Shown: piece by piece, positions 1 through 64,000 of the stretch
Numbering within the stretch: the first letter of the stretch is position 1
How the letters are laid out: every line of letters begins with the position of its first letter
Assembly (NCBI GenBank): GCA_051362555.1
Contig: CM120646.1
Coordinates: forward strand, 9,672,001 to 9,736,000
Direction: 5' to 3'
Source of the DNA: Lingula anatina
Lineage: Eukaryota > Animalia > Brachiopoda
Length of the DNA stretch: 64,000 nt
Made by a program: the position numbers and the translations under genes
Notes under the pieces: generated by a model
Seen by the model: the letters and a program-made list of their open reading frames with translations, nothing else
Told to the model about the DNA's origin: nothing
Database searches by the model: none

Positions 1-1456
1 AAAAAAAAAACTTTTTCATGAGACACAGTCAACTGATGAGCTTATCACAGATTTTTATTGTTGTTGTGCATCATCTATCCAAATTTCACAAATATTAGAC
101 AAGATTTGTAAGAATTATTAACGTTTAACTATTTTAAGCCATGGAATGTGGCAGTCGTTTCAGTGTTATTTTCAGTTTTCCTATAGAAAAAACAGACAGT
201 GAAAGGCAATAGCAAGAGCAATGCTATGTCTCATCCATGTGTACAATAGATGGCATATGGCAAGCTTTAGGACATTGTCAAATGGTGTGCTAAACCCTAT
301 TCCAGAAACCGATTGTAAGGAGGAATCTGCATCTGGTATTGGTAGTAAGGAGATGTCTTAAATGGGTATATATTCTTTTCCAGAGGACAATTATGGGTAA
401 TTTGTCACCTCTTACACAAACAAACTCAAATCATAATATTTGATGTTTAATGTGAGTCTAATTACATGTTGTGAAATTGAAAAAAAAAATGTAGATAATT
501 CTCACTCTTCGCATACAAAATGTCAAACAACTACAATTCTATCACATACTGTCAACTGTTAAGCTTATCACAGATTTTTGTTATTTCTAAGCATCATCTG
601 TCCAAATTTCACAAATATTGAACAAGTTTTGTGAAAATAATTAACGTTTAACTATTTTAAGGCACCGCCTTTTGCAGTCTTCTCAGTGTTATTTTTAATT
701 TTCTCAAATTTATTGTCCAAAAAAATCTTTTTAACGAGACACAGTCAACTGATGAGCTTATCACAGATTTTTATTGTTGTTATGCATCATCTATCCAAAT
801 TTCACAATATATAGTGTATGGCAAGTTTTAGGACATTGTCAAATGGTGTGCTAAACCTCAATTCCAGAAACCGATTGTAAGGAGGAATCTGCATCTGGTA
901 TTGGTAGTAAGGAGATGTGAAAATTATTAACGTTTAACTATTTTAGTACACTACATATTGCAGCTTATCACAGATTTTTATTGTTATTATGCATCATCTA
1001 TCCAAATTTCACAAATATTAGACAAGATTTGTGAAAATTATTAACGTTTAACTATTTTAAGCCATGGAATTTTGCAGTCTTTGCAATGTCATTTTCAGTT
1101 TTTGCACATTTATATGCTCTGAACATTCTTTTTCATGAGACACATTCAACTGATGAGCTTATCACAGATTTTTATTATAGTTAAGCATCATCTGTCCAAA
1201 TTCCACAAATATTCGACAAGCTTTGTGAAAATTATTAACATTTAACTATTTTAAGGCACCGCATTTGGCAGTCTTTTCAATGTCATTTTCAGTATTTCTC
1301 AAATTTATATGTTCTGAAAATATCCTTTTTATTAGACATAGTCAACTGTTTAGGTTAAGTTTATCAAAATTATTGTTCAACTATTTTAGTGTGGGAAATT
1401 TGTCAATTTTTAGAATTTAGTTTTCACTTTTATCAAACATATTGTTCTTTTTCCAG

Positions 1457-1743
1457 GTGACCTTTTCCATACAGCGTGATGGCTTTTTTGGTGAACTGAT
1501 TCTTCCTGTCTGGTCAAGGCTAATTCCTATAGAAAAAACAGACAGCAAAAGACAACAGCAAGAGCAATGCTATGTCTCATCCATGTGTACAATATATAGT
1601 GTATGGCAAGTTTTAGGACATTGTCAAATGGTGTGCTAAACCTCAATTCCAGAAACCGATTGTAAGGAGGAATCTGCATCTGGTATTGGTAGTAAGGAGA
1701 TGTCTTAAATGGGTATATATTCTTTTCCAGAGGAAAATTATGG
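1457..1743 (+). repeat. Representative exon-like cassette of the satellite; full copies start at 1457, 2804, 4726, 5867, 6803, 10298, 16662, 17607, 18552, 20078
   Basis: Non-monomer block preceded each time by ATATTGTTCTTTTTCCAG|G. Candidate GT donors at 1662, 1689/1692 and 1744. Partial copies at ~180-400, 804-918 and 2151-2265. Confidence 0.85.
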
Positions 1744-4700
1744 GTAATTTGTCACCTCTTACACAAACAAACTCAAATCATAATATTTGATGTTTAATGT
1801 GAGTCTAATTACATGTTGTGAAATTGAAAAAAAAAATGTAGATAATTCTCACTCTTCGCATACAAAATGTCAAACAACTACAATTCTATCACATACTGTC
1901 AACTGTTAAGCTTATCACAGATTTTTGTTATTTCTAAGCATCATCTGTCCAAATTTCACAAATATTGAACAAGTTTTGTGAAAATAATTAACGTTTAACT
2001 ATTTTAAGGCACCGCCTTTTGCAGTCTTCTCAGTGTTATTTTTAATTTTCTCAAATTTATTGTCCAAAAAAATCTTTTTAACGAGACACAGTCAACTGAT
2101 GAGCTTATCACAGATTTTTATTGTTGTTATGCATCATCTATCCAAATTTCACAATATATAGTGTATGGCAAGTTTTAGGACATTGTCAAATGGTGTGCTA
2201 AACCTCAATTCCAGAAACCGATTGTAAGGAGGAATCTGCATCTGGTATTGGTAGTAAGGAGATGTGAAAATTATTAACGTTTAACTATTTTAGTGCACTA
2301 CATATTGCAGCTTATCACAGATTTTTATTGTTATTATGCATCATCTATCCAAATTTCACAAATATTAGACAAGATTTGTGAAAATTATTAACGTTTAACT
2401 ATTTTAAGCCATGGAATTTTGCAGTCTTTGCAATGTCATTTTCAGTTTTTGCACATTTATATGCTCTGAACATTCTTTTTCATGAGACACATTCAACTGA
2501 TGAGCTTATCACAGATTTTTATTATAGTTAAGCATCATCTGTCCAAATTCCACAAATATTCGACAAGCTTTGTGAAAATTATTAACATTTAACTATTTTA
2601 AGGCACCACATTTGGCAGTCTTTTCAATGTCATTTTCAGTATTTCTCAAATTTATATGTTCTGAAAATATCCTTTTTATTAGACATAGTCAACTGTTTAG
2701 GTTAAGTTTATCAAAATTATTGTTCAACTATTTTAGTGTGGGAAATTTGTCAATTTTTAGAATTTAGTTTTCACTTTTATCAAACATATTGTTCTTTTTC
2801 CAGGTGACCTTTTCCATACAGCGTGATGGCTTTTTTGGTGAACTGATTCTTCCTGTCTGGTCAAGGCTAATTCCTATAGAAAAAACAGACAGCAAAAGAC
2901 AACAGCAAGAGCAATGCTATGTCTCATCCATGTGTACAATATATAGTGTATGGCAAGTTTTAGGACATTGTCAAATGGTGTGCTAAACCTCAATTCCAGA
3001 AACCGATTGTAAGGAGGAATCTGCATCTGGTATTGGTAGTAAGGAGATGTCTTAAATGGGTATATATTCTTTTCCAGAGGAAAATTATGGGTAATTTGTC
3101 ACCTCTTACACAAACAAACTCAAATCATAATATTTGATGTTTAATGTGAGTCTACTTAGATGTTGTGAAATTGAAAAAAAAAAATATTGTAGATAATTCT
3201 CACTCTTCGCATACAAAATGTCAAACAACTACAATTCTAACACACACTGTCAACTGTTAAACTTATCACAGATTTTTGTTATTGTTAAGCATCATCTCTC
3301 CAAATTTCACAAATATTGAACAAGTTTTGTGAAAATTATTAACGTTTAACTATTTTAAGGCACCGCCTTTTGTAGTCTTCTCAGTGTTATTTTCAATTTT
3401 CTCAAATTTATTGTCCAAAAAAATCTTTTTAATGAGACACAGTCAACTGATGAGCTTATCACAGATTTTTATTGTTGTAATGCATCATCTATCCAAATTT
3501 CACAAATATTAGACAAGATTTGTGAAAATGATTAAGGTTTAACTATTTTATACCATGGAATTTGGCAGTCTTTTCAGTGTCATTTTCAGTTTTGTCACAT
3601 TTATATGCTCTGAACATTCTTTATCATGAGACACATTCAATGGATGAGCTTATCACAGATTTTTATTATTGTTATGCATCATCTGTCCAAATTTCACAAA
3701 TATTGAACAAGATTTGTGAAAATTATTAACGTTTAACTATTTTAAGGCACCACATTTTGCAGTCTTTTCAATGTCATTTTCAGTTTTCTCAATTTTATTG
3801 TCCAAAAAAACTTTTTCATGAGACACAGTCAACTGATGGGCTTATCACAGATTTTTATTGTTATTATGCATCATCTATCCAAATTTTACAAATATTAGAC
3901 AAGATTTGTGAAAATTATTAACGTTTAACTATTTTAAGCCATGGAATTTGGCAGTCGTTTCAGTGTTATTTTCAGTTTTCTCAAATTTATTGTCCAAAAA
4001 AACAAACTTTTTCATGAGACACAGTCAACTGATGAGCTTATCACAGATTTTTATTGTTGTTGTGCATCATCTATCCAAATTTCACAAATATTAGACAAGA
4101 TTTGTAAAAATTATTAACGTTTAACTATTTTAAGCCATGGAATGTGGCAGTCGTTTCAGTGTTATTTTCAGTTTTCTCAAATTTATTGTCCAAAAAAAAA
4201 AACTTTTTCATGAGACACAGTCAACTGATGAGCTTATCATAGATTTTTATTGTTATTATGCATCATCTATCCAAATTTCACAAATATTAGACAAGATTTG
4301 TGAAAATTATTAACGTTTAACTATTTTAAGCCATGGAATTTTGCAGTCTTTGCAATGTCATTTTTAGTTTTTTCACATTTATATGCTCTGAAAATTCTTT
4401 TTCATGAGACACATTCAACTGATGAGCTTATCACAGATTTTTATTATAGTTAAGCATCATCTCTCCAAATTCCACAAATATTAGACGAGATTTGTGAAAA
4501 TTATTAACATTTAACTATTTTAAGGCACCGCATTTGGCAGTCTTTTCAATGTCATTTTCAGTATTTCTCAAATTTATATGTTCTGAAAATATCCTTTTTA
4601 TTTGACATAGTCAACTGTTTAGGTTAAGTTTATCAAAATTATTGTTCAACTATTTAAGTGTGGGGAAATTGTTAATTTTTAGAATTTAATTTTCACTTTT

Positions 4701-7140
4701 ATCAAACATATTGTTCTTTTTCCAGGTGACCTTTTCCATACAGCATGATGGCTTTTTTGGTGAACTGATTCTTCCTGTCTGGTCAGGGCTAATTCCTATA
4801 GAAAAAAACAGACAGTGAAAGGCAATAGCAAGAGCAATGCTATGTCTCATCCATGTGTACAATAGATGGCATATGGCAAGCTTTAGGACATTGTCAAATG
4901 GTGTGCTAAACCCTATTCCAGAAACCGATTGTAAGGAGGAATCTGCATCTGGTATTGGTAGTAAGGAGATGTCTTAAATGGGTATATATTCTTTTCCAGA
5001 GGACAATTATGGGTAATTTGTCACCTCTTACACAAACAAACTCAAATCATAATATTTGATGTTTAATGTGAGTCTAATTACATGTTGTGAAATTAAAAAA
5101 AAAAATGTAGATAATTCTCACTCTTCGCATACAAAATGTCAAACAACTACAATTCTATCACATACTGTCAACTGTTAAGCTTATCACAGATTTTTGTTAT
5201 TTCTAAGCATCATCTGTCCAAATTTCACAAATATTGAACAAGTTTTGTGAAAATAATTAACGTTTAACTATTTTAAGGCACCGCCTTTTGCAGTCTTCTC
5301 AGTGTTATTTTTAATTTTCTCAAATTTATTGTCCAAAAAAATCTTTTTAACGAGACACAGTCAACTGATGAGCTTATCACAGATTTTTATTGTTGTTATG
5401 CATCATCTATCCAAATTTCACAAATATTAGACAAGATTTGTGAAAATTATTAACGTTTAACTATTTTAAGCCATGGAATTTTGCAGTCTTTGCAATGTCA
5501 TTTTCAGTTTTTTCACATTTATATGCTCTGAAAATTCTTTTTCATGAGACACAATCAACTGATGAGCTTATCACAGATTTTTTATTATAGTTAAGCATCA
5601 TCTCTCCAAATTCCACAAATATTGGACAAGCTTTGTGAAAATTATTAACATTTAACTATTTTAAGGCACCGCATTTGGCAGTCTTTTCAATGTCATTTTC
5701 AGTATTTCTCAAATTTATATGTTCTGAAAATATCCTTTTTATTAGACATAGTCAACTGTTTAGGTTAAGTTTATCAAAATTATTGTTCAACTATTTGAGT
5801 GTGGGAAATTTGTCAATTTTTAGAATTTAGTTTTCACTTTTATCAAACATATTGTTCTTTTTCCAGGTGACCTTTTCCATACAGCGTGATGGCTTTTTTG
5901 GTGAACTGATTCTTCCTGTCTGGTCAGGGCTAATTCCTATAGAAAAAACAGACAGCAAAAGACAACAGCAAGAGCAATGCTATGTCTCATCCATGTGTAC
6001 AATATATGGTGTATGGCAAGTTTTAGGACATTGTCAAATGGTGTGGTAAACCTCAATTCCAGAAACCGATTGTAAGGAGGAATCTGCATCTGGTATTGGT
6101 AGTAAGGAGATGTCTTAAATGGGTATATATTCTTTTCCGGAGGAAAATTATGGGTAATTTGTCACCTCTTACACAAACAAACTCAAATCATAATATTTGA
6201 TGTTTAATGTGAGTCTAATTAGATGTTATGAAATTGAAAAAAAAATATTTTAGATAATTCTCACTCTTCGCATACAAAATGTCAAACAACTACAATTCTG
6301 TCACACACTGTCAACTGTTAAACTTATCACAGATTTTTGTTATTGTTAAGCATCATCTCTCCAAATTTCACAAATATTGAACTTGTTTTCTGAAAATTAT
6401 TAACGTTTAACTATTTTAAGCCATGGAATTTGGCAGTCGTTTCAGTGTTATTTTCAGTTTTCTCAAATTTATTGTCCAAAAAAAAAAAAAAACTTTTTCA
6501 TGAGACACAGTCAACGGATGAGCTTATCACAGATTTTTATTGTTGTTATGCATCATTTATCCAAATTTCACAAATATTAGACAACATTTAACTATTTTAA
6601 GGCACCGCATTTGGCAGTCTTTTCAATGTCATTTTCAGTATTTCTCAAATTTATATGTTCTGAAAATATCCTTTTTATTAGACATAGTCAACTGTTTAGG
6701 TTAGGTTTATCAAAATTATTGTTCAACTATTTTAGTGTGGGAAATTTGTCAATTTTTAGAATTTAGTTTTCACTTTTATCAAACATATTGTTCTTTTTCC
6801 AGGTGACCTTTTCCATACAGCGTGATGGCTTTTTTGGTGAACTGATTCTTCCTGTCTGGTCAGGGCTAATTCCTATAGAAAAAACAGACAGCAAAAGACA
6901 ACAGCAAGAGCAATGCTATGTCTCATCCATGTGTACAATATATGGTGTATGGCAAGTTTTAGGACATTGTCAAATGGTGTGCTAAACCTCAATTCCAGAA
7001 ACCGATTGTAAGGAGGAATCTGCATCTGGTATTGGTAGTAAGATGTCTTAAATGGGTATATATTCTTTTCCAGAGGAAAATTATGGGTAATTTGTCACCT
7101 CTTACACAAACAAACTCAAATCATAATATTTGATGTTTAA

Positions 7141-8603
7141 CCCCATAGAGCCTGGCGGCATCTGACCTAGAAAGTGCCCTTGGTCCTGAGCCCTCTACCC
7201 GGATGCACTTAATTTTACAGGCAGCCTCATTTAATCAATGATAATGTATTAACTTCTTTAGAAAACACCTAAAAACTGTACATTTTTAGAAAGCCAAGAA
7301 TGTAAGCTTTAAGGTCATATCAGATTTATTCATATTTGTTAACTAAGGTAGAAATAGCAGGAGTTTAAATATGAGACTTGCTTTTCTCGAAGAGAAGTAA
7401 AAAACAAAACTTTAATTTCAGCATGCACTTTCTTTTTCACTTTAAAAAATAATTTGTTGAAATTTTCTCATAAATATTCGAAATATGTCTTAAACAATGT
7501 CAGAAAATTTCAGAAAGATATCTTATTTACTTTTTGAGATATAATAAATTTTCTGGGATGCGTGCTGTACCTAAAAACCTGCATCACGTCAGAGATTTGC
7601 ACAATATACAGGCAGGCTAGCTGACTAGAAGACTTCCACCTATTTGATTGTAAATTTAGTGCTTTTTACGATAGTTTTTCATAGTTTTTTTTTAATCAAC
7701 TGAACCAGGATACTCATAAAATTTTGTTTTGCACTCAAACCATATACAAGAATACAAACATTATCATTAGCAAACATTACACTTTCGTGAATGAAAATTG
7801 CATCATAAAAATACAAGTAAACGTAGCATTTGTACTAATACACAAGCAGGAAAAGATATGTTGATACAGCGCACTAGTAACATATTACATCTGTATTTAT
7901 ACACAAGCAGGAAAAGACGTGTTGATGTAACACACAAGTAAACACATGTCATTTGTACTTAGACATAAGCAGGAAAAGACATGTTGATGCAGTACAACGT
8001 AACATTTGACATTTGTATTTATGCACAAGCAGGAATTGACATGTTGATGCAGCACACAAGGCAACTTGTAGCCTGACTTGCCACGGTTACAGTCATTTTA
8101 TCAGCAATATAGTCATTCCAATTACTATTGTCGTCTGCTTGGTTACTGCCGTTAGTATCATCAGCGTTGTTCATAAATCAAGCCCCACGTCCGACTCCGC
8201 TCTCTGACAACTCATACTAAGCAAAGGTACATCATTTTTGAAGTTATCGGAGTATCAAAATCTATCAAGGACTCTTCCCCGAAGTCTGAATTTTCTAACA
8301 AATCTAAAACATTTCTCAACCCATAACTTCTGCTGACTTCTCGCCGCCATTATGACTTCATAGCGCCTCGACAGTGGTTGAAATAAACCGCTTTTTCATT
8401 ATCTAATTCTCGCTACACGTCTTTCAAAAGCTGGTAGTAAACAAAAAACTAACATTTAGTTAGTCTTGTGATAGAAGCATGAATTGTTACAAAAGACAGG
8501 GGAGAGTACAAGCATGTAAACACAGAAACCGCGTATATGCGGTTCCCGGCACTGAGGACTTTTTAAAATGAACCGCATATGTGCGGTTCCCGGCGCTATG
8601 GGG
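7141..8603 (-). mobile_element. Non-autonomous, internally deleted piggyBac-type DNA transposon
   Basis: TTAA duplicated at 7137-7140 and 8604-8607; uninterrupted units read GATGTTTAATGTGAG. TIRs CCCCATAGAGCC / GGCGCTATGGGG. Two subterminal palindromes AACCGCRTATRTGCGGTT (~8528, ~8571). Minus-strand relic ATG at ~8351 followed by a frameshifted acidic NVLDLLENSDFGEES stretch. Confidence 0.9.
7820..8062. repeat. ~61-bp minisatellite, ~4 copies, inside the piggyBac relic
   Basis: CA(C/T)AAGCAGGAA..GA..TGTTGAT at ~7841, 7902, 7963, 8024. Confidence 0.85.
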
Positions 8604-11401
8604 TTAATGTGAGTCTAATTAGATGTTGTGAAATTGAAAAAAAAACATTTTAGATAATTCTCACTCTTCGCATACAAAATGTCAAACAACTACAATTCTG
8701 TCACACACTGTCAACTGTTAAACTTATCACAGATTTTTGTTATTGTTAAGCATCATCTCTCCAAATTTCACAAATATTGAACTTGTTTTCTGAAAATTAT
8801 TAACGTTTAACTATTTTAAGGCACCGCCTTTTGCAGTCTTCTCAGTGTCATTTTCAGTTTTCTCAAATTTATTGTCCAAAAAAATCTTTTTAATGAGACA
8901 AAGTCAACTGATGAGCTTATCACAGATTTTTATTGTTGTTATGCATCATCTGTCCAAATTTCACAAATATAAGACAAGATTTGTGAAAATTATTAACGTT
9001 TAACTATTTTAGTGCACCACATTTTGCAGCTTATCACAGATTTTTATTGTTATTATGCATCATCTATCCAAATTTCACAAATATTAGACAAGATTTGTGA
9101 AAATTATTAACGTTTAACTATTTTAAGCCATGGAATTTTGCAGTCTTTGCAATGTCATTTTCAGTTTTTTCACATTTATATGCTCTGAAAATTCTTTTTC
9201 ATGAGACACATTCAACTGATGAGCTTATCACAGATTTTTATTGTTGTTATGCATCATCTATCCAAATTTCACAAATATTAGACAAGATTTGTGAATATTA
9301 TTAAGGTTTAACTATTTTAAGCCATGGAATTTTGCAGTCTTTGCAATGTCATTTTCAGTTTTTTCACATTTATATGCTCTGAAAATTCTTTTTCATGAGA
9401 CACATTCAACTGATGAGCTTATCACAGATTTTTATTATTGTTAAGCATCATCTCTCCAAATTCCACAAATATTGGACAAGATTTGTGAAAAATATTTATG
9501 TTTAACTATTTTATACCATGGAATTTGGCAGTCTTTTCAGTGTCATTTTCAGTTTTGTCACATTTATATGCTCTGAAAATTCTTTTTCATGAGACACATT
9601 CAACGGATGAGCTTATCACAGATTTTTATTATTGTTATGCATCATCTGTCCAAATTTCACAAATAATGAACAAGATTTGTGAAAATTATTAACGTTTAAC
9701 TATTTTAAGGCACCACATTTTGCAGTCTTTTCAATGTCATTTTCAGTTTTCTCAATTTTATTGTCCAAAAAAACTTTTTCATGAGACACAGTCAACTGAT
9801 GGGCTTATCACAGATTTTTATTGTTATTATGCATCATCTATCCAAATTTCACAAATATTAGACAAGATTTGTGAAAATTATTAACGTTTAACTATTTTAA
9901 GCCATGGAATTTGGCAGTCGTTTCAGTGTTATTTTCAGTTTTCTCAAATTTATTGTCCAAAAAAAAAACTTTTTCATGAGACACAGTCAACTGATGAGCT
10001 TATCACAGATTTTTATTATAGTTAAGCATCATCTCTCCAAATTTCACAAATATTAGACATGATTTGTGAAAATTATTAACATTTAACTATTTTAAGGCAC
10101 CGCATTTGGCAGTCTTTTCAATGTCATTTTCAGTATTTCTCAAATTTATATGTTCTGAAAATATCCTTTTTATTAGACATAGTCAACTGTTTAGGTTAAG
10201 TTTATCAAAATTATTGTTCAACTATTTTAGTGTGGGAAATTTGTCAATTTTTAGAATTTAGTTTTCACTTTTATCAAACATATTGTTCTTTTTCCAGGTG
10301 ACCTTTTCCATACAGCATCATGGCTTTTTTTGGTGAACTGATTCTTCCTGTCTGGTCAGGGCTTATTCCTATAGAAAAAACAGACAGCGAAAGGCAATAG
10401 CAAGAGCAATGCTATGTCTCATCCATGTGTACAATAGATGGCATATGGCAAGTTTTAGGACATTGTCAAATGGTGTGCTAAACCTCAATTCCAGAAACCG
10501 ATTGTAAGGAGGAATCTGCATCTGGTATTGGTAGTAAGGAGATGTCTTAAATGGGTATATATTCTTTTCCAGAGGAAAATTATGTTTAATTTGTCACTTC
10601 TTACACAAACAAACTCAAATCATAATATTTGATGTTTAATGTGAGTCTAATTGTACCACCGGCGTTAGTGCTGGCGGTACACATGGTTTCGGTCTCGTCC
10701 GGATCGTTCCGCCGCCTCCGCCGGCTCCGCCGGTCGCTACCGTTACCGCTTCTCCTCCTAGACGGTAAGGGCCCCCGTACCCATCTCTTGGATTTAGGTC
10801 ACCTATAATCTCAGCTCGTTCCACGTACAATTTGGGCTTTGCCGGTATTGGGGTCTGGGTGTGGCACTCATTGCAATGCACCCTTGTCCAAAAATGGCAA
10901 AATTAAATGCTAATTATCTACCCAACGGAAGGGGTTATGGGAAAAATTTCTACAGACGGCTTTCCAAAAGTCATATGTGTAGATTTCAAATATGCCCTTG
11001 GATTTGACCTTTGACCTTTACTTCAAGGTCAAACGGGCCAAAATTTTCAAAAAAATAATATTTTTTATGAAAAAAAATTTTTTTGCCCTGTTATTCAGAC
11101 ACCACACAGACTTAACCAATAACATTATTGGAAAGTGTTACCCTTCAGGTCATCTTTCATCTCCGTGAATTTGGGGTCAATCGGTGCATTTTCACTGGAG
11201 TAACGGCCATAAGATGCCGAAACTGAAAACTGTCTCTAATTGGGGAACCGTTCATGCTATAGACCCATTTTTTTGCATTTTGTAGAGCATGTAAAGCCCA
11301 ACACTGAAAGTGGTCTCCTTTTTTTTGTATTCCAAACGGTTTTCGAGTTACGCTATCAAAAAGTACATATTGGTGGTGAAAGCAAAATGTGCAGTACGGT
11401 A

Positions 11402-11610
11402 TAGTCAGGTGGCTCAGTCCAAATTTTTTCCAGAATTGTGCAATAGATGATAAAAGCATGAAACTTTCCCCGATGAATAACCATTGGGTGTTCATCTATT
11501 TTGGATCAGGGGGTTGACAAACACCCAATGGTCATTCATCGTGGAAAATTTCATGCTGTTATCATCTTTTGCACAATTGTGGATAAAATTTGGACTGAGC
11601 CGCCTGACTA
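11402..11610. mobile_element. 209-bp MITE with ~90-bp TIRs and TAG...CTA termini (Academ-like), nested in HINE family 1
   Basis: TAGTCAGGTGGCTCAGTCCAAATTTT...CCATTGGGTGTT is mirrored by AACACCCAATGG...AAAATTTGGACTGAGCCGCCTGACTA. No clear TSD; superfamily inferred from the termini only. Confidence 0.7.
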
Positions 11611-11611
11611 C

Positions 11612-13350
11612 TTTTCACCATAGCTAAACTTTGCATATTTTGCTTCCCTTTTATCTCCAAAACTGGCAGAGATAGGTCCATAGTTGCTATTGGACTTGAA
11701 ATCATATACTGGCAATCTAAATGTGACCTTGAAATTGACCTTTGACCTACTTTTCACCATGAACTAACCTTTGCAAATTTTGTTTCCCTTTTATCTCCAA
11801 AACTGGCAGAGATAGGTCCATAGTTACTATTGAATTTGAATAGGAAGTCATATACTGGCAATCTAAATGTGACCTTGAAATTGACCTTTGACCTACTTTT
11901 CACCATGAACTGAACTTTGCAAATTTTGCTTCCCTTTTATCTCCCAAACTGGCAGAGATAGGTCCATAGTTACTGTTGAACTTGAATGGGAAGTCATATA
12001 CTGGCAATCTAAATGTGACCTTGAAATTGACCTTTGACCTACTTTTTACCATGAACTGAACTCTGCAAATTTTGCTGCCCTTTTATCTCCAAAACAGGCA
12101 GAGATAGGTCCATAGTTACTATTGAACTTTAATAGGAAGTCATATACTGGCAATCCAAATGTGAGCTTGAAATTGACATTTGAACTACTTTTCACCATGA
12201 AATGAACTTTGCAAATTTTGCTGCCCTTTTATCTCCAAAACTGGCAGAGATAGGTCCATAGTTACTATTGAACTTTAATAGGAAGTCATATACTGGCAAT
12301 CGAAATGTGACCTTGAAATTGACCTTTGACCTACTTTTCACCATGAACTGAACTTTGCAAATTTTGCTTCCCTTTTTTCTCCAAAACTGGCAGAGATATG
12401 TCCATAGTTTCTATTGAACTTGAATAGGAAGTCATACACTGGCAATCTAAATGTGACCTTGAAATTGACCTTTGACCTACTTTTCACCATGAACTGAACT
12501 TTGCAAATTTTGCTTCCCTTTTATCTCCAAAACTGGCAGAGATAGGTCCATAGTTTCTATTGAACTTGAATAGGAAGTCATACACTGGCAATCTAAATGT
12601 GACCTTGAAATTGACCTTTGACCTACTTTTCACCATGAACTGAACTTTCCAAATTTTGCTTCCCTTTTATCTCCAAAACTGGCAGAGATAGGTCCATAGT
12701 TACTATTGAACTTGAATAGAAAGTCATAAACTGGCAATCTAAATGTGACCTTGAAATTGACCTTTGACCTTCTTTTCACCATGAACTGAATTTTGCAAAT
12801 TTTGCTTCCCTTTCATATCCAAAACTGGCAGAGATAGGTCCATAGTTACTATTGAAGTTGAATAGGAAGTCATATACTGGCAATCTAAATGTGACCTTGA
12901 AATTGACCTTTGACCTACTTTCCCCCATGAACTGAACTTTGCAAATTTTGCTTCCCTTTTATCTCCAAAACTGGCAGAGATAGGTCCATAGTTACTATTG
13001 AAGTTGAATAGGAAGCCATACACTGGCAATCTTAATGTGACCTTAAAATTGACCTTTGACCTACTTTTCACCATGAACTGAACTTTGAAAATTTTGCTTC
13101 CCTTTCATATCCAAAACTGGCAGAGATAGGTCCATAGTTACTATTGAACTAGAATAGGAAGTCATATACTGGCAATCTAAATGTGACCTTGAAATTGACC
13201 GTTGACCTACTTTTCACCACGAACTGAACTTTGCAAATTTTGCTTCCCTTTTATCTCCCAAACTGGCAGAGATAGGTCCAAAGTTACTTTTGAAGTTGAA
13301 TAGGAAGTCATATACTGGCAATCTTACTGTGAAATTGACCTTTCACCTAC
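11612..13350. repeat. 146-bp tandem array, ~12 copies, central to HINE family 1
   Basis: Unit starts (consensus TTTTCACCATGAACT) at 11751, 11897, 12043, 12189, 12335, 12481, 12627, 12773, 12919, 13065, 13211; first unit from 11612 is shorter. Confidence 0.97.
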
Positions 13351-14434
13351 CTTTTGATGAACTTTTGATATATTTTTTTGCATATTTTGAAAATTCTTGT
13401 TGATTGCATTTTTACAGCTTGTCAAGCAAAAGACTGGTGGCTGTGTCCCTTATTTTGTGTATGTGGGGGTCTATATGAATGCGCTTGCTCCAGCTGGTGG
13501 TACAATATTCTGAGGCGGTATCGCCTCTTTGATCCTCTAGTTAGATGTTATGAAATTGAAAAAAAAATATTGTAGGTAATTCTCACTCTCAAATACAAAA
13601 TGTCAAACAACTACAATTCTGTCACACACTGTCAACTGTCAAACTTATCACAGATTTTTATTATTGTTAAGCATCATCTCTCTAAATTTCACAAATATTG
13701 AACTAGTTTTGTGAAAATTATTAACGTTTAACTATTTTAAGGCACCGCCTTTTGCAGTCTTCTCAGTGTCATTTTCAATTTTCTCAAATTTATTGTCCAA
13801 AAAAATCTTTTTAATGAGACACAGTCAACTGACGAGCTTATCACAGATTTTTATTGTTGTTATGCATCATCTATCCAAATTTCACAAATATTAGACAAGA
13901 TTTGTGAAAATTATTAAGGTTTAACTATTTTAAGCCATGGAATTTTGCAGTCTTTTCAATGTCATTTTCAGTTTTTTCACATTTATATGCTCTGAAAATT
14001 CTTTTTCATGAAACACATTCAACTGATGAGCTTATCACAGATTTTTATTATTGTTATGCATCATCTGTCCAAATTTCAAAAATATTGGACAAGATTTGTG
14101 AAAATTATTAACATTTAACTATTTTAAGGCACCGCATTTTGCAGTCTTTTCAATGTCATTTTCAGTGTTCTTAATTTTATTGTCCAAAAAAATATTTTTA
14201 TGAGACACAGTCAACTGTTGAGCTTATCACAGATTTTTATTGTTGTTATGCATCATCTGTCCAAACTTCACAAATATTAGACAAGATTTGTGAAAATTAT
14301 TAACGTTTAACTATTTTATACCATGGAATTTGGCAGTCTTTTCAATGTCATTTTCAGTTTTCTCACATTTATATGCTCTGAAAAATGTTTTCCATGAGAT
14401 ACATTCAACTGATGAGCTTATCACAGATTTTTAT

Positions 14435-16380
14435 TATGTACAGACACAGATGTGTCTGTACATATTGCCATCACCTGCGTCTGTCGTCGCCGATCATGTC
14501 GCCGTCGCCGTCGCCGTGCACTTTTAGTGATAACACCATAAGTGGAAGACAGTTTTACTTTTTGGCTTTATATTTACAGAGCTGACTAATATTCATAAAA
14601 CGCAGGTCAAGTTCGAAAATCAGCATGATTGGGCCATTATTGTAGAATTTATGCTGTTTTTTTCACTTTTCAGCATATATGCAACACTGTTAACACATTT
14701 CAAGGAAAAGCGATAGGCCTGTTGTCATGAAACTCACAGGAGTAATCAGTCTTACTAAAACGCAGATTAAGTTCGAAAATCGGCATGATCGGGCCACTAT
14801 ATTAGTAGTTATGCTGTTTTTTCACTTTTCAGCATATATGCAACACTGTTAACACATTTCAAGGAAAACCGATAGACCTGTTGTCATGAAACTCACAGGA
14901 GTAATCAATCTTACTAAAACGCAGGTCAAGTTCGAAAATCGGCATGATCGGGCCACTATTTTACTAGTTATGCTGTTTTTTACACTTTTCAGCATATATG
15001 CAACACTGTAAACACAATACAAGAAAAACAGATGGGCCAATTGTCATGAAAGTCACAGGAGTGGTCAATTTTACTAAAATGCAGGTTGAGTTCGTAAATC
15101 AGCATAATCGTGCCATTTTTTTAGAAGGTATGCTGTTTTTTCACATTTCCTCAGATTCAATTTTTAGGCATGTTAACAGTCTCATTATTAAACTAATAAG
15201 ATACGTGAAAGTGTTTGTTTGACATTTCCTACATCTTTACAACATTGTTAGTTGATTTTGTAAAAATGATGGTAAACATGTTATTGTGTATTGTGTAATA
15301 AAGTTTCAAAAATGGAAATAAACTCATATCATTGCAGTTTGTCAGATTCAATCATTCACTATGTTCAGAATCTCAGAATGGAAGCAATTGGACATTTAAC
15401 ACTGCTCTATTGATATTTTTCTCATCTCATCAATTTTCTTAGTTGATCATATAAAAATGGCAGTAAACTGTTAATTTTGTTTTATGTTAAAAATTGTTAT
15501 AAATGGGGAAAAAAACATTTAAGAACAGTGCTGTCTTGTTTACATTTTGGCATTTTCAAGTTGTGACTTTGAAGTTCCATGGGCCTGAAGACCTTTGCTA
15601 GTCACATTTTCTGAATATCCATGATACTAATATTTTATTATTAAAAATTGATGGTCATTATGCTGTTAAACATTATGTAATATTGCATCAAAATTTGAAA
15701 AAAACCTATTTTGGGCACTGCTCCCATGATTACCTTTTAAGAAAAACCATGTCACTTACTGTTCTCAAACTTACAGGAAAGAAACATGGGACTAAAATAC
15801 AGCTTCAGTAGGCAATGCAATCTGCCAGTTAAACAGTTTTTTGTGAAAATTTAATTTTTCACATATTGGCATTTTCAAGGTGTGACTTTGAAGTTCCACA
15901 GGCTTGAAGACCCAGGCTAGTCACATTTTCTGAAAATCCATGATACATATATTTTGTTATTAAAAATTGATTGTCATTATGCAGTTAACCATTATGTAAT
16001 ATTGCATCAGAATAGAAGAAAACACAATTTTGGGTGCTGCTGCCATGATGACCATTATGGGAAAACCATGTTACTTATGATTGCCAAACTTTCAAAAAAG
16101 AAATACAGGACTAAAATGCAGCCTAAGTTGGAAAAGCAGTCTAATTGACTTCTTTTTCTGGAAGTTTTACATTTTCAAAGTGTGAACTTGAACTCCCATG
16201 GGCCTGAAGCCTTATGCTTGTTTCACATTTTACTTACATTGGTATTACCTGTTGAGCATAATTAAAATTTGATGTTGAATTTGCAGTTTAACATAATGTA
16301 CTTTTGCATCAGAATTGACAGAAGCCTATTTTGTTATTTCCTGCTTTTTGTCTGTACATTTGACAGCTTTGCTGCCTTGT
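14435..16380 (+). mobile_element. HINE/Helentron-type element, family 2
   Basis: T|T insertion with no TSD (removal restores CAGATTTTTAT|TATTGTTATGC). 5' hairpin TATGTACAGACAC-AGAT-GTGTCTGTACATA and (GTCGCC)n microsatellite. ~160-bp internal repeats x4 (14601, 14761, 14920, 15080) and ~310-bp repeats x3. 3' subTIR TGTCTGTACAT, short hairpin CAGC-TTT-GCTG, end CTTGT. Confidence 0.9.
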
Positions 16381-19300
16381 TATTGTTATGCATCATCTGT
16401 CCAAATTTCACAAATATTAGACAAGATTTGTGAAAATTATTAACTTTTAACTATTTTAAGGCACCGCATTTGGCAGTCTTTTCAATGTCATTTTCAGTAT
16501 TTCTCAAATTTATATGTTCTGAAAATATCCTTTTTATTAGACATAGTCAACTGTTTAGGTTAAGTTTATCAAAATTATTGTTCAACTATTTTAGTGTGGG
16601 AAATTTGTCAATTTTTAGAATTTAGTTTTCACTTTTATCAAACATATTGTTCTTTTTCCAGGTGACCTTTTCCATACAGCGTGATGGCTTTTTTTGGTGA
16701 ACTGATTCTTCCTGTCTGGTCAGGGCTAATTCCTATAGAAAAAACAGACAGCAAAAGACAACAGCAAGAGCAATGCCATGTCTCATCCATGTGTACAATA
16801 TATGGTGTATGGCAAGTTTTAGGACATTGTCAAATGGTGTGCTAAACCTCAATTCCAGAAACCAATTGTAAGGAGGAATCTGCATCTGGTATTGGTAGTA
16901 AGGAGATGTCTTAAATGGGTATATATTCTTTTCCAGAGGAAAATTATGGGTAATTTGTCACCTCTTACACAAACAAACTCAAATCATAATATTTGATGTT
17001 TAATGTGAGTCTAATTAGATGTGAAATTGAAAAAAAAATATTGTAGATAATTCTCACTCTTCGCATACAAAATGTCAAACAACTACAATTCTATCACACA
17101 CTGTCAACTGTTAAACTTATCACAGATTTTTGTTATTGTTAAGCATCATCTCTCCAAATTTCACAAATAATGAACTTGTTTTCTGAAAATTATTAACGTT
17201 TAACTATTTAAGGCACCGCCTTTTGTAGTCTTCTCAGTGTCATTTTTAATTTTCTCAAATTTATTGTCCAAAAAAATCTTTTTAATGAGACACAGTCAAC
17301 TGATGAGCTTATCACAGATTTTTATTGTTGTTATGCATCATTTATCCAAATTTCACAAATATTAGACATGATTTGTGAAAATTATTAACATTTAACTATT
17401 TTAAGGCACCGCATTTGGCAGTCTTTTCAATGTCATTTTCAGTATTTCTCAAATTTATATGTTCTGAAAATATCCTTTTTATTAGACATAGTCAACTGTT
17501 TAGGTTAAGTTTATCAAAATTATTGTTCAACTATTTTAGTGTGGGAAATTTGTCAATTTTTAGAATTTAGTTTTCACTTTTATCAAACATATTGTTCTTT
17601 TTCCAGGTGACCTTTTCCATACAGCGTGATGGCTTTTTTTGGTGAACTGATTCTTCCTGTCTGGTCAGGGCTAATTCCTATAGAAAAAACAGACAGCAAA
17701 AGACAACAGCAAGAGCAATGCCATGTCTCATCCATGTGTACAATATATGGTGTATGGCAAGTTTTAGGACATTGTCAAATGGTGTGCTAAACCTCAATTC
17801 CAGAAACCGATTGTAAGGAGGAATCTGCATCTGGTATTGGTAGTAAGGAGATGTCTTAAATGGGTATATATTCTTTTCCAGAGGAAAATTATGGGTAATT
17901 TGTCACCTCTTACACAAACAAACTCAAATCATAATATTTGATGTTTAATGTGAGTCTAATTAGATGTGAAATTGAAAAAAAAATATTGTAGATAATTCTC
18001 ACTCTTCGCATACAAAATGTCAAACAACTACAATTCTATCACACACTGTCAACTGTTAAACTTATCACAGATTTTTGTTATTGTTAAGCATCATCTCTCC
18101 AAATTTCACAAATATTGAACTTGATTTCTGAAAATTATTAACGTTTAACTATTTAAGGCACCGCCTTTTGTAGTCTTCTCAGTGTCATTTTTAATTTTCT
18201 CAAATTTATTGTCCAAAAAAATCTTTTTAATGAGACACAGTCAACTGATGAGCTTATCACAGATTTTTATTGTTGTTATGCATCATTTATCCAAATTTCA
18301 CAAATATTAGACATGATTTGTGAAAATTATTAACATTTAACTATTTTAAGGCACCGCATTTGGCAGTCTTTTCAATGTCATTTTCAGTATTTCTCAAATT
18401 TATATGTTCTGAAAATATCCTTTTTATTTGACATAGTCAACTGTTTAGGTTAAGTTTATCAAAATTATTGTTCAACTATTTTAGTGTGGGAAATTTGTCA
18501 ATTTTTAGAATTTAGTTTTCACTTTTATCAAACATATTGTTCTTTTTCCAGGTGACCTTTTCCATACAGCGTGATGGCTTTTTTTGGTGAACTGATTCTT
18601 CCTGTCTGGTCAGGGCTAATTCCTATAGAAAAAACAGACAGCAAAAGACAACAGCAAGAGCAATGCCATGTCTCATCCATGTGTACAATATATGGTGTAT
18701 GGCAAGTTTTAGGACATTGTCAAATGGTGTGCTAAACCTCAATTCCAGAAACCGATTGTAAGGAGGAATCTGCATCTGGTATTGGTAGTAAGGAGATGTC
18801 TTAAATGGGTATATATTCTTTTCCAGAGGACAATTATGGGTAATTTGTCACCTCTTACACAAACAAACTCAAATCATAATATTTGATGTTTAATGTGAGT
18901 CTAATTAGATGTGAAATTGAAAAAAAAATATTGTAGATAATTCTCACTCTTCGCATACAAAATGTCAAACAACTACAATTCTATCACATACTGTCAACTG
19001 TTAAGCTTATCACAGATTTTTGTTATTGTTAAGCATCATCTCTCCAAATTTCACAAATATTGAACAAGTTTTGTGAAAATAATTAACGTTTAACTATTTT
19101 AAGGCACCGCCTTTTGCAGTCTTCTCAGTGTTATTTTTAATTTTCTCAAATTTATTGTCCAAAAAAATCTTTTTAATGAGACACAGTCAACTGATGAGCT
19201 TATCACAGATTTTTATTGTTGTTATGCATCATCTATCCAAATTTCACAAATATTAGACAAGATTTGTGAAAATTATTAACGTTTAACTATTTTAAGCCAT

Positions 19301-21750
19301 GGAATTTTGCAATCTTTTCAATGTCGTTTTCAGTTTTCTCACATTTATATGCTCTGAAAAATGTTTTTCATGAGACACATTCAACTGATGAGCTTATCAC
19401 AGATTTTTATTATAGTTAAGCATCATCTCTCCAAATTCCACAAATATTGGACAACATTTGTGAAAAATATTTATGTTTAACTATTTTATACCATGGAATT
19501 TTGCAGTCTTTTCAGTGTCATTTTCAGTTTTGTCAAATTTATATGCTCTGAAAATTCTTTTTCATGAGACACATTCAACTGATGAGCTTATCACAGATTT
19601 TTATTATTGTTATGCATCATCTGTCCAAATTTCACAAATATTGAACAAGATTTGTGAAAATTATTAACGTTTAACTATTTTAAGGCACCACATTTTGCAG
19701 TCTTTTCAATGTCATTTTCAGTTTTCTCAATTTTATTGTCCAAAAAAACTTTTTCATGAGACACAGTCAACTGATGGGCTTATCACAGATTTTTATTGTT
19801 GTTATGCATCATCTATCCAAATTTCACAAATATTAGACAAGATTTGTGAAAATTATTAAGGTTTAACTATTTTAAGGCACCGCATTTGGCAGTCTTTTCA
19901 ATGTCATTTTCAGTATTTCTCAAATTTATATGTTCTGAAAATATCCTTTTTATTTGACATAGTCAACTGTTTAGGTTAAGTTTATCAAAATTATTGTTCA
20001 ACTATTTAAGTGTGGGAAATTTGTTAATTTTTAGAATTTAATTTTCACTTTTATCAAACATATTGTTCTTTTTCCAGGTGACCTTTTCCATACAGCATCA
20101 TGGCTTTTTTGGTGAACTGATTCTTCCTGTCTGGTCAGGGCTTATTCCTATAGAAAAAACAGACAGCGAAAGGCAATAGCAAGAGCAATGCTATGTCTCA
20201 TCCATGTGTACAATAGATGGCATATGGCAAGCTTTAGGACATTGTCAAATGGTGTGCTAAACCCTATTCCAGAAACCGATTGTAAGGAGGAATCTGCATC
20301 TGGTATTGGTAGTAAGGAGATGTATTAAATGGGTATATATTCTTTTCCAGAGGAAAATTATGGGTAATTTGTCACCTCTTACACAAACAAACTCAAATCA
20401 TAATATTTGATGTTTAATGTGAGTCTAATTACATGTTGTGAAATTGAAAAAAAAAATGTAGATTATTCTCACTCTTCGCATACAAAATGTCAAACAACTA
20501 CAATTCTATCACATACTGTCAACTGTTAAGCTTATCACAGATTTTTGTTATTGCTAAGCATCATCTGTCCAAATTTCACAAATATTGAACAAGTTTTGTG
20601 AAAATAATTAACGTTTAACTATTTTAAGGCACCACCTTTTGCAGTCTTCTCAGTGTTATTTTTAATTTTCTCAAATTTATTGTCCAAAAAAATCTTTTTA
20701 ATGAGACACAGTCAACTGATGAGCTTATCACAGATTTTTATTGTTGTTATGCATCATCTATCCAAATTTCACAAATATTAGACAAGATTTGTGAAAATTA
20801 TTAACGTTTAACTATTTTAAGCCATGGAATTTTGCAATCTTTTCAATGTCGTTTTCAGTTTTCTCACATTTATATGCTCTGAAAAATGTTTTTCATGAGA
20901 CACATTCAACTGATGAGCTTATCACAGATTTTTATTATAGTTAAGCATCATCTCTCCAAATTCCACAAATATTGGACAACATTTGTGAAAAATATTTATG
21001 TTTAACTATTTTATACCATGGAATTTTGCAGTCTTTTCAGTGTCATTTTCAGTTTTGTCAAATTTATATGCTCTGAAAATTCTTTTTCATGAGACACATT
21101 CAACTGATGAGCTTATCACAGATTTTTATTATTGTTATGCATCATCTGTCCAAATTTCACAAATATTGAACAAGATTTGTGAAAATTATTAACGTTTAAC
21201 TATTTTAAGGCACCACATTTTGCAGTCTTTTCAGTGTCATTTTCAGTTTTGTCAAATTTATATGCTCTGAAAATTCTTTTTCATGAGACACATTCAACTG
21301 ATGAGCTTATCACAGATTTTTATTATTGTTATGCATCATCTGTCCAAATTTCACAAATATTGAACAAGATTTGTGAAAATTATTAACGTTTAACTATTTT
21401 AAGGCACCACATTTTGCAGTCTTTTCAATGTCATTTTCAGTTTTCTCAATTTTATTGTCCAAAAAAACTTTTTCATGAGACACAGTCAACTGATGGGCTT
21501 ATCACAGATTTTTATTGTTGTTATGCATCATCTATCCAAATTTCACAAATATTAGACAAGATTTGTGAAAATTATTAACGTTTAACTATTTTAAGCCATG
21601 GAATTTGGCAGTCTTTTCAATGTCATTTTCAGTATTTCTCAAATTTATATGTTCTGAAAATATCCTTTTTATTAGACATAGTCAACTGTTTAGGTTAAGT
21701 TTATCAAAATTATTGTTCAACTATTTTAGTGTGGGAAATTTGTCAATTTT

Positions 21751-22122
21751 TATCTATGCCCATAGATACTACCAAACTTGAATAAGAACTCATATGTTGA
21801 CACTCTTCCTGTGACCTTGAATTTGACCTTTGACCTACCTTTAGCCATGAAGCGCACTTTCCAAATTTCCAAGCTCTGATATATACGCAATTGATGGGAA
21901 GTCCTATATCCTCATTCTTACTGCAGCCTTGAATTTGAACTTTACTTCTCCCCACAATTTGTTATAAATTGTAATACATGTATTCTTCAAAAAATTGAGA
22001 ACTGTCGTTTACTGTATTTACTGTACTGGAGGTGGTTTCCCTTTTTTGTTTCTATAAGAGTGTGCTTACTCCAGCTGGTAGTACAAAACCCGGAGGCTGT
22101 ATCCCCTCTCTGACCCTCTAGT
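21751..22122 (+). mobile_element. 5'-truncated, diverged copy of HINE family 1 (3' end)
   Basis: Degenerate array unit GTGACCTTGAATTTGACCTTTGACCTAC, then GCTTACTCCAGCTGGTAGTACAA...GAGGCTGTATCCCCTC...CCCTCTAGT, matching 13480-13541. Confidence 0.8.
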
Positions 22123-22910
22123 TTTCACCTTTCTCAAATGAATTGTGCAAAAAAAAAAAAAAACTTCAATTACACATAGCAGATTAACTTGTTTTTTTTT
22201 TTTAACTTAAGTGGTATATATTTCACAAACTTTGGACTAGATTTGTCAAAATCATTAACTTTTAACTATTTTTATCCATGGAATTTCCAGTTTTTTAATA
22301 GTTGTTATCAGTTTTCTTAAATATGTTGTCCTAAATATTAATTTCATTACATACAGTTAACTGATCAGCTTATTTTAGATTATTTCAGTTGCTAATTAAG
22401 CCACAGTTGTACAAGTTTTACAAGCATGACAGTACATCTGGCAGACTTATTAACGTTTAACTATTTTAATCTGTTGAATTTAGCAGTTTTTTAAATGTAA
22501 TTTGCACTGTTTTAAAAATGTTTTTTTACAAATATGCAGTTACACAGTCATCAGTAATCACACAGTGTAACTGATGAGTTATCACATTTCTATTGCTGTT
22601 AAGCAGCATTTGTACAAGTATAACAAATAATGGACTAAATTTGTCAAAATTATTAATGCTTAACAATTGTAAGCCATGTAATTTGCCAGTTTTTAAATGC
22701 AATTATGAAATATAAAAGTTTTTCATGATACACAATCAACTGATAAGCTTATTTCAGATTTATACAGTTGTTAAGCTTCAGTTGTACAAATGTCACAACC
22801 ATTGGACTTGATATGTCATTATTATTAATATTCATCAGAATTTGCCAGTCTAGTTTTCACTTTTCTCAAAAATTCACTTCAATTACACACATTCAACAGA
22901 TAAGCTTACC
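22122..22910. repeat. Degenerate terminal monomers of the 193-bp satellite (~4 units)
   Basis: Diverged motifs: TTAACTTTTAACTATTTT..CCATGGAATTT (22255), TTAACGTTTAACTATTTT (22450), CAACTGATAAGCTTAT (22737). Confidence 0.85.
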
Positions 22911-23431
22911 TCAATCATAATCAAGTTGCTCTTTCTAGACTGAAACACAGATGTAGGTCTAACGTTTAAAAACCAACCTTATTAGATTTTTGTTCACATA
23001 CACCTGTACATACATGTACACTGTAGATTCATGTGTGGACATACAAAGACGTAGATGTCATATACAGCTACAATATGTTGATAGCATAATGTGATAGGTA
23101 CTTATTGCAACAGAGACGATCATATTTTCCTCCAGGTGGCGTTATAGTACTGCCCAGTTTGTCAAACATGGCGAAAACTGTTCAGATAAAAGCAGTGGAC
23201 CAATTTAGAATCGCCATTGACCTACATAATATTATTTCATTTCGGGTGTTTTCTTCTGGTTTCTTTTTGAAATATATTTAACACAAATGCACTATATATA
23301 TACATTCTGATTTTAGTAAATTTTTATCAAGTTTTGTTCGTCAGATAAGGGTGAGGGTTGGACAGAAAAGCTTTAGCCCCTCCCCCATAAAGTAAATTGA
23401 ACCTACTCTCTGGGAAGAGTTGTTACACCTT

Positions 23432-23665
23432 ACGTGATAAGGGAGTGGATGCGAGGCGGTGTGGAAACTAAGTATACGAATATTTATGTTTTAACCTATT
23501 CAGTATAACGTTTCAATGTATCAGTGTTAGGGATTTAATGTTCACTTATTTGTAATTTATTTTATAAGAAGTACTGTGACGCGTGCATGCATAAAAATGG
23601 CTTGACCACTCCCCAGTGTTTCCCCCACAACATTTTGCTTCCTCCATTACTTCACCTTATCACGT
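23432..23665. mobile_element. Possible small MITE relic
   Basis: 11-bp inverted repeat ACGTGATAAGG / CCTTATCACGT; no clear TSD. Confidence 0.3.
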
Positions 23666-25394
23666 CCTATGGAAATGACAATTATTTCGAACTTCGTTAG
23701 TAGAAAAGGTATCGTCAGTTAAAGACGTACCAGGAGTATATTTATAAGAAGCAGACAAAAAGGGGAAAGGCTGTGGAATCTCACATTTAAATCCCTATTT
23801 ATTTACTTTTGTAAATATTTGTAGTAAGCGTTTGGAGGTTGAAATAAAAAGAGCGTAACATACAGTAGGTACACTGTATAAGTATTACACTTCCATTTCT
23901 AATTTTGGCACGATTTCACTAGTCCAGTTGTACTATTTCAGGCCGTTGAATATAAGTTGAATTATAGCTACTGTAGTAGACTGTACAGATTTTTGTGTGA
24001 CGGGAGCTTTAAAAATTGTGGGTTCACTGACCAACAATGTCAACCCTTCAAGGCATAGTGGGCGAACTGATAGCGCAAAATTCTGTTTCAATCAAATGTT
24101 AATCGTTCTGTCGATACCTTTAAAGTAAAGCATTGGGTACTAGAAACATGGCATGTCTAAGACTGATACAGGTTTATTGGTCGTCAGATACAGGTTTGGT
24201 TTATTTCAGTAAAGATATCTGCCCCTTATGCCTTTCAACGTGCTTTATTCTCGTAAGACCTTCATTAAACAACATGACTTTTCTGTTCTGCATGCGTCAG
24301 AGAAAAGTGCACATGAAATCAGCGGCCCTGGGAGATTGTTGGTTATTATACACGCGACCAAGAAAGTTTGGAAACGTGACATTGTTTTTCAATAATAAAA
24401 AAATGTAGTGTGTTGGGAAAATCTTCTGTGGTAGTAAAGATTAACAAATGGTCGGTTCATTATCCAACAATATTTGGTTAAAATATTTACCATAAATAAT
24501 AATAATTATTCTATAACTATTCAAAATAACGATGTTTCCGAACTTTTTAGGGCGAAAGTACCAGCAAGGTAGCGAGTGGTGACTTGGCGTTACGTTGTCG
24601 TGCGAATAAAGTATGCACAAATATGGAAACTTTTGATCGTCCAGATCATCATTTTTTTTCATAAGACGAAAGTGAATATTTTGAAAGATCACTTGGAACT
24701 AACAACAATTTACTGATATATTTTCCCAACAGCGATTTTCATGAAATGTCCTTTTTCCACGTTTTATGCTATGGTAATAATAAATCATTTGATGAACTGC
24801 TTGATATCTCTTTAATTACTGTCAATTTCTCAAATTTGTTTTGAATTTTTTTAAATGCTTGTACATATTGATAACAACAAACCATAAACGAGTAGTTAAG
24901 TTGACCGTTTATTGGTGAAATGTAATACATTTGTTGTATATGTTACACCTTTGAGATATAAATTTGTCTTACATGCATGTTTTACGTGTCTCAAAGTGAT
25001 TAAGTAGTGATTTAAGTGTTCTTAAACTTGGTAGTTTTACAATAAAATGCTTAAAAATAATTAATACGTAGTTATTTGGCACTGAATAAAGACTTTCCAA
25101 GTATACAAAATGTCTCAGTTATTTCTTTGACAGTTGCGTTTCTCAGCGGCACCCTGGGGTTGGGGTTCGACCTTGGCTTACGTTTCTAAAATTTCTTTAA
25201 TGTTTTGGGATTTTTATTAGAAGTTTACTTTGGTTACTACAATAATTTCATTGACTCAGTGGTACCCCTCGGGTTTGGGTTCGTTTCCTGGTCCGGGTAC
25301 TTGGAAATCATTGAATACTTTTCAAGGGTTTTACAGAAATTTCCCTTTGGTTACTATAAGAAGAAAGTCTTCCCGAGGAGGGTGGGTGGGAACA

Positions 25395-25560
25395 CTTAGA
25401 GGAGTAGGTAACGCGCTTGCCTCTGAGTCGGAAAGTCCCAAGTTCGAAACCTGGCGCTCCTGGGTCCCAGCAAATTACCTTTTGCAAAAAAATTCAAATA
25501 AGCAAGATATCTAATACAAGAGGCTCTTTAGGTAAGACGACAGACCTGTGCACTGGAGAA
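25395..25560 (+). mobile_element. tRNA-derived SINE relic (Pol III head)
   Basis: A-box-like TAGAGGAGTAGGTA; T-arm/B-box CCAAG-TTCGAAA-CCTGG at ~25438-25454; no intact acceptor stem or cloverleaf. Confidence 0.55.
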
Positions 25561-28500
25561 CTAGAGTTAGAATAGAGCTAAAGGGAACAGAAGGTGAAAA
25601 ATGAAAAGGAATTCAACACACAAATATCTGTACATTATTTTCATTATTTATTGTTTCAACAAATTCCAAGTAATTTCAACGAAGTTTAATACAAAACAAA
25701 ATACGTGAAGTTACGTTTTTTCTACGTTGATAGCAACCATTACAATAGCGTCAAATTTCTAAAAAATTCTATAAATTATGCTTTTACAAAAAAATACAAG
25801 AAGCCTACCAGATAGTAGACTAACAAACACATATGAAGGATTTCATGCACTTTGGAAATTGCTGCTCAAACAACGAATTCTTTTTATTTATATAAAAGAG
25901 AATTTCGACATAATTCTAACCAAAACAAAATTCATATAAAAAATTGACCAGGAGTGGTAGATAAATTGAAAGGCCAATCATATCGTACTTTTCATGTCAA
26001 ATGTTCAAAGTTGACATAAATAATTCCATTGAGGAGCAAAGTGTCCAATTTCAGTGGTGTGAATGATATCGAAATTCCAAAATGCACATAATCTCACATC
26101 TAGGCGACTTCCCCTCACGTGCACTCGCACTCACGCACACCTTGTTCTATGCCGTCGTGCTGATTCTCGCACAGAAAAAGGTAGACAAAGATAGTCATTT
26201 TTAAGAATCGAGTGCTTTACGTTATTTTGTTTTCATTTTATTACATCCTTAATATTGGTAGGTTAATGGCACGACTTTGAGCGAAAACTTAAATTTGCAC
26301 ATATGCAAATCAGGAACGGCATAAAGACATGGTCAATTTCCAAGCTTATTCTAGTCATGACAAATATAGAAACAAAACTGAGAAGATTACGCAGAAAGAA
26401 AAACGGTGATTCATTTATACACAAATGCTAACACCCTTACTATGGTCTCCGGTGCTCTGTGATCAAGAAACACTTAGCAAAAATACCCCAAGAGGACGCG
26501 CGGGACTGGCATCTAATCAGACCTTTTTCTCTCAATCACCCCTCAATCACATCCAAAGAAATGCTAATTAATAATGCACTTCGAACAAGGTACATGGGTG
26601 AACGGAACTTCAGTGAATTATTTGGGACAACTCTTTAACCCCCCTGCCCTCCACCCCTCCCAAACAATGTTTTGTGATGGCTGAAGTAATCAATTTGAAA
26701 TGCATGGTAAATTTTGGAAATTAAAAATGGAAAGGTTATAACAAATTTCAGTTTCACATAGATATTTTTATGCATATGTACAAAGAAGTTTTTCCAGGGG
26801 AGCACTTACATTTCTGCTTTGCGATATTGCCAAAAAGTCGAACAACACACAAATGAGCTCATGCAATGCTGATAAATTTTGGTGGCCCCAAGAAGGGACA
26901 ATTTTTATCACGTTGGTAACATGTATTCCCCCTACTGCGATAACGAATGCGCAGTAATTTCGTGAAAATCCCTATTTCTCTCCTGGTTTCATTTTCTTAA
27001 CATCGTTTTAGACCCCTCCCAGCATAGTACATGTGTATCTGTCACTGATCAGACAAAATATCAAAACACCGAAACCAAAGTAAGTTCATTCTTAACATGC
27101 GTCACAAACGTATATCCACAATTAAAAAAGGATCGTTTTTTTATACCACGTGGACAAATTTTATCATTTTCCTAAAACTGTGATTTCCAAAGCATTATAA
27201 CTTGAAGAACAGTGATTGTAAGTTATTTTAAATTAACAACTTGTTCTTTTCTCAAACTTAACGGTCACTGTATGAAACTGTTTGTCTCTCAAAAGTGCTG
27301 GCGCAGTACTCTACCTAAAAATCGCATAATAATAATAATAATATTTGATAACTATCATTTTTGTTTTCATCCATCATTTCAGCAAAATACTTTTTGCATT
27401 AAAATTATTTTGTTAAAGGTGAACTCCAAAAAGTGCCGTATTTTTGTTTTAGAATTGATGGGTACTTCCTTCCGACACAATAATAAATATACATAATAAA
27501 TAAAATGCCTTGAAACGATGTGAGCGAATAGAGTACTGTACCACGATTTAGAAACAAGTCTATAATATATAACCAGCGACATGCAGGGTCGACGCCATTC
27601 ATTTCTTTCTTTTTCTCTGATCAGAAGTTTCGTTAAAAATTCTTGCTGCGTACAACAATTATTTTTATACACATTTTATGCAGAATATTACTATCCAAGG
27701 CAAAGATTACATTTCATAACAAATGTCAACCCTGTAAATAAACTACAAGACAAACTTCAACAAGCGAGACAATCTTGGCATGGGCGCAGGCGATGTCCAA
27801 CATGAATCTGATGTCTTTGATCAGCGACGCATCCAATCACCCGGTAAACAGCAGTTGGGGGCCACTGAAATAAACAAAGAAAATTACATTCACGACACGG
27901 TTTGATGAAGCAGTATGTGCATACCTTTACAGCATGCTATTTTGGAACACAAGGGATTATATTAACAAAACACTATTGTGCCATTCCTATTCTTTTCTAC
28001 CCTGTGCACACTGTTTAATGACAACATACTTCTTTGCATTAATACGTAAGATGCGATATGAAAGGACCAGTCTCCCGGATAACAGAAATATTCACGGAAA
28101 TGAAAGTCAGTGAATGAAAACATTTGGCAGATGGGCCCAATTAGTATAAATTTGACAGGATCTAAAAAAAGACATTAGGCACGTTTTCACTGACCCAGCC
28201 AGGGTTTTCAGGGGGAGGGGGTGAGGATACGAAGATACATTAACTGGATTTCGTCCAGTTTCGTTTCATGTACATTTTTTCCGCTTTTCATTTGTTCTTG
28301 TTCTTGTTTTGATTTGTTAATTTGGAAGAGAGAAGGGATACCTCTTAAATTAAGGGAAGGACACTGTACCCCCGCCCACCCCCCACCCACCCCTCACCTC
28401 CCCAACCTGGTCCCGTCGTTTCCAGGAATGCAATGACGCAATAGTTCAACATCTTGTTACTGAACGTGCATTTGTCTGTTTGAAGTTTACTTTCATATGC

Positions 28501-29418
28501 AACATATATATTTTTGATACCTTGAAAACAGGTCAATGACCTCGCCAATAAAACAATTAGGAGAATGTAGATACCTGCCCAGTCGTCTTACTTGTTGAAG
28601 ACTTGTTCAGACCTTTGGACAGCTGCAATAAGCCTCTCACTTCCTCATTGGAAAGTGCGTTCCCTCTCTGAAATTACAGAAAATAAATCATTCAAACTTT
28701 GAGCTGATTTTGACATTTTAATGGAGAGTGTATTGTACATAAGTGTAATGTCCCCACAGTCATAAGGACTAAAATGTCCCTGTGCGAAACGCATCATTTG
28801 GGCAAACGTCGTCAACACAAAATACACAACGTTATCTTATATCACCTATACAATACTACGACAGCTTCTTGTCATTTTCTGTGCTAAATTTTGTCCTACA
28901 TGTGGAAATTGGAGCAACGTACCAAGAACCTCTGTCTTCTCCATCTTCTACTGACCTTGGTCCTACCTGAACACCTCTCACCGAAATGCTCACCTGTATT
29001 GCATAATAATGTACAGGGCACCCGCTATTTGAACGCAAGTTTCGATTTAAACTTGCTTTTGTCATTTGATATGGCACAAGGGGTCTTAATCCCGGGATGG
29101 TAATTTAGGCTTTCTACCATCATAATGGCAAAACTAATAATATCTAATCAACCAATAAGTTTGATATCAAATTATTTGGCTATGTTTCACCCCCCCCCCA
29201 AAAAAAAGTCACCTTTACCGATTGTGTTAGAGAAGACAAGATGCGTTTTTTGTTTACCCGATTTGTATAGAACGTTAAAATTAGTGGCAGTGTTCATTAG
29301 GACCTAGAGTGAGTACAGCTTAGTTAACTGGAGCTGCCACAGATGTGTTTTATAAAGTACATAAAAACTCAGAATAGGTGTAAATGTCCTCACCTCCCTC
29401 GGGAGGATACAGCCCAGA

Positions 29419-29713
29419 GAGGGTACCATTGGGGGAGGGGGGGTGATCACAATTCACGGGAAATAAAATTATCAATTCACAAATCGCAGTAATTAAAACT
29501 TTATTCAAATTTCACTGAAAATGCGCGTCAAAAATCACGTTTCATGAATCACCGGGTATAACGACTTACTTTCACGAAAAACGGAGAATAAAAAAACTGC
29601 ATGTACGAGTCACAGGAAAGGGGTGCTTCACGCTAAATAAAATGAACGTGTCATGCATTTTGAGAAGTAAATAGTGGCTTTCTCAGGTAAGGAAAAAACC
29701 CAATGGCAGCCTC
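29419..29713. mobile_element. Old MITE with GAGG termini (Sola-like) and internal TTCACG-type repeats
   Basis: GAGGGTACCATTGGG / CCCAATGGCAGCCTC (12/15 match); TSD not preserved. Confidence 0.5.
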
Positions 29714-29865
29714 GTATGGGGGCTGAGAAAACTAGCGTACGAACAATACTGCCAAATGTTTCAATTACCTTTGCGAACGAAACTTCAGCTACAACTACTT
29801 ACTCTTAGAAGATCACTTTTGCAAAGTTGAGGATATTACCCCCCCCCCCCATGCACCAAATTAAA

Positions 29866-30447
29866 CTACCAGTCCAGACGCCTGAAAAACGCATGTTCTC
29901 AGTCTGTACCAGTATTTCAGAGTAAGGACGCATTTTCTGAAAGGGAACTTTCAAAATTTATATGATCATATTACATGTTTTTATGGAGCTTAGTATATAT
30001 TTGGGCGCAGATATCTCCGTATGTTTATTTTTCACAGAGCACAAGTCTTACTGAAGAATGAAGTAGCATTTGAGAGCTAGCAACGCTGCCAATGTTTGTA
30101 CGGTAATCCGCATCAAACTTGAAGGTCGCGTTGTAAATATAATGCTTTTTATAATAAATAACAAAGCGAATTTTTTTATTTATTCATTAAAATAGTAAAT
30201 TAATTTTTTGTCTTCCCCATGGCCCTCAGTTATGGTAATTGATGTTTAATTACAAGAAATAATTTTAATTGATTAAAAATAAATAAGGTGCCACCATTAG
30301 ATAGCATTTTCAAACTCTAGTCTAATTATTCTATCGGCACGTGCATTTATCGGTACCTGGGTTTAAAAAGGCGCGGGAACATAGAAGTATCGGGTCCAGT
30401 TATCTGTCAAGACGTATCTGTCGAGACGTACCTATCAGGACTGGTAG
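29866..30447. mobile_element. Possible MITE
   Basis: Perfect 10-bp inverted repeat CTACCAGTCC / GGACTGGTAG around an AT-rich core. Confidence 0.35.
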
Positions 30448-30647
30448 GAACTGAGACTTAATGGAGCTGCATAGAAAAATGTACTTTGCTTTCTACTATA
30501 TATATTAGTATGTCCGTTTTTTATCCAGGTAATGTACACTCAAAAATCAAAAGTCAAAGGATTATATTGGCATTTTCAAGCCAGTCTTTAGCTCTTTCGT
30601 CTAACGACTTGCGTGAGTCCAACCCTGGGCACTGATGCAGCTGACAA

Positions 30648-31018
30648 GTCTCTGCGATGTGGTTGGCTGTTTGTAGGGGGGCACCACACTCGCATGCTTT
30701 CTGCTAACTAAAGGTGACAAAAGTGTTGTGATAGACAGGTACCAATCAAACTCATACGGTTTAATTCAATTTTGACGGAAGCTGCCAAAAGCACACGACT
30801 TTGATTGACAGTTTTATAAACAAACGTCAGTCACAATCATTACGCAGTTGATAACTACAGTTGTCGAACATGTGAAGTGCCAGCTTCCTTCACCATTTGA
30901 TTGACAACGAGCCAATCAAATCATTCAGTTTTGACAGATCCCGTCAGGTAATAACAGCTTGATTGATAGGTTATATAAACAGACGTCAATTGTGATAGGG
31001 ACAAGCAGGCGCAGAGAC
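30648..31018. mobile_element. Possible MITE with an internal 170-bp direct duplication carrying CCAAT motifs
   Basis: GTCTCTGCG / CGCAGAGAC ends. CCAATCAAA...TTTTGAC...TTGATTGA.AG...TATAAACA.ACGTCA occurs at 30742 and 30912. Confidence 0.4.
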
Positions 31019-31382
31019 AAAAAATCCCCATCTGAGGTTTTGGTCGTCTTAATCCATCCCTTTAGGTCAAATTATTAAATTTCCCATTACTAAAGCTCAG
31101 TTTTTACCCATTATTTTATCTTATTTGTTATTTTTTCCGTACCGTGTTATTTGCTGTGCGTGGGAAGTTGCGTGCGTACCTCACATCGCTTGACCGTTCA
31201 GCAATTTCTCTCCTACAAAGTTGTTTAGTTTATTTCAGTCTTATCACTGGTGCATACATTTAAATTATCGGCATATATAAGAAATGGCAGTAAATAAAAA
31301 TATACTTTATAAAGTTTCAAAAATTTTCAAACTTATTAAGTACTGCTAAAATTTATTATTGAAAATTGTTTTTTATTACTTT

Positions 31383-31915
31383 CATCTACATGACTTTATT
31401 CTTTTTCCTGTCACAAGAGACAGTCTTTCAAGAATACATCTTTAACGGTCTAGTTTGTTCCTGTTATTTCAAAGCATTTCCCATGAGGAAATATAATCTT
31501 TGTTCCTTTTTTTCGAAAAATCTTTTTAAAAATTAAAAGAAGTTCCACTATGCATTCATCCCGGAATTTCTTCAATTAATGTTGTCTTGAAGATGACACC
31601 TAGCTTCACCACCCCATATTTTCCTCCCTATTGTGTCTTTCTACACTGAGCGGGAGTGGAGGGGGGGGGGGAGGTGATGTTTCCACATTCCTTTGTACAT
31701 GGTATTCAATACTGACAAAATTAATTCTTGAAAAAGTGTTCTTATTATTTACACCTACATCTGTACATGGCTTCATTCTTTGTTTTTTCATGTCACAAGA
31801 GGCAGTCTTTCAAGAATATATCTGTAACAGTTTGTTCCTGTTATTTGCAAACATTATCCCCTAGGAAATATAATCATTCTTCCTCTTTTTACAAAATCTT
31901 TTTTTTTTCAAAGAA
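31383..31915. repeat. Diverged ~150-bp direct duplication (31383-31525 and 31758-31915)
   Basis: TGTCACAAGAGRCAGTCTTTCAAGAATA..TCT.TAAC...GTTTGTTCCTGTTATTT...GGAAATATAATC present twice. Confidence 0.8.
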
Positions 31916-32271
31916 ATCGTTGAGAATAGAGAATTGTGAAAAGTTCTTATGTACTGTAGCTACTGTCATGGTAAGGCTTTAAGGGACGCGGTGGCGTCCC
32001 GAACTTAAGCAGTAGGGAATAAAAGTGTTTGGAAATCCAAGACTCTTGTTGCTTACTTCTTCTCGATCGGTGAACATCAAATCGAACCTCACAACTCAAC
32101 AATTTTGCATCTTCATTCTATCTCCGTTTCTTATCTTCTATCTTTCTCTTATTAACCTATTTGGGGGCGAGGGACAATAATCTAACCAAACCGAAATGGT
32201 GCAAACCGTAACATGTTGCGTTGTGTTCGATGTTAATACTTAATAAAAAAAAAGCCACAATGTATATTCTT

Positions 32272-32509
32272 CAGGAGCGGATCCAGGATTATTTTAAGGG
32301 GGGTCCGGTTTTTTAGGACTTACAGGCCGCGGATGCTTTGACAGGCCCCCGTGGCGTGGGGCTCGGTATTTTGGAGGGCGAACGGTGCCTTTCGGTACTG
32401 TTTAGAACTATGATTCAGCAAGTCAAAATTCCAATTTCAAGTGGGGATTTTTGTTTAGAAATTGAAGGGGTTCAGGACCCCCCTGACACCCCTCTTAAAT
32501 CCGCCACTG
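32272..32509. mobile_element. hAT-like MITE
   Basis: TIRs CAGGAGCGGATCCAGG / TAAATCCGCCACTG; TTCTT on both flanks. A related end (CCTGGATCTGCCACT) is at ~51640. Confidence 0.75.
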
Positions 32510-32570
32510 TTCTTACACAGCATTTTTACTTGATATCTTATTAGATTATATTTTTTCCATATTATTTCAG

Positions 32571-32572
<2 letters not shown>

Positions 32573-32608
<36 letters not shown>
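32573..32608. repeat. (AAT)n microsatellite
   Basis: Direct reading. Confidence 0.95.
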
Positions 32609-32609
<1 letters not shown>

Positions 32610-33289
32610 AATAAACAGATATGTGCTTGGCACTTCAGATCAATCGAGTGTAACTCATTATATAAGATAAATTACATTAAGAAGAGTTCATTGCACTATA
32701 GGCAAACGCGGCCACAAAAAGCTACTGTATATTCGGCTGAGTGGGCGACCGAGAGATATTCAAATAAAGCATATTAGTGAATTAGTAGCGTTGTCTTGAG
32801 TTGTTTTCTGCACAGTAGATATTAAGATAATTAATATTTTCCGCGTTTCCTTAGTATAGTGGAAAATTATTGTATTCACGGTTTGTGATGTAAAATAAGG
32901 CACGTGGAGATGTTTGGGTGGTACAGTTACGAGTAGTAGTTCAATGCACGACCAATGAAGATTGGCGTGGGTGGTATAAATGGGAGGATACAGGTACTCT
33001 GTTTATTTCTGGGCTTGATGAAAACTGTTATAGTATATATATATATATAAAGTTATAGTAGTTACGGTAAAAATGTAAATACAGTTTATTTGTTTAATAA
33101 AGAATCGGCGTCTAGTAACATCAGCGGGGTTTCGGTTCGATTTAATTTTGAAGAAAATATAGTGTATACCCAATAGTTTTCCGTACCTAGGGTTATTGTT
33201 AAATCACAATGGCAAGTTCCATACCACACACAAAGCCATAGCTGATCAGGGAAGTGAAGCAATTGTTGGCAGTAAAATATCAGTAGAGA

Positions 33290-34080
33290 CGTACTCTCAA
33301 ATGTAGAAACTGAACTTTTTCTCTTTGATACATATGTGTTACCGAACCTGAACTATGGAAGCGAAGTCTGGCGGTTTCATAAATCGTCAGATATACATCT
33401 GCAATATTGTAAATTGATCTTGGGAGTAAAACCCGCTTTACGCTGGACGGCGTCCTTTTTGCGTCCTTTGTGCGACCATGAAACTTGTCAGGTTGCTGTT
33501 GGACGCTCAAAGAACACGGAGGTCTTTTAGATCGCACACAGAATGTTCAAGCATCGTTCATCGGTCTAGCAGGAGGCAGAAATATCTAAGAATGACAGCC
33601 ACTAAACGTCGATGAAGGTACAGAACCCTTGAACACCGTAGGTTGTGCAGGGGAACGTACAGGGGAGGCAGGCGGGTAGCTCAATGGACGCACAGGTCGC
33701 TCGCTATTTTACCAGTAAAACCTATATTCGGTCGTTTAAAGAAGGCACAAGGGACGAAGAAGGATTTACACTGAGGCACGATTTAATTGCTTTGGCGACA
33801 ATTGAGCTTCTTGACCACATTATTGATTGTAGAAGGGACGCTTGAAAAGACGTCGTCCAGTGTAAAGGGGACTTAATTTAAAGTAACAAAGCTGTGCCGT
33901 CTACTGTTTATAATAAATTAAGGTGATTCCCACTAAAATACTACAGAATGATTACCATTGAGAAGTATTGTATTAGGCTATTTAGAACTTTATTTTAAGA
34001 GGGATCTATGACATTTCATGCAATGGGTTTGCCATGTTGGGGTGTTGGGAATTAACAAGGGTTTTTCAAAAGATATTTAA
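33290..34080 (+). mobile_element. Degenerate non-LTR retrotransposon fragment (region C-terminal to RT), split by a MITE
   Basis: LFDTYVLPNLNYGSEVW...HLQYCKLILGV before the MITE and TVYNKLR*FPLKYYRMITIEKYCIRL after it, fitting the LxYGSEVWG...VYGELGRxPL signature of invertebrate LINEs. Clade not determined. Confidence 0.75.
33430..33873. mobile_element. PIF/Harbinger-type MITE
   Basis: ~25-bp TIRs CCCGCTTTACGCTGGACGGCGTC / GACGTCGTCCAGTGTAAAGGGG; TAA at 33427-33429 and 33874-33876. Confidence 0.85.
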
Positions 34081-34771
34081 GGTTGAGCATTATAACGCAA
34101 GCAAAGGACACATTTTGCCTGCACTAAGTAAAATATTTATTTGATTTTTCAATCAACAACCACTTTCATTGTGTGACCTCGCTGGACAAGCAGCAGGTTA
34201 TATGATATAAAAACAGTACAAGTGGGTTTTACTCTTTTTGAAAAATATTACTTGGAAAAAATTCATTATTAATAAATTAAAATTATAAATGTCAGTTGGT
34301 CCCGTATATAACTGCTAATAACGCATGAAATTATTCTTGTTGGTCCGTGATCGAACCATATCACATTGCAGCAAGCCGCCAATAAACTAGCAGCGTTTCT
34401 TATTTAATATATTATGATCAATTAATAATTCCTAAGTTTGACTACCATAAATTTCTCGGGATTAAGATGGCATGTGTATTACATATTCAAAAAATCAATA
34501 ACCTTCTTCATATTTAATATTTGAAACCTTCTGGTCATTTTAATCATTTGTTGTTATATTTTGGTCAATTTTATTATCTTGAAGCACCGTAATAATCAAA
34601 ACATGCATTTCATTCCCAAATAATTTTTCTAGTTTTCTTGGATCTGCGCATCTAACATTCATCTGTCAAAATCAAAGCCGGCACAGATCAGATATCGCAT
34701 GTACCGTCATCAGCACTTTAGTGCTTGCATCTATAGCATTGCTTATAATATCTTAGAAAATAAAACAATGT

Positions 34772-35109
34772 CTAATTGAATGCCTGATTGCTAAATGCAT
34801 GTCTCCCAGGTGGAAATGAAGTCTCATTCTCACTATCCGCCGAGGCATTAATGTCCTCATTGTCGCCGATGTCTCCTTCCGTGACGTATTTGTTTGCCCC
34901 CACAGATGTCATCTGGTGTGTGTAGGCCATGGGGGACGACCTACGGGGATGTTCTGGCATTGAGCCGACTTTATATTTCTGTCCCCAGATACAGCGATAG
35001 GCAACAACAGCAATAAGGCACACTGCCACCACTCCACCAACTGCGCCTGCGCCGGCCTTGAAGCCCACTGTCTGGTACCATGGTTCTTATGGGGACTTTA
35101 CCACCGTTG
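34772..35109 (-). pseudogene. Last coding exon: TM helix and cytoplasmic tail
   Basis: Acceptor ...TTTACTTCAG. AGAGAVGGVVAVCLIAVVAY followed by basic residues; tail ends FSNQAFN. Premature TAA at 35087-35089. Confidence 0.8.
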
Positions 35110-35827
35110 CTGAAGTAAAGAGAATATAATTTGTTTCATTTACTTGCGGTAATCTTTTTCTGTACATCATCCTCGGTTCATCTTCTTTATTTTTTTCATT
35201 TTTTTTGGGTTATTTTACTTTTTTCTTAGCTTGGCATGTCCCCAAATAGGTTAATTGTAAATATACATGTATATGTTCAGAAAACATACAGGTATTGCAC
35301 GCATAACTAAGGAATTAGTAATACGTGCAAAACGTATTTGAAAAACGTATTATTATAAAATTACCCTATTAGCCTATACATCACTGGGCGTGGAAATTAC
35401 TATTGTGAGGTATGACACATTATGATATGCATCACACCTATTCCTTTTCTATACACTTACTCATATTATAGCGTTACTGATGCGATGCTTTGAAGCTTTC
35501 TATCAAACACAATATTATTAAAATAAAATACATCATAATGATTAAATTAATTCTACTAGACATAACTTCTTGTTTCTTGATGCGTTTTACAAGTCTCTTC
35601 CTGACCAAAGAAGACTTGAAATCGTGACTGCGATACATTTGTTTATTACCAAGACTGATAATGGTTAGGCCACAACCGTCAGAGGAATGTTTGGTGGTGA
35701 AGCGTGGCGAGAGAAAGGAGGATAAATGCTATACAGTACGCAACTTTGACTATCATACAAAACAGAGTGCTCCAGAAGAGCAATCTAGTGCATACAGTAA
35801 ACGGGTGTTTTGTAAGCCTATAGCTAC

Positions 35828-35917
35828 CTTTCTGGTCACAGGCTGTCCCTTCCCAGCCCACAATACACACACAGAAACCGCTGTCACACACACCATTGAC
35901 GCAGGCACCACAGGAAC
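35828..35917 (-). pseudogene. Membrane-proximal EGF-like exon
   Basis: SCGACVNGVCDSGFCVCIVGWEGTACDQ, bounded by AG and GT. Confidence 0.85.
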
Positions 35918-36171
35918 CTGTATGAACCGGAGTGATATTGGCGTAAGTATTGTCACTTGTATTATAATTCAAACCACATCTATATTTATATAAATTATTA
36001 TTATTATTATTATTATTGCACAGAGCAGTGGATGTCGCAGTTTCATAAGGTACATGTTTAGAAACAAAGTGGAAATAGAAAAAAGTGGAAAAAAGATCTT
36101 TTATTTATGATTTTATAATATCCATTAATATTCTCAGTTTTATCAATCAGTTATTATATCTGGTTGTGCCA

Positions 36172-36176
<5 letters not shown>

Positions 36177-36222
<46 letters not shown>
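36177..36222. repeat. (TA)n microsatellite (also (TTA)n ~35995-36017 and (TA)n ~36360-36380)
   Basis: Direct reading. Confidence 0.95.
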
Positions 36223-36225
<3 letters not shown>

Positions 36226-36389
36226 TTTTTTCCAACTCTCTACGTGCTACTAGACTGTGAAACTGCACATGTACAAAGTATGTTAGCGTTTTAATACGGA
36301 ATATTTATTAATTTTTATTTAAGACAGGCAGATAAGGCAAGGAGTGGTGTTGGAAATTCTATATATATATATATATATATTAATACTCA

Positions 36390-38900
36390 CTTAATTCGTA
36401 TGTTTCTTGGTTGGAGAAAGTGATATCTTTCGTGACCACGATGTCATAGACACACTCCTGCAGTAATACGCCCTCCAGTCCTTTCCCCTGACATACCGTC
36501 TCTGCAGCCTGAATATTGGGGTATTGACGGTATAGCATTAAAGAGGTTGCAAATGTTAATGTCACCTACTCGGGCTCATCTTTACACCTCACCGACTATG
36601 CTACTAATTTTGATAATCCAATCATTTGGAATTACCACATGTATCTATTTTCCTTGAATGTACTGGGGTATTTGGAAATAACTTCAAGAGCTTTCTAAAA
36701 CTATGCGGTAATGTAAAGCACAAGTGAAGCAATTACAACAATAAGTGTCCGAGACAACACTACTTTATCAGAAAATAAATCAGATAATAAGTCTTCTTGA
36801 AACAGAGCGGTTTCATATAAAGTATCTAATCAGATTGTTTACCATACGTTTACAGCATAATTCTGTATTGATGTACCAGTGTGACATTGCGTATTTGTGG
36901 TGGACACAGTCATTTTGACCGCAATGGCTATGCGTTATAAATAGGTAAAAGGGCACTGACCTTCATCTCAGCCTGTGACACGTTACAGGGCCGTAGACCG
37001 GATTGTATAGACTGGGGTCGGTGAAGGACGGGTCCATGATGTCATCAGCGTGGAAGTTTGAACTGTCCCAGGACCAACTTCCGTATAATCCAGAACCAGA
37101 AAATGAAGTACTAATTCTCCCTGTGGAGATAACGACAAATGTTTAAAATGTTTTCAAAGGAGCAAATGGTTGAATATTCTTTCTAAACACGCTAAAGAAT
37201 ATTGCATATTAATTACAAGCCTATATACAGTCTACAAACCATATGGTGTTTCATCTCCATACTCTGAATTTCAAGAATAAATATGTAATCAAGCTCATCA
37301 GTACATTGATCATTCTCTCTAATAGTTGCTGTATTATTTTTTCCTTATGACTCACATGACTCGGCATATTCCACTGCATTGTCCTTGGTGACCAGGGTGC
37401 CATTGGCCATGGTGAAATCGTTGTCCTGGTTATCGTCCATCAGCCCGCACAGTCCAGACGTCTGCCCCTTAAAACTGGAAGTTAGACCAGAACGCACGTT
37501 AAGGAAGAGGCGCCCCATCACTGGACTGAACCGGACGTCTACTGTGACAGATACACCTAAGGGGAAATAAAGCGTTGACACAATCAGTGCCAATCACCAC
37601 AGGCGTGAGGAAAGGAAAGGGGTAACTATTCAGATAATGGGAAAAAATTAATGGGACTTTGCTCTGCCGCTCTATATATAGCGGAACACATACCAGTTAT
37701 CAACTCACAGTCTATATCACATCCAGTGGCTATCGTGCATGAGGATATTTTCTTCAAATTACACGCCTTAGGGTGAAATAACATAAATATAACAGTATAC
37801 ATACCGGTGTCATACTGGATTGCAATCATCATCACGGCACCAGTGGCGTTGTTCCTGACTTTAGCAATGTCTACAATGACGGTGTCGTTGTTAAGCGTCA
37901 ATCTTGTGTTGTTTTTGGTTATGCTCTGGACTAGCCCGTCAATTCTAAGTAAAAAAGAATTGTGATCTAAACGTACGTATATGCGTTTTATATGCCAGAT
38001 ATACGGGCTTTTCTATATTACCGAGATTTTCATGGGACATGCAGTAAGACGTCTGCAATGATATCTCATTAATTTCTTAAAACAATACATCCATTCGTTT
38101 CATTGACCATGTGATTGATAAAACAAGTGCAACCATCATGCTGTTTCTTAGATCCAAAGTTTGATAGTATATTTCCCCATTTTATGTCATATTATTCAAG
38201 GCAATATTACTAGTACACTTTCTACATTCCCAATTCACCTTCAAGTAGGAAGGGTGGTCTCAGTAGCATTGGCTGGTGTAGTAATGGTGGCCACACTGTG
38301 GCCGACCTTGACCGCGGCGGCACCGACCAGTGACGCTTGTTTATAGCCAAAGAACCTGACTTGCACGCCAAAGTCGTTAGCTGTACTCATACAGTCCCAG
38401 AACTCTCCGATACCATGGTAGTCGTAGGATATACCTTAGGAAACCACGAATTCTTGCAGTAAGTTATATCATTACTTTAGCAAACATGGTGCACAACGGT
38501 TATTTCATTTCACGGTGATTGCTTTCCTTTGTTTTTCGAGACGGTATGATTAGATCAGGAAATAAACACCGATGCATACTAAATCGCCGAATAATTGCAA
38601 AGAAAAATTATATTAATACTCTCAAATATACACGTATGTTACACATGTGATTCAAAGAGCTGCAGTACATTACGCCTTTCCAAACATTTTGAAAAACATG
38701 TCTAAAGATAAAATGAGTTAAATTCGATGAGAAATGTTGACGATGTTCACCCACCATCTGCTGTCTGTAAGTGAGGATCACCTCCAACGTTTCTGGGTAC
38801 TCTGACATTACAACAGACGCCGGCCCAGAATCGGGAACACACACACCTGGAGCTACAGAAGTACAACTGAGTGGTGCAAACACCATTGCCGAAACATTCT
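36390..38900 (-). pseudogene. Exons for EGF + von Willebrand factor D domain and following Cys-containing segment
   Basis: CFGNGVC...CVCSRFWAGVCC...GGDPHLQTAD|GISYDYHGIGEFW...; FKGQTSGLCGLMDDNQDNDF...EYAES|WR; ECVYDIVVT. These are the GDPH and TxGLCGxxDxxxxND VWD hallmarks. Confidence 0.88.
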
Positions 38901-39147
38901 GAAACACAATAGGGGTGTTTGTAATGTTAAAGGTCCTACCAACGACTGTTTGTATGAATTCAGTGGCTAGATTATAGAACATTTAGCAGACATAAGACAC
39001 AACCAAATAATGAAGTTGATATATAATGATAAATAATTTAAAGGAAAACATTTGTACAAAATAACAAATTGAAAATAAGTGTCTATTTTGCCAGTGAATT
39101 CAAGCCAGCCTATGGTGCATTTACATTTAAATTCGGTGCGATTCACC

Positions 39148-40100
39148 TTGCAACCCGTTGTCCGTCTGTAAACTGCATGGCTCACAGTCTGGCTGGCCAC
39201 ATTGATCTCCACGTCGACCTCGTACACAGGCAGGGTACAGTCCACACTGGGTCTTCTCACGACAAACACAGCGACAGTCTTCCCACACGGGCTCGTAGGC
39301 AGAGTCACACACCGGGCAGCTGTAGAGGCGAAAAAAGTCATCCAAATCAGATGACTTCAGTATTTCAGAAACTTATAGCACGTAACTGTAAATAGTTCCT
39401 TCATTACAAGCATATTTGATAAATTACAGAATATAACAGGTGTCCACGTTTACCAGTATAAGTATATACCTGTCTGTGCTTCTACGTGGGGTGCAGTATA
39501 CTCACATATCATTCGGACAGTAATACGTTCTGTCACTAGTTATAATCGAGTTCTGGCAGTTTTTACATTCACATGAACAATGACAGCCACCATCAGGTTT
39601 ACCGGCACCATAACCGCCATTTGGACACTCACAGCCACACTAGAAATATACACATTGATATAATGGGCAGAAACATAATAACAGTAAAATATGGTTTCAA
39701 GATCGATTGATATACGGATGTCAAAAGCATTAAATCAGTTAAAGTTGTACACAAAAATTCACTAAAATATCAACGTTTTGCCTTGGTTGCATTATTTTAA
39801 AACATAATCAAAGTGATAACAATGATGTCTGGATTGTACTGCGCATAGAAATCATTCGATTCAACCATAATCTTAAATTTTTTTTACTTAAAACCTTCAT
39901 GACAATTTACACAAATACACCATATTTTTTTTGTGAATATTTACATGTACCGCACCTCACACGTGCCGTCTGCGTTCATCTTCCGTGGCCAACCGTACGC
40001 ACAGTGACATGGACACGCAGGCTGAGAAGGGTCATCAGTGATCACCTTTTTAGTTTTACCATCCGGGCACTTGTCACACTGGCAACTGTGGTTATGCTGT
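39148..40100 (-). pseudogene. Small Cys-rich exons
   Basis: SCQCDKCPDG...ACPCHCAYG; CGCECPNGG...CHCSCECKNC; SCPVCDS...CRCVC...CVRGRRGDQCGQPDCEPC. Confidence 0.7.
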
Positions 40101-40619
40101 CAATCATAACCAAATATTAACAATTGGTTCCATATCTTTTAAGAAATATATTAAAATATGACTTTAATATTTATATTACAAAAATTTGCCATCGACCTAA
40201 ATCTGTAAATGTTGTATTTGGTTGCTCGGCCATGAAGTTTGATCACTCACGTTTTGATGTTGAAAGACTAATGGGACTTAGAAACGTATGAACCAACAGA
40301 AAATGTCCTGCAACACATAAACTTATTAGTACCAGTTTTGTTAAGACATTAAAACACAAATGACACAAATCACCTCAATACTATTGCTTCCATCAGGACA
40401 TAGGCAGGTACCGGGTCCAACAGGATACGTGGTGCATGGCTACCGTAGCTGGCCTACAGTGCCTGTAATGTCGGTTAAAATGTATTTCTTAATGATCACC
40501 ATGCAATGCCCTTAATGAATGTACCTAAATTTTGAAAAATAAAGACACACTTAAAAGTTCTAATGAATTGATAAGCTGACGTTCTTAGTTAATTTTTCTA
40601 TAACTTTATGGTAATGCAC

Positions 40620-43600
40620 CTTGGTATTGAAACACCTAACTGTTGGTGCTTGGTCTGAAATACGTGATAAGCACATCGGATACGAAGATGTCAAACACAA
40701 CGGTTCACACACTTACGCAGAAACTTTTACAGAATCAGGAACAAGCACATATTCTTCAAGGCTTGTGAAAATCGAATATGACGCTTCTAAACGAAGAAAC
40801 CCAGCGTCTTTTCTGTACCCCGGCCCCGCCTTGTGGACCACAAGGTGCACGCCCTCACGCCCGGAACAGATCTTAGAACACGTGGTAATGTCCAAACTGT
40901 CCATGATAGGGGCTGTAGTCGTGTATGTGACAGTTTCTGACTGGCTGACAACACCGGGGTCTGAAACAACAATGACATGTTTCCTGCACTCCAACCCCAA
41001 ATTATATAATTAAATTCATTGTATTATTAAGTCGCTGCATCGGTAGCTTAAGTATTTACCGTTACGTTTTCCATATCACGATTTAGTTTAACGACAAGCT
41101 ACAATATTTGTAATAACCATTGTATTCAATACATGCAGGAACAACATGCAAGTTGGCACCGCAGGTACATGTAATTACCTCAAACACCGCCTCCTGTTTC
41201 AGTGATGTAAATATGCCATCAGTGGATATTTGGTTGTTCAGCCGTCTGTCGGGGTGGAAAGCTGTGTAGGGAGCAGACGTCAGCACTGTGTCTTTGTTTA
41301 AGTCCTGGATGGGGATACACTCCAGGAAAATGTAGCCCCCTTTCCCAAACCTTGAAATAACCTGAACAGAAATAGATATCTCTCATGAAGCCCATATAGA
41401 TTATGGAATGCTAAACCTGCACCTACATCTACATCTTCATATTTTTGTTCTATAAAAGTCAAAGTCAAAAGGTGGAACGATTATACATTATATAGTTTTA
41501 ATGTTATATGCTCAATATCAAAATCGGTTCATTTTGCCTTGTTACACAATGCTATATTCTACATGTATTTGCTGCAGAGTCAAATAGTGATATGATATAC
41601 CAGTCAAGTCATCAGTTTACCTGACCGAGATAGGCGCCCGATGTACGTCCTGGAATGACGTCACCTACGACTGGTGGCGCCGTCTCTTGATTCACTGACT
41701 CACTAATGTGCAGGCTTCTGTCATTTTGTTCTCCACCGTGGCAGTACATAGTGTTAGATGTGGAGACAGGAGAGACAGCAATGAGACTAGAAAACACATC
41801 GAGTACGCCAGATGTTATGCCCTTTTCTCCATAAAAATACTAAGTATAAAAGTATGTGCATGTAATAGGGTTAAACATTAAACGGCCAGCCACTACACTC
41901 CTTCCCCCCCCCCCCCCCCAAATGCCGAAAGACGCGAGACCTCAATGGATGGAGGAGGGGAATTATGTTTTCTCACAAGTCGCAACAGAGCACCCTAGCT
42001 CTGTGAATGCACTAGTAGGAGTGTTTGGGGAATTCATCCCGTGCTAGTCAAAAGATATTTGAATTGTTGGCAAAGTTGTGTAAAGTTGAGAAAATGTGAT
42101 TTTAAGATATTTTAATGTTTTAGTCAGAGGAAATAAAAAAGTAAAAGATTGCAATAGTAGTTTTGTCTTTTCTTATAAGTTGCGTATTCAGTCGCGTTTC
42201 CTTAACGTAAAGGTTGCGTGTGCGTGGCTGTATGTGTGTGTGTGTGTGTGCACGTTCACAAGTATAAATTGCTAATGTAATGTGGATAATTTGTATTTTT
42301 TAAATGTAATGTATTTTTGTCATTTAATTTACTTCCGTGTACATATTTTGTAAATATGATTGTGATTGGCGGGACGCCATCATATTTTTGGGGGGACATG
42401 TGTAATAGGGTTAAACATTATTACGAAAGCATTCCCGCCCTTTTGGCAGTCACGTGAGCTTTGTTAGTCACGTGAGCGGGAAATATTAATTACCCGCTCA
42501 ACAGTATCCTTGGGTCATTTTACTCACACTGTCACGTTGGTGTGTATGTATGTACAGGAATAAAGAAGCTGATACTTCTGAGATGCAGTAGATGTTTGTT
42601 GTGATACTCAGTTGCATGCATGTACACATTAAAAATGTACAGAGAAATTTCCTTTGATATTTTACAATGAATATTTCTTTTCAAATTTAAATATGTTTTA
42701 CGTCCTACTGTCGACCAATTATTATCAAAAATTAATTTTGCCGTATCAGTATTCATATTGCAAAGAGACGGCACAGAGTTGTCGTAACCGTTCGACCGGG
42801 ACTGGGAATTTAATATGACGCACTACACATAATATAATGTATGTCACGTTTTGAAGTAACTAAGATGTAGAACAGCAAGTACATGTAGTATACATCGTAT
42901 ACAAATACCACTCACCTAAAAGACATAGCCTGACTACACGTCTTCACTTTGGCGTGCTACGTCACAGACTCAGATTCTGTTACAATATCCTCTAAGTCCT
43001 CGAGGAAGCCCTGACTTTCCCCGCCGACTACCACATCGCCAACATTAATGTGATTTGACGTACTCTGTCGTAGCACAATGTACTGAGACACCACGGGTCT
43101 TATGGTCACATTGTACCAATGTCCAAGACATTTAAAAACATGATCATCTGAAATGAGAAATGAGATATTTTTAACAGCTGTGGTTCACATATTTATCAAA
43201 TGAAAACGTACGCTACTTGTAGTGTAGGGTAAATACTTTATACAAGTAAACATTTCACTCTGTAATTCAACCATTTATATTTATTGTTTATAAATATTTT
43301 TGGGGGGCAATTTAAAATCAGAACTTCAAGAGATTCACCTTTTATCACGTGAACTGAGGAACCTCTAATGGCTTCGCCTTCCCACATGTAGGCAATTTTA
43401 AAAATGCGTTCCTCCGGCACGTGCTCCAGCGTCCTGTCATCCATGAGGGAACGGACAGGAAGCGTTTGGTTAAAGTTGGCATACTGAATGACATCTTCCA
43501 ACTAGGCCCTTACAGCAGCAAAATATCGGTATGTTCCTGAATAAAACGATTGTCAAAGCTGATAAAAACATATAATTCTACGATGTACACGTAGTGGTGT

Positions 43601-44450
43601 ATAATGAATCATGGAGATATTATAAGCCTATTTAAACACGTTTAAAGGGGAGAAAAATCTCGTTTTAACAAAATCTATCATTCATACTTTATATAAATTG
43701 AGACTCAGACATTTTGTCCTAAAATGCACGTTTATATTTTATGCCGATTACTGGTTAAACGCCATGAAGATGCAACTTTTATAAGGAGTAATTTAAGAAT
43801 ACATGTATATTCAGGTTATGGATTAATAAATATGCTACATTAATGTATTAGAAATATCACGGAACTAGAGAACACTACTGACATAATGTCAAGACGTCAT
43901 AAGTTACGTCAGAAAGTATTTGACGTCGTGCAACTAGCCAGGTGTATTTCCATAAATTGTTTCTTTGATTGAAAAATAGTGTTACATGAAGTATAATAAA
44001 CTCACCTTTTTCTTGAGTTGCGTACACTTTATGAATGATTCCTCCGGCTTGCTTGCTGACAATGACAAAATCTTTGGACCTGGGATACTTGACCTTGTCT
44101 CTGGTCACAAGAATGGAATGACCTGACAAATATTATTCAGATAGACGCAAACAAAAATCAGCATGCGTTTTAAATTTTAATTCAATTGCGTGCGAAAAAT
44201 AAAATAGGACTAATAGGAAAATAGGACTACCATGTTCACTGGAATAACTGTATCTGTATCTTGGTGAACTACGGATTAACCTTTGGTACAGAAATAGTAA
44301 AAGGCATTAAACACTTTGTTAATTCTTGGGAATGACGCCACCTGCAGTGCAGCTGTAATACCGCCGACAAACTCTGGAGTCCGGAATGAACTGCCCTACG
44401 GGACACTTTGTTATCTGACGGGGGTAATCAGCAGGGAAAACACTGGGCCT
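40620..44450 (-). pseudogene. Middle exons, domain not recognised
   Basis: Splice-bounded segments ~44122-44006, 43537-43339, 43147-42916, 41775-41621 and from 41361, with the repeated motif DFVIVSKQAGGIIHKV / GDVVVGGESQGFLEDL / GDVIPGRTSGAYLGQV. Confidence 0.65.
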
Positions 44451-44880
44451 TGAAATATTACAATATAAAGTAAAATCGTAACATATTCCCAGTTTTAATG
44501 CTTTTTGGATGATCGAGCCTTTGGAAGCTTAGATTATGTATACATGTATCTTTTATGCAAATATTTTATTTTGTAAATTTTATCGCAATCCATTTATATG
44601 TTCAACTTCAAACTTTTGATTAATTTGTTTTAATTTAATTGTTGATATTATTATCATAAATGTATCATTACTGATATCCTAGCAATATATGCCAAAGGTA
44701 ATTCAAGTAATACAATGATGAAATCACATGAAGCATTATTAAGGTATCGGATCGGTTTTTTCATTTAAAATAACAAAAAAATATCATGATATAACAGAAT
44801 AAAAGTAAAAAAAAAAAAAAAAAATGCAAATATGACTTGTTTTAGCTACACGGCCGTGTCAGTGTTGAAAACTTTCTCAC

Positions 44881-45707
44881 CTGTTTGATAAGAAGACATG
44901 GAATCAATGATTAGATGTATGGAGACCTCTGGGTATGGGAACCCCGTGCCCCTATCTCGTAGCCTCTGCTTGATCTGCGCATGCTCTGTAAGACCCCGCC
45001 AGTTGTAAGAGGCATTTACAGCTGAAGAGGCATTTACAGTTGAAGATGCCCCTTCACTTGTCATCTCGAATATAAATGTAGGGTTTTGGAAGACATTGTC
45101 ATGGAGAAACGATGATCAGCCACCAAAAACTATGGCCGCCATATTGTTTGCATCTCTTGCAATGTTGTAGTATATGATGTTGTCAGTAGTGACGTCACTC
45201 ATGTTCCTATTGGCTGGTTTTGTCCACCACATCACGTGAAGACCCGTGTTGTTGTAGATGTAGTTGTTTGTGACGGTTCCAGACACACCCTCCAGGTGGA
45301 GTACATCACTGTACCTATTTCCCTGTCCGTGTTGTATCACATTCCCATCTATACTGCACTGCTGTGTGTGAGGGCCGTCCTCTATTTCTACCATCTGAAT
45401 GCTCTCTAGCTGGGTTGCATAGAGAACCGCTTATTGTTTTGGAATACGCTGTGAGTCCTAGCGTGGATGCCACCCTGGTTCCCTTCCATGGAATTGTTTG
45501 CCAATGTACCACTAGTGTCAGCGATATTTAGCCGGATAGCCGCTTTGGAATGTTCAGCTCGGTGGGAAGTCGATAGTCCATTTCTGTGAAATATATTTTT
45601 GTTGATGTTTATATCCCAATTACTCTGTCCAAATGTAGTAATGTTCACTCCACCCAGACCATTGTTAAAGAAAGTGTTTTCCTCGATGACCAAGTTGCCG
45701 ATAGACC
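44881..45707 (-). pseudogene. Right-handed beta-helix (PbH1-like) exon
   Basis: Asn-ladder repeats IEENTFFNN, INKNIFHRN, IDGNVIQH, VTNNYIYNN; broken by a frameshift and a TGA. Confidence 0.8.
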
Positions 45708-45896
45708 CTGAAAGACAAACCAAATAGTATTTATTATGAAACGTAAAATATACACGTGCACTTGTATATTAATTAACGACTGTAAATTTAAACTTTATCT
45801 TTAAGAACTCTTACCTATCGATAAAGTCTTTGTATGAATGTCAAGTACCACAATGACATGCTACTAGTACGTGTTTGTGTTAATGTACAGTCTTAC

Positions 45897-48800
45897 CTGT
45901 GGATGTGTCACTGGAGATCTTGATACCAAAGACCATGCTTTGCAAACCATATGTGTCCCAGTTCCTGGTACTGCTATATAACCGGATGGTTACACTGGAA
46001 CTGTTTATTGGAACATCTGAAGGAAGTGAATCGTTTGTCTGGTCAGCATAAAGAAGTCGCCTTAAGAGAAGAGGAGACGATCCTTCGAATATTTCCAGTT
46101 GAAAACGGTACAGATTAAACTGTAAAATTTGGATTGTGATATTCTGTCCAAGTTCAGAACATATTGCACGTGTGCAATAAAAATAATATCCTTCATGCTA
46201 TTTTCCGTCTGAATAAACCACAGTTCTGTCCTTAACAATGAGCATTTTGGAATTTTTTCGCAAATACTACCGACTCCATAAACGTCACTTGGCCATCCTA
46301 CATGTTCTTGTTTGACCCTAGTATTGAGTGGTTCACTTCTTGGGTGAGCCACATGTACAACAGCTTTTATCCCAACACCTCTGTTGTTAAGGAACTCGTT
46401 TCGTTTAATGATGCTGGATTTCAATGCTGGTCCAATTATTTCAATACCGTTCAACCTTGACTGGGCCACTCGTGAGTTCTGTATGATTACACTGGGGCTG
46501 AAAGACTGCACAGCTGCGCCGTACGTGTTTCCTTTGTAACCTGCATTAAAAATGTCTACAAAGAGCAATTCCGAAGGGCTAGTTCTGACTTCATCTGAAG
46601 CAAACGCCAATCCTTGCCAAAAAGAGCAATTAGCTGTTTGGTATTGACAGCCAAAGGCAACCTTTCTCTCTTTTCTCCCCTTGCAACTATCCGTCCCAGA
46701 ACGAGGATCCCTTTGTCCCTTGCTGGCTTAATCCAAACACCAGGTTCAATGAAAACCTCAACCAGGTAAAATAGTCCAATCTTCTTTTAGATAGAACGGA
46801 GAACCTGCTGCTTCTAATGTGATGGACTTGTTCAGCCACCCACCAAGAACGTTTCCTTGTGGAAGCCCCTCCGTGACGTCAGGAGTGTACACCAACTCGT
46901 TCGATCTTGACACAAATGGAAGTACTCGCACTTCTGGTAGCTACATGTCGTTGTGTGCGTCATATATACGTTTTCTCACGCAACGGGTATTTTCACATTC
47001 CCACGTGTTGTATCTGGCTTCAAAGGTGTTTGTCCATTTTGTAGAGCGAGTCTTGACATACAGCTCTGCCTCTAGACCCGGGTTTTGAAGCGTGTTGTTT
47101 TGAACGCAGACATTTCCATAACCATCAAAAACGAGTGCAGCTGACACTGGGGGCTGTGATGACCGTCCTTCGTTGTTGCCGGATGAATAAGTGTTGTTAG
47201 CAATGATATTCCCTACCAGTCCAACGTTTGTTGTTTGGCTTAGGTCATAGGTTGATTTCTCCATATTAATGACGATGAAATTTCTGTAACGATTACCTAA
47301 TATATCATTGTTCACGAATTGTATTGTCTTTTCATATCCCCGGTATAAGTTCATTGACCCAGAGCTGTACTCATTGTCTGTGATGTTATTCCCCGATACT
47401 GTCATATGCAGAGCACCACCGATGTCAAGTACACTCCCTCTGTTATCAATGATTTCGTTATTCAAAAACTGGATGTCCACATCTTTGGGGTTGTCTTCCC
47501 GGACACTGTGTTCCTGGTAATTCTGATCTTACATCCATCAATGGTTAACTGTTCTCGATTTCCACGGTAATTGTCAATATAAATCCCATAGTCATTGGAA
47601 TCTAAGGTCGTATTTCTGATTGAGATGGCGAAAGATGGTAACAATTCATTCACCAGTGGAACATTAGATAATCTTTATAACCAAACATCCATCAGTTTGT
47701 AGTTTCCTACTATAACAGAGTCTTTTATATCAACGCTGACTTGTCCCACATCAGGGTAGTCTGGATGTCTCCTGTCAGTCCGTATTCCATTGGCTTGGTA
47801 TGAGCCATATACTGTTCTGGAGGATCCACTGATTATAACATTGTCCAATGTTAGGCTTGCTTTGTTTGGTGGCAGCTCGTCTGAAAATTACCAATAAACT
47901 TTTACAGCACAGTTTAGTTTTAACCCCAGTTTAGCCGTATCAGAAATCGAGCTCATGCAGAATAGAGAAACATATCCAAGTCGCCTGCATTCTCCGTCCA
48001 GCCATGTTGTCAACATTGGCTCTCTCAATGAAGAATCATAACAAACTGGCAATATGTCTCCGTTTTCTTCTCCGTAAAGTTGTCCATAAAACGATGCCGT
48101 GTTATATGATTGCCATGGCCCTCGAAGTAACGAAAATTTACCAAAATATGTTTTAGATGTGACATTTTTCGTTGTAGCCACCTTTCCCTTGGCGGTAAAG
48201 ATGCACTTCTTACTCTCTGTTCCACTGACATTAAGTCTTCCTTCAATGTACATCCCCACAGAATCTTCAAATGCTAAAACCACTCCTGGTTCTATGGTTA
48301 GTGTGGCGTTGGCTGTCACGTTCAAGTCATGTGTCAACGTGTACGGTCTACCAGTGTCCTTAAGAGTAAGGTCGGTGTTAATGCGGCCACCGAGTGTGTA
48401 GGGAGTTGGCGCTGGGTCCACTTCTATAGTCGCTGGGGACAAACTGGAGAGATCAGACGTGATATAGAACGGAGTGAATAGGAACTCGGTTCTCAGTGTG
48501 TAGCGTTTTGTATTATCGATAATGCCCGAGTAAACACCCTGCGGGTTTGGTGTTCCCCAGTAATTTCGTGACACATCAAGTGTTTTAAGGACGGAATTCT
48601 CGTGCCAAGTGGCCAGTGGATATTCGACCAACAGGTTTTCGAAAACATTGTCAGTGAATGTGAAACTACTTGGAGCATTTATCAAGACCATGACAGCACC
48701 CACCCTATGTCTTTTGTTTTCCGTTCTTACATTGTTGTTTCTAAATTTATTACCAGTCACGAACAAACTGGAGGCAAAAACACAAAGAACACACTTGGAC

Positions 48801-49413
48801 ACGTCATTATCGGATAACATGTTGTTGAGTATTTGGGTGCCCCTGTTGTCAGTTTCTATTACAAAAGCTGCAGTCTCTTTTGTTTTAGAAACCAAATTCT
48901 CATTCACTTGGACGGAACTAAGTTTGTTTGTTCCACATCCATAACCAGACCCCAACATCAGGGCAGTTCCGCTTTGATTGTGAAAGACATTGCCGGACAC
49001 TACGATGTCTGTTAGGGCACACTGTCTAGCATGCGGTACTGATATACCAAATAAATCATCCATCAGGGTATTGTTTTGAAAAATGAAGCAGATTTTATTT
49101 GATGATGTCCACACCGGGCATGTGCCAACAGACAAAGCATAGTTAGAGGAATTAATGAATTCATTGTTCTTCACGGTAACATTCCTCTGGATGTGCTCAA
49201 AGTGCACATGGTTCATGTTATTCACAAAGGCGCTGTCCTGAAGCACAATCGTACCGGATCCCTTACCAACGTACAGACCTGCCTCTGAGGAAAGTGTCAC
49301 ACGAGAGCCTGATATGCGAATTGGATGCAGTTGATTCTCAATAAAAATTCCATATCCGGATGTTGTAACTTTGACGTTATTCAATGATAAACCCCTAGAG
49401 TGTCCTGAATAAG
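45897..49413 (-). pseudogene. 3.5-kb exon: beta-helix repeats, Bark-like repeats 2 and 3, SRCR-like remnant, CUB-like segment
   Basis: ORF-track pieces 47888-49384, 47462-47653, 46941-47480 and 46062-46610 join into one reading across stops and frameshifts. Motifs DVSRNYWG; LGGRINTDLTL..RPY..LTIEPGV..IEGRL; LGGWLNKSITL..GSPF..FIEPGV. Confidence 0.85.
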
Positions 49414-49594
49414 CTGTAAAAATACATACGAGTTTACGTATATTACTTTACGTTACAATAGCACATTCTTATCAAACATTATGACAAGCATGACTTACTA
49501 AGTCATTATGAACTGAAAGTGAAAATGAATTCGATATGCTATGCGATATGTGGAGATGCGCGAAAATACTTTCTTTCACATAATTAATATTTAC

Positions 49595-50686
49595 TCATCG
49601 GCAACGGACTGAACTTTAAACATTCCTTGATATCATTCGCTAGAGTCAATATTTAGTCTTGAAAATGACAGCAAGACTGAGCCGCCAGTTGTGTAGAGAG
49701 GGGACGGCATGTTTACCTCGGCACCGTACATATACACGCTCTTCAGCCACCGGGAGGACGAACTGTTTCCGTCAAATATATTCAGTATGTAACGATTTGT
49801 ATACGAACGTGTTCTTATGTATAGTACGCGCAACACCAAAATATATCCTGGGTTTTGACTTCGAAACACCTATATGATGGAACACAGCAAATTAAAATAC
49901 ATGCAATTTGAAACAAAGTCACTTACGTAACTATAGTATCATCTACACATGTACTCAAATAATGCAACGCTTGATTATTTACTCAAAATGTAAAGATGTC
50001 ATGGTGGTACATGTATGTCCAGAATCTTTTGTGAAATGTTATTTTTCATTATTTTCCAATATAAGCCACGAGCTAATTCCTACATATGGAAAATCAGTGA
50101 GCTATTAAGGTCCAATAAGTATCGAGTTGCCTACCTGAGAACAGGAAGACCTTGACCCCAGATGAAGGTCAGTACTGTCAAAGCTGACTATGAGCGGTTC
50201 TCCATCAGGAACCGTTGTTTCCGGCAGTTGGCACATCTTATATATAGGAGGGCAGCGGAAATAGTCTGTTGTAATATACACCTGCTTTATGGACATTAGA
50301 AATCAGGACATTGTCCAGTGCCAGGTTACCACCATAGCTTCTGAAGGAAACCCCGTTGCCCATGCTGTCCTCAATGTTACTATTGTTGATCGCCGCATGT
50401 CCTGTTATATCTCTGAGTAGAACACCATTACCGATGACATTCGTGATATTCAGGTTATCAAGCACAGGTGGGCTTCCACTAATCAATATGGCTGCCGTAT
50501 CATTTGAATGTGTCCCGATGTTAGGAAGACCAGCAAATTCGATGTCCACATATTGGAGAGCACTTGTTCCTAGTACGGAGGAGTTAGTCGCCAGCTCTAT
50601 ACCAGACCAGTCCTTGGCAGTTTCGTTGGCAATCCCACGATAACCATAGTAACCTGATCACTGCAGCCATACGTCTTGACTGTGAA
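49595..50686 (-). pseudogene. Exons 3-4: end of SRCR, beta-helix, CUB-like segment
   Basis: HSQDVWLQ*...WSGIEL...LQYVDIEFAG...PPVLDNLNI; LNIFDGNSSSSRWL...YTTGGSVLLSF. Confidence 0.75.
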
Positions 50687-52104
50687 CTGAAAAATTAAAC
50701 ATTATGACATGTATATTTTTATCAACTTAGGGAAACGGTATGTGAACAGAACTCGATGTTATTGTTCAGTTTATTTTGTATACAATTGACTCATTTTCAC
50801 TTGGAAGTTGCTAGGTAATAGGAGACAAAACCATTGGAAGACCACAGAGGGACAGGCGGCATTGGTGGCAGCTATTTCAAACTTGTGTGTTTTTACCGAC
50901 GACATATAGATGGTCAAGCAGGTACCGTGGAGAACGAAAAGCAAGTGGACGTGATAATACTGTTAATTAACACATGGTATGCAGAACATTGCAGAAAGGA
51001 TAAAAAACAAAAGGGATTAATACGATTAATACACAACTCCAACAACTACAGCGGTAACATTGTAGTCCATTGGGAACAAAGACGAAAAACAGAGTAACAG
51101 TTTTGAAGAGCTAGGTTCAAACGTTCCAGATAAAATATCAAAACCCAAAGCCCTCGCAAGATCGACTCAAACCACAGCACCACTTGTGAAATGAACAAAA
51201 GGCAGTCTGTTTGAAGAAACTAATGCGCTCTCTTAATATGCCTATTGTGTTTTGCCTCTGAGAGCGCATTCAGAACAGCAGACTGGGAGATGATTCGCGG
51301 ACTAACTGATCCGCCGACAAAATATGGCCGACCCCAATTAAACACGTCTGGTCGAATGGAGCCGAAATTTAATTACTCTGCTCCTGCAGGGACGATGCGT
51401 TGTTACTAACATCAGAAAGACAGACAATGACTGCATAATACTTTATCATTTTGGTTCCCATGCAAAGACATACCCAAGAACAGGGTTACCTAAAGCTAAG
51501 GTGAACAGGGCAGGCCTTTCTTAAGCAAGCTTGTTCCATGCCTGTACGGTATACATTACAGGAATATTACCTCAGTCTACCACTGAATATTTGCCACGAG
51601 AAACCAGTGTTGACGCCCCCTCTCCTGTTAACAACATCCTGGATCTGCCACTATACATATTATAACAGAGAGGTATTACATTACAACCCTTTACAAACTA
51701 CCTGATAAAAATCAAATGGTCGACCTCTTACGTTCCACATCGGTATATAGCACTCATGCCTTTATTGTAAGTAATGTTTAAGAACGTACCAACACTTATC
51801 TGAAACCGACCAGAATGAGCGATAAGATCATGGCGCGAGTGAAATAGTCAAAATTCCATCATCGCATAACACAATATATAGTAGTAAAATAGAATTAAGT
51901 TATTTGTGTTATTTTCCATTCTAGCAGACTTTTGCCCACAGTTCACTTTTTGTCTTTTTCGGTATTAAGTTCTGTCTAACTGTCAAAGAAATTAAGTTTG
52001 TCTTACTTCCTCCGGTTTTCAGGGACGTATCAAACACTGCACAATGAGAACTTTTGCAATAATCACTTACGTACAAGAATGTGATGTTTTGATACCTGAA
52101 TTTA

Positions 52105-52230
52105 CATTATATTCTCTTCAATACATGTGCAAACTTTCTTGTTCGAAATAAAATGGAAAATAAACCACATTATATTCCATTCAATACATGTGCAAATTTT
52201 CATGTTCGAAATAAAATGGAAAATAAACCA
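52105..52230. repeat. 63-bp tandem duplication in an intron
   Basis: TTCAATACATGTGCAAA...TGTTCGAAATAAAATGGAAAATAAACCA twice. Confidence 0.85.
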
Positions 52231-52438
52231 AAAAATCTTTTCTGTGTTTAACAGTGAAAAAAGGCACCTTATTATTATTTTAATTTTTTCGTGACAGATC
52301 ACTCTGAAATTCACCAAACAAAGAAACATCTCTAACACTGGCCTCATGCTATTACAAAAGATTAACACATTTGCAATATCATAGTTCTCAAAAGTAGTAA
52401 ATACATGAATAAAAATAAGAGGTAAGTAAGATACTCAC

Positions 52439-52628
52439 AACAATTGTGTACACGGACCCCATCGTGAGGACAGTCCCAGAGGGAGCTCTCATGTCCATTG
52501 CATCTCACGTCGTTCAGAAGAATACTTCCAGTGCCACTGCCTCTGTTATATACTTTGGTATATAACTCTGTTGTTGAAGTAGTAGTAGGAGCTACCCCAG
52601 CCATTCTGACAAACGGTGCCAAAACTAC
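52439..52628 (-). pseudogene. Exon 2: SRCR domain core
   Basis: FGTVCQNGW... then, after a frameshift, [32 protein letters not shown]. The expected CRQLG-type segment is missing. Confidence 0.88.
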
Positions 52629-52699
52629 CTGAAAGGAGAAAATAATACGTTCTCTTTAACAAACATTTGTGGAAAATGAATATTCAGCTAGTAGGAAGT

Positions 52700-54470
52700 C
52701 ATTTGGGGGCTAACATTTCAAAACGATTATAGAATAACGTCTGTCTGTGGTCATGGGAGGGGAGGTAAGACTCCTGCATTTATAACTGATGTATTTGAAT
52801 ATGCGAGAGGGGGGAGTAATTTCATTTGTATATATATATTGTATATATTTTCTAAATAAAATATTTGACCAATTTTCCTCAGAAACAGGCTGAGCATTCG
52901 AGCTATTTAATATGTCGCACATATCTTTTGAGCCCCTTGTAGGTCTAACAATAACTCGTATACTTTCTGGTTGCCACGGACCGTAAGTTTTGATTTTATG
53001 CGGATTGTGATTTTTTCTGTACCGATCATTTATTGTCGCAATAATACCATTACATTGTAAAAAGCTGATTATGATGTTAGCGAGTTCAGTAAATTCTTTT
53101 TATGAATATGTTCTACCATGTTCATTAATAAGATCATTAACTTGTATATATCCTTTGTCATACATCTCTTTATAGAACAGGGTCTCTTTATTTGCCCCCA
53201 GAGAGTTATTGTACCATAATGGGACTTTATTCAACTCGGTCAATTGTTCTTTTTTTTTTCAACAATTCCCGCCAAGCTAAAAAAACATCCTTCCAAAATA
53301 AATTCTGTGTGCCTGTTTGACAGAAGCGCGAATATTCACAACCACAGTTTAGCATCAAGTCTAATTTATATCTATGCAAAAGGATATTTTGCCAAATACC
53401 CTCCGTATTTATCAACCGTATGACCCAAGTTAATTTTAATGCCATTATTGAAGCTTCTACATTTATCATATTTAGTCCTCCATCTTTTATTTTATTTTTT
53501 TGCATAATATTGGTTGAAACATTTCGGAATGACCTCCCTGATTTACTCTTGAAGTAATATTTTTATAAAAAGTTTTAATGAAATTTGTTATGTTTGGACC
53601 GAAATTAAAAAGATAAGAACTCGATTTAGAAAGTTCCAAGATATCTATTTTTACCAACCTGTAGAACGGGGAATAATTTTTTCTGTAAATCTTCTTTCTT
53701 TCAAGGCTGAAAAAATATTTTGTGGGGTTTTCTCCCTCAGTTAACCATTTCTCGCGCGATCTAATAATACTACCTTTTTACCTAGCGCCTCTCATCTCAA
53801 TTAAATGTTGTTTTTTTCTTTCTAATTCTATTTGAAGAAGGGTATCACAATTTTCAAAATCTTCTGTTAATTTTATTTCTTTCATAAGCCCTTTTCTACC
53901 GCTTGTAATTTTTTCTTCTTAAAACATGCATACGAAATTGTCGTTCCTCATTAACGTAAAAGCATAAGTTCTAGAACATCTGATCGTTTACCATACACTG
54001 CAATTCTTGGTCAGGAATGTTGTCAATATTTTCAAGATTATATATAGGACTGGAATATTCTTTTTTAAAAATCTCGTATGGATTCATTAATTTTTTCGAC
54101 ATAGTTCATGTCATATAGGAGGGAATTATTAAATTATCAAAGTCCTCTTCCTCGCTTAAAACTGTCAAATTTTACTTGAAGTTTAATTGGTGAGTGATCT
54201 GATCTATAACCAAGTAGGGTGCCACTTGAAACCAAATTTGGAAATAAGCCAAATATGGATAAAATGTACTCTTTATGTGGTTTACCAGCCAATATCAATG
54301 TTCGAAGGGAATAAAGTTTTCTCCCCCTCACGAAACATTACTCGACCCGTGCGTGCACTTGGATCCAACGTAAAGCATAAATTCAATTTTAGACTTTTTC
54401 ACATATATCTAAGTAGCTGGGCAGTAGAAATCTTCGTTGTAATAGTTTGTTAGGTCTGAATTGGGAAAAA
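52700..54470 (-). mobile_element. Degraded, internally deleted L1/Tx1-like LINE in intron 1
   Basis: Endonuclease end SDHSPIKL...RGRGL*xFNNSL; EGENPTKYFF linker; post-RT DGGLNMINV...ALKLTWVIRL...NLFWKDVFLAW. Confidence 0.85.
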
Positions 54471-54744
54471 CTAATTGCTTTGCAGGAAATGTAGACAGAG
54501 AAAATATTTTATTTTAGGAAAATTTCAAACATGTGCAGTTTTCCTATAAGATTTCATTCCGGCAACTTGGAGGTGAGAGTTTTGTTCCGTCATTTCGTAA
54601 CAATGAAAACTTGAGTTGTTACACATCATCAACATTTTGTTCTGATAGATAACTTACAAAAAAAAAAAAAGAAGAAAGAAAGAAAGAAAGAAAAAGAAAA
54701 AATAAAAATTCCAAAAACACAAAGACATTCTACACTGCAGATAC

Positions 54745-55114
54745 CTTGGTATAGAAGTTCCAGGCGTCCATGATGATTTTCCGTAAAGTCCCCGGCCAAT
54801 CGGGCACCATCAAACCAAACAGATGACTGGTTATCATCCCTTTCAACATTGGGTAGGTCTGCAGCCGTGAAAAGGATACGTTTGTCCGGTTGTCCCACTG
54901 CCAAAAGCCGTCCCTCAACGCGCACGCCGACAGCAGGGTCGAATTTAACGGTAACGCCAGGTTCTACATTCAGCGTTACCCCTGGCGGGGACTGTGATGG
55001 AATTGTTGACGTGGAACGGTTAATCTGATAAACGTAGCGTCAAATCCTCAGTAGGCGAGGTGTCTATGATAGTATAAGCATTCGAAAGGGCCGAACGAGT
55101 CCCGAAAATTATGA
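54745..55114 (-). pseudogene. Exon 1, 3' part: end of signal peptide, Bark-like repeat 1, start of SRCR
   Basis: IIFGTRSALSNAYTIIDTSPTEDLTLRLSD*PFHVNNSITVP(fs)GVTLNVEPGVTVKF..GVRVEGRLLAVG..ILFT..ARLAG..GRLELLYQG|gt. Confidence 0.85.
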
Positions 55115-57631
55115 ACAATGCAGCAAAGCTGTCAAATGTACAGACAAAAAGCAGGAAATAACTATGCACAAAATAGGCTACTGTCATTTCTGATGCAAAA
55201 GTACATTATGTTAAACTGCAAATTCAACATCAAATTTTAATTATGCTCAACAGGTAATACCAATGTAAGTAAAATGTGTAACAAGCATAAGGCTTCAGGC
55301 ATATGGCAGTTCAAGTTCACACTTTGGAAATGTATAGCTTCCAGAAAAAGAAGCCAATTAGACTGCTTTTCCAACTCAGGCTGCATTTTAGTCCTGTATT
55401 TCTTTTTTGAACGTTTGGCAATCATCAGTAACATGGTTTTCCCATAATGGTCATCATGGCAGCAGCACCCAAAATTGTGTTTTCTTCTATTCTGATGCAA
55501 TATTACATAATGGTTAACAGCATAATGACCGTTAATGTTTAATAATAAAATATACGTATCATGGATTTTCAGAAAATGTGACTAGCATGGGTCTTCAAGC
55601 CCATGGAACTTCAAAGTCACACCTTGAAAATGCCAATATGTGAAAAATTAAATTTTCACAAAAAAAAAAAAAAAACTGTTTAACTAGCAGAAAGAATTAC
55701 CAAACAGACGCATTGCCTACTGAAGCTGTATTTTAGTCCCATGTTTCTTTCCTGTACGTTTGAGAACAGTAAGTGACATGATTTTTCTTAAATGGTCATC
55801 GTGGGAGCAGTGCCCAAAATATTTTTTTCCAAATTTTGATGCAATATTACATAACGTTTAACAGCATAATGACCATCAATTTTTAATAATAAAATATTAG
55901 TATTATGTATATTCAGAAAATGTGACTAGCAAAGGTCTTCAGGCCCATGGAACTTCAAAGTCACAACTTGAAAATGCCAAAATGTAAACAAGACAGCACT
56001 GTTCTGAAATGTTTTTTTTTTAATTTTAACACTTTTTTAACATAAAACAAAATTAACAGTTTACTGCCATATGATCAACTAAGAAAATTGATGACATGTG
56101 AAAAATATCAATAGAACAGTGTCAAATGTCCAATTTCCTCCATTCTGAGTTTCTGAACATAATGAATGATTGAATCTTACAAACTGCAATAATATGAGTT
56201 TATTTCCATTTTTGAAACTTTATTACACAATACACGATAAGAAGTTTACCATCATTTTTAAAAAATCAACTAACAATGTTGTAAAGATGCAGGAAATGTC
56301 AAACAAACACTTTTACTTATCTTATTAATTAAAAAATGAAACTGTTAACATGCCTAAAAACTGAATCTGAGGAAATGTGAAACAAGACAGCACTATTCTG
56401 AAATGGGTTTATTTCCATTTTTAACACTTTTTTAACATAAAACAAAATTAACAGTTTACTGCCATTTTTATATGATCAACTAAGAAAATTGATGAGATGT
56501 GAAAAATATCAATAGAACAGTGTCAAATGTCTGATTTCCTCCATTCTGAGTTTCTGAACATAGTGAATGATTGAATCTTACAAACTGCAATGATATGAGT
56601 TTATTTCCATTTTTGACACTTTATTACACAATACACGATAAGAAGTTTACCATCATTTTTACGTAATCAACTAATAATGTTGTAAAGATGCAGGAAATGT
56701 CAAACAAACTCTTTAACGTATCTTATTAATTAAATAATGAGACTGTTAACATGCCTAAGAATTGAATCTGAGGAAATGTGAAAAAACAGCATATCTTATA
56801 AAATAATGCCCCAATTATGCTGATTTTCGAACTTTTCCTGCGTTTTAGTAAGATTGATTACTCCTGTGAGTTTCATGACAACAGGCCTATCAGTTTTCCT
56901 TGAAATGTGTTAACAGTGTTGCATATATGCTGAAAAGTGAAAAAACAGCATAAATTCTACAATAATGGCCCGATGATTTTCGAACTTGACCTGCGTTTTA
57001 TGAAAATTCATCAGCTCTGTAAATATAAAGCCAAAAAGTAAAACCGTCTTCAACTTATGGTGTTAACGCTGAAAGTGCACGGCGACATGATCGGCGACGG
57101 CGACGGCGACGACAGACGCAGGTGATGGCAATATGTACAGACACATCTGTGTCTGTACATAATAATGAGACTGTTAACATGCCTAAGAATTGAATCTGAG
57201 GAAATGTGAAAAAACAGCATAACTTCTAAAATAATGGCCCGATAATGCTGATTTTCGAACTTGACCTGCGTTTTAGTGAGATTGATTACTCCTGTGAGTT
57301 TCATGACAACAGCCTATCGGTTTTCCTTGAAATGTGTTAACAGTTTTGCATATAAGCTAAAAAGTGAAAAAAACAGCATAACTTCTACAATAATTGCCCA
57401 AACATGCTGATTTTCGAACTTGACCTGCGTTTTATAAATATTTATCAGCTCTGTATATATAAAGCCAAAAAGTAAAACTGTCTTCCACTTATCGTGTTAA
57501 CGATGAAAGTGCACGGCGACGGCGACAGCGACATCGACGGCGACAGGGACGGCGACAGGGACGGCGACGGCGACGGCGACGACAGACGCAGGTGATGGCA
57601 ATATGTACAGACACATCTGTGTCTGTACATA
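55115..57631 (-). mobile_element. HINE family 2 copy with a duplicated 5' head, inserted in exon 1
   Basis: Reverse complement of 14435-16380. 3' end ACAATGCAGCAAAGCTGTCAAATGTACAGACA at 55115; 5' hairpins at ~57132-57161 and ~57602-57631; T|T insertion with no TSD. Confidence 0.92.
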
Positions 57632-57674
57632 AAAAGACGGAGAGTAATTTCCCTCCAACTCCGGTCGATTCCAT
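57632..57674 (-). pseudogene. Exon 1, 5' part: start codon and first half of the signal peptide
   Basis: ATG GAA TCG ACC...CTC TCC GTC TTT T (MESTGVGGKLLSVF) joins in frame to TC ATA ATT at 55114. Confidence 0.75.
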
Positions 57675-58039
57675 ATCTCACCTTCGAGTGAGGTTATTTA
57701 ATCATGCATATTGTTTATGGTTAAGGGTATACTTCCAATGAAAAACATATCTTATCAACAAGGAGACTTTGAAGATCAACACTTCTGTCTTGTTCAAACG
57801 TTGGCTGACTTGGGGATCGACGCTCTGCAAATATTTAGTCAAATTTGAAACGAGATATTACAGGAGACTACTTTAAAATATAGCATTATAAGCGTTGTTT
57901 TTTCCTAATGCGAATGCCAATGAGTTTTTTCTTCCAACCAAACGTTTATATTTTGCAAAAGCGACCTTTTTAAAGTTCCCAGGTTCCACGTTTAAAAATA
58001 TGCACAAATTACCAACTTCTTTCTCGTTGTGCTACTGGT

Positions 58040-58500
58040 ATGTGTATGAATCATTTTGATTCCAATCACCATCTCACGCCATACAGACTTTTCTTGGCCA
58101 CCCTTCTCGCCAGATCTCAATCCCCCAGATTTCTTCCTTTGGGGGCACCTTAACAAAAAAAAAAAAAAAATGAAGTTTAAAAGACACAAACTCGAGACAC
58201 TTTGAAGACAAACATTCGAAGAAAAGTAAGGAGCAGTCCGGCTGACATTATTGCAAGAGCCATTGCCAATGTTCGCGTGGCCGCCGTTATTCAGCAGCGG
58301 GGAGAGTGGATAGAACGCATTATCAATCATTGAAATTTGACTACTTTAATGGTTTCCAATTTCCGCAGAATGTGGAGGGTTAAAATTATCATCTTTATGG
58401 AACAACTTGGCGAAAGAAAGCTGGGATTATCTTAATTGAATGTACATCTAAATTGGATCTAAGATGGAAAGTAAAATAGGTATTTTTTATGTACACTCTG
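58040..58500 (+). mobile_element. Tc1/mariner transposase 3' relic
   Basis: WPPFSPDLNPPDFFLWGHL at ~58095-58150, and AVIQQRGEWIERII near the end. Confidence 0.85.
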
Positions 58501-58644
58501 TGTACATCTGTTTTGCGTTTCTAATGGCGACGTACTAATAAAACGGCAGCAAAGCAACCAGGAAGGTTAAAAGTTATCAATAGATATATGTGAACGCGTG
58601 GTAAAGCGGGAGGAATGACATGGCACCGGCTGAAACGCCACTTA

Positions 58645-61483
58645 GGGACCGGTCATTACTTAAGTTGGAGGGGGGAATTGGAGGAGAAAATGGGGTGCCT
58701 GAAATTTTTCAAGCAAATATTAAGAGGGTCTTGAAATTTGAAAATGACAGATAAGTTGTTATTGAACAAAGTTATTTTTTGTGACATGTCATGTAAGACA
58801 TAGTGAAAAATACAAATTTTTCACGCGGAAACTTTTATTACAATAATAATAATTAATAATCTTTATTGAGCAATAAAATGTGTATAAGTTACATTTTACA
58901 GGCTCTTATCATAAAACTTTATAATAGCTATACAAACATGTACAAATACTTATGGAATTATTACTGGGAAGTAGCACAGAATAAACGAGTATTGCTACTG
59001 ATAGGTGTATCCTTTTTTTCACACTTTCATAAATACAACATTGGTCAAAAAGGTTGTCGCACCCCCAGTTTCATGTGCTTTTAGTTATAAATGATCACAA
59101 CACAGGATTTAATTGCTATGAATGGTGTTTTTCATTACAGATACCATAACTGACATGATTATTGGTACAGAAAATACTAAATAGCGGTTAAGATATCCAT
59201 ATTTAATGCCATTTATTCACATTTATTACATGTACCCCCTCAAATCCGATGTACCACTGTCATTACCATGGAGGTAAAGAAATGCCCATTGAAAAGACAC
59301 CACCAAAAGTCACCAAATTTACACACATTTAGTATTAGGGTGTGCTCGTTAAAGGTCACGTGTCTATTTGCGTGTGTGGCTACCGCCCACTGTAATTATC
59401 TCCTGTAGACTGCGCCACCGCCTTCAACAAGGGTAACAATTCTGTTTTGTGGGATTTTGCCCCATGTTTCCTAAAAAGCTTGGCGGAATTGGTCCGGACT
59501 AGTTGGGGTTTAGTTCTCCCCTAGATTGCACACTTCAATTCACGCCACGGGTTCTCAGTAGGTTTATTATCAGGATTAAAAGATGGTTTCTCCAGTTTCA
59601 GAACATTGGGTTTCTGCAATAAATCTTTCACCACATGAGAACTGTGTGCAAGCGTGCTGTCATGGTGAAGCCTGGATCATCCCCGAAGTCCCCTCTTGGA
59701 ATGAGGTATCAGTTAAGAATGTTAGGTTCAGTGACCCCAGAACTACCAGAACTTGGTCAACCATCACTAGGAACAAGTTGGTTTTGCTGAAGAATCAAGG
59801 TAGTTCTTGTGTGCGTTCGATGGTCAAATTAGGGCCCGTAGACATGTTGCAGAATGCTTTTTGGAAGGTTTGTGCAGGAAAATATCGCCTGAGGTGTCAG
59901 GCCAGACCACGTTTGGAGCGAATTCCAAGCCCATGTTTTTAGTGCATTGTTCTTTCCAGAAAAGAACGTTATTGGGGCAATTCACTGAAACGTTCTTAAC
60001 AAATATCTCACTCCATTTGCAAGAGATGACTTCAGGGATACTGCAGGCGTCATTGTGGAAATGCACGTGCTCACAACTCTCGTCTGCTGAGTGATTTGTT
60101 GCAGAAACCCAATGTTCAGAGGATAGAGCAACCACCTTTGAGCCATGTTATTAACCTTACTAAACATCTGTGGCATGAATTAAAGTGTGCAATGGAAAGG
60201 AGAACCAAACTCCTAATAATCTGGACTAACTCCCCCAAGCTCTTTCGGAAGAATGGGACAATATCCCATAAAACAGAATTGTTACCCTTGTTGAAGGCAG
60301 GCTGCGCCACCTACAGGAAGTAATTACAGTACGCGGTAAACACAAACGCTATTAGACACATGACCTTTAACGAGCACACCTAATGCTAAATGTGTGTAAA
60401 TTTGGTGACATTTGGTGATGTCATTTCAATTTAATGGACATTTCTTTGCCCCTGTGAAAATCACAGCGAAACGTCGGATTTGAGGGGGTACATGTAATAA
60501 ATGTGAATAAATGGTATTAAATATTGATATCCGATAGTTTGTATTTTCTGTATCAATAATCATGTTAGTTATGGTACCTGGAATGAAAATCATTATTTAT
60601 AACAATCTTCACCTGTGTTGCGATCATTTATAAATAAAAGCACATAATACTTAGGGTGGGACAACCTTTTTGACCAATGTTGTATATATGGCTGTAAGGC
60701 TCTCAAGCATGGTTCACGTTTCGGACTGAGCAGCCACTGAAGTTTTTCCTGATCTGTTTTTTGCTCAGGAGGTATCATGAGTCTACTTCTTCCGTCACCA
60801 TGTTCTTCACATTTCAGTAAAATGGATTTCCATTTCAATTTCATTACAGTGGGGGCACTTACGATTTTCAGAAGGGGTTTTAGGAGAATTATAGCGGCCC
60901 CGTTCAATTTCTAAGTCGTGGTCACTAATCAACATTTTTGCAATAGTCTTTATTTCTGATGATGTGGCTTTCATTCAGAGATATTTTTCAGGGGCGTTAA
61001 GTTTTCTTAAGTAATCGATATCTTGTTTGAGAACAGGGCTGCTTTAGGAGCAAAATTTGTCGTTCGAGCCTTTTTCTTTAAATTTTCAATTGTTGTATTT
61101 GTAATTATAAAGGTTAAACCCTGATAATTGTACTCTTTTACTGATTCAATGATTATATTATTTATTGTAAATGTTGTGGCAGAGTCTAATTTTCCATTTT
61201 TTATTGAAAATCATACAACCTTGGACTTTTCTCGTTTATGATTAGTTTCCACTTTTTACAGTAAGCTCGCAGTGCCGTTAGTTTGTTTTGTAGACCTTTT
61301 TTAGATGCAGACAATAGGACAAGGTCGTAAGCATACAAGATATTGAGGGGGTGGCTAAGTTATTCAATCAATCCATAAGGGAGATCTAGAAAAATGTGAA
61401 TGCTGTCAGTGGTTGTCTCGACTTTTTTGGTGGGAATTGCAGACATTTCCCCTTCCCCCCCAACTTAAATAATTACCAGTCCC
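58645..61483. mobile_element. Non-autonomous TIR element with GGGAC termini, hosting the Tc1 foldback
   Basis: GGGACCGGTCATTACTTAAGTTGGAGGGG / CCCCCCCAACTTAAATAATTACCAGTCCC; flanks TTA / ATA. Confidence 0.7.
59036..60682. mobile_element. Foldback Tc1-like element made of two inverted 3' halves
   Basis: TA at 59034-35 and 60683-84; ends CAACATTGGTCAAAAAGGTTGTC / GACAACCTTTTTGACCAATGTTG. Both arms carry a transposase C-terminus (DLLQKPNV...WHELKCA on +, WRELKCA on -). Confidence 0.9.
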
Positions 61484-61848
61484 ATAGGTAATGTATTAGG
61501 CTTCGTTCACATGAAAAATCGAAATTCCAAAAATCCATTGGCGGTATCTAGTGATCACGGTCTGTGCCCTGAATACCCCGCGGCGTAATTAACTAGCAGC
61601 GAGAGCAAGTCGTTTCCAAAGCTGTAATTGATTCTCGGCTGCGCTCGGAGGAGATTATGACACCTGGGCGCATGCGCAGTAGTATCTTTAAAGTGTGGAG
61701 TTCATCAGTTTAGCACTCATATCTGTCGTACGCGGACCTTGTGTTCTTCGTCTTGTTGTTGCACAAAATCGACAAACACATTTTTTAAAGCAACCGCGAC
61801 CGCCATTTTCTTTCTCTCTAACTTATTACTGCGCATACTTAAGCCAGC

Positions 61849-61866
61849 TTTTTAGCTCACCTGAAC
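61849..61866 (+). mobile_element. Possible isolated 5' end of another HINE-type family
   Basis: TTTTTAGCTCACCTGAAC resembles, from recall, a common invertebrate Helentron/HINE start; no partner end found. Confidence 0.25.
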
Positions 61867-62672
61867 ATCGTGGTGTCCTTGGTCAAACTTACACATGTAC
61901 AATCCTCACTGTCACTTCGCAGGGCTGAAAGTAGATCAGGCAATTAAGTTTGGGATGTTACTAAAAACAACCTAGTCGCGCAAAGCTATTTAAACGAGTG
62001 GGTTTTGTGGTTAACATGGGTGACAACAGTGTGAGCTTAAGATCTGCAGCTAGTGTTAGATCGCATTCCCACAGAAGGGATACCTGAATGAGTATATAAA
62101 TGGTAGTACTATTTTGACAATAGGAAAAGAATATTAAAGAAAAACAGAAAATCAACAATACGTTGCAAATCAACAAGGTGTCATGTACCAAAAAGTCCCC
62201 CATCCATTTGTACAGGTAAGACTCGCACTACATGTAGATTTTGACCCACTTAGGTCAGGCTAACCCTTACGATTATAACTATTTGGAGGGCGGACTTTCT
62301 GTTACACGGACACTCAGTTTCGTGACACCGGCATATATCTGTCAATGGTAGAAACTGAGATGGTTTGAATTAAAGTCTTCATTCAGTCTTTTACGATAAC
62401 GCTCATTAAATTATACGTATCGTTGCGTTTCTTTATTTTACTGTACGAAACAATCGGTATATAAAGCAAAAACAAATGCTGCCACCATCTATCAGTTGTA
62501 TGTTTTCTTTATTTCTCCTGACAACTGAAAGTTTTTTTGTACAACCTTCAGGCTAAACTAAGGCTGTAAATGGCTGTAAATCTCTAACTGTAAAACAACC
62601 TTCTTCTATCCCGCACCTCTACACTATTCAACTATCCAACTATTCTCCACTATCCCCAACACTATGTAGCTC

Positions 62673-62674
<2 letters not shown>

Positions 62675-62736
<62 letters not shown>
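62675..62736. repeat. (TA)n microsatellite
   Basis: Direct reading. Confidence 0.97.
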
Positions 62737-62739
<3 letters not shown>

Positions 62740-62777
62740 ACAAAAGCTCAAGCACACGCAGCCCGCTCTGTACCCCA

Positions 62778-62900
62778 TTGACGGAAATTTGGATACCACT
62801 CCGCAGGGCAGAAATCTGGACAGAGAGCAGAAATCTGTGCGGAAGCCAAGTCTGCGCCTGGCAGAAATCTGGCTGGGAGCCAAATCTGCGCCGCTGACCT
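62778..62900. repeat. Short GC-richer repeats resembling DNA-transposon subterminal repeats
   Basis: GCAGAAATCTG three times, alternating with GCCAARTCTGCGCC. Confidence 0.55.
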
Positions 62901-63119
62901 AGCTAGCGCGTGCTACCGGCGCGTCAATCCCATGTCCAAAACAATTACAGTCACTGAGATCGAGAACGCAACAGTATAATACGACTGAAAACTGTATCTC
63001 TTAGTCCACATTTGTTTTGTATTTGTTTAGCATAATGCAAATTAATTATTACCGCAAAAACAATTCTCTCTGAAGATTTATTTCCTTTTCGAATGTTGTC
63101 CGACTGTTCACGGTCTGCG

Positions 63120-64000
63120 TTAGTTAGGTGATTTTATTCCCACATACAATAACATCAGCAATACACATTATCATATACAGGTTTAAACAATATTCTACTA
63201 ATATTTAGTCAAACAAAGTCTTATACATATGCGTGCTTCTGTAATTCGAAGACTAGCGAAAACGTTCTTCAAAAGTGTGTATTGAACGAAACTGATCTGG
63301 GCACTCAGCTGTCAAAGACTACATACTATGTATGCTGTCAAAGACTACATATTCCTCCGTTTGAATCGCACCTCTCAGCAAAATTGAAGTAAATGGAACG
63401 TAGGCTATCCCACCACGGAAAATTTTATACAAAATACACATAAATTTGATTCTACTACATTTATCCGAAATAAAAAAGAATTTGTTCCTAAGATTCTATT
63501 GACCAGTCGATATTGAAACCATCTAAGGCTCATATCATCCAACTTCTTAATCGAGTTATTCTTTTCCATCCACTATTTTTCATCGTGGTACACATTCAAC
63601 TCACTTTCCCATTTTATTTCACTTTTTGGTCTAAAATACAAGCTAGTAACAAAGGTATCGTATAGAGGTCTTACTCCCTTTTGATTTCTCATCAGAACTT
63701 CTAGAAATTTTGGTCTAAAGGGAATATTCATATAGATATCAATGTTTTTCTTATTTCTAATCATTTTCTCGATGCACTGTACAATGCCATAAAACATTGT
63801 GAATGGTGGTTAGAAATTAAATTTACTACAAAAATTGGCATAATTTAAACAGTTATTATTTTCATCTACAAAATCAAATACACGAACTATTCCTTTCTCA
63901 TGCCACTTCTTGTAATAAATCGTTTTACTATTGATTTTTATCATATTATTAAACCATACCGCTTGATAAAACTCTAAATCAGCCTTATCAATTATTTGTC
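63120..64000 (-). mobile_element. L1/Tx1-like LINE 3' fragment, continuing past the window
   Basis: VWFNNMIKINSKTIYYKKWHEKGIVRVFDF; KSEIKWESELN; LRWFQYRLVNRILGTN, followed by an eroded Cys/His segment. Confidence 0.85.

What the first reader, a model, noticed from the sequence alone, without database searches (positions are those of the whole stretch)
54745..57674. Rolling-circle element inserted exactly in the signal peptide of the receptor gene
Removing 55115-57631 joins GTC TTT T to TC ATA ATT and restores an in-frame N-terminus, MESTGVGGKLLSVFFIIFGTRSALSNA-YTIIDT, with a hydrophobic core and small-residue cleavage region. The same boundary rule (element T...T, T|T target, no TSD) independently restores the satellite at 14435-16380. 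The ORF track does not show this split start. Whether the insertion caused or followed gene death is inference.
Basis: partly seen in the sequence, partly recalled or inferred. Interest (0 to 1): 0.8.

Follow-up and report, generated by a model that had tools for sequence, protein, structure and literature searches.

The report
Two-headed rolling-circle insert in dead gene
A 2.5-kb non-coding element, built like known rolling-circle (Helentron-type) transposons and carrying two start ends, splits codon 15 of the predicted signal peptide of a broken membrane-protein gene copy, likely from a brachiopod, that was likely already dead; this is ordinary transposon biology.

Summary
Removing 55115-57631 rejoins codon 15. 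The result matches annotated Lingula anatina paralogs (24/27 and 25/27 residues). Contigs of 4 of 4 DNA runs show the uninterrupted junction, but the pieces shown are paralog-like. The insert has the HINE/DINE-1 (non-autonomous Helentron, HLE2) layout: 11-bp subterminal inverted repeats, 5' hairpin, microsatellite, internal tandem repeats, TT target. Three corrections. (1) 'No TSD' is not shown: every junction reads TT-core-TT, so a TT duplication fits equally, and the ends slide by at least 1 bp each way. (2) The element is a composite with a second 5' end at 57161, joined at an internal T|T site, as described for Fusarium Helitrons. (3) The rejoined frame stops at codon 46; about 15 other lesions lie in 1,876 codons (7 checked against close paralogs, 8 inferred). 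The insertion more likely followed gene death than caused it (about 85:15), but rough clocks overlap and contigs cannot settle the order. New family of a known kind. Published Lingula annotation lists only 16 kb of Helitron, while this window holds 7.4 kb in two families.

The parts
57632..57674 (-). 5' piece of exon 1: start codon, codons 1-14 and first base of codon 15 (n-region and first half of the h-region)
55115..57631 (-). Non-autonomous HINE/DINE-1-type element, 2,517 bp, same sense as the gene; ends can slide 1 bp either way
57602..57631 (-). Outer 5' end: 30-nt palindrome holding the 11-bp subTIR (57620-57630) and its inverted partner (57603-57613)
   Evidence: (z -4.1, 0 of 200 shuffles fold as well)
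57513..57581 (-). 6-bp-unit microsatellite, 11.5 copies
57162..57631 (-). Outer 5' module (470 bp): 5' part of one family member, ending at an internal T|T site
57132..57161 (-). Inner (second) 5' end, same 30-nt palindrome; start of a complete element
55980..56791 (-). 401-bp internal tandem duplication (about 6% substitutions between copies), single in the other copy of the family
55136..55146 (-). 3' subTIR, 11 bp, perfect inverse of the 5' subTIR, 21 nt from the 3' end
55119..55134 (-). Weak 3' stem-loop (4-bp core stem), not beyond chance
   Evidence: z -1.1; 30 of 200 shuffles fold as well
54745..55114 (-). 3' piece of exon 1: rest of the signal peptide (predicted cleavage after residue 27), first module, start of SRCR; stop at 55020-55022, one extra base near 54987; GT donor follows 54745
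44885..52628 (-). Further exons scored for lesions (SRCR, beta-helix modules): stops at 50660, 49635, 47677, 46943, 45118; frame changes near 52562, 50240, 47530, 46762, 46645, 46200, 45420; inferred large deletion at about 47906
34775..44528 (-). Likely 3' exons of the same gene: VWD, C8-like, EGF, a hydrophobic stretch and a tail; linkage to the 5' exons is inferred from strand and order; not scored for lesions
14435..16380 (+). Second copy of the same family (1,946 bp, one 5' end, 160-bp repeats x3.5), inserted at T|T in a 194-bp subunit of a higher-order repeat array

Best explanation
A non-coding element with the HINE/DINE-1 layout and two 5' ends sits at a TT site inside codon 15 of one copy of a multi-copy bark-beetle-like gene; it was likely moved by a rolling-circle (HLE2/Helentron) transposase, likely after this copy had already lost function. 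Shown: the split codon, the paralogous empty sites, the element anatomy, two 5' ends joined at an internal T|T, and further breaks in the gene. Inferred: one family member first inserted into another at that internal TT; a partner transposase then started at the outer 5' end and stopped at the first 3' end, moving outer head plus inner element as one unit (the model drawn for Fusarium Helitrons). If transcribed, the filled allele would give a 61-residue peptide that has lost half of its hydrophobic core, so the insertion alone would be a null; but it is one of about 16 such lesions.
For: Paralog N-termini. Empty junction in contigs of 4 of 4 runs (also X7). 11-bp subTIRs 1 nt and 21 nt from the ends in both copies, 5' hairpin, microsatellite, tandem repeats, longest stop-to-stop frame 114 aa with no Pfam hit. 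TT at the gene site and the array site; the inner head sits where the other copy reads TT. High copy number: the bin with 26 bp of element end has 17-25 times the summed depth of the next bin in 3 of 3 DNA runs (not a copy number). Published features and model: PMC4067079, PMC2374699, PMC5148889, PMC11417382, PMC7492417. Order: 6 stops, 8 frame changes and 1 inferred deletion in 1,876 codons; if all 16 lesions are equally likely to be first, the insertion has about 1 chance in 16.
Against: No autonomous partner was seen, so the rolling-circle mechanism rests on structure. The 3' stem-loop is no better than shuffles. The clocks overlap: stops give 0.026-0.034 substitutions per site since death (95% range 0.01-0.07), and the two element copies differ by 0.042-0.082, i.e. 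at most 0.02-0.04 each, so the element may be as old as the death. No empty allele of this copy and no shared lesion in an empty paralog was shown. 8 of the 15 lesions are inferred without a close homolog, and some indels could be assembly errors (the extra base near 54987 lies in a base run and is in no contig shown). The two heads could also come from nesting here followed by recombination between the 3' halves.
Confidence: 0.72

Rival explanations
1. Same element class, but the insertion was the first, gene-killing hit: it removed the signal peptide of a working receptor copy, and the other lesions came later.
For: The insertion alone is a null: first stop after 61 residues, five AATAAA signals inside in gene sense. 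The element's age ceiling (0.02-0.04) overlaps the time since death (about 0.03). All empty-site contigs listed lack the codon-46 stop.
Against: About 15 competing lesions. The element age is a ceiling, as two copies may come from different source elements. The empty-site contigs differ from the window by about 6-13% on the gene side and are best read as paralogs, so they do not order events in this copy. Annotated close paralogs also look truncated (213-1,256 aa), which suggests weak constraint on the family.
Confidence: 0.13
2. The two-headed structure formed at this locus: a plain element inserted first, a second one nested in it, and recombination between their 3' halves removed one tail.
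For: The end product is the same sequence; the two heads differ by about 8% in the block compared, as expected for two separate family members.
Against: Needs two insertions plus a recombination at one spot, against one move of a ready composite. Multi-head copies moved as units are documented in Fusarium (PMC5148889). I could not count the junction elsewhere.
Confidence: 0.1
3. The element is a MITE-like cut-and-paste derivative that duplicates TT on insertion.
For: Both sites read TT-core-TT; DINE-1 was once read this way (PMC2374699).
Against: The 3' inverted repeat lies 21 nt inside the end; the 5' palindrome includes the terminal T; one tail with two heads fits strand-displacement logic; DINE-1-like elements were tied to Helentrons with no target modification found (PMC4067079).
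Confidence: 0.04
4. The filled junction is an assembly artefact joining a repeat to exon 1.
For: No contig in 4 of 4 runs covers the filled junction (depth 0 at 55118-55128) or carries the window's own letters at five exon-1 positions.
Against: Both junctions are base-exact element ends at a TT inside one codon with nothing lost. These contigs drop low-depth variants and show presence, not absence. Contigs with 0-1 differences to the window's introns exist in 3 of 3 runs.
Confidence: 0.01

Closest known systems
DINE-1 / HINE non-autonomous Helentrons (PMC2374699, PMC4067079; passages read, and section 6 of the latter whole)
   Same: SubTIRs, inverted partner beside the 5' subTIR, microsatellite, central tandem repeats, no coding frame, TT target, T-count ambiguity at the ends.
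   Different: 11-bp subTIR (13 in DINE-1, 12-15 in mite); a near-perfect 30-nt 5' palindrome; 6-bp microsatellite unit; weak 3' stem; larger (1.9-2.5 kb); no partner identified.
Cg_HINE elements of the Pacific oyster (PMC7492417; passages read)
   Same: 11-12-bp subTIR, IR, microsatellite, 140-180-bp central repeats, T-rich targets, in a lophotrochozoan.
   Different: Here several unrelated internal repeat blocks (160, about 320-345 and 401 bp). Sequence homology to Cg_HINEs was not tested.
Multi-5'-end FoHeli (Helitron2) of Fusarium oxysporum (PMC5148889; passages read)
   Same: Several 5' termini with one 3' terminus, explained by self-insertion and restart at the outer head.
   Different: The extra head is 470 bp here (typically under 200 bp there); animal host; movement as a unit was shown there by many loci and is only inferred here.
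Bark beetle/Anakonda-like SRCR and beta-helix membrane proteins (RefSeq names of P0001, P0046, P0047, P0053)
   Same: Signal-peptide-like start, repeated beta-helix modules with SRCR, likely single membrane span.
   Different: Only about 23-29% identical to the beetle protein over the longer matches; the C-terminal exons hit VWD and EGF; a multi-copy, decaying family rather than a shown ortholog.

Membership tests
HINE/DINE-1 (non-autonomous HLE2/Helentron) | 11-15-bp subterminal inverted repeats, asymmetric | tested here: met
   11 bp, perfect, 1 nt from the 5' end and 21 nt from the 3' end in both copies
HINE/DINE-1 (non-autonomous HLE2/Helentron) | Inverted partner next to the 5' subTIR forming a hairpin | tested here: met
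   13-bp stem, z -4.1 and -4.2, 0 of 200 shuffles each
HINE/DINE-1 (non-autonomous HLE2/Helentron) | Microsatellite, then central tandem repeats | tested here: met
   6-bp unit x11.5; 160-bp unit x3.5 in the second copy; 401-bp x2
HINE/DINE-1 (non-autonomous HLE2/Helentron) | Stem-loop downstream of the 3' subTIR | tested here: inconclusive
   4-bp stem in both copies at the expected place, z -1.1 and -1.3
HINE/DINE-1 (non-autonomous HLE2/Helentron) | No coding capacity | tested here: met
   Longest stop-to-stop frames 114 and 84 aa; the 114-aa frame has no Pfam hit; no Rfam hit
HINE/DINE-1 (non-autonomous HLE2/Helentron) | Insertion into TT | tested here: met
   Gene site, array site and internal site, 3 of 3; TT or AA makes up 11-13% of dinucleotides per strand
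HINE/DINE-1 (non-autonomous HLE2/Helentron) | No target-site duplication | tested here: inconclusive
   TT-core-TT at both full copies; a TT duplication fits equally
HINE/DINE-1 (non-autonomous HLE2/Helentron) | Autonomous RepHel partner sharing the subTIR (endonuclease domain separates Helentron from Helitron2) | not testable with these tools
   No genome is held; no such frame was seen among the window's frames of 100 aa or more (only part of them scanned)
Canonical Helitron (HLE1) | 5' TC, 3' CTRR, A|T target | tested here: not met
   Ends are TA... and ...TGT, target T|T
MITE (cut-and-paste) | Inverted repeats terminal at both ends | tested here: not met
   3' repeat is 21 nt inside the end
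Secretory signal peptide | Hydrophobic core, small residues at -3/-1, mature domain follows | tested here: met
   Best 9-residue hydropathy 3.16 at residues 10-18 (paralogs 2.59-3.39); S-N-A at 25-27 kept in 5 of 5 paralog proteins that include the start. Rule-based only.
Secretory signal peptide | Trained predictor or N-terminal sequencing | not testable with these tools
   No such predictor was available
Bark beetle/Anakonda ortholog | Same C-terminal architecture and one-to-one orthology | tested here: inconclusive
   tblastn with the beetle protein finds no hit better than E 1.6 below position 44,900; exons there hit VWD and EGF; no tree was built

The most novel reading that the evidence does not exclude
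A two-headed Helentron derivative made by self-nesting moved as one unit and, by landing in codon 15, was the first hit that killed a working receptor copy; it belongs to a large, so far unannotated HLE2 load in brachiopods that prunes an expanded SRCR receptor family.
Probability: 0.1. Interest if true: 0.5.

Novelty: new member of a known kind. Interest (0 to 1): 0.24.

Why it matters
Modest. It gives a base-exact, empty-site-verified HLE2 insertion in coding sequence, and an animal example of the two-head structure that supports 'start at the outermost 5' end, stop at the first 3' end'. It also points to under-annotation: the 2015 Lingula supplement lists 16,472 bp (0.004%) of Helitron (one table row seen), whereas three such elements fill 7,353 bp of this 64-kb window. 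My searches found no paper describing Helentrons in brachiopods, but Repbase, Dfam and the 2026 genome's deposited repeat library were not checked and may hold these families. An element in an already broken gene copy has no functional consequence.

Tried and rejected
No whole genome was held, so no copy census, consensus or partner search. The 30-nt palindrome had 0 matches in metagenome contigs. No RNA holder was listed. One RNA run (X12, about 6 in 100 read) put no reads on the exons at 90% likeness, paralogs included; I draw nothing from it. The filled junction and the window's own exon-1 letters were uncovered in 4 of 4 runs; contigs drop such variants, so this is not read as absence or polymorphism. 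At 50658 part of the depth in X3 and X7 did not show the paralog letter, but rows were cut, so a shared stop is only a lead. The boundary scoring did not discriminate (ties); exact-equivalence tests replaced it. One search had three frames mis-set (19 stops); one search is the corrected count (6). No full-length close paralog was found; the closest is 1,256 aa. dN/dS was not possible without paralog DNA. Look-ups of earlier findings by place and by sequence were blank. No structure or complex prediction was run, as none bears on the claim.

Full report
Setting. The window is AT-rich animal DNA; no whole genome is held. A minus-strand gene runs from 57674 to about 34775. Its 519-aa frame at 47891-49447 is 81% identical to P0001, named 'protein bark beetle' of Lingula anatina; further Lingula paralogs came. 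That the window is from Lingula or a close relative is inferred from these matches. Pfam gives beta-helix repeats, SRCR (on the paralogs), VWD, a weak C8 and an EGF domain, and a hydrophobic stretch lies near 35,000, so 'receptor-like membrane protein' is reasonable; the link between 5' and 3' exons is inferred from strand and order.

The split start is real. Excising 55115-57631 rejoins codon 15; sliding both ends by one base gives the same product, and the other lengths tried shift the frame. The 14 upstream codons match P0001 at 13 and P0047 at 12 positions, against 6 for the next best place in the window. Over the 27-residue leader the match is 24 and 25. The best 9-residue hydropathy window (3.16, residues 10-18) spans the junction, and S-N-A at 25-27 is kept in all five paralog proteins that include the start. 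No trained predictor was available. In DNA, contigs that leave the window at 55115 and continue with the far flank occur in 4 of 4 runs (at most 4 samples, 3 studies); X1, X2 and X3 each have one with 31 or more letters on both sides, and in X3 the 30 far-side letters shown equal the window's. These contigs differ at 3-13 letters on the gene side (8 of 120 in X3, 8 of 91 in X1), so they are best read as paralogous empty sites, not as an empty allele. The family is multi-copy: among the contigs listed, paralog-like ones reach depth 416-754, and those of 150 bp or more with 0-1 differences lie at 38-179.

The element. In gene sense it begins with a 30-nt palindrome (13-bp stem, z -4.1), followed by a 6-bp microsatellite and 160-bp repeats. 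An 11-bp inverted repeat lies 1 nt from the 5' end and 21 nt from the 3' end in both copies. The 3' stem-loop is in the expected place but weak (z -1.1 and -1.3). There is no long frame and no Pfam or Rfam hit. This is the layout given for DINE-1, mite HINEs and oyster Cg_HINEs (PMC2374699, PMC4067079, PMC7492417; passages) and HLE2 elements insert at T-T (PMC11417382; passages). The bin holding 26 bp of the element's end has 17-25 times the summed depth of its neighbour in 3 of 3 DNA runs, which points to many copies but is not a count. No autonomous partner was seen, so Helentron versus Helitron2 is open.

The boundary rule. Removing 14435-16380 restores a 194-bp subunit, with five equivalent boundary pairs. 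Both sites read TT-core-TT. 'No TSD' is therefore a convention, not a result; the same ambiguity is set out for DINE-1, and no target modification was found for mite HINEs (section 6 read whole). The palindrome includes the first T, which mildly favours the T...T reading.

A second identical palindrome starts at 57161. The outer 470 bp align with the 5' part of the family and stop exactly where the other copies read TT. So one member inserted into another at T|T, and only the inner tail is present. Fusarium Helitrons show several 5' ends with one 3' end, explained by nicking at the outermost head and stopping at the first tail (PMC5148889; passages). That is the most economical reading here; recombination in place gives the same sequence and is not excluded.

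Cause or consequence. The filled allele would stop after 61 residues. But the rejoined frame itself stops at codon 46 and shifts near 54987. In 1,876 codons between 55112 and 44885 I count 6 stops, 8 frame changes and one inferred deletion of about 260 codons at 47906. Seven of these are checked against close paralogs (contigs also lack the extra bases near 54987 and 50239); eight are inferred from frame switching or distant homologs. Exons below 44885 were not scored. With 16 lesions the prior for 'first' is about 6%. Stops give 0.026-0.034 substitutions per site since death (95% range 0.01-0.07, simple neutral model). The two element copies differ by 0.042 over 832 bp at the 3' end and 0.06-0.08 elsewhere, a ceiling of 0.02-0.04 per copy. 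The ranges overlap, so I raise 'cause' to about 13-15%. Against my reading: no contig shows the filled junction or the window's letters at 55022, 55037, 55048, 55050 and 55070 in any of 4 runs; such contigs drop variants, so neither order nor polymorphism is settled.

Novelty. A second HINE-like family sits at 10652-13541, also at T|T, with paralogous empty sites inside the window. The three elements total 7,353 bp; the 2015 Lingula supplement lists 16,472 bp of Helitron genome-wide (one row seen). Searches for Lingula with Helitron, for brachiopod with Helentron or rolling-circle, and for Helentron with signal peptide and pseudogene gave no paper on this (listings only). The HELIANO main text does not mention brachiopods. 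The 2026 genome paper has no Helitron hit in its text or in 3 supplementary files held; its repeat tables and deposited library may not be among these and could already contain the families. PMC6716108 and PMC8006247 on Bark proteins were seen as search listings only. One earlier scan finding from another genome describes a self-nesting pile of similar elements (unchecked). Verdict: real, correctly reconstructed, a new family of a known kind in a decayed gene copy; interest 0.24.

Noticed in passing
window 10652-13541 (+): A second, unrelated HINE-like family, 2,890 bp: 12-bp subTIRs (11/12 match), 5' hairpin, short microsatellite-like stretch, 146-bp repeat x11.9, clear 6-bp 3' stem-loop, ends CTAG plus T. 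Inserted at T|T; excision reproduces a paralogous unit at 45/45 letters.
   Followed up: partly
window 1-21750: Higher-order tandem array: a 540-bp spacer (94-100% alike, about 10 copies) alternating with 2-7 copies of a 194-bp subunit; some units nearly identical (17505, 18450). No clear reading frame in the spacer. Could be a short repeated exon in repeat-filled introns; unexplained.
   Followed up: partly
window about 52700-54250, intron 1: Fragment whose translation (53227-53562, minus) resembles the tail of a LINE reverse-transcriptase frame (recalled; no Pfam hit). A contig in X3 skips 52824-54243, so related copies or alleles lack it.
   Followed up: no
window 59028-59734 and 59982-60690: Two 79%-alike inverted stretches of about 700 bp around decayed frames that resemble a Tc1/mariner transposase (recalled; no Pfam hit).
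   Followed up: no
window 51288-51336: A short high-copy motif with very high contig depth and many RNA reads that run on into unlike sequence; probably the end of another repeat.
   Followed up: no
window 50658: In X3 and X7 part of the depth does not show the paralog letter at the second stop; if it is the stop, sister copies share it and death would predate the insertion. Rows were cut.
   Followed up: no
P0001, P0046, P0047, P0053, P0054: All close Lingula paralogs found are short (213-1,256 aa) or partial, while relatives in other animals reach 2,000-7,000 aa; the family may be largely decayed or mis-annotated.
   Followed up: partly
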